DNA from: Candidatus Zhuqueibacterota bacterium
GTDB taxonomy: Bacteria > Zhuqueibacterota > JdFR-76 > DREG01
DNA: 64,000 nt
Reading direction: 5' to 3'
Assembly (NCBI GenBank): GCA_022566355.1
Contig: JADFJB010000003.1
Coordinates: 15,377 to 79,376, forward strand
In this document: one piece after another, positions 1 to 64,000 of the stretch
How the letters are laid out: each line of letters opens with the position of its first letter
Position numbering within the stretch: the first letter of the stretch is position 1
The notes under the pieces: model-generated
Told to the model about the DNA's origin: nothing
What the model saw: the letters and a program-made list of their open reading frames with translations, nothing else
The model's database searches: none
Made by a program: the position numbers and the translations under genes

Positions 1-1399
1 CAATTATGCCATCGTTGTTGAGGTCTAACCCGGCAAAACCGTCGTTATCCGTATCGACACCAGGAGTGTCAAAAAAACTGTTTGCTATGATTGCGTTTTT
101 ACCAAGATCCTCAAAAGCAGCCGGATCGTAAGAATTCAATCCTCTAGCAACATCCGGATCGCCACTACCGCCAATAATTGCAATAGTAAACAGAATTGAA
201 TCACCTGGAGCGAATATCTTAACTGTTTGGCCAAACATGGAGTCGTTCTGTTCTGTAATCGTGGAATCCCTGGTTCCCATTGGACCGACTGAAAGTAAAA
301 ATCTCGAAGGATCATTGGCAATAAATCCAAACGGACCCATAGGTACGGGAATCCTGGAGTCAAATTGATTATCGTCTGTATCGTATTGATTCCAGTCGAT
401 GGAGCCATTGCTCATAAGAATGTATTTTTCAGGATCATCTACCGGTGTGCCAATGGGATCTCCGGAATTGGGATCGCCGGTAAGGACATTGGGTGTTATG
501 GGGCCCCAATCTTCCTTAGAGTTTATATCAGAGTCACTCATCCACCAGTTAAAGGCAAGCGGAGCTGCACGCGAAGTCGGCCGTAAAATTCTAAACCCGA
601 CTACGCCTGCCATACACCCTTCACCACCATCGGTTTCGACAACCCAGGCTGTATTGACGACATCACCAAAAGAATTGACAGCCATAAATCCAGTAGCATC
701 ACTTTGATCGCCAGCATTCCCCCTACAACCCATATCGTTGTCAGCGAAAATACCTGCATAAAAATTCCTGATATAGTTATTACCGACATTTATTATCACC
801 AGGTCGAAAAAGACAATATCTTCGGCAAATGATAATGAAAACTGGTAACTTTTTTCGATTATTTCCAAACCAAGGGAACGTTGGTGTTTGGGTGGAGAAA
901 ATGAAAAGTTGGCTACATTCAAAAAAGTATCTGTATAAACAGCTATAAAATCTTCCTCCGAGACCGCAGATGGATGGTAGAATTCACTACTAGTAAGTGA
1001 AGAGCGAACTTCGATTGCCGAACGACTGTCCGGGTAATGAGGAAAGGTCTCAGCGAAATCTACAACACTCCAGGCTGAAGTGCCTTCGGAGACCAGGGTA
1101 TCCAGATCACCGGAATCATTCAAATCCGGCCCATTTGTTCCGTCCGATGGCACAATTCCGCCGAACCAAAATCCACCACGATTTATGTATCTGGGCAGGC
1201 CTTGAATATCGGTACCTGGCCAAAGTACACCTGCTGACTGGTTCCCGCCAATTTGACCATAATTCGTAATCGTTACCCAAAGCTTGCCGGTCTTGTGAAT
1301 TTTTGAATCGCTAAAATAGTTAGAAAATTGGGCAGGAAGTTCTCTGGTTACGCAAACAGTAGAGATCAGTAATAATGAATAGCATACGATCGCTTTCAT
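1..1399 (-). CDS. T9SS C-terminal-domain (CTD) secreted protein, N-terminal about 465 codons of a paralog of 2602..4830; 3' end lies beyond window start
   Basis: Minus-strand frame from ATG at 1397-1399 (MKAIVCYSLLLISTVCV... signal peptide) stays open to the window edge. It aligns residue-for-residue with the 742-aa protein (e.g. GGIVPSDGTNGPDLNDSGDLDTLVSEGTSAWSVVDFAETFPHYPD, SLGLEIIEKSYQFSLSFAEDIVFFDLVIIN). Near-identical nucleotide stretches are visible around 800-900 and 4200-4300. It is absent from the ORF track only because its stop is outside the window. Confidence 0.8.
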   Translation of the reverse strand, partial: MKAIVCYSLLLISTVCVTRELPAQFSNYFSDSKIHKTGKLWVTITNYGQIGGNQSAGVLWPGTDIQGLPRYINRGGFWFGGIVPSDGTNGPDLNDSGDLDTLVSEGTSAWSVVDFAETFPHYPDSRSAIEVRSSLTSSEFYHPSAVSEEDFIAVYTDTFLNVANFSFSPPKHQRSLGLEIIEKSYQFSLSFAEDIVFFDLVIINVGNNYIRNFYAGIFADNDMGCRGNAGDQSDATGFMAVNSFGDVVNTAWVVETDGGEGCMAGVVGFRILRPTSRAAPLAFNWWMSDSDINSKEDWGPITPNVLTGDPNSGDPIGTPVDDPEKYILMSNGSIDWNQYDTDDNQFDSRIPVPMGPFGFIANDPSRFLLSVGPMGTRDSTITEQNDSMFGQTVKIFAPGDSILFTIAIIGGSGDPDVARGLNSYDPAAFEDLGKNAIIANSFFDTPGVDTDNDGFAGLDLNNDGII

Positions 1400-1483
1400 A
1401 TAAAATTCCCCAAAAAAGGTTAAAAAAATGGCTCCATCAAATAAATAAAAGATGGAGCCATTTGAGACTAAGGATTATTAAAT

Positions 1484-2539
1484 CTAAAAGCCTAATAATA
1501 CGGAGAATCTTACCAAGTCATCAAAGTTTGTCATTTTGGTCCAGGATACATCGAATCGGCCGTTAACTCCGCTTACATCGAGATTAATGCCTGCGCCAAA
1601 GGATAATGATTCGGCAAAACCGGATCCATCTTCAATCTTGATACCATCATCGTCCAGTATATCATTATTTTCTTCGTCAATTTTAAAGCCAGTGCGAAGG
1701 AAAATCAGGTCATGATAACCATATTCGAGGCCGACGCTCTGGTACCTGAGGTTATCGTTAGGTTGATTTAATTGGCCTGTTAGCCACAATTTACTGTCAT
1801 CGGAATACATTAAGTCGACTGCCACACCAAACCTGAAAGTTAATGGCATAGGAAAGGATTGGCTTTCGAAGCCCACATCACTTTCGCTACCGAAAGTAAT
1901 ATCAGGTCCAAAATTTGAAATTGACATCCCCAAACGTGCGTGTCGATAGCCAGCAAAGTATATGGTGCCAATATCAAATGCAACCGTTCGTGAGTCGAAA
2001 CCAGCTAAATCCTGGGCAATAAATTTTGCAGTGCCGCCTATGGCAAATCTATCCGTTAAGCTTTTGGAATAGGTTAGCCCGATGGCAATTTCAGTGGCGC
2101 TAAAGTTCTCACCTGTGGGTCCCTGGAAAGCTACCGTCACCGGAATGTCCCCGGTGGTCAACGCGATGAAACTCAAGGCGAATGTTCCCATGGAATTGGT
2201 CGGCAGTATAAAACTACCAAAGTAATGTGCCAAACCTGCGGGCAAGTTAGTATGATTGAAAAAGGCTTGCCTATTCTCAATTAAAGCTAAAACTCCAGGA
2301 TTATAGAATGCGCCGCTGGCATCATCTACAAGAGCAACAAATGTTTCACCCATACCGGTTGCCCTGGCGCTTACTCCAAGCTGCAGAAATTGAGCCGCTG
2401 CAGTTCCAGTCCTAGATGCACCGCCCAAAACTGTTATGGCACCTTGATTATTATCTTGAGCCAAAAGTGAGAATGGAAAAAATGAAACCAGCAACACCAG
2501 GGCTAAGAAAACTCGAATTGATTTTTTTATTGTTTTCAT
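1484..2539 (-). CDS. outer-membrane beta-barrel protein, candidate T9SS-associated PorP/SprF- or PorV/PorQ-like partner of the flanking cargo genes
   Basis: Signal peptide (MKTIKKSIRVFLALVLLVSFFPFSLLAQ), alternating hydrophobic beta-strand pattern and a C-terminal aromatic residue (...SVLLGF). It is encoded between two T9SS-CTD cargo paralogs on the same strand. The family assignment is inference from architecture and context only. Confidence 0.5.
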   Translation of the reverse strand: MKTIKKSIRVFLALVLLVSFFPFSLLAQDNNQGAITVLGGASRTGTAAAQFLQLGVSARATGMGETFVALVDDASGAFYNPGVLALIENRQAFFNHTNLPAGLAHYFGSFILPTNSMGTFALSFIALTTGDIPVTVAFQGPTGENFSATEIAIGLTYSKSLTDRFAIGGTAKFIAQDLAGFDSRTVAFDIGTIYFAGYRHARLGMSISNFGPDITFGSESDVGFESQSFPMPLTFRFGVAVDLMYSDDSKLWLTGQLNQPNDNLRYQSVGLEYGYHDLIFLRTGFKIDEENNDILDDDGIKIEDGSGFAESLSFGAGINLDVSGVNGRFDVSWTKMTNFDDLVRFSVLLGF

Positions 2540-2601
2540 AAAGGACTCCCTACCTTATCGATAGTTAAAAGTTTTTTATTCATTTAATTTCTCATGGTTT
2601 A

Positions 2602-4830
2602 TTATTTTATTACAACAAACCTACCGACTTTTTGATCTCCATTATCAGATTCGACTGAATAGAGGTAAATGCCGCTTGCAATCGGTCTGGTGTTTCTTGA
2701 AAGTAAGTTCCACCGAGCTCGGGATGACATAGGATCGTCATGCCGGATGGTATCGACCAAATCACCATCCACGGTAAATATTCGAATGGTGCATTTTGCC
2801 GGGACATTTACAAAATCGATAACGCGGAAGTTTTCGACTGCAACATTATTCGGTAATCCAAAATCCTCAAAACCGGAACGCTCTATATAAGGATTAGGCT
2901 CAGTCCAGATCTCTTGATCACCAAAACCTCCTGAAGTCTCTGCTGCTGGTGAGGCGGCTATTTTAATTCCATTTATTAGTGGGCTCGAGGCTAAGGTTTC
3001 GATTCCAAATGAGGGGGCGCCGCGATCAAAAGAAACTACTGCATAAGTGTATTCCAAACCATTTGGAACGTGGTCAACATAAGTGAAAGATAAACCTGTG
3101 TTGCGGCCTAAGTCATTATCCGGTAAATCATATTCTGCTAATATTTCAAAGGTTCCTAAAATACCGGTTGCACTTCTTAATACGCGGAATCCTTCGAAGT
3201 CCTTACTTTCATCTTCGGGTGTATTCGGATCATCTGAAACAAATGGATCTTTAAAGTTCAATGGCAAATTAGGATCGTTTGCATCGTAGCCCGGGCTTGA
3301 GGGATCTGCTTCCGACCAATCCAGGGTTATTGTATGGTCGCCAGGGGTAACCTTGAGTGGTGGTGATGGCGGAGGTGGCGGACCTGTAAAATCAGGAACC
3401 CCGTCCCCGGTATCGATAACGCCGTCACCGTCCAAATCGTCACCGAAATAGCCATCTCCGTCGGTGTCGACGCCCGGGTTATCAAACATAATTCCTGCCA
3501 TAAAGGCATTTCGACCTAAATCTACAAAAGATGCCGGGTCGAATGAGCCCAATGCTTGTGATATGGCAGCATCACCTTCACCGCCAATAATAGCATAGGT
3601 GAATAAAACAGTATCACCAGGGGCAAAGATCTTAACTGTCTGACCAAACATTGGATCGCTCGGGTCAGATATGGTTTCTTCCGTAGCTCCAAGAGGACCG
3701 AAAGAAATTAAAAATCGTGAGTTATCATTGGGATCGACACCAGCCGGAATATTTGGATTAAACTCCAGTGTCTCCGGATCGAATTGAGGATCATCAAAGG
3801 ATCCATTACTCATGAAGACGTATTTTTCAACGTCAACTTCCGGGGTGCCGACTTGCTCTCCATCATTTGGATCACCGGTATAAACGTTAGGTGTTATCGG
3901 TCCCCAGTCGTTTTTTGTGCTGATGTCGGAATCACTCATCCACCAGTTAAAAGAAACCTGGCCTTCTTCTGCTGTTGGCCGTAAAACCCGAACCCCTACA
4001 ACACCGGGCATGCAACCATCATCTCCATCAGGCTCCACAACCCAGGAAGTATTTACTCTATCACCAGTGGAATTAAATTGCATAAATCCTGTGGCGTCAT
4101 CTCTTTGGGACGCGTTTCCTATACAGCCCATGTCATTGTCGGCAAAAAATCCAGCATAAGCATTCCTGATACGGTTATTCCCGATATTTATGATCACCAG
4201 GTCGAAAAAGACAATATCCTCGGCAAAAGATAGGGAAAACTGGTAACTTTTTTCGATTATTTCCAAACCGAGTGCACGTTGGTGTTTGGGTGGAGCAAAT
4301 GGAAAGCCGGCAGCATTTAAAAAAGTATCTGAATATACCGCTATAAAGTCTTCTTCCGAGACCGCATCCGGATGGAAGAATGGACTACTCACAAGCGAAG
4401 AGCGAACTTCGATTGCCGAGCGATCGTCAGGATAATGAGGAAAGGTCTCAGCAAAATCTACAACACTCCAGGCTGAAGTGCCCTCGGAAACCAGGGTATC
4501 TAAATCACCGGGGTCATTTAAATCGGGGCCGCTGGTTGCATCGGATGGTACAATACCGCCGAACCACAATGCGCCGCGATTGATATACCGTGCCTGTCGG
4601 CCTACGAGGTCGGTACCAGGCCAGAACACACCACCCGTTGAATTCGTACCAAACTGACCAAAATTGGTGACCATGACCCATATTTTCCCATTTCTATGCT
4701 GTCTTGAATCGGCAAAATAATTTGCAAATTGTGCGAACAGGTTTCCGCTGGATAAGAATAATAACACCATAAGGAAACCTATGCCGCGACTAATCAATTT
4801 CGTTTTCATAATTGCTCCTTTATTAAACAC
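2602..4830 (-). CDS. T9SS C-terminal sorting domain-containing secreted protein (742 aa) with Pro-rich linker and Asp-rich Ca-binding-like repeats
   Basis: Signal peptide. C-terminus ...ASGIYLYSVESDNGDQKVGRFVVIK is a typical Por/T9SS CTD. Contains a PPPPPSPP linker and DTDGDGYFGDDLDGDGVIDTGDGVPD calcium-binding-like repeats. Tandem paralog of 1..1399. The start may be the internal Met MKTKLIS at about 4809. Confidence 0.85.
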   Translation of the reverse strand: MFNKGAIMKTKLISRGIGFLMVLLFLSSGNLFAQFANYFADSRQHRNGKIWVMVTNFGQFGTNSTGGVFWPGTDLVGRQARYINRGALWFGGIVPSDATSGPDLNDPGDLDTLVSEGTSAWSVVDFAETFPHYPDDRSAIEVRSSLVSSPFFHPDAVSEEDFIAVYSDTFLNAAGFPFAPPKHQRALGLEIIEKSYQFSLSFAEDIVFFDLVIINIGNNRIRNAYAGFFADNDMGCIGNASQRDDATGFMQFNSTGDRVNTSWVVEPDGDDGCMPGVVGVRVLRPTAEEGQVSFNWWMSDSDISTKNDWGPITPNVYTGDPNDGEQVGTPEVDVEKYVFMSNGSFDDPQFDPETLEFNPNIPAGVDPNDNSRFLISFGPLGATEETISDPSDPMFGQTVKIFAPGDTVLFTYAIIGGEGDAAISQALGSFDPASFVDLGRNAFMAGIMFDNPGVDTDGDGYFGDDLDGDGVIDTGDGVPDFTGPPPPPSPPLKVTPGDHTITLDWSEADPSSPGYDANDPNLPLNFKDPFVSDDPNTPEDESKDFEGFRVLRSATGILGTFEILAEYDLPDNDLGRNTGLSFTYVDHVPNGLEYTYAVVSFDRGAPSFGIETLASSPLINGIKIAASPAAETSGGFGDQEIWTEPNPYIERSGFEDFGLPNNVAVENFRVIDFVNVPAKCTIRIFTVDGDLVDTIRHDDPMSSRARWNLLSRNTRPIASGIYLYSVESDNGDQKVGRFVVIK

Positions 4831-4864
4831 CTAATTTTTTGCATTATGCTTATCTGAATTAAAA

Positions 4865-7800
4865 TTAAAACCGCAAGCCAAATCCAAATAGAATTTGCCT
4901 GGGTGGGCCTAATTGATTCGGTTGTAGATCCCGAGGGGTACCGTCTCCCTCAATATTACCGTGGGGAAAGGTTTTGGTTTCTAAAACATTTGTTTCCGGA
5001 TTTTCAATTGTGCAAGTGATACAACGGTGAGCGTCATCGCCTTGTAAGAAGAGAACATTTCTTCTATTAAACAGGTTGTTGACATCCAAATAGAATGTTG
5101 CAAAAATATCAGACATGAGTTTGAAGTCCTTTCGAAAACGAAGATCCAACTCGCTGAAATAGGACAGCCGCTCGTTATTTACGATTCTACTAGGGTCGAG
5201 TTCGCTATCAAGAGTAAAAGGCTGACCACTGCCGTAGCGCCAAAATAAAGTCAGTGAGGCACGATCGATCGTCGTTCCAAACAGATCGATACCTCGGCCG
5301 GCAGGTAATTCAAACCGGATATTGGCATTAATGGTATGACGTTGATCCCAACTCGAATTAATTTCATTTATGTTTGAGTAGGGTATAGTAGAGTTTGTTA
5401 AGTTAAACGTTGATGATCGTGCGGTGGCCCACATGAGAGTATAATTAATATTGGCGGCATAATAATTACTAAATCGTTTTATGAGATCAAATTCGAATCC
5501 GCGGTCCTGACCATAGTCTTTGTTCACTAAAATGCGAAACGGAGCCGCTTCCGGACCAAAAATTTCCGAGTTGATTTGGTTGCGGATATCTTTATAAAAT
5601 CCGGTTACGCCAATTTTGAGATCATCTGTTAGTTGGTGATCGAAACCGATTTCATAAGAAATGGTTTCTTCTGCCTCGAGGTCGGGATTACCAAAAGTGT
5701 TTAGCTGGTTCTGGAATACACGAAAACGATTTTGCCGGCGGTACAATTCACTCAAGGTAGGTATTTGTACGAACCGTCCATAGAAGAAGTATAACCTGCT
5801 GCGATCTGTGATTGGATGTGATAAACCAAGCCGGGGTGAAAAGTAATTTTTAGTGTTAATGCGCTTTTTTTCAGAATCTTCGGTTAAAAAGGCTTCACCC
5901 TGTTCAAATACCTGGGCGCCAGCATCAAAACGATCGAATCGAAAGCCGATATTAGCAATTAATGATTCGAATTCGATTTTATCCTGAATATAAACAGCGC
6001 CTGAATTGGGGTAGCGGATATAAAAATCCCGCAATGAACCGGAGGTGATATATGGGCCATTGTCCGGTGGATTTACACGGCGGGAAGGCACTTTACTATC
6101 GGCATCGCTAATTTGCTGCTGCTGCAATATACTATAGTCCCAATTAAAGCCAATTTTTACTTCGTTATGCCTGTTAAACTGGGTAAGGTAATCGACTTTT
6201 AAAGAATATTTTCGGGTATCATGTTGTGACCAATCATCTCCATACCCAACTGCATTAAAAGCAGTACGGGGGTCTAATCTCCCTAATTTTTCATCTGCAG
6301 AGTCTATGGCATCCAGGAATCCATCAGGATTTCCACTGTTGGTCGTGCCAAAATCTGCTCCCAGTCCGTCTAAAAGACGATTGTTCATTGCATCGGGCAG
6401 TAATCTGATGCCATTTCTCATACCCGGATAGGTTTCTCTGAAATTGTCTAATAAGGCAATCTTTACTTGATAAAACGTTTTAGGGCTTAGAGTATGGCTC
6501 CAGCTAAAAACGGTATTGGAATTCCTGCCCTCCGTTTGAGTCGTGCGTTCCGGCAGCCATTTCCAGGTGTTGTGATTATGGCTATCCCGCCAGAATTGCG
6601 AGCCGGTAAAACTAAGGCTGGTATTAATCTGGTTATTCACCCGGTAACTTACGCGGGCGCTATAGTTTAAATCATTCCTGAATCTGCCACCCCAATCGAT
6701 ACCCAGAAAATTTTGTTGGAACGGATGATCCACCTGCCTGGGATTTACTAAGGTGAGATCACCGCTAGGCGCTTCACCGGGTTCTTCAATCTTACCTTCT
6801 TCAAAGGTGAATTGTTCATCGAATGTAGTTAGTTGACCGCTTTGATCCTCGTTAGGGAGGTATCCATCCGTGCTAAAAGCCGTTCCTGAGATAAAAAAGT
6901 TCACCTTACCTTGCAAGCCGGTAAAACCCAATGCCGGTAAAATCCTATTGGTGATTGGCTCCGGACCGCCCAAATTGAATTCTGTTCGATCTGAGTTAAA
7001 CGAATTGCTGCGAACGCCAGGTCCTATTCCCTTAAAATAATCTGTAGATAACACGTCCAGGGGATTTTCAGCGCCGGAAAGTACATCTGATGGGAAGCGG
7101 CCGCTGCCAGTAATATGGTCGGTAAAATGTGCAATTCTACCGGATAACTTTGGGCCACCGCCCCGGGTAATAATGTTTACTACTCCTGATTGTGTATTGC
7201 CATATTCCGCTTGGAAACCACCCGTTAAAAGCTCGATTTCCTGCACAGCATATTTACCAATGCTTACGATTTCACTATTAAACAGAGGATCGTTCACTGA
7301 CATTCCGTCTACAAGGTATACAACCTCACCGGAACGACCGCCGCGAGCATGAATTTCTTCACCCTCGCCGACGATGCCAGGCATCAATGAGATGGCGTCG
7401 GTGACGGTTGAGACGTTAGGAAGATCTTCGATTTCGGCTGCAGTTATTCGAGTAGAAGAAGACGTCATATCTTTAATAACGAGGGGTCGTTCGGAGACGA
7501 TCGTCACGGCTTCACCTAATAATGTAGTGATTTCAAGGTTAAAATTAATAGTGGTCGTCAAATCCGCCGAAACTTGTACATTGGTTGTCCGAACTTTTTT
7601 GTAACCAATCACACTGGAAACAACCGTATACGTACCCGGCCGCATCTTCAAGATCGTATAATAACCGTTTATATCTGTTGCTGCACCCTGGGTTGTACCT
7701 TCGATAATGACATTAGCGCCAGGTATTGGGTCGCCTGTTTGTCCATCAACAACCCGGCCGGCAATTTTACCTGTTTCACCGAAATTGGCGGCTTGTACAA

Positions 7801-7870
7801 AGCCGATACTAAAAACAACGGTGAAACAGAGTAAAAACCCGCTAACTTTAAATAGTGTTTTAAGTTTCAT
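4865..7870 (-). CDS. TonB-dependent outer-membrane receptor with N-terminal carboxypeptidase-regulatory-like domain
   Basis: 1001 aa with a signal peptide. An N-terminal CarbopepD_reg-like segment (GKIAGRVVDGQTGDPIPGANVIIEGTTQGAATDINGYYTI) is followed by plug and barrel regions, and the C-terminus is ...FGFGLRF. Confidence 0.9.
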   Translation of the reverse strand: MKLKTLFKVSGFLLCFTVVFSIGFVQAANFGETGKIAGRVVDGQTGDPIPGANVIIEGTTQGAATDINGYYTILKMRPGTYTVVSSVIGYKKVRTTNVQVSADLTTTINFNLEITTLLGEAVTIVSERPLVIKDMTSSSTRITAAEIEDLPNVSTVTDAISLMPGIVGEGEEIHARGGRSGEVVYLVDGMSVNDPLFNSEIVSIGKYAVQEIELLTGGFQAEYGNTQSGVVNIITRGGGPKLSGRIAHFTDHITGSGRFPSDVLSGAENPLDVLSTDYFKGIGPGVRSNSFNSDRTEFNLGGPEPITNRILPALGFTGLQGKVNFFISGTAFSTDGYLPNEDQSGQLTTFDEQFTFEEGKIEEPGEAPSGDLTLVNPRQVDHPFQQNFLGIDWGGRFRNDLNYSARVSYRVNNQINTSLSFTGSQFWRDSHNHNTWKWLPERTTQTEGRNSNTVFSWSHTLSPKTFYQVKIALLDNFRETYPGMRNGIRLLPDAMNNRLLDGLGADFGTTNSGNPDGFLDAIDSADEKLGRLDPRTAFNAVGYGDDWSQHDTRKYSLKVDYLTQFNRHNEVKIGFNWDYSILQQQQISDADSKVPSRRVNPPDNGPYITSGSLRDFYIRYPNSGAVYIQDKIEFESLIANIGFRFDRFDAGAQVFEQGEAFLTEDSEKKRINTKNYFSPRLGLSHPITDRSRLYFFYGRFVQIPTLSELYRRQNRFRVFQNQLNTFGNPDLEAEETISYEIGFDHQLTDDLKIGVTGFYKDIRNQINSEIFGPEAAPFRILVNKDYGQDRGFEFDLIKRFSNYYAANINYTLMWATARSSTFNLTNSTIPYSNINEINSSWDQRHTINANIRFELPAGRGIDLFGTTIDRASLTLFWRYGSGQPFTLDSELDPSRIVNNERLSYFSELDLRFRKDFKLMSDIFATFYLDVNNLFNRRNVLFLQGDDAHRCITCTIENPETNVLETKTFPHGNIEGDGTPRDLQPNQLGPPRQILFGFGLRF

Positions 7871-7900
7871 AGCTAGGTCTCCTTTTTTTTAGTGATATTT

Positions 7901-9340
7901 TTATTGTCCCATTTCTCTCATAATTTCTTGTGCCAATGCCGTTGAATTGCGCAGGCTGGCTTTTACGTTGGAATTTTCAAATAACGGAAAAGTCATAAAA
8001 ACCACTTCTGTATTTGTGCCGCCTACCGGGAAGCGTAATGCAACATTCCCTATTTCATCTTGCAGACCACCTTTGCCGATATAAATAATTTCTGCATCTG
8101 GACCAGGAAAGAATTCGTCAACATCACCAGACTGAACGTCTATAGTAACCCGTGGAAAGTTGACCGGATCACCCAATGTATTATCTGCAAAACTAAATTT
8201 AAGATCGCCGTCAAAATCGCCTGCACGGCTCCATCTTATTGTGGGATCGATTAGTGTGTCACCTGTCGCACCAGCCACATGTAGATAGACTACTTCAAAT
8301 TCCGTTGGATCGGGCGGATTACTGTGATTATTACCCGGTCCTGCGGGAGATGAAAAGATTTCCATAATTCCCTGGCCCATAATCCAGAGCTTTCCACCGC
8401 CATCCGCAAATTCGGAAAGTTGAACCGGAGCTTCCGGGTAAGCATCGCCAATTTCGTGCCACATGGAAGATCCACTTCCATATAACACAGCTACCTGGAA
8501 TGGAGTTAAATCAGCAGTTACTGGGATTCCTTGCTCGGCGATATCCCAGGTATCGAAGGCAAAACCTTCGAGAATAGCGGCATAGAAACCATCTTCATCG
8601 ATTTCATCCAAGACGCTGCCCTGGGGATTATCATCGACAATAAGGACAGTAGGGAGTTTTACTTCATATTCTATCTCGGTGGTTGAGACCTCGCCATCAT
8701 TGTCCTGGGCTTCCAATGTAAAGGTATAAGTATCGGGCGCAGCAGGTACAACGAATCCGGCTGTCGTTCCTAAAGCAAATTCACCAAAAGCTCCACCCTC
8801 TGTGCTGCGCCAGCGATAGCCGGTAATTGAACCGAATTTGTCCGGATCTGTACCGCTCCATTGAAACTTTGCGGTTTGACCGGGAGCATAAGCCGGGGTT
8901 GCACCGCTGCCGCCCGAAGAGGCGCTGCCGCGGGCGCCGGAAATGAGGACTTGTGGAGGTCCTGTATTGGCGCCAACATTGAATGTCCTGGAGACTGTGG
9001 CTGTCTCACTTCCGCCGGTTGCAGTTACCGTAAATGTATAACTACCCGAAGGCTGCCCATTATATGTTTTTGATATTTCATTTGTAGATACAAGTGAAGC
9101 ATCAACCCCTGATAATTGAATCTGAAAGCTTACACTTGCTCCCCCACCACGTGCTCGCCATTCGAAGGAGAAGCGCGAATTATTTAATATGGTTCCGCCC
9201 TCTGCGGGACCTGCAATAATCTCGACTATAAGCGCCTGGGTAAAGGCTGTTATGGTTTTATCATCCTTGGCGCAGGAAAACAAAAGCGCCAAAGATAGTA
9301 TGAAGTAAGGAGCGCTTCTCTTAATTATTGTTTTTAACAT
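7901..9340 (-). CDS. surface lipoprotein with Ig/FN3-like repeats (hypothetical)
   Basis: Lipobox LALLFSC after the signal peptide. Gly/Ser/Thr-rich beta-sandwich-like repeats. Sits in an operon with the TonB receptor. Confidence 0.6.
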   Translation of the reverse strand: MLKTIIKRSAPYFILSLALLFSCAKDDKTITAFTQALIVEIIAGPAEGGTILNNSRFSFEWRARGGGASVSFQIQLSGVDASLVSTNEISKTYNGQPSGSYTFTVTATGGSETATVSRTFNVGANTGPPQVLISGARGSASSGGSGATPAYAPGQTAKFQWSGTDPDKFGSITGYRWRSTEGGAFGEFALGTTAGFVVPAAPDTYTFTLEAQDNDGEVSTTEIEYEVKLPTVLIVDDNPQGSVLDEIDEDGFYAAILEGFAFDTWDIAEQGIPVTADLTPFQVAVLYGSGSSMWHEIGDAYPEAPVQLSEFADGGGKLWIMGQGIMEIFSSPAGPGNNHSNPPDPTEFEVVYLHVAGATGDTLIDPTIRWSRAGDFDGDLKFSFADNTLGDPVNFPRVTIDVQSGDVDEFFPGPDAEIIYIGKGGLQDEIGNVALRFPVGGTNTEVVFMTFPLFENSNVKASLRNSTALAQEIMREMGQ

Positions 9341-9388
9341 ATTAGAATCTCCTAAAATTTAAGTCCTTCATATCATATTTTAAAATGT

Positions 9389-11299
9389 TTACAGTTCTCC
9401 AAAAAAATTTCTCAGGATATATTCAAAATTACTTGCAGCGCCGGCGTAGTTCTGTCCATAGATTCGGCCGGCGATGTATACAAAATTACTTTTCGTTTCA
9501 TCAGTACCGGGTGTGGGCAGCGTAACTTCACTCCTGCTGGTATATACCAGGTTCGGATGTGCCCAGACACTTAAACCGCGCACAAAACTGAATGGTGAGG
9601 TACCACCCTCTTCCATGGTCGTAGCGCTGCTGCGATGAGCAAATAACATAGTATGAGTAAATGAAGACTTGGTGTAGCTGGACATACCGTCCCAATCGGT
9701 TACGGTGCCATCGTCACTGGAATTCAAGAATCCACCGCCCCCAGAGAATACTGCGGTTGCACTCATACTGCGTGTAAAAGGTGTCATCTCAACGAGTCCA
9801 GGAAAAACCGGAATATATTCTCTTATTCTTACCCTGCCGGAGGTAAACCCCTCCCGTCCGGAAATATTGGCATAAGAAATTAAGGCACTATCGAAAAAGT
9901 TGTCACCGTTTCGGGTTGCAAGGAGCACATTTCCTCCAGCTTGTAGATAAGCTAAAATGGGCGTTCCCTGCCAATCTGCCAGATCACCCTGAAAATTGTT
10001 ACCCAGCCAGACCACAGACGAGTATTTTGCCAGAACATCCGGAGATATTGGACCCGATCCAATTGATGCAGGGACTGTAGTGGGAACATGTTGTCCCGGG
10101 AAGAGATCCCAGAAAGCTCCAACGGTAAGCTCTCCAAAATAAGCCTTTGCTGCATAACCATCATGGGGGAGGGGATCATAGCTACCCCAGGTGATGCCGT
10201 TAACAAGAAGGAAACCCTCGTCGAATGTTGGTAAAGCTACACTGATTTTGTTTGATTGTATGACGACAGCCCCACCCGCATCTCGCAATGCCAGGAAGAC
10301 AGTATGTTCGCCTGCCGGCATATCGATGCTGGCAGAAACCGGATCGCTATAGGATAACCATTCAGTGCCGGAAAATGCGTACGATCCATCGGCGTTTAAG
10401 GTTTCATCGTTTAAAGAGTAGGAGTAGTTAGAAACAGCGCCGGTATAATAGGCTGTTTCTCCACGCCAGGTAAAAACTGCAGCTGCTCCCGCGAACCAGC
10501 CACCTCCATCCGTTGGACCAGTGGATTGTTGTAATATCGGAGAAAACCCACTGCCAACAAAAAAGCTTCGAGTGTCTGGTGTCTCATCTCGAGCGCCATA
10601 ATTATCGATGGATTGCACGGCAAATACATGATTGCCTTCCGCAAACACATTGCCCAGGACAACGCTAAATTCTACACTGGCTTTGCCATCTGAGTCAGCC
10701 GCGATAATTGTCTCGGCTCCGCCATCGACGGTATAGGCAAATTCTATTACTTGGCCATTTTCGTCAGACCCGGATATTCCAAAAGTCACACCTCCACCTG
10801 TAGTGGCTCCATTCGCAGGGCCTGACACAATCGAGGTAATAGGCGATTTATTTGCCAGAATCTCAGCAAGGCTCAACTTGGCAACCGCTGGTGTAGGATC
10901 TTCCGCACCCTCGTTGTCTTTGGATTTGACTTCCACAGTGTGTTCATCTGTTGCTGAAGTGAATGTAATCGTTCCTGAAAAAAACTGTTTGACTGTCCAG
11001 TTGGAATAATCCCCGCCATCTAAGCGAACAGCAAAACTGTCCACTGACCCATCCAGATCGGTACCAGTATATTCTACCGTAAAAGAAAAATCTCCTAAAT
11101 TAGTCACAACCCCAAGGGTATCTGTTTCCAGATCCACTTTTTTCAATATTTTTGACGTGATCGATGTTTCCGGAGCTTGATTTACTCCTTTCGCATCAAA
11201 CTTTGTCGGTCCGTCACCACAGCTCCAAAGAAACAATAAACTTATAACCAGGAGCAATGGGAAAGCCTTCTTACCATCATGTAAGATTTCTTTAAGCAT
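9389..11299 (-). CDS. large surface lipoprotein (hypothetical, possibly substrate-binding component of the locus)
   Basis: Lipobox LLFLWSC. 636 aa. First gene of the minus-strand operon, preceded by a long AT-rich promoter region. Confidence 0.6.
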   Translation of the reverse strand: MLKEILHDGKKAFPLLLVISLLFLWSCGDGPTKFDAKGVNQAPETSITSKILKKVDLETDTLGVVTNLGDFSFTVEYTGTDLDGSVDSFAVRLDGGDYSNWTVKQFFSGTITFTSATDEHTVEVKSKDNEGAEDPTPAVAKLSLAEILANKSPITSIVSGPANGATTGGGVTFGISGSDENGQVIEFAYTVDGGAETIIAADSDGKASVEFSVVLGNVFAEGNHVFAVQSIDNYGARDETPDTRSFFVGSGFSPILQQSTGPTDGGGWFAGAAAVFTWRGETAYYTGAVSNYSYSLNDETLNADGSYAFSGTEWLSYSDPVSASIDMPAGEHTVFLALRDAGGAVVIQSNKISVALPTFDEGFLLVNGITWGSYDPLPHDGYAAKAYFGELTVGAFWDLFPGQHVPTTVPASIGSGPISPDVLAKYSSVVWLGNNFQGDLADWQGTPILAYLQAGGNVLLATRNGDNFFDSALISYANISGREGFTSGRVRIREYIPVFPGLVEMTPFTRSMSATAVFSGGGGFLNSSDDGTVTDWDGMSSYTKSSFTHTMLFAHRSSATTMEEGGTSPFSFVRGLSVWAHPNLVYTSRSEVTLPTPGTDETKSNFVYIAGRIYGQNYAGAASNFEYILRNFFGEL

Positions 11300-11608
11300 C
11301 TGCAGCCCTCCTCAAGGTTAGAGAATAATAAATATTATAGTTAATTATAATAATGTACTTTTAGAAATTGTATTTTACTAAGTAGAAATCCGAAAAAATC
11401 AGCTACAAGAACAACCAATACATAAAACTAATAATACTTGGGCAGAGTACGTTTCTGTTGTTAGGAAAGGAAACATTGAAATACGACTTGAATATTTTGA
11501 AGAATGATAATTGATTCACAGGATTTGTAGCAATTTTTTTGAATGACCACCTCCGAACTTTATTTCAATTATTAACTTATTGTAGTTATTGTAGAAAATT
11601 AAAACATG

Positions 11609-11621
11609 ATTGTCAAGAAAA
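11609..11621. promoter_or_regulatory. 13-bp motif ATTGTCAAGAAAA upstream of the XRE-cupin regulator gene; identical copy at 13347..13359
   Basis: Exact 13-mer found in both intergenic regions flanking the regulator gene. Candidate operator or promoter element. Confidence 0.3.
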
Positions 11622-11727
11622 AAATTTCAATTATCAAATTTTTTTATTAATATATCTAACAAAGCACATCATATCTTACAATATGCAACCTTAAATCCAT
11701 ATTTGCACTGAGGTGAATTTGATTACG

Positions 11728-11775
11728 GTTCTGTGTTTAGTAATGTTCCAAGTTCTGTGTTTAGTAATGTTCCAA
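11728..11775. repeat. perfect tandem direct repeat, 2 x 24 bp (GTTCTGTGTTTAGTAATGTTCCAA)
   Basis: Read directly from the sequence. Lies about 130 bp upstream of the regulator start codon. Confidence 0.8.
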
Positions 11776-11906
11776 AAATTTATGATCTACAGAAAATATT
11801 TGTTTCTTCATTGCATTCTCGTTCAAGAAATATTACAATAAGGGTCTTAAAAATTTGGCTCATTTGTTCGTATACCTCGAAAAATGTTAAATCCGGAAAA
11901 GGTGTC

Positions 11907-12461
11907 ATGACAAATTTAAATATAGGTGTTAGAGTAAAAAAGTTACGATCTGGAAAAAAATTAACATTACGACAGCTCTCTGGTCTTTCCGGTGTTTCTG
12001 CAACACAGATTTCTGAAATTGAACGCAACCTTACGGCTCCGACTGTCCCGACCCTTATGAAAATTGTATCAGCATTAGATACGGAGGCTAGTATATTTTT
12101 TGAAAAGAAAGATAATAAAACGATTTCGCTGGTTCGAAAAAATGACCGCCAGCAGTTAATAGACCGGAAGAATAACGTCTTTATTGAAAATATTACGACA
12201 GGGATAACCGATTCGAAAATAAAAGCGATCATCGCACATCCTCCTCCGGGCGCTGAAAATATTCCGGGTGGTTATCAGCATCCTGGAGAAGAGTTGATTT
12301 ATGTAATCAAAGGAAAAATTGAAGTTCAATTAAATGACACAAGTTACACTCTCGAAGAAGGCGATAGTATTCATTTTCGGGGAGAAATCAGGCATATCAT
12401 AAGAAATCCGACTAATCAGGATGTTGAAGTGCTTGCCATAATATCACCGCCAAATTATTAG
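11907..12461 (+). CDS. XRE-family HTH transcriptional regulator with C-terminal cupin domain
   Basis: HTH segment LRSGKKLTLRQLSGLSGVSATQISEIERN followed by cupin_2-like GYQHPGEELIYVIKGKIEV...GDSIHFRGEIRHII. The track ORF starts at 11733, but the Met at 11907 (MTNLNIG) is a more plausible start. Confidence 0.8.
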   Translation: MTNLNIGVRVKKLRSGKKLTLRQLSGLSGVSATQISEIERNLTAPTVPTLMKIVSALDTEASIFFEKKDNKTISLVRKNDRQQLIDRKNNVFIENITTGITDSKIKAIIAHPPPGAENIPGGYQHPGEELIYVIKGKIEVQLNDTSYTLEEGDSIHFRGEIRHIIRNPTNQDVEVLAIISPPNY

Positions 12462-12678
12462 AGGCCAGGCTTCAGATAAACAATTATTGGAAAACTGCTC
12501 GATCCGTTTGATTCTAACTAAGTAGTTAACTTGCTTTATTCATGAATTGCTTGTATAAGCAAAGTTTTCAAAAATTGCGATCATGAAGTAAAGTATCCAG
12601 GCTATCCGAGAACCGGGTTTTATTGCTTCTGAATGCTTAAAGCAGGAGTTCACTCTGTGGTTGATAACGTAAAAATAT

Positions 12679-12742
12679 CCCCGATAAAAGTATTCGGGGA
12701 TGACATATTGGTAGTTCTCAGATAGCCTGCTAAAAGCGTAGG
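12679..12742 (-). repeat. two REP-like hairpin units (family GTCAYYCCCGMATGCTTTTAGCGGG), inverted orientation
   Basis: Reverse complement reads gtcatccccgaatacttttatcgggg and cctacgcttttagcagg. Same family as the units at 17577-17720 and 18815-18905. Confidence 0.5.
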
Positions 12743-12760
12743 ATTTGCGAATAATCCAGG

Positions 12761-12824
12761 TTAATTAAGATTTCTCGTCGTAAACTCCGTTCGACTACGC
12801 TCACGACGCTGCCTCGAAATGACA
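12761..12824 (-). mobile_element. partial MITE-like element: TTAATTAA terminus plus about 55-bp core shared (inverted) with 52820..52885
   Basis: Core atttctcgtcgtaaactccgttcgactacgctcacgacgctgcctcgaaatgaca is the reverse complement of 52829-52885, with 3 mismatches. Confidence 0.5.
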
Positions 12825-13346
12825 ATTGAGTTGATTATTATCACTAATTCATCACTGGGATAATAGAACTTCAAGTGAAAATAAACTTTCATCTAGATTC
12901 GAGCTTTTCGCTGCAACACTAATCAAAGTTGGAGAAGAAATATTAGTCAGATCAATATTCGTTTTGCTGCCTGCATCCAAAAGGCTATCGTACATGGGGT
13001 ACTTGTTGAACGGATGGCAAGGAGATAAGTGATCCCATCTCCACTACCACCTACAGCATTCCAGGTACTATGATAATTGCCATCATCTTGCTTTTTGGGC
13101 TGACAAACCTGTATGAGAGGGGGAGCGCCCGCCAGACTAGCCAAATAGGCAGTATTAACCTGAACGACCTGCGAAAATAGTTAAAATTCATAAATTCGAT
13201 TAAATCATTGGTGTTGATGGATTCTTGTCACAACCTAATATTGAAAAAGCTATAATGAAAATTAACTGGCGAGGAAAATTAAATTGTCCCATTTTGTCTC
13301 TCATTTTCAAAAATTATAAAATTAGTAATGTAGAATCTTAAGAAGA

Positions 13347-13359
13347 ATTGTCAAGAAAA
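13347..13359. promoter_or_regulatory. second copy of the ATTGTCAAGAAAA motif, about 140 bp upstream of the permease gene
   Basis: Exact match to 11609..11621. Confidence 0.3.
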
Positions 13360-13497
13360 TATATCGAGTTGAGCTTAGTAAAGTTGCATGGCTTGACTTT
13401 CCAAAAAAAAACACCTACCTTGTCCAAAATCTAAAATAATCTATTTATAATTACTCCAAGTCTTAATAAAAATCCAGAAGGAACTCATAAATATAAA

Positions 13498-14844
13498 ATG
13501 GAACGTGGCGAAAGTGCTTCTTTGAAAAAAGCGATTGGTTTACCCCATGCTACTGCAATGGTTGTGGGAACGATTATAGGAGCATCTATTTTCGTTCAGC
13601 CATCGGAGATAACCACTCTGGTTCCTTCGCTACTTGGAATTTTCCTGGTTTGGATTATTTCAGGGGTGCTCACAATGTTTGGCGCTTTGGTGTGCGCCGA
13701 ATTAGCTTCCATCTTTAGCCGTAGTGGGGGTGTCTATATTTATTTAAAAGAAGCATTTTCACCTGCTCTTGGATTTTTGTGGGGCTGGGCAATGTTTTGG
13801 GTAATGCATTCCGGAATTATCGCAGTTATCGCCGTAGTTTTCGCACGCTATGTTGCTTATTTCATACCTTTGGATCCCCTAGCCATTAAAGCGGTAGCGA
13901 TAATAGTTATTATTGCTCTTTCTTTCATCAATTATATTGGTGTGAAACATGGTAGTATGCTGCAGACACTTTTTACTTTCGGGAAATTGGTTGCGATTCT
14001 TGCAATTATTATTTTGGGTTTTTCACTTGGGTCAGGTTTGACGACAAATTATCAAACAGAAGAAATGCTAACTTTTTCGGTGGGATTTGGCGATTTCGGT
14101 TTGGCATTGGTAGCCGGTCTTTTTGCTTTTGGTGGGTGGCACATGGTATCCTATAATGCTGGAGAAACCATTCAACCGCGAAAAACAATTCCACGGGCAT
14201 TAATACTAGGGACAGCCATTGTAATCTTTTGTTATATCGCTTTAAATGCAGTGTACATGTATGTCCTTCCATTAGAGGTTGTGGCTTCCTCCACGCGGGT
14301 GGCAGCCGATGCTGCGGATGCCGTTATCGGAAGTGGTGGTGGTGCAGTCATGTCGGGATTGGTTGTTTTTTCAACATTTGGTGCGCTAAGCGGAATTATT
14401 TTAGCAGGACCCCGTGTCTATTACGCAATGGCCCGGGATGGTCTGGTTTTTAAGTGGATGGGAGAAATCCATCCCAAATATCGAACGCCGCATCGATCTA
14501 TTCTCATTCAAGCCATCTGGTCATCAATACTGGTTAGTACCGGAACCTATCGAGTTCTTTTCACCAGGGTGATCTATACAGAGTGGATATTTTTCGGTCT
14601 TATGGCGATCGGTTTATTTGTCTTGCGAAAAAGATCAGATCTAAAAAGAGATTATTCAGTATGGGGATATCCCGTTGTTCCGGTGATATTTATTCTATCG
14701 GCATTTGCAATTGTTGCGAATCAAATTTATTCGGATTTAACCGAGTGTTTATTCGGTTTGTCGCTCGTTTTGATTGGCTTACCTGTTTATCATTTTTGGG
14801 CGAAGACCGGAATGACAAAGGAGGAGAACCATGAAAGTAATTGA
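13498..14844 (+). CDS. APC-family amino acid permease
   Basis: 448 aa, about 12 TM segments, typical APC N-terminal motif (GTIIGASIF). Overlaps the next gene by 14 bp, suggesting translational coupling. Confidence 0.9.
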   Translation: MERGESASLKKAIGLPHATAMVVGTIIGASIFVQPSEITTLVPSLLGIFLVWIISGVLTMFGALVCAELASIFSRSGGVYIYLKEAFSPALGFLWGWAMFWVMHSGIIAVIAVVFARYVAYFIPLDPLAIKAVAIIVIIALSFINYIGVKHGSMLQTLFTFGKLVAILAIIILGFSLGSGLTTNYQTEEMLTFSVGFGDFGLALVAGLFAFGGWHMVSYNAGETIQPRKTIPRALILGTAIVIFCYIALNAVYMYVLPLEVVASSTRVAADAADAVIGSGGGAVMSGLVVFSTFGALSGIILAGPRVYYAMARDGLVFKWMGEIHPKYRTPHRSILIQAIWSSILVSTGTYRVLFTRVIYTEWIFFGLMAIGLFVLRKRSDLKRDYSVWGYPVVPVIFILSAFAIVANQIYSDLTECLFGLSLVLIGLPVYHFWAKTGMTKEENHESN

Positions 14845-15811
14845 CTTCCATAATCACTATTATCCCCCGGAATACCTGCGAGCTTTACAAGAGGGTTCAA
14901 GTACCATCAAAGTCACATTCGATTCCGAGAATAACCCATTGCTCCATTATCCGGGTGACTACAATGTGGTTGTTCCAGGGCATAGAGACATTGCATTTAG
15001 AGAGACTGTCCTTGAAAAAGAGAAAATTGATAAACAAGTATTAACCTTTACCTCACCGGGAACCCACATTGAAAAAAACGATTTCTCTATTGAACTGGCC
15101 ATGTTGGTAAACAATATGTTAGCCAGAATTAAAGATGAAAAATCTCACTGTTTCACCGCGCTAGCTACACTGCCATTAAATAATCCACAAGCTTCGGTAA
15201 AAGAATTCGAGAGAGCAACCAAAGAACTTGGTTTCGCGGGTTGTATGTTGTTTAGCAACGTAAACGGGACTGCTTTAAGTGATGACCGCTATTGGCCTTT
15301 GTATGAAAGTGCGAATGAAGCAAAAACAGTATTCTATATTCATCCAATACATCCTGTGGGTGTAGAGGCAATGTTGGATTATTGGCTTATGCCATTAATT
15401 GGCTTTACTTTTGATACGACTTTAGCTGCCGCGAAATTAGTGTTCAGCGGTGTTATTGAACGATTCCCCGAAATTCGCTGGGTGTTGGCGCATTTAGGCG
15501 GTGCAATTCCATATCTTGCAGAAAGACTCGACCGTGGTTTTTATGCATTTAAAGAGTGCCGGCAGAATATCAGCAAACCACCTAGTGAGTACTTGAAAAA
15601 TTTTTATTTTGATACCGTTAATTTTGACACCAAAGCCTTGCAACTTGCGATCGATTTTGCCGGAACGGATCATATATTGGCAGGCAGTGATTACCCCCAT
15701 AAAATAGGAAGCCTGGAACAAATGCTTCAAAGTATTAACGATTTGAAGATTTCATCTAAAGCCAAAGAGGATATTTTATGGAACAATACAGAGAGACTCC
15801 TGGGCTTATAA
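14831..15811 (+). CDS. amidohydrolase_2 family metal-dependent hydrolase/decarboxylase (ACMSD-like)
   Basis: MKVIDFHNHYYPPEY (HxH metal motif) near the N-terminus and AGSDYPH near the C-terminus. 326 aa. Confidence 0.85.
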   Translation: MKVIDFHNHYYPPEYLRALQEGSSTIKVTFDSENNPLLHYPGDYNVVVPGHRDIAFRETVLEKEKIDKQVLTFTSPGTHIEKNDFSIELAMLVNNMLARIKDEKSHCFTALATLPLNNPQASVKEFERATKELGFAGCMLFSNVNGTALSDDRYWPLYESANEAKTVFYIHPIHPVGVEAMLDYWLMPLIGFTFDTTLAAAKLVFSGVIERFPEIRWVLAHLGGAIPYLAERLDRGFYAFKECRQNISKPPSEYLKNFYFDTVNFDTKALQLAIDFAGTDHILAGSDYPHKIGSLEQMLQSINDLKISSKAKEDILWNNTERLLGL

Positions 15812-15840
15812 AACTGTAGAAAGTCATCAGCAAATAAATT

Positions 15841-17508
15841 ATGACCGAAAGTAAATTTAACATACTTTACATCGATACTTCACAAACAGATCTGGAACTG
15901 TTTAAAGCACAATTCGAAAACGATTACAATATCACCACTGTGGATGATCCTGATGAAGCTAGGGAAATCTTAAAACTGACTGATATTCAACTGATGATTT
16001 CCGAACAGGAGTTACCGAGTACAACCGGGATTGAGTTTTTCGAAAGTTTAAATAATTCTAATCCGGATTTAATCAAAGTGATTTTGACCCATTTCAGAAA
16101 TGCCGATCAAGTAATAACTGCGTTAAATACCTACCAGGTTCACAAATTCATCATAAAACCATACGATAAATTTGCAATAGAAGAGATTATCGATGATGCG
16201 TTACAAATCTATCTAAAAAAACAGAAAAATAGAAAAACCTTACTCGAACTTCGACATTTGTTGGATGAAATGAACCTGGTTTACGAGGTCTCGCTTAAAA
16301 TTTCAGAGAAAAAGCCTCTGGGTAAGTTACTTACAGAAATTATGGAGAGCTGTAAAACTGTAATGAACGCCGAAGCCAGTTCTCTATTACTGTATGATCC
16401 TGAAGATGAGCAGTTGCATTTCCAGGTTGCAACCGGATCGAAAGGAATGCTGGTTAAAAAATACAGTGTATCAATGGGAGAGGGGATCGCCGGGTGGGTG
16501 GCAAAAAACCAGGAATCGCAATTGATCGAAGATTGCTATCAAGATCCCAGGTTTAATCGCGAATTTGATCTAAAAAGCGATTTCCATACACGTTCAATGA
16601 TTTGCGTCCCGTTGGTTAGAAAAGAGAAATTACTCGGGGTCATTCAGGTGATCAATAAAATAGATGGCAAAGTATTTACAGAATCTGATTTACGCATCTT
16701 CTCGACTCTTGCATCTCAGTGTGCAATTTCAATAGAAAATGCGCAATTGATCGAATCGCAGATAGAAGCAGAGGCATTAGAGCGTGAATTACAAACCGCA
16801 AGGGAAATACAAAACCAATTACTGCCATCATCACTTCCGGAATTTGATGATTTGGATATAGCAACTCGATTAATACCGGCTCGATTAATAGGCGGTGATT
16901 ATTACAATGTAATAAAAATCAATGACCATCAAAGTTTGCTTTTCATTTCTGATGTTAGTGGAAAAGGGATTCCTGCAGCTCTTATCGTTTCTACAATATA
17001 TTCATGCCTTGAAACCTATCTCGATCTACGAAAAGAAGAATTTGATCTCCTTTCTTTAGTAACAAGTTTGAATAAAGCATTGATCAGTTCAACGCCTCTT
17101 GATAAATATGCAACCTGCTGGTTTGGTTTATATGATCATACCAAGAAGAAATTGATCAGTTTAAATGCCGGTCATAATCCACCCTATATTTTTCATAAAA
17201 AGGATAAGAAACCAATAGAATTAAACACGGGCGGTATTATTTTAGGAATTATGGAGTTCCTTTTTGAAACAGAAGAAATCGATATGCAACTGCACGATGT
17301 ATTGGTATTTTTCACGGATGGTGTCACAGAAGCGCTGAACAAACAAGATGAAGAATATGGTGAGGCTCGTTTGATTGATGTGGTTAATAGAAATCAACAT
17401 AAACCAGCAACTGAGATTATAAATGAAATCGAGGAAGATGTAAAGAAACATGTCTCTGGCGCCCCGCAAAGTGATGATTTTACTTGCGTGGTGGCGAAGA
17501 TATTATAG
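15841..17508 (+). CDS. response-regulator receiver - GAF - PP2C (SpoIIE/RsbU-like) serine phosphatase
   Basis: N-terminal REC-like fold with Glu where the phospho-Asp is expected (LMISEQELPSTTG). Central GAF domain. C-terminal PP2C motifs (GDYYNV...FISDVSGKG...FTDGVTEA). Confidence 0.85.
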   Translation: MTESKFNILYIDTSQTDLELFKAQFENDYNITTVDDPDEAREILKLTDIQLMISEQELPSTTGIEFFESLNNSNPDLIKVILTHFRNADQVITALNTYQVHKFIIKPYDKFAIEEIIDDALQIYLKKQKNRKTLLELRHLLDEMNLVYEVSLKISEKKPLGKLLTEIMESCKTVMNAEASSLLLYDPEDEQLHFQVATGSKGMLVKKYSVSMGEGIAGWVAKNQESQLIEDCYQDPRFNREFDLKSDFHTRSMICVPLVRKEKLLGVIQVINKIDGKVFTESDLRIFSTLASQCAISIENAQLIESQIEAEALERELQTAREIQNQLLPSSLPEFDDLDIATRLIPARLIGGDYYNVIKINDHQSLLFISDVSGKGIPAALIVSTIYSCLETYLDLRKEEFDLLSLVTSLNKALISSTPLDKYATCWFGLYDHTKKKLISLNAGHNPPYIFHKKDKKPIELNTGGIILGIMEFLFETEEIDMQLHDVLVFFTDGVTEALNKQDEEYGEARLIDVVNRNQHKPATEIINEIEEDVKKHVSGAPQSDDFTCVVAKIL

Positions 17509-17576
17509 ATTTCTATAAATATTTTATTATTAACCTGGATAATTCATGAACCATGTTTTTAAGCTTAACATCCAAT

Positions 17577-17720
17577 GTCATCCCGTCGTACAGGATGCTG
17601 CAGAGTGTCGTTCCCGAATGCTTTCAGGGTGCCCGCGTACTACCCAAAATGTCATCCTCTAATGTTTTCAGCCTGTCCGAGAACTCCAAAAATGTCACGC
17701 CCGAGTGCTTTTATCGGGGG
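17577..17720 (+). repeat. array of about 4 contiguous REP-like hairpin units (about 25-45 bp each)
   Basis: Units gtcatcccgtcgtacaggatg, gtcgttcccgaatgctttcaggg, gtcatcctctaatgttttcagcc and gtcacgcccgagtgcttttatcggggg. Each can form a 5-7 bp stem around an ATGCTTTTA-like loop. The track ORF 17553..17750 lies inside this array and is judged spurious. Confidence 0.6.
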
Positions 17721-17792
17721 TCTATGAGCCTGTCTTGCATATGCGAGTAAAATATTGCATGCTGAAAAAGTATATCCTGTAGAGAATTAGTG

Positions 17793-18156
17793 ATGAAGAT
17801 CTTAGCAAACGAAAATATTCCTGGCGGGGTAGTTCATGAGCTCCGATCAGTAGGATACGATGTTGCCTGGATAAGAGATAGCACCAGGTATTACAGATGC
17901 TGAAGTTTTAGATATTGCAGTAAATGAAAATCGTATTTTGATTACTTTTGATAAAGATTTTGGCGAATTAGTTTTTAATAAAAAATTAAAAGCTTCACCA
18001 AGTATTATTTTATTTCGAATTATTCCCTCATCACCGTCTAAAATTGCACAAACTGCAGTTTCTATCTTAAAAAGTCGAACTGATTGGGGTGGACATTTTT
18101 CTGTTATAGAAGAAAACCGCATAAGAATGACAAAATTACCAATGAATAAACTTTGA
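17793..18156 (+). CDS. DUF5615 (PIN-like, Mut7-C-like) domain protein, disrupted by a 1-nt frameshift at the CC dinucleotide 17884-17885
   Basis: N-terminal MKILANENIPGGVVHELRSVGYDVAWIRDS in one frame. Continuation ...ITDAEVLDIAVNENRILITFDKDFGELVF... in the +1 frame (track ORF 17938..18156). Deleting one C restores a contiguous protein of about 120 aa. Confidence 0.7.
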
Positions 18157-18166
18157 TCTATTAAAA

Positions 18167-18706
18167 GTGAATATCTTAGTCGGTTCTCTCAATCCGGTAA
18201 AAATTGATGCTGTAAAAATTTCCTTCTCAACCTATTTTCCGGATATAACGGTTAGTGGTATTGAGGTTTTTTCAAATGTTGCGGGTCAACCGGTAGATTC
18301 GGATACCTTCCTTGGCGCCCAAAATCGTGCAAAAGCATTACAAAAAATAGATACTGAACAAAATCTTAAAGCCCGATTTTTTGTTGGAATCGAAGGAGGT
18401 ATTCAGGAAATCTTTTCAAAATGGTTTGCTTTCGGTTGCATGTGTATTATGGATCGGGAAGGCAAAATTGGATTTGGCACCTCTCCCCAGTTTGAACTTC
18501 CTATGGTCATTGTCGAGCGTTTACTGAACGGTGAAGAACTCGGTGACGTTATAGATGATCTCACCGGATTGAAAAACACAAAACAAAAACAAGGGGCAAT
18601 TGGATATTTAACACAGGGTGTTTTGGATCGCAAGAATATTTATGTCCAGGGATTACATATGGCTCTCATCCCATTTTTAAATCCAGGTCTTTTCAATTCC
18701 AAGTAA
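18167..18706 (+). CDS. yjjX: inosine/xanthosine triphosphatase (non-canonical purine NTP phosphatase, YjjX family)
   Basis: The conserved pattern matches E. coli YjjX: NP.K...NRA...FVGIEGGI...GEELG.V.D..TG......KQGAIGYLT.G.L.R...Y.Q.L.MALIPF.N. GTG start. Confidence 0.85.
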   Translation: MNILVGSLNPVKIDAVKISFSTYFPDITVSGIEVFSNVAGQPVDSDTFLGAQNRAKALQKIDTEQNLKARFFVGIEGGIQEIFSKWFAFGCMCIMDREGKIGFGTSPQFELPMVIVERLLNGEELGDVIDDLTGLKNTKQKQGAIGYLTQGVLDRKNIYVQGLHMALIPFLNPGLFNSK

Positions 18707-18781
18707 TCGGTTATTTTCTGAAATTCGAAATTAGAATTTATTATTGGCAATGATGTTCTTTTTATAGATATTTAAAATTTA

Positions 18782-18954
18782 TTAATTAGTGTCTGAACGA
18801 AAAGCATCCATTCTGTCATTCCCGCATGCTTTTAGCGGGAATCTACCTGCTTGAAATGATTAGATTTCGGCTCAAGCTTGTCCCTGCATGTTTTTAGCAG
18901 GGAAGATTACCGGAATAACACTAGTTGTCGAGTTTTCGTTCAGACACTAATTAA
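18782..18954. mobile_element. 173-bp MITE with perfect 22-bp terminal inverted repeats (TTAATTAGTGTCTGAACGAAAA), carrying two internal REP-like hairpins
   Basis: Left end 18782-18803 is the exact reverse complement of right end 18933-18954. Internal units gtcattcccgcatgcttttagcgggaatc (18815-18842) and gtccctgcatgtttttagcagggaag (18880-18905). No ORF. Confidence 0.7.
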
Positions 18955-19227
18955 GAAACGAATTCAGTTCTATCGAAATATCAGGAGGTGAAAATGGCAG
19001 ACCAGGTGTAATTCAGTATCCCACCTCGCAGTCTGGCTCGCGCAGATGTTGAATTTCAGAGAAAACGGAACTTTGATGGGAACATTACAAATTTCAAAAG
19101 GATCGTTGGTGTGGTTTCCGGCAAAAACGACTTATGGCCATAAGATGGAATGGGGTAAATTTGCGAAGATCATGCAACAGGAGACTGCATTGATTTGAGC
19201 AGAGATGACAAACCAAGAGATTGTGGT

Positions 19228-19956
19228 ATGATTGAAGTCAAGAACTTAAGTAAAGTTTTCAAGGATCGAAAAAAAGGAGATGTTTGGGCCTTAAATGATG
19301 TGTCGTTTAGTATTGGGCAAGGGGAGATTTTCGCATTATTGGGGCCAAACGGTGCAGGCAAAACCACGACTTTACGAATTTTATCTACCCTAATCGAACC
19401 CACTTCCGGTGAAGCACATATTCAACAATTTTCAATTAAGAACAATAAAGAAGATATACGCAAACTCATTGGAGTTGTCTCCTATGAAACCGGTGTTTAT
19501 GAAAAAATGACACCTAGGGAAATCGGGTTATTCTTTGGCAGGTTGAATGATCTTACAGATGAACAAATCGAAAAGAATCTTGAATACATTTTCCAATTGC
19601 TCCGCATGAAAGACTTTTGCGATCATCGTACGGATAATTTTTCTTCAGGCATGAAACAAAAGACTGTCATTATGCGAGCACTGGTGACTAATCCTCAAAT
19701 TCTCATATTCGATGAACCAACCGCCGGACTTGATTTATTGACTGCAAAAAATGTGACGGATTATATCAGGCTCTTGAGAGATGATGGCAAAACCATTTTG
19801 TTTTCGACCCATATTTTATGGGAAGCCGAAAGATTGGCCGACAGGATTGCCATTATTCATAAAGGAAAAATTGTAGAAAATGGCACGCTTACTGAGCTGC
19901 GTCAAAAAACCGGAAAAACAGATATTGAAGAAATTTTCTTTTCTATTGTGGATTGA
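19228..19956 (+). CDS. ABC transporter ATP-binding protein (ABC-2 type exporter)
   Basis: Walker A GPNGAGKTT, signature SSGMKQK, Walker B ILIFDEPTAGLD. The track start at 19195 is TTG; the ATG at 19228 (MIEVKNLSKVF) is more likely. Confidence 0.9.
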   Translation: MIEVKNLSKVFKDRKKGDVWALNDVSFSIGQGEIFALLGPNGAGKTTTLRILSTLIEPTSGEAHIQQFSIKNNKEDIRKLIGVVSYETGVYEKMTPREIGLFFGRLNDLTDEQIEKNLEYIFQLLRMKDFCDHRTDNFSSGMKQKTVIMRALVTNPQILIFDEPTAGLDLLTAKNVTDYIRLLRDDGKTILFSTHILWEAERLADRIAIIHKGKIVENGTLTELRQKTGKTDIEEIFFSIVD

Positions 19957-19959
19957 GCG

Positions 19960-20045
19960 TGGGGCAGCAAAAGTAAAAAGTAAAAAGTAAAAAGTAAAAA
20001 GGAAAAAGACAAAGGGCAAAAGGCAAATAGACATGAGACATGAGA
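19960..20045. repeat. purine-rich simple tandem repeats (GTAAAAA x4, GACATGA x2.5) in the intergenic spacer
   Basis: Read directly. Similar purine-rich AAAG/ACAAAGG tracts occur at 21240-21330, 50940-50995 (inverted) and 54880-54960, each just downstream of a transporter or Mo gene. Confidence 0.5.
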
Positions 20046-20064
20046 CAGGGTTATATAAATTAAA

Positions 20065-21195
20065 ATGAGAAATAAAGCAATTCTGGTTTATTCAAGAGAG
20101 ATGAAAGTGATGTTCCGGGATCGTAGGTTGATTTTGGGTGTGGTAATTGTGTCTTTGGTTGTGATGCCTTTTCTGATGGGACTAATTGGAAATTTAGATA
20201 AAATTGTCGGATCTGATGATACACCTGTTGATGTCTTGGTTTTTGTCAATGAACCGCCAGTTATTGATCTGTTGCAAGATTTGGATAATGTTAGAGTTTT
20301 AACCAGGGAAAATTTGATGCATGATTTATCCGAATCCTATTTGATTATAACAAAAGAAAACAAAACTTACAAAATCGAATATGATTCCATAGACAGAAGA
20401 ATCGCAAGAGTGGCATTAGAAATCCGTAATCGATTTGAAAACTGGCGGGATAGAGCTGTTACGGAAGCACTTTCAAAAAATGGAATTTCTCCTGATATAT
20501 TAAATCCTTTTTTGATCGAAATGGTAGATTCTTCTGATGAAGAACAAAAATCTGCCTTTGCATTAGGACTATTGGTGCCTTATTTGGTAATCATTTTATT
20601 GGTGGCAAATTCCATTCGGGCAATTTATATCGCAGTGGGAGAAAAACAACACAATACGATTGCTTCTCTTTTGGTGTCCACAACGCCACGTCATTCGATT
20701 GTAATTGGTAAGAGTCTCGCCATAATGACATTCTCGATTATTGCATCTGTTCTTCTCATTATTGGGATGGTGTTATTTGCAAATTTCGGATTTTCGATTT
20801 CCAGCTCGCTCTCCGATGTTCGGTATTCAATGTCTTTAGCACAAATGGGCGAATTGCTGGTCAATATTATGTCGGTTGCCTTGTTTGTATCTTCGGTAAT
20901 TATGTTCTTAGGAACTTTGGCCAGAAACTCCAGGGAAGCCGGAATTTACACGTCGCCATTGATTTACATTTCGATTGTTTTAGCGGTGTTTTCGATGTCA
21001 AGTTCAAATTTTAGCACGAAGGTGTATGCCATTCCAATTTTGGGCAATGTTTTGGCGATGAGGGATTCTTTTCTCAATTCTCTTTCATGGATCGATCTTT
21101 TGCTGCCCATTTTATCCAATTTAGTTTTATTTTCATTGTTTCTCTGGGGCTCGATTAAATTATATAATAAAGAGACAGTTTTGTTTAGAAACTGA
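20065..21195 (+). CDS. ABC-2 family transporter permease
   Basis: 376 aa. One N-terminal TM, an extracytoplasmic loop, then 5 C-terminal TM segments. Directly downstream of the ABC ATPase. Confidence 0.8.
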   Translation: MRNKAILVYSREMKVMFRDRRLILGVVIVSLVVMPFLMGLIGNLDKIVGSDDTPVDVLVFVNEPPVIDLLQDLDNVRVLTRENLMHDLSESYLIITKENKTYKIEYDSIDRRIARVALEIRNRFENWRDRAVTEALSKNGISPDILNPFLIEMVDSSDEEQKSAFALGLLVPYLVIILLVANSIRAIYIAVGEKQHNTIASLLVSTTPRHSIVIGKSLAIMTFSIIASVLLIIGMVLFANFGFSISSSLSDVRYSMSLAQMGELLVNIMSVALFVSSVIMFLGTLARNSREAGIYTSPLIYISIVLAVFSMSSSNFSTKVYAIPILGNVLAMRDSFLNSLSWIDLLLPILSNLVLFSLFLWGSIKLYNKETVLFRN

Positions 21196-21214
21196 AAAGG
21201 AATGCATCCTTTTG
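21195..21214 (+). terminator. rho-independent terminator candidate (AAAAGGA-ATGCA-TCCTTTT)
   Basis: 7-bp stem plus T-run immediately after the permease stop codon. Confidence 0.5.
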
Positions 21215-21447
21215 AAAGGATGTAATCCATAATAAATAATAATTTACAAGGTGACAAAGGCACAAAGTAACAAAGGTACAATGAAAAGTAATAAAATGTG
21301 AAACGGCAAACAAAAAGATGAAGTTACAGAAAATTGGCTTAGTTTGGTTAGATTTAGTAGTAGATATCTAGTTAAATTTCAATATTATTATTGATATAAC
21401 TCAGGATTTAACCTGGTTGATTTTTTAAAACAGTTTTAGGAAAACTA

Positions 21448-21852
21448 GTGGGAATCTCAAATCAAAAAAAACAGGAACGCCCAAGCGGCCTAACCATTAT
21501 CGCCATTTGGTATATCTTTTTTGCAGTTTATAATTTAATTAGTGCATTTGGCTTTACCGCCGGCGTCTTTGGAATGTGGACAAGAGCAGAAGAATATACG
21601 GATCAATTAAACTTTGGTGTTCTTCTAACGACATTTGAAATATTGGCTACATTATTCTATGGCGGTGCAAGCGCAATTGTTGGTTTTGGCTTATGGACAT
21701 TAAAGAGTTGGGCGTGGAATGCCGGAGTTATCTTTGGAATTTTAATGCTGCCTGGAATACCGGTCGGGACTTTTATTGGTGCGGTAACCGTGGTTTATTT
21801 ATTAAAAAGTCAGCCCGCTAAGGAAGCGCTCACTAAAAAAACGAATCCCTAG
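21448..21852 (+). CDS. small 4-TM membrane protein (hypothetical)
   Basis: 134 aa, four hydrophobic segments, non-ATG start in the track. Overlaps the stop of the convergent metB-like gene by 4 bp. Confidence 0.45.
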   Translation: MGISNQKKQERPSGLTIIAIWYIFFAVYNLISAFGFTAGVFGMWTRAEEYTDQLNFGVLLTTFEILATLFYGGASAIVGFGLWTLKSWAWNAGVIFGILMLPGIPVGTFIGAVTVVYLLKSQPAKEALTKKTNP

Positions 21853-23009
21853 ATTCTATTAAATCCACGCTCCAGGTCATTGATTAAGTCTTCAACATCT
21901 TCAATTCCAACCGAAATACGAATTAGCCCATCGTTTAAACCGATTCTTTTTCTCTCATCCGTTGGAATCGACGCATGTGTCATCAGGGCAGGAAGTTCGA
22001 TAAGTGATTCGACACCGCCCAAACTTTCTGCAATGGCATGATAATGCAAACTTTCCACAAATGTTTTAGCCATTTGCAAATCGCCATCCAATTCGAAAGA
22101 AAGCATTCCGCCAAATCCGTTCATTTGTGTTTTCGCTAGTTCATATTGGGGATGGTTTTCCAAGCCCGGGTAAAAAACCTTCAATACTTTTGGATGTGAT
22201 TGCAGAAACCTGGCAATAGTTAATGCGTTTTTTTCATGCTGGCGCATGCGAATCGCCAGGGTTTTTAGTCCGCGTAAAATTAAATAGCTGTCAAATGGAG
22301 ATAACACGAAACCTGCAGCATTTTGCATGAACTTCAATTTTTGGTGGATTTTATCATCCGAAAGCATAATTGCACCTCCGACCGAATCACAATGGCCATT
22401 CAGATATTTGGTAGTACTGTGCAACGAAATGGTAGCGCCAAGGGCAAGTGGCTGTTGAAAATATGAGCTCACAAAAGTGTTATCAACCACGACTATGATG
22501 TCATTTTGTTTGGCTATTTCCGAAATCTTTTGGATATCGCAGATTTTGAGTAAAGGATTGGTCGGTGTTTCCAGCCAGATTAATTTGGTATTGGGTTGGA
22601 TAGCATTGGCTACTTCATCAGGATTACGAGCGTCTACAAAGGTTGATTCGATATTGAATTTGTCTTGAAAAACCTGGGTTAATAATCGTCGTGTACCTCC
22701 GTAAAGATCATCGAATGCAACAATATGATCGCCTGATTTTGTTAAGCTTAACAAAATCGCAGTTTCCGCACCCAATCCCGATGAAAAAGCCAATCCGTAT
22801 TTAGCATTTTCCAGAGCTGCGAGTCTCAACTGTAATGCGGTGCGAGTGGGATTATCCGTTCGGCTATATTCATATCCGGCAGTAGGTTTGTCGACCTCTT
22901 TCCTGGCGAACGTTGAACTTAAATGGATCGGAATGGCAACATCCCCGGTGCCCCCATCACGAAAATTGGGTTCTTCACCAATATGAATTGCTCGAGTCTC
23001 GAATTTCAT
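21849..23009 (-). CDS. PLP-dependent cystathionine gamma-lyase/gamma-synthase family enzyme (trans-sulfuration)
   Basis: Cys/Met-metabolism PLP fold with the Schiff-base Lys in STTKYLNGHCD. The track start is at 23039, but the Met at 23009 (MKFETRAIHIG) fits family N-termini. Confidence 0.85.
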   Translation of the reverse strand: MKFETRAIHIGEEPNFRDGGTGDVAIPIHLSSTFARKEVDKPTAGYEYSRTDNPTRTALQLRLAALENAKYGLAFSSGLGAETAILLSLTKSGDHIVAFDDLYGGTRRLLTQVFQDKFNIESTFVDARNPDEVANAIQPNTKLIWLETPTNPLLKICDIQKISEIAKQNDIIVVVDNTFVSSYFQQPLALGATISLHSTTKYLNGHCDSVGGAIMLSDDKIHQKLKFMQNAAGFVLSPFDSYLILRGLKTLAIRMRQHEKNALTIARFLQSHPKVLKVFYPGLENHPQYELAKTQMNGFGGMLSFELDGDLQMAKTFVESLHYHAIAESLGGVESLIELPALMTHASIPTDERKRIGLNDGLIRISVGIEDVEDLINDLERGFNRI

Positions 23010-23135
23010 GGGATCACCTTCAATAAATACATATGGCACAATTTATAGTTATAAATTGTGAGAGATTTGGTTATCAAAAACAGTAGTTTCAATTAAAATA
23101 GGTATGTGGATTTTTTATGAGGTTGGATGGAAACA

Positions 23136-24107
23136 TTACATATAGCCGTTTGTTTGCATCCAATTGTCATTGTATATTTTACTTAAATAACGATTCCCTG
23201 AATCCGGCAGGATGACCACAATATTCTTTGGCTCTGCTGATTTTTTTGCAACCTCAATTGCCGCCCAAAGATTACTGCCACTTGAACCACCTGCAAACAA
23301 TCCTTCTTCACTCGACAACCTTCTTGTCATTTGAAAGGAACACTTATCATTCACTTGAATAATGTCATCAATCACTTCAAAATCAACTGCCTTCACCAGG
23401 TAATCCTCGCCAATTCCTTCTACTTGATAGACATGCGGTTGCGGAAGTGTGCCGGTTTTAAAATAATCATAAAATACTGAGCCAATTGGATCTACGGCAA
23501 TAATCTGAATCTCAGGATTCTTTTCTTTTAAAAAGCGTCCTGCTCCACTCAAAGTTCCACCAGTACCAATTCCAGCAACTAAGATATCTAGATTTCCATC
23601 GGTTTGTTGCCAGATTTCGGGCCCTGTGGAGTAATAATGAGCATCGATATTTTTGGGATTGTTGTATTGATCCGGGTAATAGGAATTGGGAGTTTCCTGC
23701 GCGATTCTCCTCGCAACACTATAATAACTTTCCGGTGAATCCGCGGGAACATCTGTTGGAGTAACAACGACTTCAGCACCAAATGCCTGCATAAGATTCT
23801 TCTTTTCATCACTCATTTTATCCGGCATTGTGATGATGCATTTGTATCCTTTCACCGCTGCGATCATTGCCAGAGCACTGCCGGTATTGCCGGATGAATT
23901 CTCTACGATTGTTCCTCCGGGTTTAAGAAGTCCGTGTTTTTCGGCATCTTCTATCATATAGATTGCCATGCGATCCTTTATACTTCCGGATGGATTCACA
24001 TATTCGACTTTAGCAAATATTTTACTTGATAGATTCTTAGTTATTTTTTGAATTTCTACAAGTGGTGTATTACCGATATGTTCCAGGACATCTTTTTTAA
24101 TTTCCAA
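23136..24107 (-). CDS. cysteine synthase / cystathionine beta-synthase family PLP enzyme
   Basis: PLP-Lys motif SGSIKDRMA and the GNTG glycine loop. 323 aa with no CBS tandem domains. Confidence 0.85.
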   Translation of the reverse strand: MEIKKDVLEHIGNTPLVEIQKITKNLSSKIFAKVEYVNPSGSIKDRMAIYMIEDAEKHGLLKPGGTIVENSSGNTGSALAMIAAVKGYKCIITMPDKMSDEKKNLMQAFGAEVVVTPTDVPADSPESYYSVARRIAQETPNSYYPDQYNNPKNIDAHYYSTGPEIWQQTDGNLDILVAGIGTGGTLSGAGRFLKEKNPEIQIIAVDPIGSVFYDYFKTGTLPQPHVYQVEGIGEDYLVKAVDFEVIDDIIQVNDKCSFQMTRRLSSEEGLFAGGSSGSNLWAAIEVAKKSAEPKNIVVILPDSGNRYLSKIYNDNWMQTNGYM

Positions 24108-24313
24108 ATATATTCCTTTTTATAAATTTTAAGGGCATTTAATATTATCGAGATTTTCAGGATATTATCAAGTATAAATAATTTTAATAGCTTTTTTTGA
24201 ATCTTGAATTGAACGAAATTGAGGATTATTGAGTTTAGTCATTTAATTCAAAAAGATATTCGACAAAATCTCGTTGCTTTTCATGACACTTAGGTTTACT
24301 TTTAAAAAAAACC

Positions 24314-25111
24314 ATGATAAATTTTAGGATATTTGATATGAATCCCAGAAAATCTCTCCAGTCTGTAAAAAATTCAATTTATTTGATTCTAATTTTTTGT
24401 TTGTCTATTCAATTCCAAACTGAGCTTGGAGCAACTCCTAATGAGGGCGGCAATATCAAATTTGGTGTTGCTTTTCTAATGGGATTTCCACAATCTGAAT
24501 TTGCCGATAATGTTGAAAACAACGGGTATGGTCTCAATGTCAATTTTGATTATACATTTCCCCAAAGTCCTTTTGCTATCGGCTTGAGCGGAGGATTTTT
24601 AATTTATGGACAGGAAACCCGGCGTGAGCCTTTTAGCTTAACCATTCCGGATGTTACGGTTGAAGTAACAAGAAGCAATAATATTGTGCCGATTAATCTT
24701 TACTTCAGGGTTGTTCCCATCGCTGGCGCTGTATTACCATATGTAGAAGGTTTATTTGGCTTGAATTATCTTTTCACAGAAACATCCATAAAAGATGTTG
24801 ATGCATTTGATGAGGACATTGCCTCATCCAAGAATTTGGAAGATGTGTCGTTTAGTTATGGGGTAGGCGGCGGTTTTATGTTTAGGGTTTATCAACAGAA
24901 CAAAAACCAGGGACGGACCAGGTCTGATGATGATGACAATAAAGTGAGCTCTGTTTATATCAACCTGGGATTAAGCTATAGGAAAGGCGGAGAAGCGGAA
25001 TATTTGACTAAAGGATCGATAACGATTGACGATGGCATTGTAACTTATGATGCTCGCGAATCCAAGACAGATATTATGATGCTAAAGATTGGAGTAGTAA
25101 TAGCGTTTTAG
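24314..25111 (+). CDS. outer-membrane beta-barrel protein (hypothetical)
   Basis: Signal peptide, amphipathic beta-strand pattern, C-terminal ...IGVVIAF. Confidence 0.6.
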   Translation: MINFRIFDMNPRKSLQSVKNSIYLILIFCLSIQFQTELGATPNEGGNIKFGVAFLMGFPQSEFADNVENNGYGLNVNFDYTFPQSPFAIGLSGGFLIYGQETRREPFSLTIPDVTVEVTRSNNIVPINLYFRVVPIAGAVLPYVEGLFGLNYLFTETSIKDVDAFDEDIASSKNLEDVSFSYGVGGGFMFRVYQQNKNQGRTRSDDDDNKVSSVYINLGLSYRKGGEAEYLTKGSITIDDGIVTYDARESKTDIMMLKIGVVIAF

Positions 25112-25417
25112 AAAAAAACATTATTTAGCGATAGCTCGTTAATAATCCTAAGTAATGTAGGGGCGGTTATGATTTTTCCCATAGTAAATTAACATTGCAC
25201 AATAGCACTGTCTCCAATTATTTTAAGAAAATGTAATAATCTACTTGTGTCCTTACTTTTGAAACCATATATTAACGGATTCAAATGAACAGACATAGAG
25301 CTTCTTCAAACGCTCAATTTGAATTTGATTCAAAATCAAGATTAACATTTTCATGTTATGAATTACAATTTACTAGTTTACAATATTTTCTATAGAAACT
25401 GTTAGGAAGGGATTTCT

Positions 25418-26968
25418 ATGAAGAAACTTCGTATTGGTATTATCGATCTCGTTACCAAGGGACCTACAAAAGCATTGTGGGGGCGCGTTATGAACCCCAA
25501 TTTTGCCAGCATTATGCCCCAGGTGCTTGCCAAGTGGTGTGAAGATAGTGGCCATGACGTGAAGCTCGTGTGTTATACCGGTTTTGAGAATTTGACCGAA
25601 GAGTTACCGGATAAAGTTGATATCGTTTTTATTGGCGCTTTTACGCAAGCTGCACAATTAGCCTATTCTTTGAGTAATCTATTTCGCTCAAAGGGAGCAA
25701 TTACCGTACTGGGTGGTCCCCATGCCCGTTGTTATCCACAGGACGCACAAAAATACTTCGACTATGTTCTGGGATTTACAGATAAGTCAATCGTCAATGA
25801 AGTTTTACAAGATTGCTCACAAAATCGGCCAATGGGTGTTTATCTAGAGGCTTCGCAACAACCACAAACACTGCCCGGCGTAAAAGAGCGCTGGAAATAT
25901 ATAGAGCAGACGCTCGATAAAGCCCCATTTATCAAGATTGTTCCGATGATTGGAAGTTTGGGTTGTCCTTATACTTGCAGCTTTTGTATCGATTCGATAG
26001 TACCTTATCAAACCTTAGATTTTGATGTGATCAAGGAAGATTTGCGGTTTCTGTTAACTAAGTTTAAACGGCCGATCGTTGGATGGCATGATCCAAACTT
26101 TGGGATTCGGTTCGATGATTATATGGGTGCGATTGAAGAAGCCATACCCCCCGACAGTATTGATTTTATAGCGGAAAGCAGTTTGTCGCTTTTGTCTGAA
26201 CCCCATATGCAAAGGTTACAAAAAAATGGATTTAAAGCACTTTTGCCTGGCATTGAATCCTGGTATGATATGGGAAACAAATCGAAAACCGGTAAATTGA
26301 TGGGATTGGATAAACTCAATAAAATCTCGGATCATGTTAATATGCTATTAAGGTATGCTCCCTATATTCAGGCCAATTTTGTGCTCGGACTTGACGTTGA
26401 CGAGGGACCGGATCCGTTTGAACTTACCAAACAATTTTTAGATAGGTCACCGGGCGCTTTCCCAGCGTATTCCCTGCTTTCGGCTTTTGGAAAAGCAGCG
26501 CCTCTCAACCTCGACTACCAGAGAGAAAACCGGGTCCTACCCTTCCCATTCATTTTTCTCAACAATAATCATGCAATGAATGTAAAACCGAAAAACTATG
26601 AATGGCCTGAATTCTACGATTACGTGATTGATGTTACCAGGCATGCATTTTCCTGGCCTCGGATTTATAAACGGTTCAAAGCTGCACGCGGCTATATTCC
26701 AAAATGGATGAACTTTGTCAGGGCAGTGTCGTCTGAAGGATTTGGCAGAATAAAATACTACTCGAAAGTACGCCAATTGCTGGACGAAGACCGGCAGTTT
26801 CGCAGCTATTTCGAACAAGAGACTACCGTTCTGCCAAAATTTTACATGGATCAGGTAAAAGTATCATTAGGCCCATTATTTGAATGGCTGCCGGAAGGCG
26901 CTTTGTTTCATGATCCCCATGCCTATCTGAAATCAGAAGAAGAATTGGCTGTTAGAAAAAGGGCTTAG
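25418..26968 (+). CDS. B12-binding domain radical SAM enzyme
   Basis: N-terminal B12-binding-like Rossmann segment (RIGIIDLV...DVKLVCYTGFEN...DIVFIGAF) followed by the CPYTCSFC (CX3CX2C) radical SAM cluster motif. Confidence 0.85.
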   Translation: MKKLRIGIIDLVTKGPTKALWGRVMNPNFASIMPQVLAKWCEDSGHDVKLVCYTGFENLTEELPDKVDIVFIGAFTQAAQLAYSLSNLFRSKGAITVLGGPHARCYPQDAQKYFDYVLGFTDKSIVNEVLQDCSQNRPMGVYLEASQQPQTLPGVKERWKYIEQTLDKAPFIKIVPMIGSLGCPYTCSFCIDSIVPYQTLDFDVIKEDLRFLLTKFKRPIVGWHDPNFGIRFDDYMGAIEEAIPPDSIDFIAESSLSLLSEPHMQRLQKNGFKALLPGIESWYDMGNKSKTGKLMGLDKLNKISDHVNMLLRYAPYIQANFVLGLDVDEGPDPFELTKQFLDRSPGAFPAYSLLSAFGKAAPLNLDYQRENRVLPFPFIFLNNNHAMNVKPKNYEWPEFYDYVIDVTRHAFSWPRIYKRFKAARGYIPKWMNFVRAVSSEGFGRIKYYSKVRQLLDEDRQFRSYFEQETTVLPKFYMDQVKVSLGPLFEWLPEGALFHDPHAYLKSEEELAVRKRA

Positions 26969-27191
26969 TGGAATTATAAGTCGTTAGTAATTCCCTGTGC
27001 AAGTTATTGGTCTAAGAATTATGTAAATGGCCAACTAAATTTCAATCAATATGAATACTAAATATAACTGATTGAATTTGCAGAAAAGGAAATTAGGGGT
27101 GCGAGTAACCCATTGGAGAGGGCTGGGTACATGGTTGGTAAAAAAATATCACATTATCGAATTTCTGGTGGATAAGATAGGGTTATTGTAA

Positions 27192-27729
27192 ATGAGCCAA
27201 CCGATTGTACATCATCGTAAATCTATTAGATTGCAAGAATATGATTACGGGCAAGCAGGGGCTTATTATATAACAATTTGTACCTATGACAAAAAATGTA
27301 TCTTCGGGACTATTACTGATGGACAAATGCTTCTGAGCGAATTTGGGCAAATTATGGAGGATTGCTGGAAAACAATTCCCAAGCATTTTGATTTTGTTCT
27401 GTTAGATGTGTATAGTATCATGCCAAATCATTTACATGGAATTTTAATAATAGTAGGCGACGCATGCGTCGCCCCTACTAAAATTACAAAATTCGATGAG
27501 ACCAGCAGGACCTCAATCTCGGTCATTGGGTGCAATTATAGGTTCATTTAAATCTGCAACAACAAAACAAATTAATGAATTACGTGACACTCCTGGTTAC
27601 CAAGTTTGGCAACGAAATTATTATGATCATATAATCCGTACAAAAAGATCTTTACAGCACATCCGGAAATATATCTTCAATAATCCACTAAACTGGAATT
27701 TGGATGAAGAAAACCCTGGGAAAGCTTAA
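27192..27729 (+). CDS. Y1 HuH transposase of IS200/IS605 / REP-associated tyrosine transposase (RAYT) family, interrupted by a 1-nt frameshift at CCCC 27472-27475
   Basis: HuH motif NHLHGILII in the first track ORF (27192..27551). The downstream part SLGAIIGSFKSATTKQIN...WQRNYYDHIIR (catalytic Tyr region) is in the +1 ORF (27496..27729). Removing one C gives a continuous protein of about 179 aa. Confidence 0.75.
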
Positions 27730-30655
27730 ATGATAGGTAAAACAATATCTCATTACAAAATCCTCGAAAAGCTCGGCAGTGGCGGCATGGGTGTGGTTTA
27801 CAAAGCCCAGGACCTAAAACTCGACCGCTTCGTCGCCCTTAAATTTCTGCCGCCACACATCAGCGCAGATGGGGATGAAAAGAAACGTTTTATACACGAA
27901 GCCAAGGCGGCATCTGCTCTACAGCACAACAACATCTGCACCATCCATGAAATCGGAGAGACGGATGATGGGCAGATGTTCATTTGTATGGACTACTACG
28001 AAGGGGAAACCCTCAAGAAAAAGATCGAGCGCGGGCCTTTGAACCTGGAAGATGCAATCGATATTGCGATTCAAATTTCCCAGGGTTTGGCCAAGGCACA
28101 TTCCAAAGAAATCACCCATCGAGATATCAAGCCCGCAAATATTCTCATCACGGAAGAAAAGCAAGTCAAGATCGTCGACTTCGGACTGGCGAAGCTAGCC
28201 GGTCGGACAGTGCTTACCAAAGAAGGGACGACCATAGGAACGGTTGCCTACATGTCGCCTGAGCAGGCACAAGGTACGGAAGTGGACCATCGCACCGATA
28301 TTTGGGCATTAGGAGTAGTTTTGTATGAAATGCTTACTGGCAAGCAGCCGTTTGCAGGAGATTATGAACAGGCTGTGATGTATTCGATCATGAACGAAGA
28401 CGCCGAGCCGATTACGGGTTTGCGGACCGGTGTGCCGATGGAATTGGAGCGGATTGTTAACAAGTGTCTGGAGAAAACTCCGGGGAATCGCTACCAATCG
28501 GTTAATGAACTTATTGTGGACTTGCGGCGGATAAGAAAAGTTGCTAATCCCGAGAACGTTGCTCCTGCAGCTTACAAGAAGTTAGAAACGGCGAGTTTTA
28601 AAAAGCGAGCATTTATCTGGATTGGAGTTAGTCTTGCTGTCATTTTCACGGCAATTGCTGGTTATTTGTTTCTTGCTAGAGAAGCAAGCAGTCCAGAACG
28701 TATCCCCATTGCAGTTGTGGACGTCATAAATGAGACTGGTGAGAAGGAACTAGATGGATTTATCCGGTCTGCTCATTACATCATTAGAGCAATCGCGGCG
28801 ATTGTCTGTTCTCACTCGATCAAGACTATTTGACATTCTCAAGCAAATGGGCAAGCCGAACATCGAACAAATCGACGTGGAACTTGGGCGGGAGATTTGT
28901 AGGAAGGCAAACATTAACTTCCTGGCAATTGCCTCTATCAGAAAATTTGGCCGGGTTTATACACTTGACTTTAAGCTACTTGATACTAACAAGAACAGAT
29001 ATTTTCTGACCGCATCTGAAAACGGTGAAGGGCACGAGAGTATCCCTGATTTGATTGACAAACTGGCAAAAAGAATACGGCAAGGTTTTAAGGAGAAATC
29101 TAGCGAAATTCAGGCTGAAAGCCAAGCTGTTACAGAATTAACGACTTCAAATTTGGAGGCATATCGATATTATAATCTTGGCGAAACGCTCTTGAGTCAA
29201 TTCAAATATAGAGAAGCTGCTGAAGAGTTCAAAAGAGCCGTCACCCTGGACTCGACATTTGCTCTTGCTCATTTCCGGTTGGCTTTTGCTAAACAGTATG
29301 GTGGTATGGGAGGGGACAAGGAAGCTATGCGGATGGCCATAAAATACATCGACAAAGTGCCTGAAAAAGAGCATTTTTTGATCAGGGCACAAGATGCATG
29401 GTTTAATAATAGACGGGAAAAGTCATACACACTGTATCAGGAAGTTTTGAAAATATATCCTCAGGAGAAGGAAGCACTCCTTCAAATTGCCGAATATATG
29501 TTGCACCATACTTTGGATCCAATTTCCGCACTACAATATTTTGAGAAATCGGTCGATGCAGATCCTGGCTATGGGGATGGCCTGGGACATCTAATTTATC
29601 TGAATCACGCTCTAAAAAGACACGATAAGGCAATCGAATATGCACTGCAGTTTGTTGATTTGCATCCGGGCGAGGCATCGTATCGCAGATTAGGAGAGAC
29701 TTACTGCTTTGCTGGTCAATTTAGCAAGGCAGAAGAAGTATTGAATAGAGCCTTAGAACTATTCCCCCGAAGCCCAGGGCTAGTTATCACTAAGGCGAAT
29801 ATCCCAGTCTTTAAGGAGAGTTATGAGACTGCAAAAGCTCAGATCACTGTGTTTCTATTAGATGCCAATTCCATATCGGAGCGAAGAATGGGTTCTCGAT
29901 ACCTGGCCGACTTATATGCTTATCAGGGAAAATATAAAGAAATTGAAGCAGTGTTTGACAAGATTATCGGGTTGGACTCGATGTCAGATCCAGATGCCAG
30001 GCTAAGATTTGATTACGCGGAAAAGGCATGGTGGCTTGCAGTCGGAAGGGGCGATGGAAACGCTGCTAAAACGGAAATTGAGAAGGCAAAAAGGATCGGA
30101 GGCCAACAAATCTCCTGGTTCTTTATGTCTCTTTTGCGAACTTATTTGCTTTTGGGCGAATTTGATGCTGCCGATTCTAGTTATTCGGCTGCAATCGCTT
30201 TAGCTGGTGAGGAAATGCATCCTTTTAGGTCGCACCTGATTAATGGGTATAAATACAAATCTCGCCAGGAATTTGGCAAGGCTGCTGCCGAGTTTGAAAA
30301 GTGGATAGAAATTAGAGGCTCGTTTAACTTTTGGGACAAAGTATTTTATTTATACGAACTTGCAGGTTGTTATTTTAGCTTAGGCGATTACAAGAAAGCG
30401 ATTGAAACCATCGCCAATATGCAAGGAATTTATATAACCTTTACGCCTAACAATAATTTACCTAGCTCACGTGGCGCCGTTTATCCGAGGGGCTTCCATC
30501 TTCTCGGCAAGATCTATGAGAAACAAGGTGAACCTAAGCGTGCCATCGAAAACTACGAAAAATTCCTCGAAATCTGGAAAAACGCCGACGAAGATTTGCC
30601 GGATTTGATCGATGCGAAGGCGAGGCTGGCGAGATTGAAGGAAAACTCGAAGTAA
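27730..30655 (+). CDS. Hanks-type Ser/Thr protein kinase - TM - TPR-repeat sensor protein, split by a 1-nt frameshift at TTT 28759-28761
   Basis: Kinase motifs GSGGMGVVYKA, HRDIKPANIL, DFGLAK, GTVAYMSPE. A TM helix (IWIGVSLAVIFTAIAGYLFL). The second ORF (28754..30655) continues ...ELDG|LSGLLITSLEQSRRLSVLTR, the canonical post-TM segment of this kinase class, and then TPR repeats. A TTT to TT correction fuses them into about 975 aa. Confidence 0.8.
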
Positions 30656-30836
30656 TCAATTACTACTAACAAAAACCTATATAATAATTTCAACCAACAA
30701 AATAAAAGAAATCATTGGGAATTCTTTTTTGAGTATGTATATTAGAAAAAGAATCTTAAAATGATGTCCTTGTACTGGTAATATTCCATACAGATAAAAA
30801 AAGAAAATTTCTTTTTAGAAATAACCAGAGGTCATT

Positions 30837-31643
30837 ATGAAAAAACTATCCCTTTTAATTGGCTTGATTTTTATCCCTATTTCAATATCAGCCCAGGATT
30901 CCCCTGGCAAGCGATTAGAGAAATCTCCAAGGCACCAGGAATGGGTAAAAATCAAACAGGGAGAACGGATTGTCCATGCGTTTTTAGTATACCCGGAAAT
31001 TAAAGACAAAGCGCCGGCTGTTATTGTCATCCATGAAAACAGGGGATTAAACGATTGGGTATGCAGTGTTGCCGATCGGCTTGCTGAAGCCGGTTATATT
31101 GCGATTGCCCCCGACTTACTTTCCGGTATGGGACCGGATGGAGGAAAGACAAGTGATTTTCCCGACAGAAATGCCGCAAGGGATGCAATATATAGCCTGA
31201 CTCCTGAGCAGGTCACTGCTGATTTAAATGCAACTGCAGACTATGTCAAAAAACTGCCTGCCGCCAATGGTACTTTGGCAGTATCCGGATTTTGTTGGGG
31301 AGGTTCCCAAACTTTTCGCTTCGCTACCAATCGTAAAGACTTATCTGCAGCCTATGTTTTCTACGGCAGCGCTCCCAAGAATAAAGAAGACCTTGCTAAA
31401 ATCCAATGTCCTGTTTATGGTTTCTATGGCGGTAACGATGCCAGGGTAACATCAACCATTCCCAAAACTTCTGAATTAATGAAGGAAGTCAAAAAAACCT
31501 ATGAGCCAGTTATTTATGACCAAGCCAGGCACGGATTCATGCGTGCAGGTGAAGCCGATGATGCATCGGAAGCCAATAAGAAAGCAGTGGCTGAAGGTTG
31601 GAAACGCTGGAAAGCACTTTTGAAAAGCTCTGAAGAAAAGTAA
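30837..31643 (+). CDS. dienelactone hydrolase family protein (secreted)
   Basis: Signal peptide. DLH fold with nucleophile elbow SGFCWGG, Asp (GGNDARV) and His (QARHGF). Confidence 0.85.
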   Translation: MKKLSLLIGLIFIPISISAQDSPGKRLEKSPRHQEWVKIKQGERIVHAFLVYPEIKDKAPAVIVIHENRGLNDWVCSVADRLAEAGYIAIAPDLLSGMGPDGGKTSDFPDRNAARDAIYSLTPEQVTADLNATADYVKKLPAANGTLAVSGFCWGGSQTFRFATNRKDLSAAYVFYGSAPKNKEDLAKIQCPVYGFYGGNDARVTSTIPKTSELMKEVKKTYEPVIYDQARHGFMRAGEADDASEANKKAVAEGWKRWKALLKSSEEK

Positions 31644-31729
31644 GAAAGTGAAACGCGAAGATTGTAGTTTGGAGTAGTTGAACTGTAAATCTTTAAGGTA
31701 ATTGAATCGGAAATAACCGTTTAGTTGTA

Positions 31730-32194
31730 GTGGGGGTTTTCCTTATTATGCTTTGCGTATCAATGTGCGGTACGACGAAGATGTTTCATTTCGATCGCAG
31801 TCCCTTTATTCCCTATATGCCAATCGTTCTATTTAATAATGGTTGGATCGCTGCCGATTCTTGCTCGAAGGGAGTTCATGCCCTGGTGGAATTCGAAGTT
31901 CCAATTGATGAGGTTAATCCTGGATTTGGCAAATATGAAAAAGTGGGACTTTGGTTGGAATCTAGATTTCCTCACAAGGCAGAACACGTTCGAATTGCTG
32001 GGCCTTTACCCAGGCAAATCTTGAATTACCAATCTTATGATATTAGCAGGTTGATGAATAGAACCGGACAACCGGAGGAAGAGTACTGGGTTTATGTTAT
32101 TCAAGCACAGTTTAACCTTGGATTACTACCGAAGCATGGAGATGCCATTTATCTATTGTATGAAAGCAGATTGATCAGTTTTCTGTGGAAGTAA
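31730..32194 (+). CDS. hypothetical protein
   Basis: 154-aa ORF with no recognisable motifs. The start may be the internal Met (MFHFDRS). Confidence 0.35.
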   Translation: MGVFLIMLCVSMCGTTKMFHFDRSPFIPYMPIVLFNNGWIAADSCSKGVHALVEFEVPIDEVNPGFGKYEKVGLWLESRFPHKAEHVRIAGPLPRQILNYQSYDISRLMNRTGQPEEEYWVYVIQAQFNLGLLPKHGDAIYLLYESRLISFLWK

Positions 32195-32314
32195 TTTTTA
32201 TTGCTGAAAGATTTGGATTCAAATTTCGATCTGAGATTATTGTGAACTTTCGATTGATAAAAAAGTAACTTAAGAGATCCACCGCAAAACAGAGCGGATA
32301 ACTATAAACGCAAT

Positions 32315-32566
32315 ATGGAAAAGGTTAACACCATGAGAGAATTTGTGGAATTCCTGGTTAAGCATTTGGTTGATCATCCGGATGAAATTCGGATTAATGA
32401 ATTAGAAAGCGAACGTTCCATAATTTATGAATTGCATGTAGCTAAGAGTGATATGGGAAAAGTCCTCGGTAAAAAAGGCCGAACTGCTCATGCTATGCGT
32501 ACTCTTATCAATGCGGCTGCTGGGGCAAGTACAAAAAAAAGAGTTATGCTGGAAATCATTGAGTAA
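32315..32566 (+). CDS. KH-domain RNA-binding protein (YlqC/UPF0109 family)
   Basis: GKVLGKKGRTAHAMRTLINAA, the KH GXXG loop. The likely start is MREFVEF at about 32333. Confidence 0.7.
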   Translation: MEKVNTMREFVEFLVKHLVDHPDEIRINELESERSIIYELHVAKSDMGKVLGKKGRTAHAMRTLINAAAGASTKKRVMLEIIE

Positions 32567-33022
32567 AGTTAGTTAAAATATTTGGGGATTCATTTTGCGA
32601 GTAACTGTAATAAAAAAATTAATATTCTTAATTCTGAATTTCCAAATACTGGTTTCACTATCCTTTGCCCAAGAGGAAAATCCGGGCTGGTTCTCTCACA
32701 AACGGTTATCGTTTTCTCTCAATACCACCTATCATTTCAGCCCCTGGGATAATTACAATAATGCATTAGCAACAGTTACGAAATAGATTCGATTGGATAA
32801 TTTTATTTATGAACCAACCGGTTTTTATAAAAAGATTAAACAGGGATGGCACACACTTTTGGGTGCATGATTACGAAACGCATGAGTTTTGTAAACTGGA
32901 GTTGGAGGGATTGTAGGACTAAACCTCAAATTCAAAAAATTAAATTTTCAAACCAAAGTTCGACCTAATTGAGATTTGTTTGGAATCTGTCTTTTGGTAT
33001 TTGGAAATTAAGTAAATTATGA

Positions 33023-33063
33023 GTGTAAGGTATAAGTATTGTAAATAAGCTTATACCTTACAC
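33023..33063. other. perfect 14-bp stem hairpin (GTGTAAGGTATAAG / CTTATACCTTACAC) without flanking U-tract
   Basis: Read directly. Lies just 3' of the minus-strand gene 33081..34187 and downstream of a 63-aa signal-peptide-only ORF fragment (32595..32786). Confidence 0.4.
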
Positions 33064-33080
33064 CCAATACCTAAAATTCC

Positions 33081-34187
33081 CTAGGAGGAAGTCATTTTCT
33101 GCAAGTTATCTAAAACTCCTTGAATGCGTTGTTTCTGATTTTCCGGCGCTTTATCCAGTGCGGTTTTGTAGTTCTTGACGGCATCCTTGGTTTTGCCTTT
33201 TTTGGCATAGGCTTCGCCAAGACTATCATAAGCATTCCATGAATCGGAATGTTTCTTAACATTAAGCTTGAAGATTTCTATAGCTTTGTCTACCTGGTCT
33301 GTTTGGAAATATAAATAACCGGCTGTGTTGAGGTCACTTTCAACACCGGTATTCTTGGCAAATTTCACAGCAGCGGCGATGGCTGTATTGGATTCTGCTG
33401 TTTTATTTGCTTGAACCAGCAACCTGGCCTTAACAGATAAATTATTGATGTTTTTGTCTCTATTGATAGAATTATCTGCCCAACTTAATGCTTCGTCGGT
33501 AGCCATATTATTTTGCAGGCAATAATTTGCGGCTTGCAGATATGCTTGCCAGCGGAATCCGGCCAATGATTTTAACTCACTTCGCATATTATTCAGAACG
33601 ATCTTTGGTGTGTCCACTTCAATCTTGAATGGAATCTTTTTCTTTTCCCATTGGAGATATGCAGTAGCAGATGTATTAGAAATATCCTCGAAGCCATACT
33701 GCAGCCATTCCAGATGATCAACGTTCATAGGTGAAACGGTTACTCTTAAAGCGTCTGCATGTGGGTCATAGAAAAAGCTACCCCAGGCCATGTTATCTTT
33801 GCTAAATATGATTGTCATTTCATTTTCCGATGGCAGCATATGTAATCCATAGTTACCTGCTGCTAGGTTTTGCCCTTCAATAGAAACATCATGAGTAAAA
33901 GTAATCGTGGTATTTTCATTCGCTCCCGCACGCCAGGGGAAATCGATGCCATTATTGAAATTTTGACCTTTGGCCATACCATTTGGAACCAATGCACCCC
34001 AAATCGCTCTCCCTTTAACACCCGGTCGATGGTAAGTAATCGTCACATCAGTGATACCGATTCTTTGAGAAACTGATGCATAAGAACTGGCCCTCGGTGT
34101 AGTCAAGTTCTGCGCAATTAATGGCGCCGCGACCATGACTAAAGCTGCCAGAACCATGACAAAAGTGGTAAATCGTGATTGTTTCAT
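33081..34187 (-). CDS. DUF2911 domain + C-terminal TPR-repeat secreted protein
   Basis: Signal peptide. A DUF2911-like segment (ITDVTITYHRPGVKGR...GANENTTITFTHDV...GNYGLHM) followed by TPR-like repeats (AYDSLGEAYAKKGKTKDAVKNYKTALD). Confidence 0.7.
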   Translation of the reverse strand: MKQSRFTTFVMVLAALVMVAAPLIAQNLTTPRASSYASVSQRIGITDVTITYHRPGVKGRAIWGALVPNGMAKGQNFNNGIDFPWRAGANENTTITFTHDVSIEGQNLAAGNYGLHMLPSENEMTIIFSKDNMAWGSFFYDPHADALRVTVSPMNVDHLEWLQYGFEDISNTSATAYLQWEKKKIPFKIEVDTPKIVLNNMRSELKSLAGFRWQAYLQAANYCLQNNMATDEALSWADNSINRDKNINNLSVKARLLVQANKTAESNTAIAAAVKFAKNTGVESDLNTAGYLYFQTDQVDKAIEIFKLNVKKHSDSWNAYDSLGEAYAKKGKTKDAVKNYKTALDKAPENQKQRIQGVLDNLQKMTSS

Positions 34188-34463
34188 TGAAACCTCCGTC
34201 TTGGTTAGTAATACAGTGAATTATTGCAAGGAATAAACATATTTGTGGTGACTAATATTCTAAAGGCTTAGTGTGAATATATAATTTTTCTGGATCGTAT
34301 TTACAGCTATGAACAAAGCAATTACGCAAATAACTTCCAAAAGTTACCCAAAAGTTATTTATCTTATCATTTTATATTTGCAATTCTGATTTGATTTTTC
34401 TTGTTTAATAAATTATAGAAATGAACTGTTGGTAAATTTTGATATTTTAAAAAGTGAGGTATT

Positions 34464-35396
34464 ATGAATAGTAAAATAAAAAACCAGGTCTATTTGTTTT
34501 TTGTGTTGATTGTCTCTGCATGCAGCTTTGCAATAGCGGACGAGAAAACAAATTCAACTCCAAGTGAGCAGTTTAAATCCTATTGGTACCAAGGTAAAGC
34601 TGAGCTTACGCGCTACAAACTCGACCAGGCGCGCTATGGAGAAATCCATACGGGAGATGCGGTATTGATTTTCGTGACCGAAGATTTCCTGAAATACGAA
34701 CAGGTAAAAAAGGAATTTGGTGATAGTAAGAATTATACTTCTGTTCTCAAGTTGAACGCAACCCGGAAATTTTATACCGGAATTTATCCATATTCAACCA
34801 TGGTTTCGGTATTCACACCAGTTGATTTGCATAACGATCCAAAAACATTAAAAGTCACGAGTTCTAACCAGGAATGGTGCGGCCAAACTTTTACGCAAAT
34901 GAATCTTAGAGGCCGTAATTATGAAGTCCAACTTCACTCCTATTTCCAAAACGAAGCCGATCAGAACTTTAAGATAAAATCTGTTCTTTTGGAAGATGAA
35001 GTTTGGACCCGTATCCGAATATCGCCTGAATCTTTACCAAAAGGAGATATCGAAATAATTCCCGGGTTGTTATTTTCCCGGTTTCGTCATACAAAAAGTA
35101 AAGTGGAAAAGGCGTCAGCAAATTTAACAGATTTGACGGATAATTCTCTTTCCGATCATCCACTGCAGGTTTATACCATCGAATACAGTGAATTGAAACG
35201 CAGGCTCTCAATCACCTTCGAAAAGGATTTTCCCCATACGATCGTAGCCTGGGAAGAGACACAACCGAGTGGATTTGGCAGGAATGCAAAATCTTTAACA
35301 ACACGAGCGCTACGCACCCATTCGATCTTTACAGATTATTGGTCTAAGAATGCTGTGGCCGATTCGACATTTAGAATTCAATTAGGTTTAGAGTGA
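34464..35396 (+). CDS. hypothetical lipoprotein
   Basis: Signal peptide with lipobox-like LIVSACS. 310 aa with no recognised catalytic motif. Confidence 0.55.
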   Translation: MNSKIKNQVYLFFVLIVSACSFAIADEKTNSTPSEQFKSYWYQGKAELTRYKLDQARYGEIHTGDAVLIFVTEDFLKYEQVKKEFGDSKNYTSVLKLNATRKFYTGIYPYSTMVSVFTPVDLHNDPKTLKVTSSNQEWCGQTFTQMNLRGRNYEVQLHSYFQNEADQNFKIKSVLLEDEVWTRIRISPESLPKGDIEIIPGLLFSRFRHTKSKVEKASANLTDLTDNSLSDHPLQVYTIEYSELKRRLSITFEKDFPHTIVAWEETQPSGFGRNAKSLTTRALRTHSIFTDYWSKNAVADSTFRIQLGLE

Positions 35397-35441
35397 AAAA
35401 GAAACAAAACGAACAACACTGAAAAAAATATAATATGATTG

Positions 35442-35581
35442 ACGTGAGTTCGATATATTTAATGGTAATGAAAATATGCAAAATTACCAGTCTTCGACGA
35501 GTTTATCCTGAGCATGAAGGGCTCAGGCTGCTGAATTTAAGCCATGGTGAGCAGAGTCGAACCATGAATTCACTTATGTCG
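35442..35581 (+). promoter_or_regulatory. candidate structured 5' leader: 12-bp long-range inverted repeat (ACGTGAGTTCGA / TCGAACTCACGT) enclosing two to three local hairpins
   Basis: Stems CCTGAGC/GCTCAGG, CTGCTGA/TGAGCAG and CCATGG/CCATG. Ends about 20 nt before the decarboxylase start codon. Confidence 0.35.
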
Positions 35582-35602
35582 AACTCACGTTATAATTAGG
35601 AA

Positions 35603-37081
35603 ATGATGAATTCTTCTAATAATCATGGCGATATGCCAGCCGAGGACTTTCGTAAATATGGCTACCAGTTAATCGATTGGATTGCAGATTTTTTTGCTGA
35701 AATCGATAAACACGCAGTCCTTCCGAATATTCAACCTGGTGATATTGTTAATAAATTACCCCATAGACCGCCGGTATCGTCCGAATCGATGGATAAGATT
35801 TTATCGGATATTGATAAAGTGATTATGCCCGGCATGACTCATTGGAATCATCCTAATTTCTTCGCTTACTTTTCTTCCAGTGGCTCGGCTCCCGGAGTGT
35901 TAGGAGAATTAATTGGCTCGGCTTTCAATATCAATGGCATGGTATGGCAATCCTGTCCATCATCGACCGAATTGGAAAAAGTGACAATGGATTGGCTGCG
36001 CCAATTATTGGGTCTTCCGGAAGAATATTGGGGCATCATTTACGACACGGCATCGACCAGTAATCTTCATGCAATCGCGGCTGCTCGGGAACAGTTGACT
36101 GATCTGAAACTCAGGGAAAAAGGAATGTGTGGCAGAACGGATGTACCGCGACTGAGAATTTATCTTTCCGAACATGCTCATTCTTCGGTGGATAAAGCTG
36201 CCATCACATTGGGTTTTGGCATGGATTCAATTTGCAAGATCCCTGTTGATGAAGCTTTCAGGATGAAGCCAGCATTATTGCAGGAAGCAATCCAGGCTGA
36301 TCGCAGCAAAGGGTGGCGGCCGTTTTGTGTCGTGGCAACTATTGGGACGACATCAACCACGAGTGTAGATCCGACTTCTGAAATAGCCGATATTTGTGAG
36401 CGTGAAAATTTGTGGCTGCATGTCGATGCGGCATATGGCGGTTCCGCTGCAATCCTGCCGGAAAAACGGGATCTGTTTTATGGTTGGGAACGAGCCGATT
36501 CGATTGTGATGAATCCGCATAAATGGATGTTTGTACCAATCGACTTAAGTGCATTTTATACGAGAAAACCTGCGTTATTACGCCAGGCATTCAGCTTAGT
36601 GCCGGAATACCTGAAAACCGAACATGACGAAGTAACGGACAACTTTATGGATTACGGATTTCAACTTGGCCGACGATTTCGATCGTTAAAACTATGGTTT
36701 GTACTTCGTTACTTTGGTCAGGAAGGATTGGCTAGCCGGATTCGTTACCACCTGGAATTAGCCAAAGAATTCATCCAATGGGTGGAGGATCACCCCTCGT
36801 TTGAAGTCATGGCGCCGGCGCCATTTAGTACGGTCTGTTTTCGATTTCATCCTGAAGGAACGGATGATGAAAATAAACTCAATCAGCTAAATGAAAAACT
36901 ATTACAGGCGATCAATGCAACGCATCAAATCTTCTTATCCCATACAAAACTTGGAGAAACTTATATTATTCGTTTTGCAATTTCGAATTTGAGAACCGAG
37001 AAAGAACATGTTGAAAGAGCTTGGAAACTTATCCAAACTGAAGCGCAAAAGTTGATTGATAGCTTCATGTATACAAGTTAA
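35603..37081 (+). CDS. PLP-dependent aromatic-L-amino-acid (tyrosine/tryptophan/DOPA-type) decarboxylase, group II
   Basis: Pyridoxal_deC family: HWNHPNFFAYF, SSSGSAPGVLGE and the PLP-Lys motif NPHKWMFVP. 492 aa. Confidence 0.9.
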   Translation: MMNSSNNHGDMPAEDFRKYGYQLIDWIADFFAEIDKHAVLPNIQPGDIVNKLPHRPPVSSESMDKILSDIDKVIMPGMTHWNHPNFFAYFSSSGSAPGVLGELIGSAFNINGMVWQSCPSSTELEKVTMDWLRQLLGLPEEYWGIIYDTASTSNLHAIAAAREQLTDLKLREKGMCGRTDVPRLRIYLSEHAHSSVDKAAITLGFGMDSICKIPVDEAFRMKPALLQEAIQADRSKGWRPFCVVATIGTTSTTSVDPTSEIADICERENLWLHVDAAYGGSAAILPEKRDLFYGWERADSIVMNPHKWMFVPIDLSAFYTRKPALLRQAFSLVPEYLKTEHDEVTDNFMDYGFQLGRRFRSLKLWFVLRYFGQEGLASRIRYHLELAKEFIQWVEDHPSFEVMAPAPFSTVCFRFHPEGTDDENKLNQLNEKLLQAINATHQIFLSHTKLGETYIIRFAISNLRTEKEHVERAWKLIQTEAQKLIDSFMYTS

Positions 37082-37085
37082 GCAA

Positions 37086-38015
37086 ATGGGACTTCGCGTT
37101 TTATTGTGGATATTTTTCCTGGCTGTTTTGTGGGGGCCTTCATTTCTGTTCATTAAAGTAGCTGTTCTTGAAATCCCGCCGTTTACCTTAATGACTGCTC
37201 GAGTAGGAATCGCCTCGCTAATTTTATATATCATACTACGCGCGAGCGGTAAAAAACTGACGCTTAATCCAGCAACCTGGCGGTCTTTTGCATTTATGGC
37301 TGTATTTGCCAATGCACTTCCTTTCGTCCTGTTTGGCTGGGGAGAAATCCATGTTGACAGTGCCCTGGCCGCCGTGTTAAATGGAACAACGCCAATTTTT
37401 ACTATCATTATTGCTCATTTTTTTATAAGTGATGATCGGTTGAATCTTGTAAAAATTATCGGAATTATCTTTGGATTCCTGGGAGTTGTCATTTTGTTTT
37501 TCCCATTTTTATCGAAAGGATTAACACTGGATACTCTCGGAGTTTTCGCCTTCATAGCCGCAGCTTTATGTTATGGAATATCCACAGTTTATGCCCGCAA
37601 GAAACTTCGGGGTTTACCGCCTTTAGTAGCGCCAACCGCTCAATTAATTTTGGCTACGATCTGTTTACTTCCATTTTCACTTATTATCGATCGACCATTT
37701 GAAATGAATTTTCCTTCCTGGAATGCAATCAATTCGGTATTGGCCTTGGCCATTTTTGGTTCTGCCATCGCATTTGCAACATTCTATCATATTCTGGAAA
37801 TGACTTCTGCCACGAATCTATCCATGGTTACTTACTTGATTCCGGTGATCGGTGTAATTCTCGGAGTTGTTTTTCTGGATGAAAAATTGGGCTGGTATGT
37901 TTATGTTGGTTGTGCGATTATTGTGTTGGGCATTATGGTTGTAAATGGCGTGTTTAATCAGTTTCTGGGCAGGAAGGTTGAAAATGAAATCATTGCAGCT
38001 AAACCTTCAGAATAA
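37086..38015 (+). CDS. DMT-superfamily (EamA-like) transporter
   Basis: 10 TM segments with a duplicated EamA architecture. Starts 5 bp after the decarboxylase stop. The track ORF starts at 37056; the Met at 37086 is preferred. Confidence 0.85.
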   Translation: MGLRVLLWIFFLAVLWGPSFLFIKVAVLEIPPFTLMTARVGIASLILYIILRASGKKLTLNPATWRSFAFMAVFANALPFVLFGWGEIHVDSALAAVLNGTTPIFTIIIAHFFISDDRLNLVKIIGIIFGFLGVVILFFPFLSKGLTLDTLGVFAFIAAALCYGISTVYARKKLRGLPPLVAPTAQLILATICLLPFSLIIDRPFEMNFPSWNAINSVLALAIFGSAIAFATFYHILEMTSATNLSMVTYLIPVIGVILGVVFLDEKLGWYVYVGCAIIVLGIMVVNGVFNQFLGRKVENEIIAAKPSE

Positions 38016-38068
38016 AAGGCACAGGCCACAAAGAAATAAAATGTTAAAATAGTAGGTAAGTAAATCCA

Positions 38069-38500
38069 ATGAAAATTGCAATGGCTGCGGATCACGCTGG
38101 GTATGAACTTAAAGAACAAATTAAAACTTATTTAATCGAAAAAGGACATGAGGTCAAAGATTTTGGCACGAATTCCTCTGAATCTGTCGATTATCCACTT
38201 TTCATACGGCCTGTTGCCGAAGCGGTTGTTAAAGGCGAGTTCGAACGAGGAATTATTCTGGGTGGCTCCGGCAATGGGGAAGCCATCGTTGCGAATCGAC
38301 TGAAAGGGGTTCGGTGTACCCTATGCTGGAATTCGAAGTCGGCGAGGCTGGCCCGAGAGCATAACGATGCTAATATCTTGTCACTGGGCGCGCGGTTAAT
38401 CAACCTTGAAACTGCAAAAAGTATTGTTGATATTTGGCTGACTACCGAATTCGTTGGGGGAAGGCATGAAAGAAGAATTAAACAAATTGATAATAATTAA
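38069..38500 (+). CDS. rpiB: ribose-5-phosphate isomerase B (RpiB/LacA/LacB family)
   Basis: MKIAMAADHAGYELKE...GILIGGSGNGEAIVANR... is the canonical RpiB pattern, including the Cys in RCTLCWN. Confidence 0.9.
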   Translation: MKIAMAADHAGYELKEQIKTYLIEKGHEVKDFGTNSSESVDYPLFIRPVAEAVVKGEFERGIILGGSGNGEAIVANRLKGVRCTLCWNSKSARLAREHNDANILSLGARLINLETAKSIVDIWLTTEFVGGRHERRIKQIDNN

Positions 38501-38978
38501 TTAGGTTTGACGATGGAGAATCTAGATCGAATAGCAAGCGTTTTAATATTGTCCGTTATCCAGGATTGTATTTTGACAACAATTTCAAATTGTATAAAAA
38601 TGAAATCAATCAAAGAACCCTTTATCCCTTAGTGAACTTCGTTTCCTTCGTGGTGAAATAATACAAGTTCTCTCTATTTTCATTCACTTATGCTATACAG
38701 TGTAAAACTTTGTTTTTTGAACAAACTTTTTAACAGATGTTTCTTTTTTGACAGGATTAACAAGATATACTGGATTTTTATCCTGATTATCCTGTCTAAA
38801 AATGAACATTTAGATTAGTAAAATATATTTTTTGTTTGCAGCCTTGAGTTGCGCTGTGATTTAAGTTAAGTAAATCATCCATGTAATAATTATGAATTTG
38901 TTGGTTTGCTAATTGATTTTATGCACGGGAAAAGAATTATCTTGATCCTAAAATTTTAAATCTTTAAATTATTATCCT

Positions 38979-39215
38979 ATGGCATATGTGGTGAGCAAAA
39001 AATTAGATTGTCGATGGTTATACGACCCACTTCCAATTATCCGCTTAAGTTGTGCTGTTCGACAATTAAATGCTGGAGAAATCATTGAAATGATATCAAA
39101 TGATCCTGCAGCTTTGTATGATATGAAAGCATGGAGTAAATTAACCGGCCATACCGTACTAGAAACAACAAATCGCCCAGACCATACTTGTTTTTTAATT
39201 CAAAAAAAGATATAG
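38979..39215 (+). CDS. TusA-like sulfur-carrier family protein, with Asp in place of the canonical CPxP cysteine
   Basis: LDCRWLYDPLPIIRL...EMISNDPAALYDMKAW matches the TusA fold pattern. The canonical Cys position reads D, and a Cys occurs 5 residues earlier. Confidence 0.65.
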   Translation: MAYVVSKKLDCRWLYDPLPIIRLSCAVRQLNAGEIIEMISNDPAALYDMKAWSKLTGHTVLETTNRPDHTCFLIQKKI

Positions 39216-39224
39216 GAGATTTTC

Positions 39225-39464
39225 ATGGCTGAATATGAAATCAAAGAAACCTTGGATTGTAGTGGATTACTATGTTCAGAGCCGGTTATAAAAACAAGCA
39301 AAAAAATTAAAGAGTTAGAAGTAGGTGATGTATTTGAAATGATTTCCACCGACCCGGGTGCAATGCCCGATATGCAAGCATGGGCAAACCAGACCAAACA
39401 TGAACTGCTGGAGTCTAGTGAGGATGGGTCGCTGTACCGTTTTGTAATCAAAAAAACTCATTGA
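39225..39464 (+). CDS. tusA: TusA-family sulfurtransferase/sulfur carrier
   Basis: LDCSGLLCSEPVIKT matches the TusA LDxxGLxCPxP signature with Cys conserved. ...EMISTDPGAMPDMQAW. Confidence 0.7.
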   Translation: MAEYEIKETLDCSGLLCSEPVIKTSKKIKELEVGDVFEMISTDPGAMPDMQAWANQTKHELLESSEDGSLYRFVIKKTH

Positions 39465-39485
39465 ATTTTAAATGGAGGCAAAACC

Positions 39486-40007
39486 ATGTCAAAAGAAAAT
39501 GGCACTCGTCGCCTTGCTTTAATCTCTAGTAAAGGAACTTTAGATTGGGCGTACCCACCATTTATTATGGCGAGCGCTGCCGGAGCGATGGATTGGGAGG
39601 TGGCAATTTTTTATACTTTTTATGGTTTACCGCTTTTAAAGAAAAAATTGGATGCAACAGTTACCCCGATTGGTAATCCTGCCATGCCCATGAAAATGCC
39701 TTTTGGCCCGAAAGGTTTTCAAAACATTGATTGGAATATCCCAAATCTTTTGATGAGCAATATTCCCGGTTTCGACAATGTTGCTACAAGTTTAATGAAA
39801 CAGACCTTTAAGAAAAAAGGTGTTGCCACAATTGAAGAGCTGCGGGAAATGTGTATTGAGATGGACAACGTGCGCTTGATCGGTTGCCAGATGACGATGG
39901 ATGTTTTCGGTTTTAAACGAGAAGATTTTATAGATAAATGTGAAATTGGTGGTGCGGCGACTTTTTTGGAATACGCCGCAGATGCGGATGTAAATCTATT
40001 TATTTAG
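39486..40007 (+). CDS. DsrE/DsrF-like (DsrE2-type) sulfur-relay family protein
   Basis: 173 aa. DsrE-like Rossmann beta-alpha pattern (RLALISSKG...AAGAMDWEVAIFYTFYGL) with a conserved Cys (IGCQMTMD). Immediately downstream of two tusA-like genes, as in tusA-dsrE2 clusters. The family call is motif- and context-based. Confidence 0.5.
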   Translation: MSKENGTRRLALISSKGTLDWAYPPFIMASAAGAMDWEVAIFYTFYGLPLLKKKLDATVTPIGNPAMPMKMPFGPKGFQNIDWNIPNLLMSNIPGFDNVATSLMKQTFKKKGVATIEELREMCIEMDNVRLIGCQMTMDVFGFKREDFIDKCEIGGAATFLEYAADADVNLFI

Positions 40008-40071
40008 GTATCACACTTTCTTTGATTAGGATATGATACAAAATAGTAGGGTATACAGATTTTCTTGGAGA

Positions 40072-40170
40072 TGCTCACAGAAGGGTCGCTTTTTTCGCGA
40101 AGCTCAAGCAGCCGTATCTCTTAATCACGCTAACATTGCCGCGATTTATGAAGTTGATGAAAATCGATAA
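40072..40170 (+). pseudogene. relic of a Ser/Thr kinase gene (subdomain II-III fragment)
   Basis: Translates to ...RFFREAQAAVSLNHANIAAIYEVDENR*, the kinase consensus RFxREAxxxxxLxHPNIVxxYxVxE. It stands alone in intergenic DNA at the left edge of the GC-rich patch. Confidence 0.5.
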
Positions 40171-40279
40171 CCAGGCTTTTATCGCAAAGAAGGAGGCAAA
40201 GAAGATATTCTCGGAAGGTTGAGAAACGATTAAGCGTTACATGCGTGTTGTAGAGCAACCTGATTGAAAGACAGAGAAA

Positions 40280-41503
40280 ATGACCAAACAACAAGCACAA
40301 AAGACGGAGTGGACGGTCCGGGAACAGAAGGAACATCTGGATCGCCGTGCGAACTTCTTTATTCTTGATGTGCGCAACCGCGACGAGTTCTCCGTCTGGA
40401 AGATCGAGGGGTGGAAAACACCGCCCACATTGAACGTACCTTACTTCGAGATGTATGAGAAGGGCGGCAAGGACGACTTCATCGAGTCGATAATTGCCTA
40501 TATCGAGATCGAGTTGCTTGGACAGTTACCCAAGGACCGACCGATCTTGGCCGTTTGTTCCAAGGGCAACACCTCGGCATACGTGGCCGAAGGCCTATGT
40601 CAGCTCGGTTACGACGCATTCAACCTACAGGGTGGCATGCAGGCATGGGGCAACTTCTACGAGATCAACCCAGTCACCGAAAGCCGCGAGTTGAGCGTCT
40701 ACCAGATCAGCCGGCCAGCGCGTGGCTGCTTGAGTTACATCATCGTAAGCGATGGCCAAGCGGTGGTCATCGACCCGTTGCGCCATATCGAAACATACCT
40801 CGACATCGCGAGCGCGAAAGGATTCCAAATTGAACACATCATGGAGACCCACGGCCATGCCGATCATATTAGCGGTGGGTCAAAGCTGGCCAAACAGCTC
40901 AACCGACGGTACTACCTCCACCCTTACGACGGCATCCACCTCCTTGATATGCTACCAGCTCGCATTCCTTTCGAGTACCTGCGTGACGGTCAGGCGCTCT
41001 CGGTCGGCAAGGCGAAAATCCAAACCCTACATATCCCAGGTCACACACTTGGTAATGTGGCCTATCTTCTGAATGAAGCGTACTTGTTCACCGGTGACAG
41101 CATCTTTATCAACTCGATCGCCCGTCCGGATCTCGGTGGACGTGGGGAGACCTGGGCGGGGCTGCACTATCACTCCCTAAGAAGACTACTCGATTTTCCC
41201 GACACGACGTTTGTGCTACCGGGTCACTTCAGCACTCCACGCGAAGCCAACGTCGCCGGGCTTTTCATGGCTTCCTTGGGCGAGCTAAAGGAGAAGAACG
41301 AGGGCCTGCACATGGCCCAGAAGAGCGAAGATGCGTTTGTACAGTACATTTTGGGAAGCCTACCGGAGTTCCCGTCGCAGTACGTTGAGATCAAGCGGGT
41401 AAACGCGGGCCTGCTTCTCGTCGACGAAGTTAAGGCGAGTGAGCTTGAGCTAGGAAAAAACGTCTGCGCGTTGGCGCAAGCCTACGAAACAGAGTCGACT
41501 TGA
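40280..41503 (+). CDS. rhodanese domain - metallo-beta-lactamase fold fusion protein (persulfide dioxygenase-like); GC-rich, probably horizontally acquired
   Basis: N-terminal rhodanese with catalytic Cys loop (AVCSKGNTS). MBL motifs HIMETHGHADHISGG, HIPGHTLGN and GDSIF. The nucleotide composition is clearly GC-richer than the flanking DNA. The many long overlapping spurious ORFs in the track here are typical of GC-rich DNA. Confidence 0.8.
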   Translation: MTKQQAQKTEWTVREQKEHLDRRANFFILDVRNRDEFSVWKIEGWKTPPTLNVPYFEMYEKGGKDDFIESIIAYIEIELLGQLPKDRPILAVCSKGNTSAYVAEGLCQLGYDAFNLQGGMQAWGNFYEINPVTESRELSVYQISRPARGCLSYIIVSDGQAVVIDPLRHIETYLDIASAKGFQIEHIMETHGHADHISGGSKLAKQLNRRYYLHPYDGIHLLDMLPARIPFEYLRDGQALSVGKAKIQTLHIPGHTLGNVAYLLNEAYLFTGDSIFINSIARPDLGGRGETWAGLHYHSLRRLLDFPDTTFVLPGHFSTPREANVAGLFMASLGELKEKNEGLHMAQKSEDAFVQYILGSLPEFPSQYVEIKRVNAGLLLVDEVKASELELGKNVCALAQAYETEST

Positions 41504-41542
41504 GCACCGCATGAGTTGAGGAATCATAAGAAGGGATTAAGT

Positions 41543-41608
41543 ATGAGAATGACATTCGACAAGGTTCTGGATGCACGCGGGCTCGCCTGCCCCATGATCG
41601 GATATTAA
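41543..41608 (+). pseudogene. truncated tusA-like start (22 codons: MRMTFDKVLDARGLACPMIGY*)
   Basis: A canonical TusA N-terminal motif xLDxRGLxCP, cut short by a stop. Lies in the GC-rich patch directly after the rhodanese-MBL gene. Confidence 0.5.
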
Positions 41609-42170
41609 AACCAAGGCATATGCAACAATGGCCGAGGATTCTACTAAACTAATAGTATTTACATATAGTATTTACATAAAAAAATAGATGGTACCAGGCG
41701 TTGGGGGATAAATTCCATACAAGAGTTATTTTCGTGATACAAAGATTAAAAATCGATATTCTTTGATATTTGAGAGGATGCAAAGGCACAATTAGGAAAA
41801 TTACGGGGACAATTATTAAATGATCGGCAAACCATCCTCCACTACAAATTTCTCTCCAAACGCGACGACCACAATTGAAACAATTGGGTAGTTTCAAATG
41901 CGACAAAATTATCTATTTACACAAATATACAAACAAAGTCAAAAAATCATTGATTTTTAACTTATCAATTTGTAAAATTCAATATCGTAGAAACGGAAAT
42001 ATCTCCTGACTAAAATCAAAAACTATCTTGTAATAACCATATCATGATCGGCAAGACAATATTTCACTAAAAAAATTCAAATATCGCGTGCTGGCCAAGG
42101 TATTTCAGATATTTTCAAGATACTTAAGCAGAGCTTGGTCAAAACAATGAAAACTAACCTGGATCGTTAA

Positions 42171-43841
42171 ATGCAATTTGGATTCATTATCGACAACCGT
42201 AGATGTATTGGTTGCCACGCTTGTACTGTAGCATGTAAAGCAGAACATGATACTCCTCTGGGTGTCAATCGAACCTGGGTTAAATATATTGAGAAGGGTG
42301 AATTCCCAAACACACGCCGCTTGTTTTCGGTCATGCGCTGCAACCACTGTGCGGATGCGCCCTGTGTGGAAATTTGTCCTACCGGGTCCTTATTCACTCG
42401 TGAAGACGGCATCGTCGATTTTGATAAACGTCGCTGTATCGGCTGTAAAGCTTGCATGCAAGCCTGTCCCTACGACGCGCTTTACATCGACCCTGAAACG
42501 GATACAGCGGCAAAATGTAACTATTGCGCCCATCGAGTAGATATTGGTTTAGAGCCGGCTTGTGTAAATGTTTGTCCAACTCATGCGATCATTTCCGGTG
42601 ATATGGACGATCCGCAATCGGAAATATCTCAACTATTGGCTCACGAGAAAGTCACGGCAAGGAAAGTCGAAAAAGGAACTCAACCTAAATTGTTCTATAT
42701 CGATGGAGATGAGGCGTCTTTAAATCCAGCTGCAACAGATCAATCGAGTGATTATATGTGGAACTCACAAATCTCCGGAGTCGGCCATTTTGCCAGCTAT
42801 GCTGAAAATCGGATTGCAAGTTCTGATCCACAAGAATTGCTCAATCAATTAACCGGCAGTAACGGTGATGATAAACAATGGCTATCCAGTGAGAAAAACC
42901 CCAAAGAAAAAGTGCTAGTTCCTGAAAGCCAAGGTAGCGAAATTATCCAACAAAAAGCCAAAGATGTTGTCGAAGAAACAACCAAGCGAGTTTATGATAG
43001 TCCGGGTAAAGGAGTCTTGTGGGGTTGGGAAGTGCCGGCTTATATCTGGACCAAAGCGGTTTCAACGGGTGCATTCCTGGTTCCTTTCCTGGCATTCGTG
43101 GGTGGTTTTTCTTCGGTTAGCGACCCAGTTCAATGGCTTGGATTGAGCCTGGGATTGTTATTTCTTGTTTTAACCAATATTCTGCTAATTAAGGACTTGG
43201 ATCAGCCATTTAGATTTGCTTATGTTTTGCTAAGACCCCAGTGGCGATCCTGGCTGGTCCGTGGTGGCTATGCAATCACTTTTTATGGTGGATTGTTGAC
43301 CGCCGGGATTATTACAAAGTTAAGCGGATTAACCAATCTGGAAATTTTGGTAAAATGGCTTTGTGCAATCGTCGCAGTTATAACTTCTGTTTATACCGCA
43401 TTCTTACTTGCCCAGGCTAAAGGCCGCGATTTTTGGCAGAGTCCGATCTTACCGTTTCATATGATCGTTCACACAATGCTAGCTGGTGCTGCTATTTTTG
43501 CTTTTCTGTCACCCATAGCCGGATTTGATCAAAGTTGGCATACTTATTTGGATCATGTTTTTTACACGTTTATTATTCTAAACTTACTGATTATTAGTGT
43601 GGAGTTATTTACACCACACCCGACAGCAGATTCAAAGGTCGTTGTAGATATGATAATACGTGGACGGTTCAAGAGGCTATTCAAAGTGGGTGTTGTCATT
43701 ATGGGCAATATCGTTCCATTATTCTTTGTTTTGTTGGGCAGCCCGGAATTATTGCCGTTTGTGGGTTTGTTGATTTTGATGGGGATCTATTTCACAGAAC
43801 ATATCTGGGTGCTGGCGCCGCAACTGGTTCCATTAAGTTAG
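42171..43841 (+). CDS. fusion of 4Fe-4S ferredoxin-type electron-transfer subunit (PsrB/TtrB/DmsB-like) with NrfD/PsrC-like integral membrane quinone-interacting subunit
   Basis: N-terminal 4 Cys clusters (CIGCHACTVAC, CNHCADAPCVEICP, CIGCKACMQACP, CNYCAHRVDIGLEPACVNVCP) followed by about 300 aa with 8 or more hydrophobic helices. No signal or TAT peptide. Confidence 0.8.
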   Translation: MQFGFIIDNRRCIGCHACTVACKAEHDTPLGVNRTWVKYIEKGEFPNTRRLFSVMRCNHCADAPCVEICPTGSLFTREDGIVDFDKRRCIGCKACMQACPYDALYIDPETDTAAKCNYCAHRVDIGLEPACVNVCPTHAIISGDMDDPQSEISQLLAHEKVTARKVEKGTQPKLFYIDGDEASLNPAATDQSSDYMWNSQISGVGHFASYAENRIASSDPQELLNQLTGSNGDDKQWLSSEKNPKEKVLVPESQGSEIIQQKAKDVVEETTKRVYDSPGKGVLWGWEVPAYIWTKAVSTGAFLVPFLAFVGGFSSVSDPVQWLGLSLGLLFLVLTNILLIKDLDQPFRFAYVLLRPQWRSWLVRGGYAITFYGGLLTAGIITKLSGLTNLEILVKWLCAIVAVITSVYTAFLLAQAKGRDFWQSPILPFHMIVHTMLAGAAIFAFLSPIAGFDQSWHTYLDHVFYTFIILNLLIISVELFTPHPTADSKVVVDMIIRGRFKRLFKVGVVIMGNIVPLFFVLLGSPELLPFVGLLILMGIYFTEHIWVLAPQLVPLS

Positions 43842-43914
43842 GAAAGCGCCTAAAGCGCCAAAATTGCCAAATGCTTATTATCATATATTTTTTGGTTACC
43901 AATAGGAGAATTTA

Positions 43915-46776
43915 ATGTCCGACCGGAATTCGGGAAATCTAATTGAAAAAATAGCCGAGAAACTGCACCTCATTCCAAATCTACATACAGAAACTGGACC
44001 CGATCTTCAAAGTTTAACCGAAGCTGGCAAGCTAACGGATTTTCCTCCTATCGAAAAGTGGGACGATTGGGTTGAATATGAAGCGAAAAGCTGGCCGCGA
44101 CGCGACCCCAAGCATTATATGATCATACCAACGACATGCTTTAATTGTGAAGCCGGCTGTGGTTTACTAAGCTACGTCGACAAAGAGACTATGACTGTCC
44201 GAAAATTTGAGGGCAATCCTTATCATCCAGCCAGCCGAGGGCGGAATTGTGCTAAGGGGCCGGCAACGATCAATCAAATTAATGATGAGGACAGAATCCT
44301 TTATCCGATGAAACGAAAAGGCAAGCGCGGGGAAGGTGGCTGGGATCGCGTTTCGTGGGATGAAGTTTTGGATGATTTTTCGGGACGAATACGAAAAGCG
44401 CTTCAGGAGAAACGAAATAATGAAGTCGTTTATCACGTTGGTCGACCGGGTCATGAGGGTTATATGGATCGAATACTACAGTCCTGGGGTGTGGATGGCC
44501 ACAACAGCCACACCAATATTTGTTCTGCCGGTGCGCGATTTGGTTATGCGATTTGGCATGGTTTCGACCGGCCTTCTCCGGATCATGCCAATGCAAAATT
44601 AATATTGCTGATCTCTGCTCATCTTGAGTCCGGACATTATTTTAACCCTCATGCACAAAGAATAATAGAAGGATTAATGAACGGTTGCAAATTGGTGGTT
44701 ATGGATCCACGGCTCTCCAATACCGCCAGTATGGCTGATTATTGGCTGCCTACTTATCCAGGCAGTGAAGCGGCCGTGCTTTTGGCCATGGCAAAAGTGA
44801 TTCTCGATGAAAGCCTTTTCGATGAAAAATATTTACATGATTGGGTAAACTGGCAAGAGTTTCTGCAAAAAGAACATCCAACTGTAGAAGTAAACTTTGC
44901 TAATTTTATTCGATTGCTGAAAGAAACCTACCAGGAATACACACCGGAATTCGCCGCTAACGAAAGCGGAATTGATGCCGAGACCATTATTGAGGTCGCA
45001 CGCAAAATAGGTGAAGCCGGAAGTCGATTTTCATCCCATAATTGGCGCAGTGCGGGTAGCGGAAATTTAGGTGGCTGGGCTGTTTCGCGCTGTTTGCATT
45101 TTTTGAATGTGCTCACGGGTAGTGTCGGAACAGTGGGGGGGACGTCGCCAAGCGGTTGGAACAAATTTAAACCAACTGTCTTTGATAAGCCACCCGCACA
45201 AAAATTCTGGAATGAATTGCATTTTCCAAACGAATATCCGCTCGCACATTACGAAATGAGTTTTCTATTGCCGCATTTCTTGAAAGAGGGGAGAAGTAAA
45301 CTGGATGTGTATTTCACCCGGGTTTTTAATCCGGTATGGTCTTTTCCTGATGGTTTTACCTGGATTGAAGTATTACAGGATGAAAGCAAAATTGGCCTGC
45401 ACGCTGCCTTAACACCCACCTGGAATGAAACAGCGTTTTTTGCGGATTATGTTCTGCCGATGGGCCATGCAAGCGAGCGGCATGACTTGATCAGCTACGA
45501 GACCCATTCCGGCATGTGGATTGCTTTTCGTCAACCTGTTTTGCGTGAGGCTGCTCGAAAAATGGGTAATCCTGTCCAATTTACTTATGAGGCTAACCCT
45601 GGAGAAGTGTGGGAGGAGGACGAGTTTTGGGTCGAATTATCCTGGCGGATTGATCCGGATGGGAGCCTGGGGATTAAAAAACATTTTATGTCCCCTTATA
45701 GAAAGGGAGAAAAAATCACCATTGATGAATATTATCAATTCGTTTTTGATAATGTACCTGGGTTGCCGGAAAAAGCGGCTGAAAAAAAGTTGACTCCACT
45801 GGAATATATGCGAATTTACGGCGCTTTTGAGGTGGAGAAAACTTCATATCATAAGCATCTAAAACCGCTAACAAAAGAAGAATTAAAGAAAACTAAGGTG
45901 GATACAAAAACGGGAACGATTAAAACGAAAGAAAAAATTGTCGGTGTTTTTGCGGATGGAAAATCTTATGCCGGATTCCCGACGCCTTCTAAAAAGCAAG
46001 AGTTTTATTCCCAAACGATGGTCGATTGGAATTGGCCAGAATATAAAATTCCAATTTATATAAAAAGTCATGTTCATCCGGATCAAATGGATCGAAGCAA
46101 AGGAGAGTTCCCATTGGTGCCAACTTTTCGGTTACCGACCCTGATTCATTCCCGATCTGGTAATGCCAAATGGCTTATGGAAATTTCGAATCGCAATCCA
46201 ATTTGGATGCATACTTCAGATGGAAAAGACCTGGGAATAAAGACAGGGGATTTGCTGCGGGTAAATACAGACATCGGTTATTTTGTCGATCGGGTTTGGC
46301 TAACAGAAGGGATGAAACCGGGCATCGTGGCGTGTTCTCACCATCTCGGCAGGTGGCGGCGGCCACAAGATGCTAAGGGAAATCGATGGGCAACCAATTT
46401 GGTTTCCATCAAACAAATGAAAAATGGCAAATGGAAAATGAGGCAATTGGATGGCATCCGCCCCTATAAAAGCAACGATCCGGATTCGTCCCGTATCTTT
46501 TGGAGCGATGGCGGTGTACATCAAAATCTCACTTTCCCTGTTCATCCGGATCCAGTCAGCGGTATGCATTGCTGGCATCAAAAGGTGAGAATTGAGAAAG
46601 CGCATCCGGAAGATAAATATGGCGATGTGGTGGTCGATACCAATCGCTCCTTTGAAATTTATAAAGAATGGTTGAAAAAAACTCGTCCGGCGCCAGGTCC
46701 AGGAGGATTGAGAAGGCCGCTTTGGCTGAATAGACCGCTCCGTCCATCGGAAGAGATGTTTTACATCGATTTATAA
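43915..46776 (+). CDS. molybdopterin (bis-MGD) oxidoreductase catalytic subunit, Psr/Phs/Ttr/Soe-like, without twin-arginine signal
   Basis: 953 aa. N-terminal FeS motif CFNCEAGCG...C. Molybdopterin and C-terminal molybdop-binding domain (GIVACSHHLGRW). No RRxFLK motif in the first 70 residues. Confidence 0.9.
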   Translation: MSDRNSGNLIEKIAEKLHLIPNLHTETGPDLQSLTEAGKLTDFPPIEKWDDWVEYEAKSWPRRDPKHYMIIPTTCFNCEAGCGLLSYVDKETMTVRKFEGNPYHPASRGRNCAKGPATINQINDEDRILYPMKRKGKRGEGGWDRVSWDEVLDDFSGRIRKALQEKRNNEVVYHVGRPGHEGYMDRILQSWGVDGHNSHTNICSAGARFGYAIWHGFDRPSPDHANAKLILLISAHLESGHYFNPHAQRIIEGLMNGCKLVVMDPRLSNTASMADYWLPTYPGSEAAVLLAMAKVILDESLFDEKYLHDWVNWQEFLQKEHPTVEVNFANFIRLLKETYQEYTPEFAANESGIDAETIIEVARKIGEAGSRFSSHNWRSAGSGNLGGWAVSRCLHFLNVLTGSVGTVGGTSPSGWNKFKPTVFDKPPAQKFWNELHFPNEYPLAHYEMSFLLPHFLKEGRSKLDVYFTRVFNPVWSFPDGFTWIEVLQDESKIGLHAALTPTWNETAFFADYVLPMGHASERHDLISYETHSGMWIAFRQPVLREAARKMGNPVQFTYEANPGEVWEEDEFWVELSWRIDPDGSLGIKKHFMSPYRKGEKITIDEYYQFVFDNVPGLPEKAAEKKLTPLEYMRIYGAFEVEKTSYHKHLKPLTKEELKKTKVDTKTGTIKTKEKIVGVFADGKSYAGFPTPSKKQEFYSQTMVDWNWPEYKIPIYIKSHVHPDQMDRSKGEFPLVPTFRLPTLIHSRSGNAKWLMEISNRNPIWMHTSDGKDLGIKTGDLLRVNTDIGYFVDRVWLTEGMKPGIVACSHHLGRWRRPQDAKGNRWATNLVSIKQMKNGKWKMRQLDGIRPYKSNDPDSSRIFWSDGGVHQNLTFPVHPDPVSGMHCWHQKVRIEKAHPEDKYGDVVVDTNRSFEIYKEWLKKTRPAPGPGGLRRPLWLNRPLRPSEEMFYIDL

Positions 46777-46797
46777 TATGCTCTAGTTAGCTGGATA

Positions 46798-47123
46798 ATG
46801 AAACGAAAGAAAATACCATACGGAACAAAATTACCTGTCATGCTAACCTTACGTGAACGGGATATCATCCGTGATGAGACATTCTGCGATCAAGACTTTG
46901 CAAAATTGGCTTTAGTAGACGGCAAAAGGATTAAAGTCGAACTGTCATTGGGGACATCGAGGAAATTCAGGGGTACATAGCAGCCGAGGCAAATCATACG
47001 AAAAATAAAAAACTCAAGAAAGAACTTGATCGCCTTTTCGATAAACTTCAGGTCTTTCTGGATACTTACGATGATCAACATGAATTAGACAGCTTACAAA
47101 TTCATCCAGCCGACCGGGAATAA
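46798..47123 (+). CDS. small hypothetical protein, apparent -1 frameshift at GGGG 46950-46953
   Basis: The track ORF 46798..46980 ends ...LSLGTSRKFRGT*. The +2 frame continues DIEEIQGYIAAEANHTKNKKLKKELDRLFDKLQVFLDTYDD... to a stop at 47121-47123. Adding one G joins them into about 107 aa. Confidence 0.3.
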
Positions 47124-47246
47124 CGCTTGTTTGATTTTTGTTCCTGGCTCGTGGCCGGCGGCTGGTGATAGCGTTATTATAAGCGGTTCTTCAATTTTAA
47201 TCATTTTTAGAAGCTTTTTCCCCTTAAAACGTCATTTATTACTTAT

Positions 47247-48974
47247 ATGGAAATCTCCAAAATAACCGATCATATTCGAACTTATAACAAAACACTATTT
47301 CGCCGTGATATTATCGCTGGGCTCACCGTCACCTTTGTGGCAATCCCGCAATCGATGGTCTATGCACTTATTGCTGGTGTTGAACCGCAATATGGTTTGT
47401 ACGCTTTTATGGTGGGTTCAATTGTCGGATCGATTTTTGGTTCATCACGTCATCTGAACACTGGGCCAACGAATGCCACATCAATAGTTATTGCCAGCAC
47501 CCTGGCTTTATATTCTGTTGATGACCAATTTTTGAAGATGGTTTTTCTATTGGGATTCCTTTCTGGATGTTTGCAACTAGGTGCCGGACTTTTAAAGTTG
47601 AGCAACTTAACTCATTTTCTTTCTCGCTCAGTATTAGCTGGTTTTATCGGCGGGGCGGGCCTTTTTATCATTGTCAACCAGATGCCCAATTTAATGGGAT
47701 TTTCAAAAAATACTAATTCCTCTGTATTTGAGGGAGTAAAACACATATTTAACAGTTTGGATCAAATTCAACCAACTGTTTTATTGGTGGGAATTGGATC
47801 TATTTTATTAACACTCCTTATTAATAGGCTAAGCCCAAAAACAACTTCAGGAATTCCCATTTTACCGTCGTACCTGATTTCTATTTTATTGTCAGCGGCA
47901 ATTGTTGTGATATTTGATCTTGGAGATACAGTCAAAGTGGTGGGAGATATCCCCAGGTCTCTGCCACCTTTAAGCATGCCACTATTTGAGTTGGAATCTA
48001 TTCAAACTCTGATGCAAGGCGCAATAGCGATAGCATTTATAGGATTAGCAGAAGCTACGTCTGCAGCCAAAATAGTAGCAGACTTTGCTGGTGATAAGCT
48101 GCAAGTTGACAAAGAATTTAGAGGCCAGGGACTTGCAAAAATTGCAACATCCTTTTTTAGCGGAATACCTGTTTCGGGCTCATTTACCAGGAGTTTACTT
48201 TGCTACAGAGCAGGTGCAGAGACAAAAATGGCGAATATTATGGCCGGTATTTTTGTTGCAATTGCCGTGTTATTTTTTGGTCCGGTTATTAAACACATCC
48301 CATTAGCGGCTTTGGCTGGTATTGTTATGTTGATTGCAAGCAATATGGTTGATTGGAAATACGTTAAAATGGCTCTTCGCTCATCGAATGTGGATTCATT
48401 AGCTATTCTTGCAACTTTTTTTGCTGCCCTGTTTTTTTCATTGGTCACTGCAATTTATATTGGTGTGGGGTTTTCCCTGGTCCTGTTCCTTCGCAGGGTA
48501 AAGAAGCCTAACCTTGTTGAGTTGATATACGATGATAAGTTCGGGTTCAAAGAAAAAACTGAATCTAATCAAAGTTCCATTCCTGAGCTTACCATTATCC
48601 ATGTTGAAGGAGATGTTTTTTTTGCCAGCGTAGATTCTGTGGATGATGATATTCAAAAGATTGCTCAACGAAATGCGGTAAAAGTGATTATACTTAGATT
48701 GAAAAGAGCCTTTAGCCTGGATGCAACTTCTATGATGGTATTTATGAAAATCTATAAGGATTTAGAAAAACAAGGCAAATTGTTGCTCATCTCAGGAGCT
48801 GGCGGGCAAGTTAAAAAGATTATTCACGAATCAGGTTTGGATAAAGTAATTGGCGAAGACCACATTTTTTATTCAGATGAGAACTTATTTAAATCCACAC
48901 GCGCTGCGATTAGTTATGCGCTTCAATTCATCAATGCGAATTATGGTACAAATTATACGATGTCTAATTTGTAA
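47247..48974 (+). CDS. SulP-family (SLC26) anion/sulfate permease with C-terminal STAS domain
   Basis: 575 aa. The N-terminal SulP signature region (TVTFVAIPQSMVYALIAGVEPQYGLY), multiple TM segments and a STAS-like C-terminus. Confidence 0.9.
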   Translation: MEISKITDHIRTYNKTLFRRDIIAGLTVTFVAIPQSMVYALIAGVEPQYGLYAFMVGSIVGSIFGSSRHLNTGPTNATSIVIASTLALYSVDDQFLKMVFLLGFLSGCLQLGAGLLKLSNLTHFLSRSVLAGFIGGAGLFIIVNQMPNLMGFSKNTNSSVFEGVKHIFNSLDQIQPTVLLVGIGSILLTLLINRLSPKTTSGIPILPSYLISILLSAAIVVIFDLGDTVKVVGDIPRSLPPLSMPLFELESIQTLMQGAIAIAFIGLAEATSAAKIVADFAGDKLQVDKEFRGQGLAKIATSFFSGIPVSGSFTRSLLCYRAGAETKMANIMAGIFVAIAVLFFGPVIKHIPLAALAGIVMLIASNMVDWKYVKMALRSSNVDSLAILATFFAALFFSLVTAIYIGVGFSLVLFLRRVKKPNLVELIYDDKFGFKEKTESNQSSIPELTIIHVEGDVFFASVDSVDDDIQKIAQRNAVKVIILRLKRAFSLDATSMMVFMKIYKDLEKQGKLLLISGAGGQVKKIIHESGLDKVIGEDHIFYSDENLFKSTRAAISYALQFINANYGTNYTMSNL

Positions 48975-49386
48975 TTGTATGTTGACTCTAAAAACCAGCT
49001 TTCTTTCGAATCTTGAAAACCGATACATTGATTCCATAAATAAATATTATATTATAAACATCATTTGAGGTCAACAGAAAGTCGGTTTTCACAGTAATCA
49101 CTAGCGAAGCTTCGCCTCAACCGACAAGAAAAACAAGCTTAATAAACTCGAAATGCTAATATCGAAATTCTAAACAAATTCCAAATACACCAAACAAAAC
49201 GAAGAAACCTATTGAGGAGAGTCAATCAATTTTGCCCTGTTTTTAATTTTGTACATTGGAATTTTCGATATTGTTTAGAATCTAGAATTTTGGATTTCGA
49301 ATTTTAAATCAAAGTAATTTTATTTAATCGCAAAAAATCTTGACTCAAAATCAAAGTTGGATTTCTGATAAAACATTTAATTATAT

Positions 49387-49983
49387 ATGTTTGAAAACTT
49401 ATCTGCCGCCATCATCGCAGGGGGAAAAAGTGCCAGGTTTGGAGAGCATAAAGGGTTGGCTGTTCTAAATTCTCGACAAATGATTGACTATTCGATTGTC
49501 CTTGCAAAAGAGATCGGGTTTTCTCAATTCCTGGTATATGGCAAGGAAAATTACTTTGACCAAATTGACATACCTTGTTATTCCGATATCATCCCACATT
49601 GTGGACCAATGGGTGGGATTTATACAGCTTTGGTGAAAGCACAAACAAATTTAGTCGCAACCATTCCTTGTGATATGCCTTTTCTAACGGCAGAAGTGTA
49701 TAGATTGCTTTATGATAATTATGGGGAAAACAAGCCTGTTATTGCAGTTTCAGAAAACGGCGTAGAATCCCTGGTAGCAATATGGCCAAAAACATATGAA
49801 AGTAAATTAAGGGATGCAATTCACAAGAAAGTTTTTACAATTCATGCATTCATTCAAAATAATGATATCCCTAAAATATCCATTCCTGAATTAATGCCGG
49901 ATTATGAGGAGAAAATTTTTCTTAATATTAACACGAAAGAAGATTTAGCAGCTATCCAAAAAAATTCTTATTGGAGTAAATAA
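49387..49983 (+). CDS. mobA: molybdenum cofactor guanylyltransferase MobA
   Basis: AAIIAGGKSARFG..K... and IPCDMPFL motifs of the MobA-like NTP transferase family. Confidence 0.8.
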   Translation: MFENLSAAIIAGGKSARFGEHKGLAVLNSRQMIDYSIVLAKEIGFSQFLVYGKENYFDQIDIPCYSDIIPHCGPMGGIYTALVKAQTNLVATIPCDMPFLTAEVYRLLYDNYGENKPVIAVSENGVESLVAIWPKTYESKLRDAIHKKVFTIHAFIQNNDIPKISIPELMPDYEEKIFLNINTKEDLAAIQKNSYWSK

Positions 49984-50010
49984 TAGAATTCGTTAGAACT
50001 TACTAAATTG

Positions 50011-50391
50011 TTATATTTTCCTGTTTATCAGTTTCAGACGCGTCGCTGGAAGGCGTTTAAGTCGTTGATTTCTCGGATCAACTTCGATGCCCGCAGATTC
50101 AAGTGCAGTCACACCGAGAATAGGCTCAACGTCTTTTCCTCCAAAAATGACAGTTCCACCTACGAAATCACCCATAAATTCAATGTCAGCGGTAGTTATA
50201 TCCATTTTGATTTTACTGCCATCGGCGAGTTCATAAATTCTTTGGCCTTTGGGTTTTAGACCTATACTTTTAAGATGCTGCCCTGGAACGAGAGTATCTA
50301 TAGCACCGGTATCCACGAGAAAAAGTCCTTCCCAACTCTTGTTAGATTCAGCAGGGTTACGTATTGTGACTGTAACATGAGTGGATCCCAT
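50011..50391 (-). CDS. retropepsin-like (clan AA) aspartic protease
   Basis: Active-site motif LVDTGAIDTLV. 126 aa. The local nucleotide composition is GC-richer than the surroundings. Confidence 0.7.
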   Translation of the reverse strand: MGSTHVTVTIRNPAESNKSWEGLFLVDTGAIDTLVPGQHLKSIGLKPKGQRIYELADGSKIKMDITTADIEFMGDFVGGTVIFGGKDVEPILGVTALESAGIEVDPRNQRLKRLPATRLKLINRKI

Positions 50392-50976
50392 TATTTTACC
50401 TATCTCATAAGATAAATTTTTAACAACAATTCGATTTGATTAATTGTACGCTGACTGATCTCAGAATTATGTTTAACCATCCTTGTTTGACGAAGTGCGT
50501 TAATATATGCAGATATCCTATAAAATCAATATAAAACGCCAGGGTGCTAAATCCTTAAATCCGTGGATTACCGCTTATATGCTTATAGATATTAATGAGG
50601 TGGTGTAATTTGTTATGCAATCACGTATTTTGTTGAGCCACATAAAATAATCTAAGTAATCTAACGAATGACCAAGTTATTTTCTCAAACTACTTTTTGA
50701 TATACCTTATTAGCTATAATTTCTTGATAAGAGGAATTGGGTTTTAACAGCAAACCTATGATTAGTTTAACCTGTCTTGTGTTTATCTGCTCGTCAGTAT
50801 AAAACTTGCCGGTTCCCGGAATATTAGATGGATCCAGGCTTGAATTGCGAAGACGCCATTTCTAATCATCAAAGTCAATGTAGCCACGAAGGTTTTAATA
50901 ACTTATCGCAAATAAAAAATGTCAATGCATCTATTTTTTCTTTTTTTCTTTGTTACTCTGTGCCTTTGTGCCTTTG

Positions 50977-52197
50977 TTACTTTGTTACCACCCAGGGAAA
51001 TAAAAAAGCGTCGATAAGTTCGCCCTCGTACAAAGATACACCAGCATCAATGAGTATAAACCCATTCGCATTGACAATGGTCGAAATCATGTGCGAACCT
51101 TGTTTCTCCAAAGGATAAGCTATTGGTTTTCCTTGTGAATTTGTTGTGATTTGAACACGCATAAGATGAGCTCTGTTTAATTTGTTTTGAATAGGCTCTT
51201 GTAATTCCGCTTGCAAGGGGAAAGCGGTCTTAACTTTTCCACATAGCTGATGAATCATTGGATGGATAAAATAGGAATAACACATAAATGCTGAAACGGG
51301 ATTTCCGGGTAATCCAAACAAAAGAGTATTCTCTTTTTTAGCGAACAGAAGCGGTTTGCCTGGTTTTATCCGAACTCGCCAAAATAAAGTTTCGAATCCC
51401 ACTTTCTGTACCGCTTCTTTAATATGGTCGTGAGGTCCCACTGAAACACCGCCAGATAAAATGATGAGGTTGCAATTTTCCATAATCCGCTCAAGTAATT
51501 CGACTGTTTGATCCAGGCTATCAGGAACTTTTTCCACGGCTTTCACTAAACCGCCGGATTGTTGCAGTGCTGTGGACAGCATGATTCCATTTGAATCGCG
51601 AATTTGCCAAGGTTGTACAGGCTGATCAAATGGGACAAGTTCAGTTCCGGTAACAATTATGGCTGCTTGTGGTCTCGCATAGACGGATAATTGAGATAAG
51701 CCTACTGAAGCCAATAAAGCAATCTGGGGGGGATGGATTTCCATACCCTTGGGGATTAGAAGATCGCCTGCTTTAAATTCCTCACCTTCATAGCGAATAT
51801 TTTGTCCCTTCTTTTTAACCTGCAAAATCTTAACCATTGAGCCGGTTACTTCTACTTCTTCAATTGGGACAACCGTATCAGCACCTTCAGCCACCATGGC
51901 GCCTGTACTGATTCTAACAGCTTTACCCGATATTAATTTTTCCTGAAATGGTATTCCCGCCTGGCTTTCTCCAACGATTTTGAGAGACACCGGGTTTGCA
52001 GATGAAGTGGATCGGATATCATCCCATCGCAATGCAAAGCCATCCATGGCGCTGTTGGTATAACGGGGTGAAGGCTCCGGTGCAAGAATATCTTCTGCAG
52101 ATATTAACCCTAACGCATCTTGCAATTTTGCCGAAGTTATTTCTTTTTCCGGTAAATGATCTTGAATGATTTTAGATGCTTCTTGTATTGAAATCAT
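50977..52197 (-). CDS. moeA: molybdopterin molybdotransferase MoeA
   Basis: MoeA N-terminal and central domains plus the MoCF-binding domain with LILSGGVSVG. Confidence 0.9.
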   Translation of the reverse strand: MISIQEASKIIQDHLPEKEITSAKLQDALGLISAEDILAPEPSPRYTNSAMDGFALRWDDIRSTSSANPVSLKIVGESQAGIPFQEKLISGKAVRISTGAMVAEGADTVVPIEEVEVTGSMVKILQVKKKGQNIRYEGEEFKAGDLLIPKGMEIHPPQIALLASVGLSQLSVYARPQAAIIVTGTELVPFDQPVQPWQIRDSNGIMLSTALQQSGGLVKAVEKVPDSLDQTVELLERIMENCNLIILSGGVSVGPHDHIKEAVQKVGFETLFWRVRIKPGKPLLFAKKENTLLFGLPGNPVSAFMCYSYFIHPMIHQLCGKVKTAFPLQAELQEPIQNKLNRAHLMRVQITTNSQGKPIAYPLEKQGSHMISTIVNANGFILIDAGVSLYEGELIDAFLFPWVVTK

Positions 52198-52410
52198 ATT
52201 GGATACTCCAACTGAAGATTTACAATTATAGATTATTTTTGGATCATCATAATAATGGCGTACTTATTCTTTGCCACAGACTTGCACAGACTAAAACGGA
52301 AATGCGATCAGACAGGATTAGCATGATGAACAAGATTTATAAAGCGATAAATAAAAATGGCTAGTGCTTCTAAAACCGTTGAAACGGTTATAACTTATTG
52401 TTTTTTTGTC

Positions 52411-52440
52411 ATTAACACCTGGCTTAAGCCAGGTGTTAAT
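52411..52440. promoter_or_regulatory. 30-bp perfect palindrome (ATTAACACCTGGC-TTAA-GCCAGGTGTTAAT) in the moeA/modA divergent intergenic region, flanked by inverted GTTGAAAC motifs
   Basis: Read directly. 13-bp arms. AAACCGTTGAAACGGTT at about 52373-52389 and GGTTTCAACCG at about 52450-52462 form an outer inverted pair. Candidate operator. Confidence 0.4.
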
Positions 52441-52819
52441 AGGATTATGAATGGTTTCAACCGCTTTAGCTGTTTTTATAACCATCATTCTTCTATCTAC
52501 ATACGTTCTGTGTTTATATTGAAATTAAAGAAATATTTTTTTAAACTGATTTTTATCTGAATCAATCAACATTTTATGAGAAATTTAACGTCTTAAAATA
52601 AAGCATTCATTCAATATTTTTGGCGTAAGATTATTGAAATATTTCCTTAGATAAACTTCGATTCCTAATTGAAAAAGTACGTAGATAAATCATTAAAGAC
52701 CAGAAAGAAAAAGATTTTGAACTGTTTGAATATATCGCTAAATATAATGTCAACATTGATCCAGTTCCGTTATTTTCAAGTGAGAAATGTTAGTATGTAA
52801 TAAACATTCTGAAAATACC

Positions 52820-52885
52820 TTAATTAGCTGTCGTTTCGAGGCAGCGTCGTGAACGTAGTCGAACGGAGTTTACGATGAGAAATCT
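52820..52885 (+). mobile_element. partial MITE-like element: TTAATTAG terminus plus about 55-bp core, inverted copy of 12761..12824
   Basis: ttaattagctgtcgtttcgaggcagcgtcgtgaacgtagtcgaacggagtttacgatgagaaatct. Shares its TTAATTAG terminus with the intact MITE at 18782. Confidence 0.5.
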
Positions 52886-53026
52886 ATTGATCCAAAAAAT
52901 ATAACTTGTAAAAGGCAAGATTTTTCCTCCTTGAGTTTTGTAATTGTTAAATGACCCTAGCCAATAAACGTTTGAATAATAGTACGCATTTGTTTAAATT
53001 GCAAGGCTTAAAAGTAACATTAGAAT

Positions 53027-53788
53027 ATGAAGTCTATCACAAAAATAATAATACTTTTTAATTTCTTCCTGAGTTTAGCAATCCAGGTCTATGCACAAGA
53101 ACTAACTATTGCGGTTGCCGCAAATGTTCAGTTTACCATGGAAGAAATTCAAAAAGAATTTACCAAAAAAACAGGCATTCCACTAAACACAGTGATCGGT
53201 TCATCCGGAAAGTTAACGGCTCAAATTAATAATGGCGCTCCCTTTGATGTATTTTTGTCTGCAGACATGAAATATCCTGAATTCTTATTTGCAAATAAAA
53301 AAGCTGTTACAGAACCTGAAATTTATGCACATGGCAGTTTGGTATTGTGGACACGAAAAGATCTGGAATTGATGGATCTGGTCTCGGTTTTAAAAGATGA
53401 AAGAGTACAGAAAATTGCTATAGCCAAACCTAAAACCGCTCCCTATGGCCGGGAATCTTTGAGAGTTTTACATCTCCACAAAATTTTTGATGCAATCGAA
53501 GACAAGCTGGTATATGCCGGAAGTATTGCACAAGTTAATCAGTACGTGGATTCCAAAGTGGTGGATATCGGCTTCACGGCAAAATCTGCGGTGTTGTCCG
53601 AGAAATTGCTTGGGAAAGGCGCATGGCTGGAAATTGATCCAGCCGATTATATGCCAATCGATCAGGGTGTGGTTATTTTGAAGCATGGACTACAAAAATA
53701 TCCTGAAGAGAGCAGGTTATTTTATGATTTCCTTTTCTCAGATAGGGCCAAAGATATTTTCAAAAAGAACGGTTACCGATTGCCATGA
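53027..53788 (+). CDS. modA: molybdate ABC transporter substrate-binding protein ModA
   Basis: Signal peptide. ModA family pattern (LTIAVAANVQFTMEEI...GSSGKLTAQI..GAPFDVFLSAD). Confidence 0.9.
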   Translation: MKSITKIIILFNFFLSLAIQVYAQELTIAVAANVQFTMEEIQKEFTKKTGIPLNTVIGSSGKLTAQINNGAPFDVFLSADMKYPEFLFANKKAVTEPEIYAHGSLVLWTRKDLELMDLVSVLKDERVQKIAIAKPKTAPYGRESLRVLHLHKIFDAIEDKLVYAGSIAQVNQYVDSKVVDIGFTAKSAVLSEKLLGKGAWLEIDPADYMPIDQGVVILKHGLQKYPEESRLFYDFLFSDRAKDIFKKNGYRLP

Positions 53789-54189
53789 ATAAACTCAAGG
53801 CTGAAATTGTTCGGATCGATTCTTCAAAAGATATCTCATTGGTTGATTTAAAAGTCAAAAACGATATTTTTTCGTGTGTGGTTATTGAGACTCCCGAGAC
53901 AGCTGATTATCTAAAAATTGGAAATCAAGTGACCATTTTATTCAAGGAAACTGAGGTTGCTATCGGTAAGAATCTTTCCGGTGAAATAAGTTTACGGAAC
54001 CGGGTTCAGTCAATTATTAAACATATTGAAAAGGGTGAAGTCTTAACCAGGTTAGTCTTAGATTATGAAGGAGTCGATATTGGATCCATCATCACAACTC
54101 GTTCGGCAAATCGTTTGAAGTTGGAGAAAGGGGATGAAGTCGTTGGATTAATCAAAGCGAATGAAGTTTCAATTTTAGAGGGAGATTGA
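53785..54189 (+). CDS. tandem TOBE (Mop-like) molybdate-binding protein
   Basis: Two TOBE repeats (SxxNxLxG pattern: SCVVIETPETADYLKIGNQVTILFKETEV; LTRLVLDYEGVDIGSIITTRSANRLKLEKGDEVVGLIKANEV). No DNA-binding domain. Confidence 0.8.
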   Translation: MNKLKAEIVRIDSSKDISLVDLKVKNDIFSCVVIETPETADYLKIGNQVTILFKETEVAIGKNLSGEISLRNRVQSIIKHIEKGEVLTRLVLDYEGVDIGSIITTRSANRLKLEKGDEVVGLIKANEVSILEGD

Positions 54190-54190
54190 A

Positions 54191-54862
54191 TTGGAATTCA
54201 ACCTGTCGCCACTAATTCTGACATTCAAACTCGCTATCATTACAACTTTTTTCCTTTTGTTAATCGGATTGCCCCTGGCGTATTGGTTAACGTATTGGAA
54301 GAATAAAAGTAAATATTTGCTGCAAACTTTAGTGAGTATGCCACTCGTTCTGCCTCCAACCGTAATCGGATTCTATTTGCTCATTGCCTTTAATCCGGAA
54401 AATTTCTTTGGCAGATTTTTGCTATCGGTTTTTGATATTCAATTGGTGTTTTCATTCGAAGGACTTGTGGTCGCTTCCATGATTTATAGTTTACCATTTA
54501 TGGTTAATCCCATTCAAGCAGGATTGCAGAGTTTACCGGCTTCTATTATGGAGGCATCTTACACACTGGGAAAATCTAAACTGAAAACGTTTACGCATGT
54601 GCTGATCCCTAATATTAAGCCATCCTTAATAACCGGCATCATCATTAGTTTTGCACATACTGTTGGTGAATTTGGCGTGATCTTGATGATTGGTGGGAGT
54701 ATCCCCGGTAAAACCAGGGTTGCCTCAATAGCTATTTACGACGAGGTGGAAGCCCTCAATTATGACAATGCACATTATTATTCATTGATTTTATTTGCGA
54801 TCACGTTTGTCATTTTACTTGCAGTTTATATTTTTAATCGCAGGTATTTGAAGGCATTTTAG
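54191..54862 (+). CDS. modB: molybdate ABC transporter permease ModB
   Basis: 6 TM segments. EAA-type loop (EASYTLGKSKLKTFTHVLIPNIKPSLITG). Confidence 0.9.
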   Translation: MEFNLSPLILTFKLAIITTFFLLLIGLPLAYWLTYWKNKSKYLLQTLVSMPLVLPPTVIGFYLLIAFNPENFFGRFLLSVFDIQLVFSFEGLVVASMIYSLPFMVNPIQAGLQSLPASIMEASYTLGKSKLKTFTHVLIPNIKPSLITGIIISFAHTVGEFGVILMIGGSIPGKTRVASIAIYDEVEALNYDNAHYYSLILFAITFVILLAVYIFNRRYLKAF

Positions 54863-55099
54863 GATTGAAATATTTTCAAAGAGACATGAAGGACACGGAG
54901 GAAGAAGAATGAAGAAAGAAAAAAGATAAAAGAAAAAACCAAAAAAAAGGAAAAGACGATTATTTTTGGTGAATTTGTATCCACAATTACCGCGGTAGGG
55001 TAAATATTTGTAACACTATTCGCCAATAAAAATTGAAGAACCCCGGAAGGGTTCCATATAAACAAACTTACCCAAAAGATAAATATCTTTCATAATTTA

Positions 55100-55978
55100 A
55101 TGATAAAAATTAAAGTTACAAAAACCCTACAAGATCCAGAAGGTGAATTTCAACTGAACCTGGATGTGGAGATTAATGATAATGAATTCATTACCTTGTA
55201 TGGTAAATCCGGTGCGGGCAAAACCACGACACTACGGATTTTAGCGGGATTGTTGAATCCCGATTTTGGCACGGTCCATGTCGATGATGAAGTCTGGTAT
55301 GACAGTAAACATGGCGTGAATTTAACTCCCCAACAAAGAGGGATCGGTCTGGTTTTCCAGGACTATGCTTTATTTCCCAACATGACCGTGCGGAAAAATC
55401 TCGAATATTCGTTAGATTCAAAAAAGGATTTCCAAATCATCGATACTTTGTTAGAATTAATGGGCCTGGAAAACCTGGCAAGCCGTAAGCCCAATTCGCT
55501 TTCAGGAGGACAACAACAACGGGTTGCTTTGGCTCGTGCTTTGGTACGCAAACCAAAACTTCTCCTTCTCGATGAACCTTTATCAGCTTTGGATATGGAA
55601 ATGAGATCCAAGCTGCAAGATGAAATTTTAAAGATCCATCACGAATTTGCCATCACGACGATCCTGGTTAGCCACAGTTTCGCGGAAATATTTAAACTAT
55701 CGAACCGAGTGTTTGTGATTGATAAAGGAAAAATCACCAAGACCGGAAATCCTGCTGATATTTTCATAGACAGGAAATTAAGCGGTAAATTTAAGTTTGA
55801 AGGCAAAATCCTGGCGTTGCAAAAAAGTGATGTCGTTTATATCGCAACAATTTCTATTGGAAATAACATTGTAAAAGTAATTGCTTCAGATGAAGAAGCG
55901 CGGCAATTCAATATTGGTGATCGAGTGGTGGTTTCCTCGAAGGCGTTTAATCCGATTTTGATGAAAATTGATCCTTAA
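55100..55978 (+). CDS. modC: molybdate ABC transporter ATP-binding protein ModC with C-terminal TOBE domain
   Basis: Walker A GKSGAGKTT, signature LSGGQQQRVALARAL, Walker B LLLLDEPLSALD. A C-terminal TOBE-like tail. Confidence 0.9.
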   Translation: MIKIKVTKTLQDPEGEFQLNLDVEINDNEFITLYGKSGAGKTTTLRILAGLLNPDFGTVHVDDEVWYDSKHGVNLTPQQRGIGLVFQDYALFPNMTVRKNLEYSLDSKKDFQIIDTLLELMGLENLASRKPNSLSGGQQQRVALARALVRKPKLLLLDEPLSALDMEMRSKLQDEILKIHHEFAITTILVSHSFAEIFKLSNRVFVIDKGKITKTGNPADIFIDRKLSGKFKFEGKILALQKSDVVYIATISIGNNIVKVIASDEEARQFNIGDRVVVSSKAFNPILMKIDP

Positions 55979-56245
55979 GGGTTCTCGGTTGTGTTGGGTG
56001 GGGGAAATATAATTAAACTATAGAAAAAATGGACTACACGCATGTTATGAACACGAGCATTAAGTTTGCACCGTACATCGAGCGAGTATTTGCGGATGAT
56101 TTAAGAGTGAACAAATCTATGTCCGAATGTTACGCGATAAGTTCAGTTCTCAAATAAAGTCTCTTCGTTTTCAAACTAACCCTTAAGTTTCATGAGAATA
56201 AACCACTTTCACTTTTCCCCATACACACTTTCCAGCAATGCATCA

Positions 56246-56548
56246 CTAACTAATTCCCATTGAACTAAAACTGCCGTCATTATAGATATTTTGTAGGATG
56301 ATTTTGCGGGTCAAATCAGATAGCAGCACAACGACCAAATCGGCGCATTCTTCTGCTGTGGCATTACCGAGGGGAGATAATTTTTCCGCAAAGTCATAGA
56401 GATAGAGATGATTGAAGCCCTCTATTCCGCTACCTGCTGTGGTTTTTGTTGGGCTTTGCGATAGCGTATTCACACAAATTCCTCGATTGTCTAACCTGGC
56501 GCCAAAGTTTCTGGCTATACTTTCAAGCAAAGCTTTCACATCGGACAT
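56246..56548 (-). pseudogene. diverged duplicate of the fabI 3' end (C-terminal about 100 codons), gene fragment
   Basis: Translation MSDVKALLESIARNFGARLDNRGICVNTLSQSPTKTTAGSGIEGFNHLYLYDFAEKLSPLGNATAEECADLVVVLLSDLTRKIILQNIYNDGSFSSMGIS aligns with the FabI C-terminus (57272..58102). By eye the two copies are close to 90 percent identical over about 335 nt, with one 6-nt indel. Confidence 0.8.
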
Positions 56549-56723
56549 GTCGGGATACTCGGTGTTGTGGATGGATTAGAGTTGGGTGGCTCCGCACTTA
56601 TCCGAATAGACTTTTAAGAAAAATTAGCGCTCAATCAGCTAAATCTTTATTTGATTCAGTAGTTAATATTTCCTATTTATTACTTAACGAATCTCGACCA
56701 AGAACAAGCACGAGGAGTTTTCT

Positions 56724-56942
56724 ATGGGAAATCCAAAAACAATTCTTGAACAAGCTTTAAAAATGAAACCTGCTGATAAGTTTTTATTAATTGAAGGATT
56801 ATTGAATAGTCTAGACGAGCCTGACAAAACCATTGATGGAATTTGGGCTATTGAGGCAGAAAAACGGTTAGAAGCCTACAAACAAGGAAAATTAAAAACG
56901 GTATCATATGAGGAAATATTTGATGAAAAAAATACAAAGTAA
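56724..56942 (+). CDS. putative type II antitoxin (addiction-module component, TIGR02574-like)
   Basis: 72 aa. ...ADKFLLIEGLLNSLDEPDKTIDGIWAIEAEKRLEAYKQGKLKTVSYEEIF is the pattern of the ParE-partner addiction-module antidote family. Its stop overlaps the start of the toxin gene. Confidence 0.6.
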   Translation: MGNPKTILEQALKMKPADKFLLIEGLLNSLDEPDKTIDGIWAIEAEKRLEAYKQGKLKTVSYEEIFDEKNTK

Positions 56943-57231
56943 TGAAAATTCAAATATCCGACTTTGCTCATAAAGAACTCGAAGAAGCAATATACTTCTA
57001 TGAATTAGAACAACAAGGATTAGGTCGAAGGTTTAAAAAAGAAATTCAAAAAGCCATTGATCGCATTATAAAGTACCCAAAGGCATGGCCATTTGAAAGA
57101 AGCGAAATCAGAAAATGCTTAGTTCACAAATTTCCCTACAAATATTATATTCTTTACAATCTCCCGACATCGTCATTCTTGCAATAGCTCACCAACACAG
57201 AAGACCAGGGTACTGGATAAATAGTATTTAA
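56942..57231 (+). CDS. RelE/ParE-family type II toxin; 3' end reached only after correcting a 1-nt frameshift at CCC 57163-57165
   Basis: The track ORF 56942..57187 ends ...KFPYKYYILYNLPTSSFLQ*. The +2 frame reads ...DIVILAIAHQHRRPGYWINSI*, the canonical ParE/RelE C-terminus. CCC to CCCC gives a contiguous protein of about 96 aa. Confidence 0.7.
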
Positions 57232-57271
57232 AACAAGTTATTATCCTCCGCTTATCCTGCCTTCGGAATAA

Positions 57272-58102
57272 TCAACTATCCTTCTCACCATACACAGATT
57301 CTATCAGCGCATCACTAATTCCCATGGAACTAAAACCGCCATCATTATAAATGTTTTGCATGGTGATTTTCCGGGTTAAATCGGAGAGTAATACAACAAC
57401 CAAATCGGCGCATTCTTCTGCGCTGGCATTTCCGAGAGGGGATAGTTTTTCCGCAAAATCGTACAGGTGATTGAATCCCTCAATGCCGCTACCTGCTGTG
57501 GTTTTTGTTGGGCTTTGGGAGATAGTATTCACACGAATTCCTCGATTGCCTAACCTGGATCCAAAGTTTCTGGCTATACTTTCAAGCAAAGCTTTCGCAT
57601 CGGCCATGTCTGAGTATTTTGAAAAGATTCTCTGGGCGCCAATGTAACTTAAGGCAACTATACTAGCGCCATTGTTCAGCACCTCCGCTTGCATTGCCGC
57701 TGAGATCATTCGATGCAATGACATTGCAGAAACATCCAGTGTCTTGTGGTACCAATCGTAATTCAGTTCCTGGTAGCCTTTTTTCTTACGAACGTTAGGA
57801 GACATGCCAATGGAATGAATAATGAAGTCGATTGAACCGAATTGGCTTTTAACTTCAGCAAAAGTGTTGTCTAAATCTTCTGTAGAGCTGGCGTCGCAGG
57901 TAATTAAGGGAGCATCGCCACATTGTTTTGATAATTCTTCAATATTACTTAGTCTGAATGCAACTTTGATATTGGAAACCGCAAATTGGGCGCCTTCCCG
58001 ATAAGCGGCGAGGGCAATCTGCCAACCGATACTGCTTTTATCCAATGGCCCAAAGATAATTCCTTTTTTCCCTTTTAGTAAGCCGTAACTTTTTTCATTC
58101 AT
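57272..58102 (-). CDS. fabI: enoyl-[acyl-carrier-protein] reductase (NADH) FabI
   Basis: SDR fold matching the FabI pattern (LLKGKKGIIFG..., LSYIGAQR, Y..M..AKA, RVNTISQSP.KT.A.SGI, ...DGGFS). Confidence 0.85.
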   Translation of the reverse strand: MNEKSYGLLKGKKGIIFGPLDKSSIGWQIALAAYREGAQFAVSNIKVAFRLSNIEELSKQCGDAPLITCDASSTEDLDNTFAEVKSQFGSIDFIIHSIGMSPNVRKKKGYQELNYDWYHKTLDVSAMSLHRMISAAMQAEVLNNGASIVALSYIGAQRIFSKYSDMADAKALLESIARNFGSRLGNRGIRVNTISQSPTKTTAGSGIEGFNHLYDFAEKLSPLGNASAEECADLVVVLLSDLTRKITMQNIYNDGGFSSMGISDALIESVYGEKDS

Positions 58103-58777
58103 CGATGAACGCTCCTAATTCTTTTAGTTTGTTTAAAAGTGGTTCTCGCAACATCAATTAACGAGAGATCAAACTTGGCACTCTTCGATAACACCGACCG
58201 AAGTCGGTTACTCAAGATGCTTTTTATTGAAGCGAATTAAATCGAACAACGAGCATCCCGAGTAGCAATCAATATTTTTCAATGATTGCATATCGAAAGG
58301 TGCCAGGTAGCCGGAATAACCTTGCAAATTTAAATTTAAGTTTGCAAATATGACGAATTTTATTTTAAAATTCAAACTAAAAATCATTAACCAACCTAGT
58401 TCATAAATCGCAGTGTTCACTGGGCGCTGATTGTTTTTATAAGACCCAACCTCAGATTTTCTTTTTTCCAATTTAAATTACTTTGAAGACCAATGCGTTC
58501 TTTTAACTGTTTGTTTTTATTTGATCTCTATGTTTCTTAGCAATCTCAGCCTTGAATATTCCAGGTTAATCTTTCCGAAACGTATTAATTCAATGATGTC
58601 AAATTGAATACATTTAAGACCACTTTACAAATATTTGATTTTGTACCACAAATCGTTTACTTTCTTGACTGTTTTTTAAACAAAAAAAGAATGCAATTTG
58701 ATTTCTTCTTTGAGGATTCACTCGAATTGGGCATTGGATTTTATCTCCAGTAAATATCAATAAAAAAGGAAACGTAA

Positions 58778-61453
58778 ATGGATAACAATCACTATGATCT
58801 ACTAACTGAAGACGATATTGAGATTCATGAGTGGTTGGAATCTCTAGATTATGTGATCCAATCAGGAGGCGCAGATAGAGTTCGGACTTTATTGCGGCAA
58901 TTACAAGTTCATGCACAGAAATCCGGAATTTCCATTCCATTTACGGCTAATACCCCTTATATTAACACAATTCCGGTGGAAGATCAACCGCCATACCCTG
59001 GCAGCAGGGAGATCGAACGCCGCATAAAAAGTATTATTCGCTGGAACGCCATGGTCATGGTCGTCAGAGCAAATAGAACTGAAAGTGGTATAGGTGGTCA
59101 CATTTCCACTTATGCGTCAGCAGCAACTTTGCTTGAAGTGGGTTTTAATCATTTCTTTCGAGCAGGCGGCGAAAACAACGATGGCGACATTATCTTTTTC
59201 CAGGGACATGCTTCCCCTGGAATTTATGCTCGCGCTTTTCTGGAAGGAAGAATTTCAGAGACTGAGCTAATAAACTTTCGCAGGGAATTGCAACCGGAAG
59301 GTGGTTTGTCGTCTTATCCGCATCCCTGGCTGATGCCGGGATTTTGGCAATTTCCAACGGTATCTATGGGACTTGCCCCGATCATGGCAATCTACCAGGC
59401 TCGATTCAACGAGTATTTAGCGGATCGAGGTTTAAAGGATACAAAAAACTCAAAAATCTGGGCTTTCCTCGGCGATGGTGAAACAGATGAGCCTGAAGCG
59501 TTGGGAGCCATTACGCTGGCATCACGAGAAAAATTAGACAACCTGATTTTTGTGATCAACTGTAATTTGCAAAGATTGGATGGACCGGTTCGAGGTAACG
59601 GTAAAATCATTCAGGAACTTGAGGCGACATTCCGTGGTGCGGGCTGGAATGTCATTAAATTGATCTGGGGAGGTGACTGGGATCCATTAATAGCGAGCGA
59701 TCACGATGGTGTTCTTATTCGCCGGATGGAAGAAACAGTGGATGGCGAATACCAGAAATATACTGTTGAATCGGGCCAATATACGAGGCAACACTTTTTT
59801 GGCAAAGATCCTCGATTATTAAAACTTGTGGAAGGGCTTTCCGACGAACAGATCAGGAAATTGAAGCGCGGTGGTCACGATCCGGATAAAGTTTATGCGG
59901 CATATAAGGCAGCGGTAGAACATAGAGGATCACCGACGGTTATTATTGCCAAAACGGTCAAGGGTTATGGCATGGGTGAAAGTGGGGAAGGGAAGAATAT
60001 AACCCATCAACAGAAAAAACTGAATGAAGACGAAATGAGGGATTTTCGATCCCGGTTCGGCATTCCTATTTCCGATAAAGAAGTTGCTGAAGAAGCCTTT
60101 TACAAGCCGAAAGAAGATAGTCCGGAGTTAACTTATTTGCATGAGCGCAGAAAAAAACTAGGTGGTTATCTTCCGTCCCGATCGGTGAAAGTGAAACCAA
60201 TAAAAACTCCGAGTGAAAAAGTATTTGAAGAGTTTTATAAAGGTACTGATGGCAGGGAAGTTTCCAGCACGATGGTTTTTGTTCGCATTTTAGCAAAGTT
60301 GCTCAGAGATGCTGACATTGGAAAATTACTCGTTCCCATAGTGCCGGACGAAGCCCGAACTTTTGGTATGGAAGCTTTATTCCGTCAGGTTGGTATTTAT
60401 GCCCATGCTGGACAGCTTTACGAGCCGGTTGACAAAGACAGTCTCCTTTATTATAAAGAAGCGCAGGATGGCCAAATTTTAGAGGAAGGAATTACTGAGG
60501 CCGGATCGATATCTTCTTTTATTGCGGCAGGTACAGCTTACGCAACCCACGGTATTAATGCGATTCCGTTTTTTATTTTCTATTCCATGTTTGGTTTGCA
60601 AAGAGTGGGTGACCTGATCTGGGCCGCTGGAGATATTCGGTGCAAGGGATTTCTTATCGGTGGAACCGCAGGGCGGACCACGCTGAATGGTGAAGGGCTG
60701 CAGCATCAGGATGGACATAGCCATATGCTGGCCTATCCGGTACCAAACTTAGTTACTTACGATCCTGCATATGCATATGAGTTGGCCGTCATCATTCGAG
60801 ATGGCATCTATCGGATGTATGAGAAACAAGAATCTGTTTTTTATTACATAACTGTTATGAACGAAAATTATGCGATGCCGAGCATGCCAAAAGGCGTTAA
60901 AGAAGGGATCCTCAAAGGCATGTATCGCCTTGAAAAATCCAAAAAGAAAGATTCGAAATTACAAGCACATCTGTTTGGCAGTGGTACAATCTTGAATGAA
61001 GCCATAAAAGCAAAAGATATGTTGGAAAAGAATTACAATGTAGCCACTGACGTCTGGAGTGTTACCAGCTATAAAGAGCTACACCGTGATGCACTTGATG
61101 CGGAGCGCTGGAATATGTTGCATCCGGATGAGAATCCTCGAGTGTCTTACATTTCAAAATTATTAGAAAAAGAAAAAGGCGTTTTTGTAGCGGTGTCAGA
61201 TTATTTAAAAGCATTGCCTGAATTAATTTCCAGGTGGGTGCCTGGTCGATTGATGCCCCTTGGAACGGACGGTTTTGGCAGAAGCGAAACAAGAGAGGCG
61301 TTGCGGAATCATTTTGAGGTTGATGCACGATGGATTACTGTTGCAGTGCTTTACAATCTGGTCAAAGAAAACAAAATAAAGCTTACAGTGTTGAAAAAGG
61401 CATTTAAGGAGCTTGATATCGACCAGGAAAAAGCGAATCCACTTTTTGTTTAA
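58778..61453 (+). CDS. aceE: pyruvate dehydrogenase E1 component (homodimeric type)
   Basis: 891 aa. ThDP-binding GDGE...N and transketolase-like domains. Followed directly by E2 and E3. Confidence 0.95.
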   Translation: MDNNHYDLLTEDDIEIHEWLESLDYVIQSGGADRVRTLLRQLQVHAQKSGISIPFTANTPYINTIPVEDQPPYPGSREIERRIKSIIRWNAMVMVVRANRTESGIGGHISTYASAATLLEVGFNHFFRAGGENNDGDIIFFQGHASPGIYARAFLEGRISETELINFRRELQPEGGLSSYPHPWLMPGFWQFPTVSMGLAPIMAIYQARFNEYLADRGLKDTKNSKIWAFLGDGETDEPEALGAITLASREKLDNLIFVINCNLQRLDGPVRGNGKIIQELEATFRGAGWNVIKLIWGGDWDPLIASDHDGVLIRRMEETVDGEYQKYTVESGQYTRQHFFGKDPRLLKLVEGLSDEQIRKLKRGGHDPDKVYAAYKAAVEHRGSPTVIIAKTVKGYGMGESGEGKNITHQQKKLNEDEMRDFRSRFGIPISDKEVAEEAFYKPKEDSPELTYLHERRKKLGGYLPSRSVKVKPIKTPSEKVFEEFYKGTDGREVSSTMVFVRILAKLLRDADIGKLLVPIVPDEARTFGMEALFRQVGIYAHAGQLYEPVDKDSLLYYKEAQDGQILEEGITEAGSISSFIAAGTAYATHGINAIPFFIFYSMFGLQRVGDLIWAAGDIRCKGFLIGGTAGRTTLNGEGLQHQDGHSHMLAYPVPNLVTYDPAYAYELAVIIRDGIYRMYEKQESVFYYITVMNENYAMPSMPKGVKEGILKGMYRLEKSKKKDSKLQAHLFGSGTILNEAIKAKDMLEKNYNVATDVWSVTSYKELHRDALDAERWNMLHPDENPRVSYISKLLEKEKGVFVAVSDYLKALPELISRWVPGRLMPLGTDGFGRSETREALRNHFEVDARWITVAVLYNLVKENKIKLTVLKKAFKELDIDQEKANPLFV

Positions 61454-61509
61454 GGAGATTCCTTAAAGATAACGTTTAACTTTTTTAATTAGAATAGGAT
61501 AGAATTAAT

Positions 61510-62856
61510 ATGAGTAGTGAAGTACGCCTGCCGGAACTTGGGGAAAACATTGAAGCTGGTGACATTATCCAGGTTTTGGTTTCGGTTGGAGATACCATCG
61601 ATCTGGAGCAGCCAATTATAGAACTTGAAACGGATAAAGCTGTGGTTGAAGTTCCATCCCCGGTAAGTGGTAAAGTAACCAAAATTCATGTCAAGGCTGG
61701 TGAAAGTTTAAAAGTGGGTGCTGTAGTTTTATTAGTCGATGTAAATAGTGGGGATACGATTGCAGGAAAACAGGAAGCTGTCGAAGACGCGCCAACAAAA
61801 GAAGAAGCCAAAGATGTTATTGAATCAGAACCACATGAACCAGATAAGCCGGTTGAACAAAGTTCGAGTGCTGAAATCAAACCGGAAGCTGCCGAAGTTC
61901 CACAGGTCGAAGCCAAACTGCCAGTAGAGAAACCCATTGACAGACCTTCAGGACCAAGAAATGTTGCACCTGCAGCTCCTTCAGTTCGTCGACTCGCGCG
62001 TGAGATTGGCATCGATATTAATCAAGTAGCAGGGTCCGGACCATCAGGACGAATTTCTGCTGACGATATAAAGAATCATTCCAAGAAATTGTTGCAAGGC
62101 GGTTCACCATTGGCGTCTGTTCAGGTTGAAATTTTACCTGATTTTTCCAAATGGGGCGAAATCGAACGAAAACCGATGAGCAACGTTCGCAGGAAGACGG
62201 CTCACCACTTAAGTTATGCCTGGGCGACCATACCCCATGTTACCCAATATGACAAGGCAGACATCACCAATGTTGAAAAATTCAGAAAAGAGTTTGGCAA
62301 GAAAGTTGAGCAAGCTGGTGCAAAATTAACAACGACTGCAATCCTGATAAAAATTGTTGCTTCTGCATTAAAGCTTTATCAACAATTTAATGCCAGTGTC
62401 GATATGGCGAACAATGAAATTATTTACAAAAACTACCTTCATATTGGAGTGGCGGTAGACACTGAGAGGGGATTATTGGTACCGGTAATCCGGAATGTCG
62501 ATCAGAAAAATATTATAGAAATCTCAATTGAACTAGCAGAGTTAGCGGCAAAAGCCAGGGATAAAAAAATATCACTTGAAGAAATGCAAGGTGCATCCTT
62601 TACTATTTCTAACCTTGGTGGATTGGGAGGCACTTATTTCTCCCCTGTTATCAATTCTCCGGAAGTTGCTATTCTCGGCGTCTCACGTGGTAAAATGGAG
62701 CCGGTTTACATTGATGGAGAATTTATTCCAAGGTTGATGCTGCCACTCTCATTATCTTACGATCACCGCGTCATAGATGGCGCTGAGGCAGTAAGATTTT
62801 TAAGATGGACCGTTGGCGCTCTTGAGCAGCCGTTCCTGATTTCTCTGGAGGGCTAA
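61510..62856 (+). CDS. aceF: dihydrolipoamide acetyltransferase (PDH E2) with one lipoyl domain
   Basis: Lipoyl Lys in ELETDKAVVEVPSP. An Ala/Pro-rich linker. The E3-binding domain PSVRRLAREIGIDINQVAGSGPSGRISADDI. The catalytic DHRVIDGA motif. Confidence 0.9.
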   Translation: MSSEVRLPELGENIEAGDIIQVLVSVGDTIDLEQPIIELETDKAVVEVPSPVSGKVTKIHVKAGESLKVGAVVLLVDVNSGDTIAGKQEAVEDAPTKEEAKDVIESEPHEPDKPVEQSSSAEIKPEAAEVPQVEAKLPVEKPIDRPSGPRNVAPAAPSVRRLAREIGIDINQVAGSGPSGRISADDIKNHSKKLLQGGSPLASVQVEILPDFSKWGEIERKPMSNVRRKTAHHLSYAWATIPHVTQYDKADITNVEKFRKEFGKKVEQAGAKLTTTAILIKIVASALKLYQQFNASVDMANNEIIYKNYLHIGVAVDTERGLLVPVIRNVDQKNIIEISIELAELAAKARDKKISLEEMQGASFTISNLGGLGGTYFSPVINSPEVAILGVSRGKMEPVYIDGEFIPRLMLPLSLSYDHRVIDGAEAVRFLRWTVGALEQPFLISLEG

Positions 62857-62922
62857 AATACATTCCTCTCTTCCTTATGTTTTTCACTATAAATCACTAT
62901 TTAATATTCTTGGAGATGAAGA

Positions 62923-64000
62923 ATGACTGACAACGCTAATTCCATTCAATTGGTCATTATTGGCGCTGGACCTGGTGGTTATGCCGCGGCATATTTAGCT
63001 GCTGATTTAGGTATGAAGGTTACTCTTATAGATAAAGAAGCCAACCCTGGTGGGGTTTGCTTATACGTCGGATGTATTCCATCGAAAGCACTGCTGCACG
63101 TTGCTAAAGTGATTACAGAAGCCGAGGAGGCAAAGGATTGGGGTTTGGAATTCTCTACTCCAAAAATTGATATTGATAAAATGCGTGAATGGAAAAATCA
63201 GGTTGTCGGGAAACTTACCGGCGGACTAGGTCAAATGAACAAACAGCGTAAAGTTAACTATATTCAGGGCAGCGCAAAATTTCTAAATAATAAGTCACTT
63301 CATATTTCCAAAAGCGATGGCAGTGAAGAACAACTAACTTTTGAGAATGCGATTATCGCAACTGGCTCTCGACCATCAGTTATTCCAAGTTTGAGTATCG
63401 ATTCACCAAACGTATTGAATTCTACAACAGCTTTGGAAATTAAAAAAATTCCGAAAACCATGTTGGTCATTGGCGGCGGATATATTGGGCTTGAACTTGG
63501 GACTGTATATGCGGCGCTTGGAACAAAAGTTTCTGTTGTTGAAATGATGCCTGGATTGTTGCCAGGCGCCGATCTGGATTTGGTCAGGCAATTGAATAAA
63601 AGGTTGTCAAGAAAATTTGATAGCATAATGCTGGAAACCACAGTAACGGAAATTAAGGAGACAAAATCCGGGATCAAGGTAAAATTTGAAGGTAAGAATG
63701 CTTCGGAAGGAGAAAAGATTTATGAAAACGTTTTGGTTTCGGTTGGCCGACGTCCAAATTCTGAAGACTTTGGTTTAGAGAATACAACGGTAAAAGTGAA
63801 TGAAAAGGGTTTCATCGAAATTGATGCCCAGAGACGAACTGCTGAACCATCAATTTATGCAATTGGTGATGTTGCCGGAGAGCCGATGTTGGCACACAAA
63901 GCATCTCATGAGGGTCGTACAGCAGTTGAGGTAATCGCAGGTCATAAAGTGGCCTTTGAACCGGCAGCCATTCCTGCCGTTGTTTTTACTGATCCGGAGT
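62923..64000 (+). CDS. lpd: dihydrolipoyl dehydrogenase (E3), N-terminal about 359 codons; continues beyond window end
   Basis: FAD motif GAGPGGYAAA. Redox-active disulfide GGVCLYVGCIPSK. NAD motif GGGYIGLELG. No stop codon before position 64000. Confidence 0.9.
   Translation, partial: MTDNANSIQLVIIGAGPGGYAAAYLAADLGMKVTLIDKEANPGGVCLYVGCIPSKALLHVAKVITEAEEAKDWGLEFSTPKIDIDKMREWKNQVVGKLTGGLGQMNKQRKVNYIQGSAKFLNNKSLHISKSDGSEEQLTFENAIIATGSRPSVIPSLSIDSPNVLNSTTALEIKKIPKTMLVIGGGYIGLELGTVYAALGTKVSVVEMMPGLLPGADLDLVRQLNKRLSRKFDSIMLETTVTEIKETKSGIKVKFEGKNASEGEKIYENVLVSVGRRPNSEDFGLENTTVKVNEKGFIEIDAQRRTAEPSIYAIGDVAGEPMLAHKASHEGRTAVEVIAGHKVAFEPAAIPAVVFTDPE

Follow-up and report, generated by a model that had tools for sequence, protein, structure and literature searches.

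The window, a stretch of 64,000 nt from the genome of a Candidatus Zhuqueibacterota (KSB1) bacterium, carries short TGTC-tagged hairpin units, two families of MITEs in which they lie and, 9 kb away, a gene of the REP-associated tyrosine transposase (RAYT) type that occurs once in the window (Table 1). The units are found between genes, mostly downstream of a gene on the same strand, and all copies fall within 6.3 kb (12.6-18.9 kb) of the ~74 kb of genome sequence examined. Most of these copies are decayed.

Table 1. Coordinates of the repeat units, the elements that carry them and the RAYT-type gene (positions of the window; strand left empty for features without orientation).
Feature	Position	Strand	Basis
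MITE-A copy 2, complete, TTAAC...GTTAA inverted ends, holds the 12620/12671 dimer	12526..12764	-	Three-way alignment
Decayed partner of unit 12671-12708	12620..12652	+	Sequence reading and alignment of the MITE-A copies
Intact hairpin TGTCATCCCCGAATACTTTTATCGGGGAT	12671..12708	-	Covariance model, 47.5 bits; fold -7.9 kcal/mol, z = -3.9
MITE-A copy 1, left end TTAACCTGGATAATTCATGAA	17530..17727	+	Strain comparison, three-way alignment
Intact unit TGTCACGCCCGAGTGCTTTTATCGGGGGTC	17690..17727	+	Covariance model, 48.7 bits; fold -6.3 kcal/mol
MITE-B, 181 nt, 26-nt terminal inverted repeats TTTATTAATTAGTGTCTGAACGAAAA around a dimer	18778..18958		Inverted repeat, 96% complementary
Best-kept unit	18811..18848	+	Covariance model, 56.7 bits, E = 7e-13
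Decayed inverted partner of 18811-18848	18862..18920	-	Sequence; comparison with L059 and L119
Hairpin core CCCTGC-ATGTTTTTA-GCAGGG without TGTCAT head	18881..18903	+	26.9 bits, model positions 9-31 only; fold -7.1 kcal/mol
RAYT-type Y1 HUH gene, TnpAY1 subclass 2.4, frameshifted	27192..27729	+	Pfam Y1_Tnp, motifs, alignments
GTAG...CTAC double-foot palindrome GTAGGCGACGCATGCGTCGCCCCTAC (GTAGG..CGACGCATGCGTCGCCCCTAC) inside the RAYT gene	27452..27477		Sequence, homologue comparison
Other TGTC-tagged hairpin, TGTC + ATTAACACCTGGC TTAA GCCAGGTGTTAAT, different stem of 13 bp	52404..52440	+	Fold -13.4 kcal/mol, z = -7.1
76-nt repeat with TGTC-headed segment (TGTCGTTTCGAGGCAGCGTCGTGA...GAGAAATC)	52810..52885	+	Inverted copy at 12768-12843, 84% over 76 nt

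A first-pass annotation of this DNA had proposed a family of REP-like repeats, and the family exists beyond chance. Its proposed consensus, with up to three mismatches, is matched three times in the window (12680-, 17694+ and 18815+) against 0.00 expected, and a covariance model derived from 85 cross-phylum copies of the unit and run with filters off yields four significant matches, the next best having E = 0.39. The number of units had been put at nine or more, which is an over-count: four copies are statistically solid, including one headless core. The unit is laid out as a TGTC tag, an 8-bp stem opening with A-T/T-A, a loop ATGCTTTTA and a C immediately 3' of the stem. In the best-kept copy (18811-18848), the tag is followed by the stem ATTCCCGC/GCGGGAAT enclosing this loop, then by C and the tail TAC, and the single-stranded DNA folds at -8.1 kcal/mol (z = -4.4). 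All three intact copies carry the tag and two of them the C, as unit 12671-12708 has an A after the stem; their 3-nt tails are CTA, CTA and ATT. A GC stem around a T-rich loop had been ascribed to every unit. Such a single-stranded DNA fold, with a 9-nt loop, is obtained for the three intact units and for the core at 18881 (-6.3 to -8.1 kcal/mol, z from -2.7 to -4.4).

Accordingly, the presumed array of four contiguous units at 17577-17720, which Tandem Repeats Finder does not detect, reduces to one intact unit at 17690-17727. The segment 17577-17597 is a small 5-bp hairpin no better than shuffled folds (z = -0.42), and those starting at 17606 and 17648 do not fold (z of ~0 and +1.1) and are a diverged tandem pair of decayed unit plus spacer. 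Two units had likewise been placed in a MITE at 18815-18905, of which the first is intact and the second is the core 18881-18903. From the inverted pair reported at 12679-12742, only the unit at 12671-12708 is retained; the segment 12706-12742 is spacer-like and homologous to 17654-17692. All three sites have a heads-out layout with a decayed or deleted partner. At 12.6 kb, the decayed unit 12620-12652, which does not reach significance with the covariance model, and the intact unit 12671-12708 make up a heads-out dimer whose halves are 18 nt apart. The unit at 17690-17727 is the left half of such a dimer, whose inverted partner this strain has lost by deletion while the strain variants L001 and L006 carry it, as the strain alignment shows. 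The third dimer combines 18811-18848 with 18862-18920, which on the minus strand reads TGTTATTCCGG...CCGAAATCT with a loop of ~40 nt. The core 18881-18903 is nested in this long loop, and another KSB1 MAG (L059) has a homologous layout in which the counterpart of the decayed partner reads TGTCATTCCGGC...GCCGGAATCC.

The presence of a MITE around the units was confirmed. MITE-B has relatives in a Cytophagia MAG (L119) and in L059. MITE-A copy 1 comprises the TGTC hairpin 17577-17597, the tandem pair of relics that do not fold (17606-17689) and the intact unit 17690-17727; its right part is gone through a 273-nt strain-specific deletion, and a homologue of 308 nt with 70% identity occurs in a MAG labelled Deferribacteres (L080). 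Both the element at 18778-18958 and the TTAACCTGG-ended elements are small, non-coding, bounded by terminal inverted repeats and present in several copies. In addition, MITE-A is similar over its left 50 nt and its right 35 nt to the termini of an IS110-family element in L001 (13320-15010). Among the strain variants, no MITE insertion polymorphism was found: the differences at 12.5 kb are N runs from scaffolding, and otherwise there is the single 273-nt deletion.

The units are members of the superfamily of CGTC/TGTC-tagged REPs, which also includes the NTS/SRM motifs and which is already described and very widespread. The earlier remark that the repeat differs from the classical, GTAG-headed REPs holds for GTAG REPs only. 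The CGTC repeats described by Di Nocera (2013; PMC3733652) carry a CGTC tag, often replaced by TGTC, a stem of 8-9 bp that begins with AT, and a CCA tail, and occur mainly as heads-out (HH) dimers. They comprise four families (CGTC-1 to CGTC-4) with loops of 4-5 nt, and were found in five phyla (Proteobacteria, Chlorobi, Bacteroidetes, Spirochaetes and Thermotogae). The window units share with them the unpaired CGTC/TGTC tag, the 8-bp stem with its A-T/T-A start, the extragenic location, the mostly HH arrangement, the lack of a transposase gene and a 3-nt tail, which is CCA in the relatives and CTA here. They differ in their 9-nt loop, and units of the window type occur in phyla beyond the five reported.

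The Neisseria NTS (CGTCATTCCCGCGMAVGCGGGAATCYRG) belongs to the dRS3/NTS repeats, which have been generalised as Ssn-related motifs (SRM) with the pattern HGTCWYN(0-2)YYVSBRHN(0-5)WNVSBRGN(0-2)RNCYNB (Chenal 2025; PMC11893778). An exact match to this pattern is present at 18814-18846, where 0.14 is expected. It is the only one among the three intact copies because the other two differ at one stem position, where the published pattern does not allow the A-T pair that closes their loop. The window copies and the Neisseria motif have in common the (C/T)GTC tag, the C after the stem and a tail CYR, and the stem is identical in the best window copy. On the other hand, the loop is 9 nt (ATGYTTTTA) instead of GMAV, the window copies are embedded in MITEs, and the host is a KSB1 bacterium instead of a proteobacterial symbiont or pathogen.

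When one genome per species was scanned with an exact pattern, at least 120 stretches matched, compared to ~4 expected by chance by our own estimate. The motif is thus not confined to the window but occurs in many phyla, and the matches listed include Omnitrophota, anammox Planctomycetota, Nitrospirae, Calditrichia, Ignavibacteria, Bacteroidota, Binatia, Desulfobulbaceae, Chloroflexi and KSB1. The 120 loci selected for carrying a unit contain 269 tagged hairpins, most often with a 9-nt loop (n = 216) and less often with a 4-nt loop (n = 28). Their tag is mainly TGTC (n = 225) or CGTC (n = 39), and CCA (n = 172) and CTA (n = 42) are the main tails. Dimers in these loci are mostly heads-out (n = 89), with fewer heads-in (TT; n = 12) and tandem (HT; n = 5) pairs, and 33% of the units lie inside stop-to-stop ORFs, compared to 88% of the bases. 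The window copies belong to this 9-nt-loop (ATGYTTTTA) subfamily, which is spread over many phyla. Since a scan of viral contigs gave only two matches, the units are not phage-borne.

The stem shows covariation. In the 85 cross-phylum copies, pairing is observed in 98.5% of the cells, and drops to 54% or less if the partners are slid. Three pairs show compensatory changes: 10-30 (UA 49, CG 22, GC 9, AU 2), 15-25 (AU 53, CG 29) and 9-31 (UA 77, CG 7). The first two stem pairs are AU at 8-32 in 81 and UA at 9-31 in 77 of the 85 copies. The search pattern did not cover the 3' positions of pairs 8-32, 9-31 and 10-30, nor the C 3' of the stem, which is conserved in at least 90% of these relatives.

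At the level of the family, the units are associated with Ssn-like genes, Ssn being a single-domain GIY-YIG protein of ~95 aa. In Neisseria, Ssn cuts single-stranded DNA upstream of the tag, its gene is organised as NTS-ssnA-NTS, the C after the palindrome is crucial for binding, and the loop is dispensable for cleavage (PMC11893778). From a sample of 80 Ssn-like GIY-YIG genes drawn by protein similarity, 77 have a match to the unit model within 150 nt, 51 have matches on both sides, and 45 have them on both sides in heads-out orientation. The density of matches is 6.8 per kb near these genes versus 0.23 per kb farther off. Conversely, clustering of the ORFs in the 120 unit-selected loci gave generic recurrent neighbours (histidine kinases, ABC transporters) except for a small GIY-YIG gene. 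Four such genes occur in three of these loci and all four are bracketed by units; in locus L138, the exact unit type of the window stands on both sides of a putative ssn gene. The GIY-YIG proteins beside units have 92-100 aa and score 61.6 bits with Pfam GIY-YIG, and their matches in PDB and NCBIfam are distant GIY-YIG proteins only; they are putative members of the Ssn nuclease family (CDD cd10448), whose proteins have one GIY-YIG domain and about 94-100 aa. Units of the window type thus bracket small GIY-YIG genes heads out, in line with the NTS-ssnA-NTS layout. The window itself differs from this layout, as no ssn gene is present in the ~74 kb examined around its units: tblastn and a small HMM found no ssn-like ORF in the window or any of the strain loci, and the 10 kb beyond the right end of the window hold neither units nor a GIY-YIG gene; for the protein at the left end, no database record exists. 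A homologue search with the Ssn profile gave none named KSB1 among the 120 matches listed.

The gene at 27192-27729 is a RAYT of TnpAY1 subclass 2.4, a pseudogene here and unrelated to the TGTC units. It was correctly recognised as RAYT-type in the first-pass annotation: an identity as IS200/IS605 copy was considered and rejected, as the gene has the class 2 motif Y---NP instead of Y---Q, no IS ends or flanking hairpins and no tnpB, and its best homologues are at most 61% identical. It scores 25 bits with Pfam Y1_Tnp (cut-off 23) and 60 with the NCBIfam RAYT equivalog, below the cut-off of 80. The HuH motif is present as NHLH. The YYDH stretch, taken for catalytic before, belongs to WQRNYYDHIIR, the stretch of GTAG-tag contacts, and the catalytic Tyr (27670-27672) is the Y of KYIFNNP, both being placed by alignment to E. 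coli TnpAREP (4ER8). The residues W-Q-x4-D-H-x2-R, through which E. coli TnpAREP touches the GTAG tag, are kept. Subclass 2.4 (Bertels group 4; Quentin 2018, PMC6006769) has the same N-H-u-H, WQ and YIxNNP motifs, is patchily distributed across phyla and has an in-gene double-foot palindrome as its hallmark. The present gene deviates by NHLH versus NH[IFV]H and by a frameshift in the G-run of this palindrome. The palindrome has two G where the in-frame form needs four, and the gene is split over two frames (27192-27551 and 27496-27729). Each of the three aligned assemblies (the window, L002 and L003) has two or three G and carries the gene out of frame; restoring four G creates the insert VGATHASPL, the family consensus. 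The 77-aa C-terminal fragment is recorded as a separate product on five contigs. At the DNA level, this same palindrome (28 bp) is identical in homologues with only 57% amino-acid identity, and is found upstream of the RAYT gene, too, in the homologue locus L134. The palindrome is likely the cognate REP of the enzyme.

The interpretation of the first-pass annotation as a whole is partly supported; its central proposal, that the hairpins are REPs mobilised by this RAYT in a non-GTAG REP/RAYT system of a non-proteobacterial phylum, is already largely refuted and has become very improbable. What is upheld is the REP-like nature of the hairpins, their occurrence in clusters and within a MITE, and the RAYT type of the gene. 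In favour of the proposal are a genuine RAYT-type Y1 HUH protein and inverted dimers of hairpins that resemble REPs and lie outside genes, and in L134 three units do lie ~1 kb from the RAYT gene. There are indeed parallels with REP/RAYT systems (Nunvar 2010; Ton-Hoang 2012; Messing 2012, PDB 4ER8), which also consist of short tagged hairpins in inverted dimers, a small nuclease that recognises the repeat as single-stranded DNA, and a nuclease gene bracketed by its own repeats. The unit tag is TGTC and not GT[AG]G, however, and the partner at family level is a GIY-YIG nuclease and not a Y1 HUH enzyme. The link between hairpins and RAYT is unsupported because the window gene is flanked by no unit (none upstream in 26969-27191, the next gene starting at 27730), retains its GTAG contacts and its own GTAG palindrome, and is frameshifted. 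Moreover, the association of 77 of 80 Ssn-like genes with units contrasts with zero of four subclass 2.4 RAYT genes (the window gene and three homologues) having a TGTC unit within 150 nt, no RAYT homologue occurs in the 120 unit-selected and 80 Ssn loci (~1 Mb in total), and CGTC repeats are reported without RAYT or transposase association (PMC3733652). A function of the hairpins as RNA, be it as terminators, mRNA stabilisers or structured small RNAs conserved for that reason, is just as hard to maintain. Such a function would agree with the position of the units downstream of same-strand genes, with the covarying stem and with the proposal that many REPs are transcribed (Di Nocera, PMC3733652). 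The stems are not followed by a T-run on either strand, so they are not intrinsic terminators, and neither Rfam (gathering thresholds) nor a tRNA scan gave a match in the whole window. Inverted dimers also place units in both orientations relative to the neighbouring genes, SsnA showed no interaction with the motif in RNA form (PMC11893778), and the conserved unpaired tag and 3' C match the protein-contact map of Ssn.

A further reading dispenses with a dedicated enzyme: the hairpins would be passive cargo of the two MITE families, moved via the MITE ends and now decaying as relics. Every solid unit lies inside an element bounded by terminal inverted repeats, MITE-A occurs twice in the window and again in the MAG labelled Deferribacteres, its ends point to the IS110-family (DEDD) recombinase of the strain variant as a candidate mover, and the decayed partner units and the absence of an ssn gene from the ~74 kb examined fit this picture, as does the known targeting of dRS3 by a phage recombinase in Neisseria (PMC11893778). 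Against it stand the lack of clear target-site duplications, the absence of MITE presence/absence polymorphism among the strain variants and the observation that most units across phyla are free dimers without these terminal inverted repeats. Since the other 200 loci contain no IS110 homologue, IS110 is not the general route by which the unit family spreads, nor its general partner. As a full explanation, passive cargo is rather unlikely, but it is compatible with the explanation that we prefer and does not exclude it.

We consider it quite probable that the units are Ssn-type TGTC hairpins that here reside in MITE cores, and that the nearby RAYT is an unrelated pseudogene. The unit folds when the DNA is single-stranded. 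In the systems studied so far, this fold is bound by the small GIY-YIG endonuclease Ssn, which recognises tag, stem and 3' C and cleaves the strand that carries them, a few nt 5' of the tag; two units with their tags outward typically enclose the ssn gene. The window copies, as heads-out dimers of which most have a decayed partner, occupy the cores of MITEs from two families, and one of these (MITE-A) has ends in common with the IS110-family element of the strain variant. Because of this location and these shared ends, the units have probably spread in this genome as MITE passengers. By analogy with Neisseria, Ssn might act on the window copies in this organism, and it is presumably the MITEs that moved them, yet the window units may as well be inert relics.

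The value of these results is mainly corrective: an apparent REP and RAYT pair in an uncultivated phylum consists of two unrelated, already described systems, and the current picture of these elements is left unchanged. They extend the record modestly. The Ssn-motif/CGTC-REP family, which had been characterised in Neisseria and for the most part in Proteobacteria, has a variant with a 9-nt loop in KSB1, Omnitrophota, anammox Planctomycetota, Nitrospirae, Calditrichia, Ignavibacteria, Binatia and others; this variant, too, brackets small GIY-YIG genes, and MITEs can carry the units. A bolder proposal, which we regard as doubtful, is that the 9-nt-loop hairpins form a distinct Ssn-motif subfamily that moves between phyla and was captured in IS110-derived MITE cores in lineages such as KSB1. 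If true, DEDD (IS110/Piv-type) recombinases would be functionally coupled with Ssn motifs, echoing the dRS3-targeting recombinase of Neisseria phage, and the conservation of the loop in more than 15 phyla, although it is dispensable for SsnA cleavage in vitro, would suggest a second reader of the hairpin.

Two other TGTC-headed sequences in the window stand apart from the units. The 76-nt repeat at 52810-52885 folds no better than shuffles, and the hairpin at 52404-52440 does not reach significance with the unit model R1. Variation also exists within the dimers of the family, as 4-nt-loop partner units sometimes share a dimer with a 9-nt-loop unit.

Each unit of the repeat family carries an unpaired TGTC tag at its 5' end, an 8-bp stem whose first pairs are A-T and then T-A (e.g., ATTCCCGC/GCGGGAAT), a 9-nt loop (ATGCTTTTA) and a C immediately after the stem, followed by a short tail. 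This C was not selected for and is conserved at 90% or more in the alignment underlying R1, a covariance model built from 85 non-identical unit copies from many genomes. Over these copies, 98.5% of the stem cells are paired, compared to at most 54% in a control with partners shifted by one to three columns. Pair 10-30 occurs as four pair types (UA 49, CG 22, GC 9, AU 2), and pairs 15-25 (AU 53, CG 29) and 9-31 (UA 77, CG 7) as two each. The covariation of the outer pairs is not built in, because the search pattern left out the 3' halves of the three outer stem pairs.

Exact matches of its proteins assign the window (G+C content of 40.7%) to a metagenome-assembled genome (MAG) of candidate division KSB1. 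In it, the consensus of the first-pass annotation retrieves three copies with up to three mismatches (12680-, 17694+ and 18815+) and none in shuffled sequences. R1, run with filters off, yields four significant matches, the best remaining match having an E-value of 0.39. All four are predicted to fold as single-stranded DNA (z = -2.7 to -4.4 against shuffles), and the solid units in the window are all intergenic. The alleged array of four contiguous units is reduced to one intact unit, one hairpin of minimal size and a tandem pair of diverged relics, based on the R1 matches and on folding against shuffles; the predicted folds at 17577, 17606 and 17648 show no advantage over shuffled sequence. 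Similarly, only one of two inverted units placed at 12679-12742 is recovered by R1, the second (12706-12742) being spacer-like sequence.

Coordinates of units, miniature elements (MITE-A, MITE-B) and palindrome copies in the window and in loci with RAYT homologues (L134-L136)
Feature	Locus	Position	Strand	Remark
Unit	window	18811-18848	+	R1 significant
Unit	window	17690-17727	+	R1 significant
Unit	window	12671-12708	-	R1 significant
Partial unit (core)	window	18881-18903	+	R1 significant
Decayed dimer partner	window	12620-12652		
Decayed dimer partner	window	18862-18920	-	long loop enclosing 18881 core
MITE-A copy	window	17530-17727		right part gone via 273-nt deletion
MITE-A copy	window	12526-12764	-	
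MITE-B	window	18778-18958		relatives in a Cytophagia MAG and another KSB1 MAG
Palindrome	window	27452-27477		
Palindrome	L134	96-123		
Palindrome	L134	413-440		
Palindrome	L135	3391-3418		
Palindrome	L136	about 4289-4316		

The motif is not confined to this locus. Scanning the pattern TGTCAYNCCYGNNTNYTTTTANCRGG over one genome per species (1.2e12 positions) matched at least 120 stretches, while we estimate about four by chance. The matches listed include Omnitrophota, anammox Planctomycetota, Nitrospirae, Calditrichia, Ignavibacteria, Bacteroidota, Binatia, Desulfobulbaceae, Chloroflexi, KSB1 and others. The usual arrangement is a heads-out dimer, i.e., TGTCATTCCCGCATGCTTTTAGCGGGAATCCAG, a spacer and an inverted partner ending in ...ATGACA; heads-out pairs dominate in the unit-selected loci (89, versus 12 heads-in and five tandem). 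Only 33% of the units there lie within stop-to-stop ORFs, which cover 88% of the bases. A generic scan of these loci gives 269 tagged hairpins, with mostly TGTC (225) or CGTC (39) as tag and CCA (172) or CTA (42) as tail. The loop measures 9 nt in 216 of them, many being partners outside the selection of the pattern, and 4 nt in 28. The sequence of the 9-nt loop is itself widely conserved.

The repeat family is real and can fairly be called "REP-like", and the literature has described it before, under two names. The CGTC-tagged REP superfamily, of which Neisseria dRS3 is a member, goes back to Di Nocera et al. (2013; PMC3733652). The window units agree with it on every point but the loop (9 nt versus 4-5 nt). 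No associated transposase was found for these REPs, and the RAYT genes of those species lack flanking CGTC units (PMC3733652). A new definition of the repeat from Neisseria, NTS (CGTCATTCCCGCGMAVGCGGGAATCYRG), was given by Chenal et al. (2025), who also broadened it to "Ssn-related motifs" (SRMs; PMC11893778). The best window copy and NTS have identical stems, and the stretch 18814-18846 is an exact match to the degenerate SRM pattern of that paper (0.14 expected). SsnA, a 94-amino-acid single-domain GIY-YIG protein, binds the motif as single-stranded DNA only, and its cut falls a few nucleotides upstream; cleavage needs the three nucleotides 5' of the palindrome and can dispense with the loop, and for binding the C just after the palindrome matters most (PMC11893778). 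Typically, ssnA has a copy of the motif on either side (PMC11893778).

The same arrangement is observed for units of the present family. Small GIY-YIG genes occur in three of the 120 unit-selected loci (four genes; Pfam GIY-YIG, 61.6 bits), and all four are bracketed by R1 units. On the protein side, we took 80 genes related to these four from JGI metagenomes, together with 1.5 kb of flanking sequence, and searched them with R1. A unit lies within 150 nt of the gene in 77 of the 80, units are present on both sides in 51, and both sides are heads-out in 45. Unit density amounts to 6.8 per kb adjoining the gene versus 0.23 per kb farther off. In one such locus (L138), the gene has the window's own 9-nt-loop unit type on both sides. 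Judged from this gene context, the family-level partner of the units is a predicted GIY-YIG ssDNA nuclease. Neither the window nor its strain variants nor the 10 kb past the right end contain an Ssn-like gene. Around some ssn-like genes, dense arrays of 5-15 units of alternating orientation occur rather than just a pair (L011, 6683-6947 and 7554-7630; L110, 524-835 and 3728-4815). In L110, two ssn paralogues lie 4 kb apart, each with its own array.

The RAYT-type gene at 27192-27729, to which the hairpins had been attributed as substrates, is part of a different, likewise known system, and it is broken. Around this gene and its three homologues, no R1 unit is found within 150 nt (0/4), nor do the unit-selected and Ssn-selected loci, about 1 Mb in all, contain a RAYT homologue. 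The only solved relative is E. coli TnpAREP (4ER8). Its GTAG-reading residues W94, Q95, E100, H101 and R104 align with WQRNYYDHIIR and its catalytic Y115 with the Y of KYIFNNP, so the YYDH region, taken for the catalytic site, is the tag-reading stretch. A 28-bp palindrome (GTAGGGGCGACGCATGCGTCGCCCCTAC), located inside RAYT genes on unrelated contigs and encoding VGATHASPL, is kept at 28/28, 28/28 and 27/28 positions in the three homologues (about 57% amino acid identity); in L134, another copy lies immediately upstream of the gene. Given this conservation, the tag-reading residues and the lack of nearby R1 units, the cognate repeat of the enzyme is probably the GTAG palindrome. In the window, the reading frame is split in two at a G-run inside the palindrome, as located by an alignment of three assemblies. 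The in-frame form needs four G, while the window (GTAGGCGACGCATGCGTCGCCCCTAC) has two and the strain variants L002 and L003 have three. Restoring four G gives ...NHLHGILIIVGATHASPL..., VGATHASPL being the family consensus. The 77-amino-acid C-terminal fragment is recorded as a separate product on five contigs. By its sequence, the gene is a predicted pseudogene in the window's population. Downstream, a Ser/Thr-kinase-like ORF (27730-28833, 367 amino acids) overlaps an ORF in another frame (28754-30655, 633 amino acids) by 80 nt; these are either two genes or one long frameshifted gene.

The three window sites are each a heads-out dimer with a decayed or deleted partner, and two MITE families have these dimers as their cores. 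The MITE reported around the 18811 unit is real, with 26-nt ends that are 96% complementary. MITE-A (ends TTAACCTGGATAATTCATGAA...TTCATGAATAGTCCAGGTTAA) also occurs, at 70% identity along 308 nt, in a MAG that is labelled Deferribacteres. The left ~50 nt and right 35 nt of MITE-A are similar to the termini of an IS110-family element, which L001 carries within a 3.8-kb segment that varies between strains. As the other 200 unit-selected and Ssn-selected loci contain no IS110 homologue, this link is local to the lineage.

Near-identical strain variants (L001-L010, from GCA_022571655.1 and several ENA metagenome assemblies) served as independent assemblies of the window locus. The partner of the 17690 unit is deleted in the window and kept in L001 and L006. 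There, 273 nt (L001 9294-9566) span this inverted TGTC unit, MITE-A's right end and the beginning of an antitoxin-like DUF433 gene; the stretch is missing at 17727/17728 of the window and in five other assemblies, and is bounded by the near-identical hexamers GCCTGT and GCTTGT. Since the deletion removes the DUF433 start and the downstream ORF (from 17794) looks frameshifted near 17890, both may represent a decaying toxin-antitoxin pair. Elsewhere, window positions 21236-21397 (~160 nt) are replaced in L001 (13055-16901) by the 3.8 kb, which encode an IS110-family (DEDD) transposase and a Por_Secre_tail protein.

Another TGTC-tagged hairpin is present at 52404-52440 (13-bp stem ATTAACACCTGGC/GCCAGGTGTTAAT, loop TTAA, -13.4 kcal/mol). 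Its stem is unlike the main family, and it lies between divergent genes (52198-53026), with additional short palindromes flanking it. A 76-nt repeat at 12768-12843 (-) and 52810-52885 (+), with 84% identity, starts with TGTC(A/G)TTTCGAGG and ends with GAGAAATC; its predicted fold is not better than that of shuffles, and the repeat may represent a further subfamily of tagged hairpins, one that carries a long insert. Finally, 21241-21296 and 50935-50985, both intergenic and about 30 kb apart, form an inverted ~50-nt pair of degenerate 8-nt repeats (ACAAAGGN / CTTTGTTA).

Follow-up and report, generated by a model that had tools for sequence, protein, structure and literature searches.

A PSRLC3-type molybdoenzyme beside sulfur-transfer genes in Candidatus Zhuqueibacterota: a probable cytoplasmic sulfite oxidation system

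Results

Gene content of the locus

Using profile searches and reading-frame analysis, we annotated the sulfur and molybdenum genes of one window, i.e., the whole 64-kb stretch of DNA that was analyzed. The following features were identified:

38979..39215, plus strand: TusA-like protein 1, degenerate, 78 aa (Pfam TusA, 55.1 bits)
39225..39464, plus strand: TusA sulfur carrier 2, 79 aa, active-site Cys kept (Pfam TusA, 80.3 bits)
39486..40007, plus strand: DsrE2-type sulfur carrier, 173 aa (NF047629, 205.8 bits, cutoff 210)
40280..41503, plus strand: rhodanese-MBL fusion, 407 aa (Pfam Rhodanese, Lactamase_B)
about 41516..41690, plus strand: tusA relic (pseudogene), frameshifted and truncated (ORF and frame reading)
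42171..43841, plus strand: fused FeS-NrfD electron-transfer and membrane-anchor subunit, BC (Pfam Fer4_11, NrfD)
43915..46776, plus strand: catalytic bis-MGD (MopB) subunit A, 953 aa (Pfam Fe4S4, Molybdopterin, Molydop_binding)
47247..48974, plus strand: SulP/STAS anion permease, 575 aa (Pfam Sulfate_transp, 306 bits, and STAS; TIGR00815, 369.7, cutoff 380)
49387..49983, plus strand: MobA, molybdenum cofactor guanylyltransferase for bis-MGD (Pfam NTP_transf_3; NF001457, 107.9 bits, cutoff 164)
50977..52197, minus strand: MoeA, molybdopterin molybdotransferase (Pfam MoeA_N, MoCF_biosynth, MoeA_C; NF007960, 327.9, cutoff 440)
53027..55978, plus strand: ModA, TOBE/Mop, ModB and ModC, molybdate ABC uptake (TIGR01256 modA, 184.3 bits, cutoff 62.5; Pfam TOBE, BPD_transp_1, ABC_tran)

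An earlier sequence-only reading had proposed the gene set of 38979-49983, and every gene was recovered in its proposed place on the plus strand; unlike these genes, moeA lies on the minus strand. The reading had also listed dsr, sox and hdr genes as absent, and none was found among the scanned ORFs of the window, which were all but a few. The genes are loosely spaced, with gaps of 273 bp (dsrE2/rhodanese-MBL), 668 bp (rhodanese-MBL/BC), 471 bp (A/sulP) and 413 bp (sulP/mobA), which gives little reason to assume one operon. A search for an operator-like motif common to the window genes found none, and promoter and terminator scans of the window gave matches at chance level. Given these gaps, the lack of a common motif and the chance-level scans, the window genes may not form a single regulon.

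Sulfur carriers, the rhodanese-MBL protein and the permease

The first TusA-like protein carries Asp in place of the canonical active-site Cys (LDCRWLYDPLP, compared to the consensus LDxxGLxCPxP). The second has the Cys within LDCSGLLCSEP and shares 40-46% identity with the TusA that Chlorobiaceae encode beside the same Mo enzyme. Likewise, the window DsrE2 is 69-71% identical to the Chlorobiaceae DsrE2 adjoining that enzyme, which itself exceeds the NF047629 cutoff (214.8 bits). In the tusA relic, a 30-aa ORF ends ...KVLDARGLACPMIGY*, and the +1 frame goes on SDIKTKAYATMAEDSTKLIV before reaching a stop.

The rhodanese-MBL fusion is a probable persulfide dioxygenase (PDO)/sulfurtransferase, judging from its relatives and motifs. 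Its best solved relatives are two CstB-type PDO-rhodanese proteins, 3tp9 (7.6e-29) and 3r2u (2.3e-24); the PDOs 4ysb, 5ve3 and 4chl come next. The metal motifs HGHADH, HIPGHT, GD and PGH are present, the rhodanese Cys93 is kept, and the protein is 53% identical to its counterpart at locus L073.

The SulP/STAS protein is a candidate sulfate (or sulfite) exporter. It should be noted that it is only 26-34% identical to the enzyme-linked SulPs of other genomes and that it has a weak match to MFS_MOT1, a molybdate transporter family. Because of this low identity and the adjoining Mo-cofactor and molybdate genes, it may instead have a molybdate-related role.

The molybdoenzyme faces the cytoplasm

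The FeS-NrfD subunit begins with a ferredoxin domain for 4x[4Fe-4S] (about residues 1-180), whose four motifs contain 16 Cys; a linker joins it to an NrfD/PsrC domain of approximately eight TM helices (about residues 285-545, the NrfD match itself covering 281-525). The sequence-only reading described the enzyme as Tat-less and cytoplasm-facing, and left a cryptic or upstream-encoded Tat signal on 43915..46776 as a point to be checked. No such signal was found: the first 120 residues of BC and of A contain no RRxF(L/I)K-like motif, and neither subunit has an h-region; over residues 1-80 of A, hydropathy in 19-residue windows peaks at -0.02. An upstream extension of either subunit is impossible because each ORF has an in-frame stop ahead of it and already uses the earliest start codon that follows; the FeS domain starts straight at its first Cys motif, which aligns with TtrB profile position 44. 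Among close homologs, 0 of 120 have a Tat motif. The loops of BC carry approximately 11 K/R on the predicted cytoplasmic side versus approximately one outside, which under the positive-inside rule places the N terminus, and with it the FeS domain, inside the cell. On this evidence, the enzyme is Tat-less and is predicted to face the cytoplasm.

Cys203 of the catalytic subunit aligns with the Cys that ligates Mo in ArrA and PsrA, the nearest solved structures, and the HTN[IV]CS motif is present in 120/120 homologs. Grouping with formate dehydrogenases or nitrate reductases, which the sequence-only reading had named as damaging to its proposal, is accordingly not seen; the ligand pair is Cys-Ser, not Cys-His.

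A conserved two-gene family

By sequence, the enzyme is a member of a highly conserved family encoded by two genes, i.e., a fused 4x[4Fe-4S]-NrfD protein followed by a Cys-ligated bis-MGD subunit of about 950 aa. The window catalytic protein is about 70% identical to a Chlorobiaceae protein encoded beside dsr, in the order fused BC, A, TauE, DUF1634, DsrE2, Rhd, TusA, dsrNCABL. The family also occurs in Rhodococcus, Thermomicrobium and haloarchaea at 56-62% identity. Among the relatives sampled, a Tat-less A accompanied fused BC in 7/7 cases, and a classic Tat signal accompanied unfused B-C-A in 3/3, two of the latter three (not P0141) having an adjoining gene for a TorD-like chaperone. The closest relatives outside the family, among the matches listed, are Tat-exported B-C-A enzymes (P0126, at 48%). 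No A-B-C-ordered Tat-less relative was present among the full-length entries checked from the best 150 50%-cluster representatives.

The likeness to a sulfite:quinone oxidoreductase (Soe) in topology, combined with a BC-then-A order resembling ttrBCA, had been pointed out from the sequence, and the Tat-less fused BC followed by A agrees with it. The suggestion of an undescribed sulfur pathway does not hold. The arrangement is not undescribed because the same fused, Tat-less form is PSRLC3, a complex encoded by two genes (PMC5473276) that was named in green sulfur bacteria in 2008, and Dahl et al. 2013 treat PSRLC3 as SoeABC. PSRLC3 has been inferred to be a sulfite oxidase (PMC9324843), and according to Dahl 2013, as quoted in PMC8232776, all purple and green sulfur bacteria carry SoeABC genes. 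Canonical SoeABC is, according to papers citing Dahl 2013 and Boughanemi 2020, an established cytoplasmic sulfite:quinone oxidoreductase, and SoeA is a cytoplasmic, Cys-ligated member of the sulfur/arsenic oxyanion clade that includes ArrA and PsrA (PMC10100899). The cytoplasm-facing topology is common to both forms, whereas SoeABC has three genes and B and C are fused here. This likeness to SoeA, at most a possible ortholog, is one of topology, context and literature, not of sequence comparison with D3RNN8 or aq_1234. In the literature that could be searched, no biochemical or genetic experiment on the two-gene form came up.

Neighborhood across genomes

Adjacency of BC was counted over 68 loci, the sulfur neighborhood within 7 kb over 52 loci, and sulfide:quinone oxidoreductase (SQR) over 80 genome loci. 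In 61/68 loci, the gene immediately before the catalytic one encodes a fused BC homolog. Within 7 kb of the enzyme, any sulfur gene was found in 33/52 loci, a PDO-rhodanese fusion in 23 and a SulP gene, often abutting the catalytic gene, in 21; TusA or DsrE is rarer, about 47 of the 52 loci having neither. Type II SQR (3e-125 to human SQOR) was found in 10/80 loci, in four of these ten between BC and A. In all four Chlorobi loci, a TauE exporter follows A, in the place that SulP takes elsewhere. On Rhodococcus pRHL3 the order is DsrE, TusA, BC, A, and ArsR regulators and three MBL genes are found close by; in Thermomicrobium, a CsoR-type regulator lies directly upstream. A Myxococcota relative, 40% identical, retains MBL-Rhd, YeeE-type transporters, fused BC and A, and L013 and L080 also have MobA or MoeA close to the enzyme. 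No SulP, TusA or DsrE2 adjoins the enzyme in its closest relatives (L001-L012, 75-81% identity). Aerobic heterotroph carriers include Saprospiraceae, Cyclobacteriaceae, Rhodococcus, Thermomicrobium and haloarchaea.

Discussion

We propose that the Mo enzyme probably oxidizes sulfite in the cytoplasm, forming sulfate and reducing quinone, with neighboring genes supplying sulfite and SulP exporting the product; sulfite is assigned to the two-gene form from its genomic context and by analogy to the three-gene SoeABC. Sulfane sulfur would be delivered by TusA2 and DsrE2 to the CstB-like rhodanese-MBL protein, which would produce sulfite from sulfide-derived sulfur. The toxic sulfite would be converted to sulfate at the 953-aa Cys-ligated bis-MGD subunit, docked by BC at the cytoplasmic face of the membrane, and two electrons would pass through the four [4Fe-4S] clusters of the cytoplasmic N-terminal domain to the quinone pool at the eight-helix, haem-less, quinone-binding NrfD anchor. 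The anionic product would leave through SulP, and the bis-MGD cofactor would be supplied through MobA, MoeA and ModABC. The genes of this route would be co-expressed. This oxidative order of steps, already outlined in the sequence-only reading, fits the neighbors seen elsewhere (PDO-rhodanese, SQR, SulP/TauE, TusA/DsrE2 and the oxidative dsr of Chlorobi), and it is well supported because the enzyme recurs with PDO-rhodanese, SulP and SQR across genomes. The conserved neighborhood repeats the SQR/PDO/rhodanese/sulfite-oxidase logic of mitochondrial and staphylococcal cst sulfide detoxification, the two-gene Mo enzyme apparently taking the sulfite-oxidase slot.

It is rather unlikely that the enzyme instead oxidizes thiosulfate, or persulfide or thiosulfonate bound to TusA/DsrE2, the carriers being direct substrates and not feeders of the dioxygenase. 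PDO-rhodanese fusions such as BpPRF and CstB, whose structures were matched here, are expected to make thiosulfate, which may take the place of free sulfite as their product. In Rhodococcus and L073, BC-A is immediately adjoined by DsrE and TusA genes, which share its cluster in Chlorobi and the window; YeeE-type thiosulfate/sulfur transporters occur beside some relatives, and TusA and DsrE3 are known to carry thiosulfonate (PMC8551704). However, a carrier-bound substrate cannot be general because the many loci without TusA or DsrE close by often do have PDO, SulP or SQR; moreover, the characterized relatives of the lineage act on a small oxyanion, sulfite.

A cytoplasm-facing, quinol-dependent reductase of sulfur, polysulfide, thiosulfate or tetrathionate (like "bacterial Sre"), fed by TusA, DsrE2 and rhodanese, is unlikely. 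The nearest solved structures are reductases, PhsA and TtrB rank among the better NCBIfam matches, and the closest relatives outside the family have a ttr-like gene order. The bSreA/SoeA lineage includes an Aquifex enzyme first purified, and assayed, as a sulfur reductase, bSreA (PMC10100899), and Psr-type reductases also have sulfurtransferase companions (PMC6338057). Nevertheless, every NCBIfam reductase model scores far under its cutoff on the window proteins (e.g., PhsA 166.6 versus 694, TtrA 123 versus 1750), and the adjoining SulP/TauE anion exporter suits an enzyme that forms sulfate or sulfite rather than sulfide. The reductive direction had been considered equally open, but in aerobic heterotrophs the enzyme usually occurs with SQR and with persulfide dioxygenases that depend on O2, and in anoxygenic phototrophs with an oxidative dsr operon.

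That the clustering is partly fortuitous, with SulP, MobA, MoeA and ModABC forming a molybdate/cofactor island and tusA-tusA-dsrE2 and rhodanese-MBL regulated apart, appears quite unlikely. The intergenic gaps, the missing common motif, the weak MFS_MOT1 match and the bare neighborhoods of L001-L012 are in line with such an arrangement, and the tusA relic points to rearrangement at the locus. Conversely, co-location of the sulfur genes with the Mo enzyme exceeds chance, as the same associations recur across phyla. Since different SulP subfamilies, TauE, PDO-rhodanese, SQR and TusA/DsrE were recruited independently beside the enzyme, functional coupling is suggested even without co-transcription.

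The two-gene enzyme type is widespread and usually mislabeled: close homologs carry a generic COG name, not SoeA, in IMG, "anaerobic selenocysteine-containing dehydrogenase" in JGI and "formate dehydrogenase" in GenBank records of Calditrichaeota and Bacteroidetes MAGs. A formate dehydrogenase or formate:quinone oxidoreductase, a reading that these GenBank names share with an NrfD-anchored complex of Chlorobi, Actinobacteria and Chloroflexi tentatively called FqoABC (PMC8076601), is very improbable, as the Cys-Ser pair is invariant whereas formate dehydrogenases have Sec/Cys-His, their structures and NCBIfam models score under ArrA, PsrA, DmsA and PhsA and far under cutoffs, the neighborhood is sulfur-related throughout, and the Fqo template CT0494 is, unlike the fused form, the stand-alone NrfD of a three-gene psrABC (CT0496-0494).

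Composition of the sulfur gene cluster

The ORF listing and domain scans located, on the plus strand and at the same coordinates, every gene that the sequence-only reading had listed for the cluster, from the TusA-like carriers to MobA.

Features of the cluster and the adjoining molybdenum genes (ORF listing and domain scans unless another source is named)
38979-39215 (+): TusA1, TusA-like
39225-39464 (+): TusA2, TusA-like
39486-40007 (+): DsrE2-type protein (model NF047629, 205.8 bits; cutoff 210)
40280-41503 (+): rhodanese-MBL fusion
42171-43841 (+): four-cluster ferredoxin domain and NrfD in a single ORF, here BC (models Fer4_11 and NrfD)
43915-46776 (+): MopB catalytic subunit, 953 aa, here A
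47247-48974 (+): SulP/STAS
49387-49983 (+): MobA
50977-52197 (-): MoeA
53027-55978 (downstream of MoeA): ModA, TOBE, ModB, ModC (domain scans)

The DsrE2-type protein is 69-71% identical to DsrE2 of Chlorobiaceae, which scores 214.8 bits on NF047629. The active-site Cys of the (L)DxxGLxCPxP pattern is present in TusA2 (LDCSGLLCSEP), and TusA1 (LDCRWLYDPLP), which has Asp in place of the catalytic Cys, is probably a non-catalytic paralogue beside the intact TusA2, judging by these motifs. A third tusA, at 41516-41690 (+), is frameshifted and truncated: a 30-aa ORF ends with ...LDARGLACPMIGY and a stop codon, and the +1 frame reads on as DIKTKAYATMAEDSTKLIV before it, too, reaches a stop. In L073, a locus of another genome that encodes a relative of the catalytic subunit (all L-numbers below denote such loci in genomes or plasmids), an intact tusA follows rhd-mbl at the same position; therefore, the relic marks a rearrangement of the cluster in the window. 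The window SulP borders the Mo-cofactor genes; its identity to the enzyme-linked SulPs of other loci is only 26-34%.

Co-regulation of the cluster genes is unsupported, given the intergenic gaps of 273-668 bp and the outcome of the motif searches. The five intergenic regions of the cluster had no common k-mer or palindrome beyond those of shuffled sequences, the promoter scan gave 43 sites versus 38 +/- 7 expected, i.e., the chance level, the terminator scan gave 10 sites versus 13.7 +/- 3.2 expected and was not above chance either, and an Rfam search returned no match, the Moco riboswitch included.

The best PDB matches of the rhodanese-MBL protein are 3tp9, 3r2u, 4ysb, 5ve3 and 4chl, and it is most similar to CstB-type persulfide dioxygenase (PDO)-rhodanese proteins and to bona fide PDOs, with the metal-ligand motifs HxHxDH, GHT, GD and GH aligned and intact and the rhodanese Cys93 present. 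Its domain order is rhodanese then MBL, whereas the CstB/Blh type has the PDO domain first, and the score on the Blh equivalog NF040641 is 60.3 versus a cutoff of 625; a gene of L073 and one of Rhodococcus also have the rhodanese domain first.

Identity of the catalytic subunit

The 120 homologs among the matches listed are 73-83% identical to the catalytic subunit, 931-996 aa long, and come from KSB1, Calditrichota, SAR324, Acidobacteria and Bacteroidota. A genome scan confirmed at least 530 relatives in more than 500 species genomes, and tblastn against plasmids added proteins of 56-62% identity from Thermomicrobium roseum, Rhodococcus jostii RHA1 and several haloarchaea, so that the family, at 56-83% identity, spans Bacteroidota, KSB1, Chlorobi, Acidobacteria, Actinobacteria, Chloroflexi and haloarchaea. 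The Mo ligand is Cys203, aligned with the ligand Cys of ArrA and PsrA, and lies in the motif HTN(I/V)CS, the Cys-Ser pair of which is invariant (120/120 listed homologs). The nearest solved proteins are ArrA (1.8e-39) and PsrA (1.9e-34) by sequence, and likewise by fold; the AlphaFold model, with a mediocre mean pLDDT of 67 and values below 50 at residues 195-222, was used for fold placement only and is too weak for pocket analysis.

Close homologs (P0020, P0095, P0103 and JGI entries; P-numbers denote protein homologs of the catalytic subunit) have been deposited as 'formate dehydrogenase' or 'anaerobic selenocysteine-containing dehydrogenase'; clustering of the catalytic subunit with formate dehydrogenases would, according to the sequence-only reading, have spoken against its proposal. 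Formate dehydrogenases have Sec/Cys-His at the ligand position (Cys-His in Shewanella FdhA, where it was aligned), the family has Cys-Ser, and the formate dehydrogenase models score far below their cutoffs (TIGR01591, 139.3 versus 666; TIGR01553, 98.4 versus 814); therefore, the label, and with it an identity as FdnG/FdhA or 'Fqo', is unsupported. The Cys-Ser motif and the sulfur gene context indicate that the formate/selenocysteine dehydrogenase names of close homologs are wrong. IMG does not name close homologs SoeA either. Every curated model for Fdh, Psr/Phs, Ttr, Arr or Dms scored far under cutoff (PhsA, 166.6 versus 694; TtrA, 123 versus 1750; ArrA, 122 versus 1600; TtrB, 192 versus 416).

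Absence of a Tat signal and membrane orientation

Both Mo-enzyme ORFs are preceded by an in-frame stop and start at the earliest start codon beyond it, leaving no room for an upstream extension. Neither protein contains an RRxF(L/I)K-like motif, and no Tat motif was found in the 120 listed homologs of the catalytic subunit (0/120). Residues 1-80 of the catalytic subunit include no hydrophobic stretch (maximum 19-residue hydropathy, -0.02), and the FeS domain of the fused subunit begins right at its first Cys motif. Thus, the lack of a Tat signal, which had been noticed from the sequence, is real and not a start-codon artefact.

No transmembrane segment separates the FeS domain from the first NrfD helix, to whose N terminus it is joined; therefore, the domain lies on the membrane side of the NrfD N terminus. 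With that terminus inside, the predicted cytoplasmic loops contain approximately 11 Lys/Arg versus approximately 1 in the others, a count that includes one weakly hydrophobic helix that we inferred. This charge pattern puts the N terminus inside and, independently of the Tat argument, agrees with a predicted cytoplasmic location of the FeS and Mo module, which is the orientation proposed earlier.

The fused architecture and its Tat-bearing relatives

Of the 68 loci in which the upstream sequence was long enough, 61 have a fused FeS-NrfD gene directly before the catalytic gene, and separate genes were seen in none; wherever the upstream gene was seen, BC was fused and preceded A (61/61). The fusion is kept in distant members, namely P0121 (58% identity) and a Myxococcota protein (40%).

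The nearest sequences outside the family, P0126 (48% identity; L091), Sulfurovum (38%; Sulfurovum mangrovi plasmid, L089), P0141 (34%) and Azoarcus (31%; Azoarcus sp. KH32C pAZKH, L088), have separate B and C genes in the order B-C-A. In P0126, Azoarcus and Sulfurovum, the order is ttrBCA-like and a TorD-like chaperone and an extra FeS protein are encoded downstream. All three N-termini read (Azoarcus, P0126 and P0141) carry classic twin-arginine signals on A; therefore, the B-C-A group is periplasmic. Two of these three Tat-checked unfused relatives have a TorD-like gene.

The window enzyme and the B-C-A group have in common the order B before C before A and a 'YPPxExW' segment before the Fe4S4 motif, and the C-terminal tail RPAPGP.GLRRP is common to the window enzyme and P0126. 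Conversely, the Tat signal on A (where checked), the separate B and C genes, the TorD-like chaperone and the extra FeS protein are found in the B-C-A group but not in the window enzyme; the domain scans detected no Nitrate_red_del/TorD gene in the cluster. The 'YPPxExW' segment follows the signal peptide in exported forms and is retained in Tat-less forms. In our sample, fused BC coincided with the absence of a Tat signal in 7/7 cases, and separate genes coincided with its presence in 3/3. The simplest reading of these sequences would be one inversion event, in which export was lost and the FeS module became tethered to the anchor. The association makes the family a clear example of how a respiratory molybdoenzyme can be flipped across the membrane. 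It should be noted that the B-C-A clade carries an FeS protein of approximately 360 aa and that L091 also encodes a c-type cytochrome.

The full-length entries checked in the best 150 50%-cluster representatives included no Tat-less relative with the gene order A-B-C, the one expected of canonical SoeA. The candidates were rejected as follows: P0121 has fused BC, as does P0125, which also has MBL-Rhd; P0141 and P0126 are B-C-A forms with Tat signals; P0171, P0174, P0196, P0250 and P0260 carry Tat signals; P0145 and P0146 belong to the fused-BC family but are frameshifted assemblies; and P0164 and P0192 are mistranslated high-GC sequences. The tblastn search against plasmids yielded no SoeA, only family members, Tat-type B-C-A relatives and unrelated molybdoenzymes, the last being of 700-760 aa (Caballeronia, Ralstonia, Agrobacterium vitis and Variovorax).

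Gene neighbourhoods in other genomes

Neighbours within 7 kb of the enzyme were counted in 52 loci with adequate flanks. An MBL-rhodanese fusion of approximately 470 aa was present in 23 of these and a SulP permease, in many cases immediately beside the catalytic gene, in 21; DsrE2 was present in five and TusA in four, and 33/52 loci had at least one of the four. A type II sulfide:quinone oxidoreductase (SQR; 3e-125 to human SQOR) was found in 10 loci (L053, L059, L063, L068, L013, L038, L045, L047, L052 and L072), and in the first four of these, all from Saprospiraceae/Lewinellaceae/Bacteroidota, it is inserted between BC and A. In L059 and L063, an ORF of approximately 210 aa follows the inserted SQR; in L059, it encodes a SAM methyltransferase. 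In the window itself, no SQR gene and no regulator gene was found.

A TauE/SafE-family exporter directly follows A in 4/4 Chlorobi loci (L058, at 12792-14258; L060; L067; L070), with a DUF1634 protein next after it in L058, and Bacteroidota have SulP in its place. The Rhodococcus plasmid pRHL3 (L086) has the order DsrE, TusA, BC, A and Mrp/NBP35, surrounded by three MBL-fold genes and ArsR-type regulators, and the order in Natrinema (L087) is BC, A, Mrp/NBP35. In both, the catalytic gene overlaps at its end with the gene for this Fe-S cluster carrier ATPase (L086, 10802-11971; L087, 11005-12165), which may, in TorD's stead, be devoted to maturing the enzyme during its assembly in the cytoplasm. 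Small regulators of the CsoR/CstR and ArsR/BigR types adjoin the enzyme in L098 (2009-2179), in L086 (ArsR) and in Thermomicrobium (L085), where a CsoR-type regulator at 6084-6362 is directly upstream; they are consistent with persulfide-responsive control. The closest relatives (75-81% identity) are mostly without TusA, DsrE2 and SulP nearby, and the full arrangement of the window is common only to L073 and, partly, to Rhodococcus.

Relationship to known systems

The sequence-only reading had suggested an undescribed pathway; however, the two-gene form already has a name, polysulfide-reductase-like complex 3 (PSRLC3), in green sulfur bacteria, with a catalytic subunit approximately 70% identical to that of the window. 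PSRLC3 is described there as 'two genes' (PMC5473276), is 'inferred to be sulfite oxidase' in a passage of PMC9324843 that cites Frigaard & Bryant 2008 and Gregersen 2011, and is placed by published trees with sulfite-oxidase assignments (PMC9324843). The family occurs in four Chlorobi loci (Chlorobium, Chlorobiaceae and other Chlorobiota). Like the window enzyme, PSRLC3 consists of two genes, fused FeS-NrfD and then the catalytic subunit, without Tat signals on the catalytic and FeS modules, with DsrE2 and TusA linked and an anion exporter next to the catalytic gene. Between the Chlorobiaceae loci (L058, L060, L067 and L070) and the window, the catalytic subunits are 69-70% identical over the full length and the fused subunits 46-51%.

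The two systems differ in four respects: (i) PSRLC3 is linked to an oxidative dsr operon, the order in L058 being fused BC, A, TauE/SafE-family exporter, DUF1634, DsrE2, rhodanese, TusA, dsrN, dsrC, dsrA, dsrB, dsrL, whereas the ORFs scanned in the 64-kb window included no dsr gene; (ii) the likely sulfite source is reverse Dsr for PSRLC3 and the PDO-like rhodanese-MBL protein in the window; (iii) the exporter is TauE beside PSRLC3 and SulP in the window; (iv) the hosts of PSRLC3 are green sulfur bacteria, whereas that of the window is a non-phototrophic FCB-group bacterium (T9SS PorV, SusC-like receptor). The window system is a non-phototroph member of the PSRLC3/Soe-like family in which a PDO-type sulfite source replaces reverse Dsr. 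The genes CT0494-0496, tentatively 'FqoABC' in one review, were rejected as the PSRLC3 counterpart, being a three-gene psrABC with a stand-alone NrfD.

SoeABC (for example, Allochromatium vinosum Alvin_2491-2489, Aquifex aeolicus aq_1234/1232/1231 and Ruegeria pomeroyi) resembles the window enzyme as a cytoplasm-facing complex iron-sulfur molybdoenzyme (CISM) with Tat-less catalytic and FeS modules, a haem-less NrfD anchor, a Cys ligand, a catalytic subunit of approximately 109 kDa and a genomic link to tusA/dsrE2/dsr, and in the proposed reaction; this likeness is one of architecture and description. The genes of SoeABC are separate and in the order A-B-C, whereas in the window BC is fused and precedes A. 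SoeABC genes are universal in purple and green sulfur bacteria according to Dahl et al. 2013, as excerpted in PMC8232776, and a published NrfD survey confines SoeC to Proteobacteria, a few Clostridia and Aquificae, not the phyla with the fused form. In another FCB candidate phylum, homologs have already been named SoeABC on phylogenetic grounds; the Psr described in the Caldithrix abyssi genome paper is a standard ABC one and does not belong to the fused-BC family. The bSreA/SoeA lineage is a large radiation, conserved to the point that clustering at 50% almost collapses it (PMC10100899), and the strong conservation of the fused family matches this behaviour.

The best solved matches are PsrABC/PhsABC and ArrAB (2vpw, 6cz7), which, like the enzyme, have a Cys as Mo ligand, an FeS partner with four clusters and an NrfD anchor. 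Those enzymes, however, are Tat-exported, periplasmic reductases with approximately 21% identity over the structural alignment, and we rejected a periplasmic Psr/Phs/Ttr reductase identity on the lack of a Tat motif and TorD and on equivalog scores that were all below cutoffs.

Proposed function

In the direction proposed in the sequence-only reading, the Rhd-MBL protein would convert persulfide to sulfite, sulfite would be oxidised to sulfate at the Mo centre with electrons passed to quinone, and the product would be exported via the SulP permease. The Staphylococcus aureus cst operon consists of CstR, TauE, CstA, CstB and SQR, and mitochondrial sulfide detoxification follows the SQOR/ETHE1/TST/SUOX pathway. 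Type II SQR, CstB-like PDO-rhodanese proteins, TusA-type carriers and an anion exporter are common to these units and the loci of the enzyme family, as are CsoR/CstR- and ArsR-type regulators around the family in genomes other than that of the window. By analogy, this supports a placement of the enzyme in the sulfite-oxidase position of a mitochondrial/staphylococcal-type detoxification set, although the sulfite step would here fall to a membrane-bound, quinone-reducing bis-MGD enzyme rather than to a soluble (Moco) enzyme of the sulfite-oxidase family. The recurrence of SQR, PDO-rhodanese, carriers, enzyme and exporter across genomes follows the logic of sulfide detoxification and, therefore, supports the oxidative direction.

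The reverse direction, a cytoplasmic reductase, was initially considered equally open, and reductases are indeed the best solved matches; it is now less likely because the recurring gene set mirrors sulfide-oxidising units and most carriers of the enzyme are aerobes or oxidative phototrophs. We consider it improbable, to the point of giving it little weight, that the enzyme is no SoeABC orthologue but an independent inversion, by Tat loss and B-C fusion, of a periplasmic ttrBCA-like enzyme, with sulfur held by TusA/DsrE2 as persulfide or thiosulfonate, and not free sulfite, as its substrate. If that were true, sulfane sulfur would be taken to sulfate at a molybdenum centre by a route that is linked to quinone and does not depend on O2, a functional parallel, starting from carrier-held sulfur, to reverse Dsr and sHdr. 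For the preferred direction, from persulfide through sulfite to sulfate and export, the sequence-only interpretation was largely right on mechanism; the system is not new in kind.

To our knowledge, every route of sulfur oxidation in the cytoplasm (reverse Dsr, sHdr and PDO) has sulfite as its toxic intermediate, and for heterotrophs with SQR and PDO the fate of this sulfite is usually left open or attributed to chemistry. The conserved family sits exactly where a sulfite oxidase would be expected. In databases, its members are named 'molybdopterin-dependent oxidoreductase', 'formate dehydrogenase' or 'selenocysteine-containing dehydrogenase', and one survey reports SoeABC as undetected in marine sediment (PMC12345210). 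If KO- or name-based surveys miss the family, direct sulfite oxidation in sediments and soils would be under-counted. No experiment on the two-gene form, whether biochemical or genetic, turned up in the searchable literature, and the function can be tested directly in culturable carriers (Rhodococcus jostii RHA1, Thermomicrobium roseum, Natrinema, Flavilitoribacter nigricans and Lutibacter aestuarii). Thus, the value of the family is in its breadth, conservation and common mis-annotation, the link between fusion and Tat loss, and the culturable hosts.

Other genes in the window

Upstream of the sulfur cluster, at a distance of approximately 15 kb, the opposite strand carries a cystathionine gamma-lyase/synthase-family gene (21849-23039, -) beside one for a cystathionine beta-synthase/cysteine synthase-like enzyme (23136-24107, -); cystathionine gamma-lyase and cystathionine beta-synthase are the classic endogenous H2S/persulfide-generating pair. 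At 35603-38015 (+), just upstream of rpiB and the sulfur cluster, the genes for a group II PLP-dependent decarboxylase and an EamA-family transporter overlap; the best match of the decarboxylase, diaminobutyrate decarboxylase, is far below cutoff, and its activity on a sulfur amino acid, e.g., cysteine sulfinate, is conceivable. Between mobA and moeA, a 126-aa ORF (50011-50391, -) with weak matches to retropepsin-like aspartyl protease domains appears unrelated to the cluster. The regions 1484-11299 (-) and 27730-30655 (+) encode a PorV-like protein of the T9SS, a SusC-like TonB-dependent receptor that contains a CarboxypepD_reg domain, and a Ser/Thr kinase with a long TPR protein encoded after it, all of which are consistent with an FCB-group (KSB1/Calditrichota/Bacteroidota-like) host.

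Follow-up and report, generated by a model that had tools for sequence, protein, structure and literature searches.

Compositionally atypical genes that enter a genome by horizontal transfer are said to undergo amelioration, a concept credited to Lawrence and Ochman. Type II sHdr systems are characterised by shdrC1B1AHB3 and etfAB within one syntenic cluster, with TusA and DsrE proteins acting as accessory sulfurtransferases (Tanabe et al. 2024, PMC11094781). Persulfide dioxygenase-sulfurtransferases of the CstB/YrkH type, represented by S. aureus CstB (3R2U), the A. acidocaldarius protein 3TP9 and the Bacillus yrk cluster, show a genomic association with homologues of TusA and DsrE as well (PMC9918477).

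The locus described here lies in a 64-kb stretch of DNA, which was analysed as a whole and is referred to as the window. The host has a GC content of about 41% and belongs to candidate division KSB1; the proteins flanking the locus are so named by NCBI, under adjacent accessions, and the flanking genes have their nearest kin in KSB1 and Calditrichota. Within this background a 1.3-kb patch carrying a rhodanese-MBL gene (Table 1) appears, with strong support, to have been acquired horizontally from a GC-rich donor resembling Methylomirabilota.

Table 1. Features of the locus, in window coordinates
Feature	Position	Strand	Remarks
Native sulfur-relay genes	38979..40007	+	tusA-like 38979-39215, tusA 39225-39464, dsrE2/E3-type 39486-40007
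Replacement segment	40006..42169	.	2,164 bp without counterpart in the sister contig; bounded by breaks in blastn collinearity
Orphan Hanks-type Ser/Thr kinase fragment	40078..40167	+	some 30 codons, from the alphaC helix to beta4; GC content 43%; a stop codon comes next
Rhodanese-MBL gene	40280..41503	+	intact, very probably horizontally acquired; 407 aa
Spacer between rhodanese-MBL and tusA, probably donor-derived	41504..41542	+	covered by the blastn alignment of 84% identity (40280-41596)
5' relic of the cognate tusA	41543..41613	+	18 in-frame codons, 2-nt insertion, 1-nt deletion, stop 41606-41608
AT-rich non-coding stretch	41614..42169	.	556 bp, 32% GC, upstream of the Fer4-NrfD gene; perfect 13-bp tandem duplication 41652-41677
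Native downstream genes	42171..46776	+	4Fe-4S/NrfD fusion 42171-43841, molybdopterin oxidoreductase 43915-46776 (Pfam, NCBIfam)

Composition and affinities of the GC-rich patch

As an earlier note on this DNA had claimed, the rhodanese-MBL gene is GC-richer than every neighbour, with a GC content of 0.547 (54.7%) and a GC3 of 0.679 against 0.413±0.032 (maximum 0.482) and 0.375±0.041 (maximum 0.505) in the other 45 ORFs, which places its GC3 about 7 SD out. The region is the strongest outlier of all 1.2-kb windows in a scan of the 64 kb, and a maximum-likelihood segmentation delimits the GC-rich segment at 40303-41601 (GC 0.548 against 0.387 outside, log-LR 50.7), with support intervals of 40280-40318 for the left end and 41509-41644 for the right. 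Moreover, the codon usage of the gene lies 6.6 SD from that of the host genes and near that of donor housekeeping genes. The gene thereby combines the atypical composition and codon usage that mark horizontal acquisition, and the strongly atypical character of the patch favours transfer. Long overlapping ORFs had also been said to occur only here, which is not literally true since nested ORFs of 100 aa or more are present elsewhere in the window, for instance at 11780-12232, 44279-44596 and 61686-62012.

A native gene could have had its GC content raised by selection on protein composition or expression, and many host genes do have a somewhat elevated GC1, and a native-looking ORF at 27730-28833 reaches a GC3 of 0.505. 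However, the excess of the rhodanese-MBL gene falls mostly at third positions (0.68) with an ordinary GC2 of 0.375, its codon usage is that of donor housekeeping genes, and its nearest homologues belong to another phylum and are 84% identical in nucleotides, spacer and tusA start included. Homologues elsewhere always follow the GC content of their own genome: at all 53 genome loci they lie within ±0.04 of their own locus, compared with +0.14 in the window. Contradicted by donor identity, codon usage and homologue GC, a native origin has practically no probability and may, from these sequence comparisons, be regarded as already refuted.

The DNA between 40280 and 41596 aligns by blastn at 84% nucleotide identity to contigs L015 and L011, both of about 60% GC, in agreement with the earlier proposal of a foreign fragment carrying rhodanese-MBL and the beginning of its cognate tusA. 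The gene is 84–85% identical in nucleotides and 81–83% in amino acids to its homologues in L015, L011 and L017; in L015 and L011 the homologue is at native GC and lies beside pheST, rplT and infC. The best genome match is a Ca. Methylomirabilota MAG (L017, 82% aa) with the same rhodanese-MBL > tusA > dsrE2 cassette, and it is on this one MAG that the Methylomirabilota label of the donor rests, the actual donor being unsampled. In GC-rich contigs the gene heads a conserved rhdMBL-tusA-dsrE2 cassette, tusA being directly downstream of the homologue at 28 of the 53 loci and dsrE2 following as well at 22 of the 53. The nearest relatives (76–83% aa) are found in contigs of about 60% GC, and the identity of AT-rich homologues does not exceed 55%. 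The closest homologues (82–83% aa, in the 60%-GC contigs and the Methylomirabilota MAG) fall outside the lineage of the flanking genes. Transfer is also favoured by the lack of an AT-rich version of the gene in any close relative. Among 5.8 billion proteins none is 83–99% identical to the window protein, and the nearest relatives stand at a dS of about 0.47–0.51. Ahead of the start codon, positions 40008-40279 align locally with the donor leaders no better than expected by chance; a single marginal match, to L015, had a score equalled in 1 of 300 shuffles, with five targets tried. The donor contigs themselves have just 13–73 nt of leader in common.

The branch leading to the window gene has accumulated 38 changes from GC to AT and 4 in the opposite direction, where the donor branches show 41:25 (Fisher p=0.0015), and GC3 has fallen to 0.68 from the 0.73–0.78 of donor-type genes. 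To judge from these substitutions, the gene is slowly ameliorating towards host composition. A chimera of assembly or binning, with reads of a GC-rich organism misjoined into an AT-rich contig, would suit a metagenome-type assembly and an abrupt switch in composition, but the junctions of the patch are 100% identical in 10 independently assembled metagenome contigs from samples of three projects, and hence the patch is not an assembly artefact. An identity of only 84% to the nearest GC-rich relatives, with differences of 38:4 towards AT, is also unexpected for a chimera, an explanation that is barely credible.

The truncated tusA, the kinase fragment and the junctions

The gap between rhodanese-MBL and tusA measures 39 nt in the window and 37 nt in L011, L015 and L013. 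Beyond it, positions 41543-41596 match the tusA start of the donor-like contigs at 51 of 54 nucleotides, all three differences being GC>AT, so that the truncated tusA start recognised in the earlier note is corroborated. Past an insertion of 2 nt and a deletion of 1 nt, all similarity then ceases abruptly near 41613. Since a divergence of about 5% is followed by a sudden loss of similarity, the end of the stub represents a breakpoint and not the outcome of erosion, and the idea that both boundaries had decayed does not hold. The stub scores 15.4 bits against Pfam TusA (cutoff 28.6), or 23.9 bits after frameshift repair; it offers 18 in-frame codons that run to C-P-M, compared with the roughly 75–85 aa, CPxP motif and full fold of a complete TusA, and is evidently a pseudogene, a dead remnant. 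A continuation of tusA past 41613 ('DIKTKAYATMAED...'), suggested by the 8.5-bit Pfam gain, was rejected: the three codons that end at 41613 account for the gain, and the DNA does not score above shuffles against donor or host tusA (z <=1.6). Rejected too was a hybrid foreign/native tusA formed by homologous recombination, as the DNA past 41613 is without tusA similarity; the stretch 41614-42169 resembles no tusA.

Upstream of the patch, outside the GC-rich segment, lies a piece of a kinase N-lobe. An ad hoc kinase-domain HMM was applied to the six-frame translation of the whole window (3,059 pieces), among which 40030-40167 ranked second (23.8 bits, E 3.9e-6, HMM positions 47-76 of 273); only the kinase gene at 27730 scores higher, and the next piece reaches 4 bits. 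A phmmer search of 1.8 billion proteins returned dozens of matches with E values of 1e-7 to 1e-3, the ordinary ones that were checked (8/8) being Pkinase proteins matched at the alphaC-beta4 position, and the best PDB matches cover residues 56-80 of PknB. These scores uphold the kinase relic that the earlier note had described. The fragment is without the Gly-rich loop, VAIK, HRD and DFG of a full kinase and gives no match to Pfam Pkinase. A frameshifted continuation that is suggestive by eye ('QAFIA...' / 'GGKEDILGRL') was discarded, since it scores <=1 bit with the kinase HMM and nothing in Pfam.

The earlier note had placed the foreign fragment within or next to a resident kinase gene, the remains of which, together with the tusA stub, would then have decayed at the boundaries. 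The kinase fragment is real and host-like in GC content, and the host possesses at least one Hanks kinase, at 27730-28833, 12 kb away. Against this, the kinase HMM finds no other kinase piece in any frame of the window, nor a second one on either side of the patch, the relic is just 52% identical to the window's own kinase, and the slightly diverged tusA stub ends at a sharp breakpoint. In the sister contig and L072-L075, moreover, dsrE2 is followed by sHdr-cluster genes with no kinase. An insertion at a kinase gene is hence very unlikely, and of the original model for the site the foreign DNA stands whereas the kinase-gene insertion and the decay of both boundaries do not.

Signs of mobility are absent, with no tRNA in the window, no integrase or IS/transposase nearby and no plasmid or phage match for the patch or its flanks; the locus does not have the tRNA target, integrase or transposase and flanking repeats of a genomic island or mobile element. 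A 17-nt inverted repeat (39994-40010 / 41673-41689) and other candidate terminal repeats were rejected as a signature, as they are short, AT-rich and indistinguishable from chance. The two flanks of the patch have no match in the window, the sister contig or 60 fetched loci, and contain no Rfam family and no excess of terminators or promoters.

The site in related genomes and its proposed history

The native tusA-tusA-dsrE2 block has a GC content of 36–41% and is 80% identical in nucleotides to the sister contig up to 40005. Its products score 55 and 80 bits for TusA and 163 bits for DrsE_2 in Pfam, and the dsrE2/E3-type product scores 205.8 bits with the NCBIfam DsrE2 model, whose cutoff is 210. 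In the second TusA the active-site motif CPMP has become CSEP, a change specific to the window. Collinearity with the sister, as defined by blastn, ends at 40005 (4857 in the sister) and restarts at 42170 (22846 in the sister), and the downstream genes are 75–78% identical in nucleotides to sister positions 22846-26396. Between dsrE2 and the Fer4-NrfD gene the sister carries 17,988 bp, comprising a type II sHdr/LbpA/lipoate-assembly/EtfAB/EMO cluster, and the rhodanese-MBL gene is missing from this syntenic site, an absence in a close relative that is a mark of transfer. As the sister is collinear on both sides, with 17,988 bp in place of 2,164 bp, the foreign fragment appears to fill a deletion scar. 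The first reading of the patch had missed that it occupies the place of this 18-kb cluster.

The sister contig conforms to the type II sHdr definition in Pfam content and gene order, with a putative sHdrH. In related genomes the tusA-tusA-dsrE2 block forms the 5' end of the sHdr cluster, and in L072-L075 it is followed by lplA, dsrE and lbpA. The window falls outside the definition, its 64 kb being devoid of sHdr, LbpA and Etf genes, and none of the 20 sister cluster proteins finds a tblastn match at E<1e-3 within it. Nor does the 2.16-kb segment contain relics of sHdr genes, the best tblastn E value being 0.012 or worse with scattered matches. An sHdr system might be encoded elsewhere in the host genome, beyond the 64 kb that were checked.

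That the 18-kb difference is a loss here and not a gain in the sister is a matter of parsimony over five related loci. The sister lineage could instead have gained the sHdr cluster, leaving the window as an older, cluster-free state with a simple insertion of a foreign gene. In more distant relatives (L076 and L077, whose Fer4-NrfD is 65–66% identical) there is neither sHdr nor tusA/dsrE2 at the site upstream of Fer4-NrfD, and the interval from the PLP-decarboxylase gene to Fer4-NrfD differs between genomes. Such a gain would, however, have had to strike exactly after dsrE2 and rebuild a known order, which is unparsimonious: lplA, dsrE and lbpA come right after tusA-tusA-dsrE2 in four other related contigs, and TusA/DsrE carriers are known accessory genes of shdr clusters (PMC11094781). 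The GC content of the sister cluster is, moreover, host-like (contig 41.2%). A gain in the sister lineage is thus improbable.

The history that probably applies is one of an ancestral tusA-tusA-dsrE2-sHdr-Fer4-NrfD order, a loss of about 18 kb and a foreign rhodanese-MBL/tusA fragment within a 2.16-kb mosaic. The KSB1 ancestor would have carried tusA-tusA-dsrE2, then the type II cluster, Fer4-NrfD and the molybdopterin oxidoreductase gene. The window lineage would have lost everything between the stop codon of dsrE2 and the start codon of Fer4-NrfD, where the mosaic now lies. The core of the mosaic (about 40280-41613) would be a fragment of a rhodanese-MBL > tusA > dsrE2 cassette from a lineage of about 60% GC, cut some 23 codons into tusA, and the kinase fragment and the 556-bp AT-rich stretch may be filler or co-captured DNA from illegitimate recombination.

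The rhodanese-MBL protein in relation to known systems

The protein consists of a Pfam Rhodanese domain at the N-terminus, with Cys93, and a Lactamase_B (MBL) domain at the C-terminus, with H191xH193xD195H196, H255, D273 and H316. These residues, which include the catalytic Cys of the rhodanese and the HxHxDH motif and further ligands of the MBL domain, are invariant in 20 family members, among them the window protein. With all family-invariant residues retained and a dN/dS of about 0.2, the gene is evidently intact and under purifying selection. Sequence similarity extends to PDB entries 3TP9, 3R2U, 4YSB, 5VE3 and 4CHL, the best matches being 3TP9, 3R2U and persulfide dioxygenases; no NCBIfam equivalog exists for the protein, and the GloB and Blh models score far under their cutoffs. 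It may be inferred that the protein is a CstB/PDO-like persulfide-processing enzyme working with resident TusA/DsrE2 carriers left without their sHdr partner, the sole basis of the persulfide dioxygenase assignment being a similarity of about 40% between the MBL domain and 3TP9/CstB.

A more specific and rather doubtful possibility is a pathway swap in situ, in which the foreign rhodanese-PDO-type enzyme took the operon position of the lost sHdr. The resident TusA and DsrE2 would then feed an O2-dependent persulfide oxidation or detoxification, the CSEP motif of the second TusA would have arisen in adaptation to the incoming enzyme, and the truncated foreign tusA, being superfluous, would have been dropped. 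If the acquired enzyme does work with the resident carriers, the locus would represent a non-orthologous replacement of a sulfane-sulfur oxidation module. A KSB1 population that probably lost its sHdr cluster at this locus and kept its TusA/DsrE carriers changes the annotation of sulfur metabolism. The locus also provides a clean and well-bounded case of what is very probably an inter-phylum transfer in an uncultured phylum, in which the donor-type cassette, the tusA breakpoint, the substitution bias of amelioration and the state of the site before transfer are all directly visible.

With CstB/YrkH-type enzymes the window protein shares the fusion of MBL to rhodanese and the genomic association with TusA and DsrE homologues, its MBL domain having its best PDB matches there (E 8e-29 and 2e-24). 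The domain order is reversed, however, with the rhodanese N-terminal in the window protein and C-terminal in CstB/3TP9, and the HxHxDH motif aligns with HxHxDF in 3TP9/3R2U. In comparison with the type II sHdr-LbpA clusters (PMC11094781), the sister has a shdrC1B1A(H)B3-type set, lbpA, lipoate-assembly genes, etfAB and an EMO-like gene after tusA-tusA-dsrE2, whereas the window keeps only tusA-tusA-dsrE2. The GC-rich cassette of L011, L015, L014 and the MAG L017 resembles that of the window in its 407-aa length, its start, a 37–39-nt spacer and the first 18 tusA codons; the window copy differs in being cut about 23 codons into tusA, in having no dsrE2 of its own and in residing in a 41%-GC KSB1 genome. 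Unlike classical islands, the window presents a single gene and a stub in a deletion scar, without tRNA, integrase, IS or direct repeats. As in classical ameliorating transfers, GC3 and codon usage are atypical, the phylogeny is incongruent, the sister lacks the gene and substitutions run in the GC>AT direction; the transfer is an ordinary kind of event with a local twist at the site.

Composition and origin of the GC-rich patch

The GC content of the whole window is 40.7% and, when it is scanned from end to end in 1.2-kb windows (mean 40.6%, SD 3.8), values above 50% are found solely at 40001–41800. This region holds the rhodanese-metallo-beta-lactamase (rhodanese-MBL) gene, which has a GC content of 0.547 (GC1 0.586, GC2 0.375, GC3 0.679), whereas the 45 other long ORFs average 0.413±0.032 overall and 0.375±0.041 (maximum 0.505) at third positions. 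As GC3 is raised while GC2 is ordinary, it is the silent positions that carry the excess. When 38500–43500 is segmented by likelihood with two boundaries, the GC-rich segment falls at 40303–41601 (0.548 inside versus 0.387 outside, log-LR 50.7), with support intervals of 40280–40318 on the left and 41509–41644 on the right. The codon usage of the gene is 6.6 SD away from that of the host, and its distance to the housekeeping genes of L011, a contig of ~60% GC, is 0.94 against a minimum of 1.27 for host genes. The earlier note had made composition a refuting test, and the patch proves to be a strong outlier, GC-richer than its neighbours as claimed. The claim that spurious nested ORFs appear only here was too strong, since several other parts of the window also have nested ORFs 100 aa or longer.

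The closest non-self proteins are 76–83% identical. With blastn, window 40280–41596 aligns at 84% identity to L011 and L015, from the ATG to 18 codons inside tusA. In such donor-like contigs, of ~60% GC, the rhodanese-MBL gene is followed after a 37–38 nt gap by tusA (83–84 aa) and then dsrE2 (192–203 aa), and its GC content matches that of the adjacent genes (in L011, pheS, pheT, rplT and infC among others). The foreign fragment is thus, as had been proposed, a rhodanese-MBL gene with the beginning of its cognate tusA. High-GC matches were expected and found. Of the close relatives, only one is a named genome, a Ca. Methylomirabilota MAG (L017, 82% amino acid identity) that carries the same cassette. 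Among 53 genome loci with a homologue, tusA lies immediately 3' in 28 and is joined by dsrE2 in 22, and the GC content of the homologue is within ±0.04 of that of its locus in all 53; the window copy stands at +0.14. AT-rich homologues, from Chlamydiae and others, reach at most 55% identity to the window protein. NCBI assigns the host proteins to candidate division KSB1 and gives rhodanese-MBL and Fer4-NrfD successive accession numbers on one 93.9-kb contig. Horizontal acquisition of the patch is therefore strongly supported. L015 (rhodanese-MBL 83% identical) and L076, a distant relative of the host (Fer4-NrfD 65% identical), both come from JGI metagenome 3300037479, so that a donor-type lineage and a relative of the host lineage co-occur.

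Anatomy of the segment and its relics

Between the native dsrE2 and Fer4-NrfD genes, the donor core is surrounded by unrelated short pieces as a mosaic, which suggests that the segment was formed by illegitimate recombination.

Features of the 2,164-bp segment (window positions)
Feature	Position
AT-rich stretch	40008–40077
Kinase N-lobe fragment	40078–40167
Stretch without significant similarity to donor leaders	40168–40279
Rhodanese-MBL gene	40280–41503
Donor spacer	41504–41542
tusA relic	41543–41613
32% GC stretch with perfect 13-bp tandem duplication (41652–41677)	41614–42169

Searches of the segment for a tRNA, an Rfam family, an integrase or a match to plasmids or phages were all negative. 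A 17-nt inverted repeat (39994–40010/41673–41689, 88% complementary) brackets the stretch that begins at the dsrE2 stop codon and ends shortly after the tusA relic, but is AT-rich, short and indistinguishable from chance. At least 18 contigs encode the exact rhodanese-MBL protein. The ten that were retrieved, assembled from samples of three projects, share the gene order and are 100% identical to the window over 40008–40279, 41504–41680 and 41681–42170 and at least 99.7% identical within the gene. An assembly artefact is accordingly rejected.

The truncated tusA start is real, matching donor tusA at 51 of 54 positions with each of the three differences GC>AT. Past CCCATG, a 2-nt insertion and a 1-nt deletion lead to a stop at 41606–41608, and beyond ~41613 similarity to any tusA, donor or host, does not rise above shuffled controls. 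The boundary had been attributed to decay; 5.5% divergence followed by an abrupt loss of homology marks a breakpoint instead. The 13-bp tandem duplication (ATAGTATTTACAT twice) lies ~40 nt past the donor homology, and motifs resembling it (TATTTACA) occur at 41914 and 42060.

As Pfam returned no Pkinase match for the kinase relic, a kinase-domain HMM was built from the window kinase at 27730–28833 and six kinases of unrelated fetched loci, and run against 3,059 stop-free six-frame pieces of the entire window. The real kinase ranked first (409 bits), the piece 40030–40167 second (23.8 bits, E 3.9e-6, HMM positions 47–76) and the third reached 4 bits. Against 1.84 billion proteins, the 45-aa ORF had 44 phmmer matches at E<=0.001, mostly 50–60% identical over residues 16–44; all eight ordinary matches scanned were Pkinase proteins, and the best PDB matches fall on PknB residues 56–80. 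The orphan fragment is hence genuine, though tiny. Insertion into a kinase gene is not supported: no further kinase segment was found nearby in any frame, and no relative examined has a kinase gene at the site. The relic shares only 52% identity with the kinase encoded elsewhere in the window and, at 43% GC, lies outside the GC-rich segment.

The kinase ORF at 27730–28833 (367 aa) overlaps a TPR-repeat ORF at 28754–30655 (633 aa) by 80 nt in a different frame. Kinase-TPR fusions of ~1,000 aa are found among database matches (e.g. P0393), and the two ORFs may be one frameshift-split gene. This kinase is also the second most atypical window ORF (GC3 0.505), with a codon-usage distance of 1.16; no other host gene comes as close to donor-type usage.

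The site in related lineages

A sister lineage is represented by a 26.4-kb Logan contig of 41.2% GC, with DsrE2 91% and Fer4-NrfD 79% identical to those of the window. After its two fetched halves (L071 and L070) were joined, blastn showed collinearity on both sides of the patch: window 34705–40005 corresponds to sister 1–4857 (PLP-decarboxylase, EamA, RpiB, tusA, tusA, dsrE2) and window 42170–45636 to sister 22846–26396 (Fer4-NrfD, molybdopterin oxidoreductase). The patch is thus absent from the same site in a relative, where 17,988 bp without rhodanese-MBL stand against 2,164 bp in the window. The sister interval encodes, in order, an LplA-like ligase, a small protein, a 126-aa DsrE and LbpA; three proteins typed as sHdrC1 (ferredoxin-like), sHdrB1 (CCG) and sHdrA (flavoprotein); two small proteins and a Fer4+CCG fusion (sHdrB3-type); a second LbpA, radical-SAM lipoyl synthase-like genes and a second LplA; and EtfB, EtfA and a 699-aa Fer4/CCG protein (EMO-like). 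This gene content agrees with the type II shdr cluster of Tanabe et al. 2024 (PMC11094781), in which shdrC1B1AHB3-etfAB-emo is accompanied by lbpA and lipoate-assembly genes. Three small genes unrelated to sulfur metabolism, two of the 23S_rRNA_IVP family and one PDDEXK_3, lie inside the sister cluster (L071 10474–10851, L070 5487–5963, L070 2799–3182).

Homologues of the 20 sister proteins are found nowhere in the 64-kb window, nor were relics of them found in the 2,164-bp segment. In four other related contigs (DsrE2 87–89% identical), lplA, a small gene, dsrE and lbpA come next after tusA-tusA-dsrE2. Since the sister and these four keep sHdr-cluster genes after dsrE2, the most parsimonious account is that the cluster was lost here in the lineage of the window and that the patch fills the gap left by its 18 kb. 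The polarity of loss versus gain is not proven, as the interval from PLP-decarboxylase to Fer4-NrfD is variable: the more distant L076 and L077 have neither carriers nor sHdr at the site. In both, PLP-decarboxylase lies near a Fer4-NrfD/molybdopterin/SulP module, but the genes in between differ entirely: one contig has an S8 protease and an AraC regulator there, the other a metallophosphatase, an ATPase and a Toluene_X protein. The interval is a site of recurrent gene turnover.

Beside the patch, the active-site motif of TusA2 (39225–39464, residues 17–20) is CSEP in the window lineage versus the otherwise conserved CPMP of the sister and the related contigs L072 and L073, accounting for two of only four lineage-specific changes in 79 aa; DsrE2 has conservative changes only. 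The motif change may reflect relaxed selection or adaptation after sHdr loss. Within-species structural variation occurs directly upstream of tusA1: contig L001 lacks 37969–38711 (RpiB and part of an AT-rich spacer), L002, L004 and L008 lack 38565–38711, and L003 matches the window throughout.

Amelioration and likely function

With substitutions polarised within an ingroup of L015, L011 and L017 against the donor-type contig L014, the window branch carries 38 GC>AT, 4 AT>GC and 8 neutral-class changes, versus a GC>AT:AT>GC ratio of 41:25 summed over the donor terminal branches (Fisher p=0.0015). GC3 has dropped from 0.73–0.78 in the donors to 0.68. Because divergence of the tusA stub (5.5%) is close to that at third positions on the window branch (~6%), the stub has evolved neutrally only since a fairly recent event.

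Pfam identifies a rhodanese domain (residues 14–124) and an MBL domain (147–316). With dN/dS of 0.20–0.21 against the donors (0.16–0.24 among themselves) and all residues invariant in 20 family members retained (C93, H191, H193, D195, H196, H255, D273, H316 and the RPDL motif), the gene is judged to be functional in its host. NCBIfam gives only GloB and Blh, both below threshold. In the PDB, the MBL domain is matched best by 3TP9, a beta-lactamase/rhodanese protein of A. acidocaldarius (E 8e-29), by S. aureus 3R2U, which is labelled only as a metallo-beta-lactamase family protein and which we take to be CstB, and by several persulfide dioxygenases (PDO), including BpPRF and human ETHE1. These matches and the cassette with tusA and dsrE2 suggest that the protein acts on carrier-bound sulfane sulfur, by oxidation or in some other way; in the KSB1 host, its carriers may be the resident TusA/DsrE2. 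The cassette fits the TusA/DsrE company of PDO-type enzymes elsewhere, whose genes accompany those for TusA and DsrE homologues in Bacillus (yrk cluster) and the gene for CstA, a fused carrier, in S. aureus (PMC9918477). Transfer between phyla with amelioration is a known kind of event, of which this is a well-documented case; in addition, one sulfane-sulfur oxidation module may have been exchanged in place for another.
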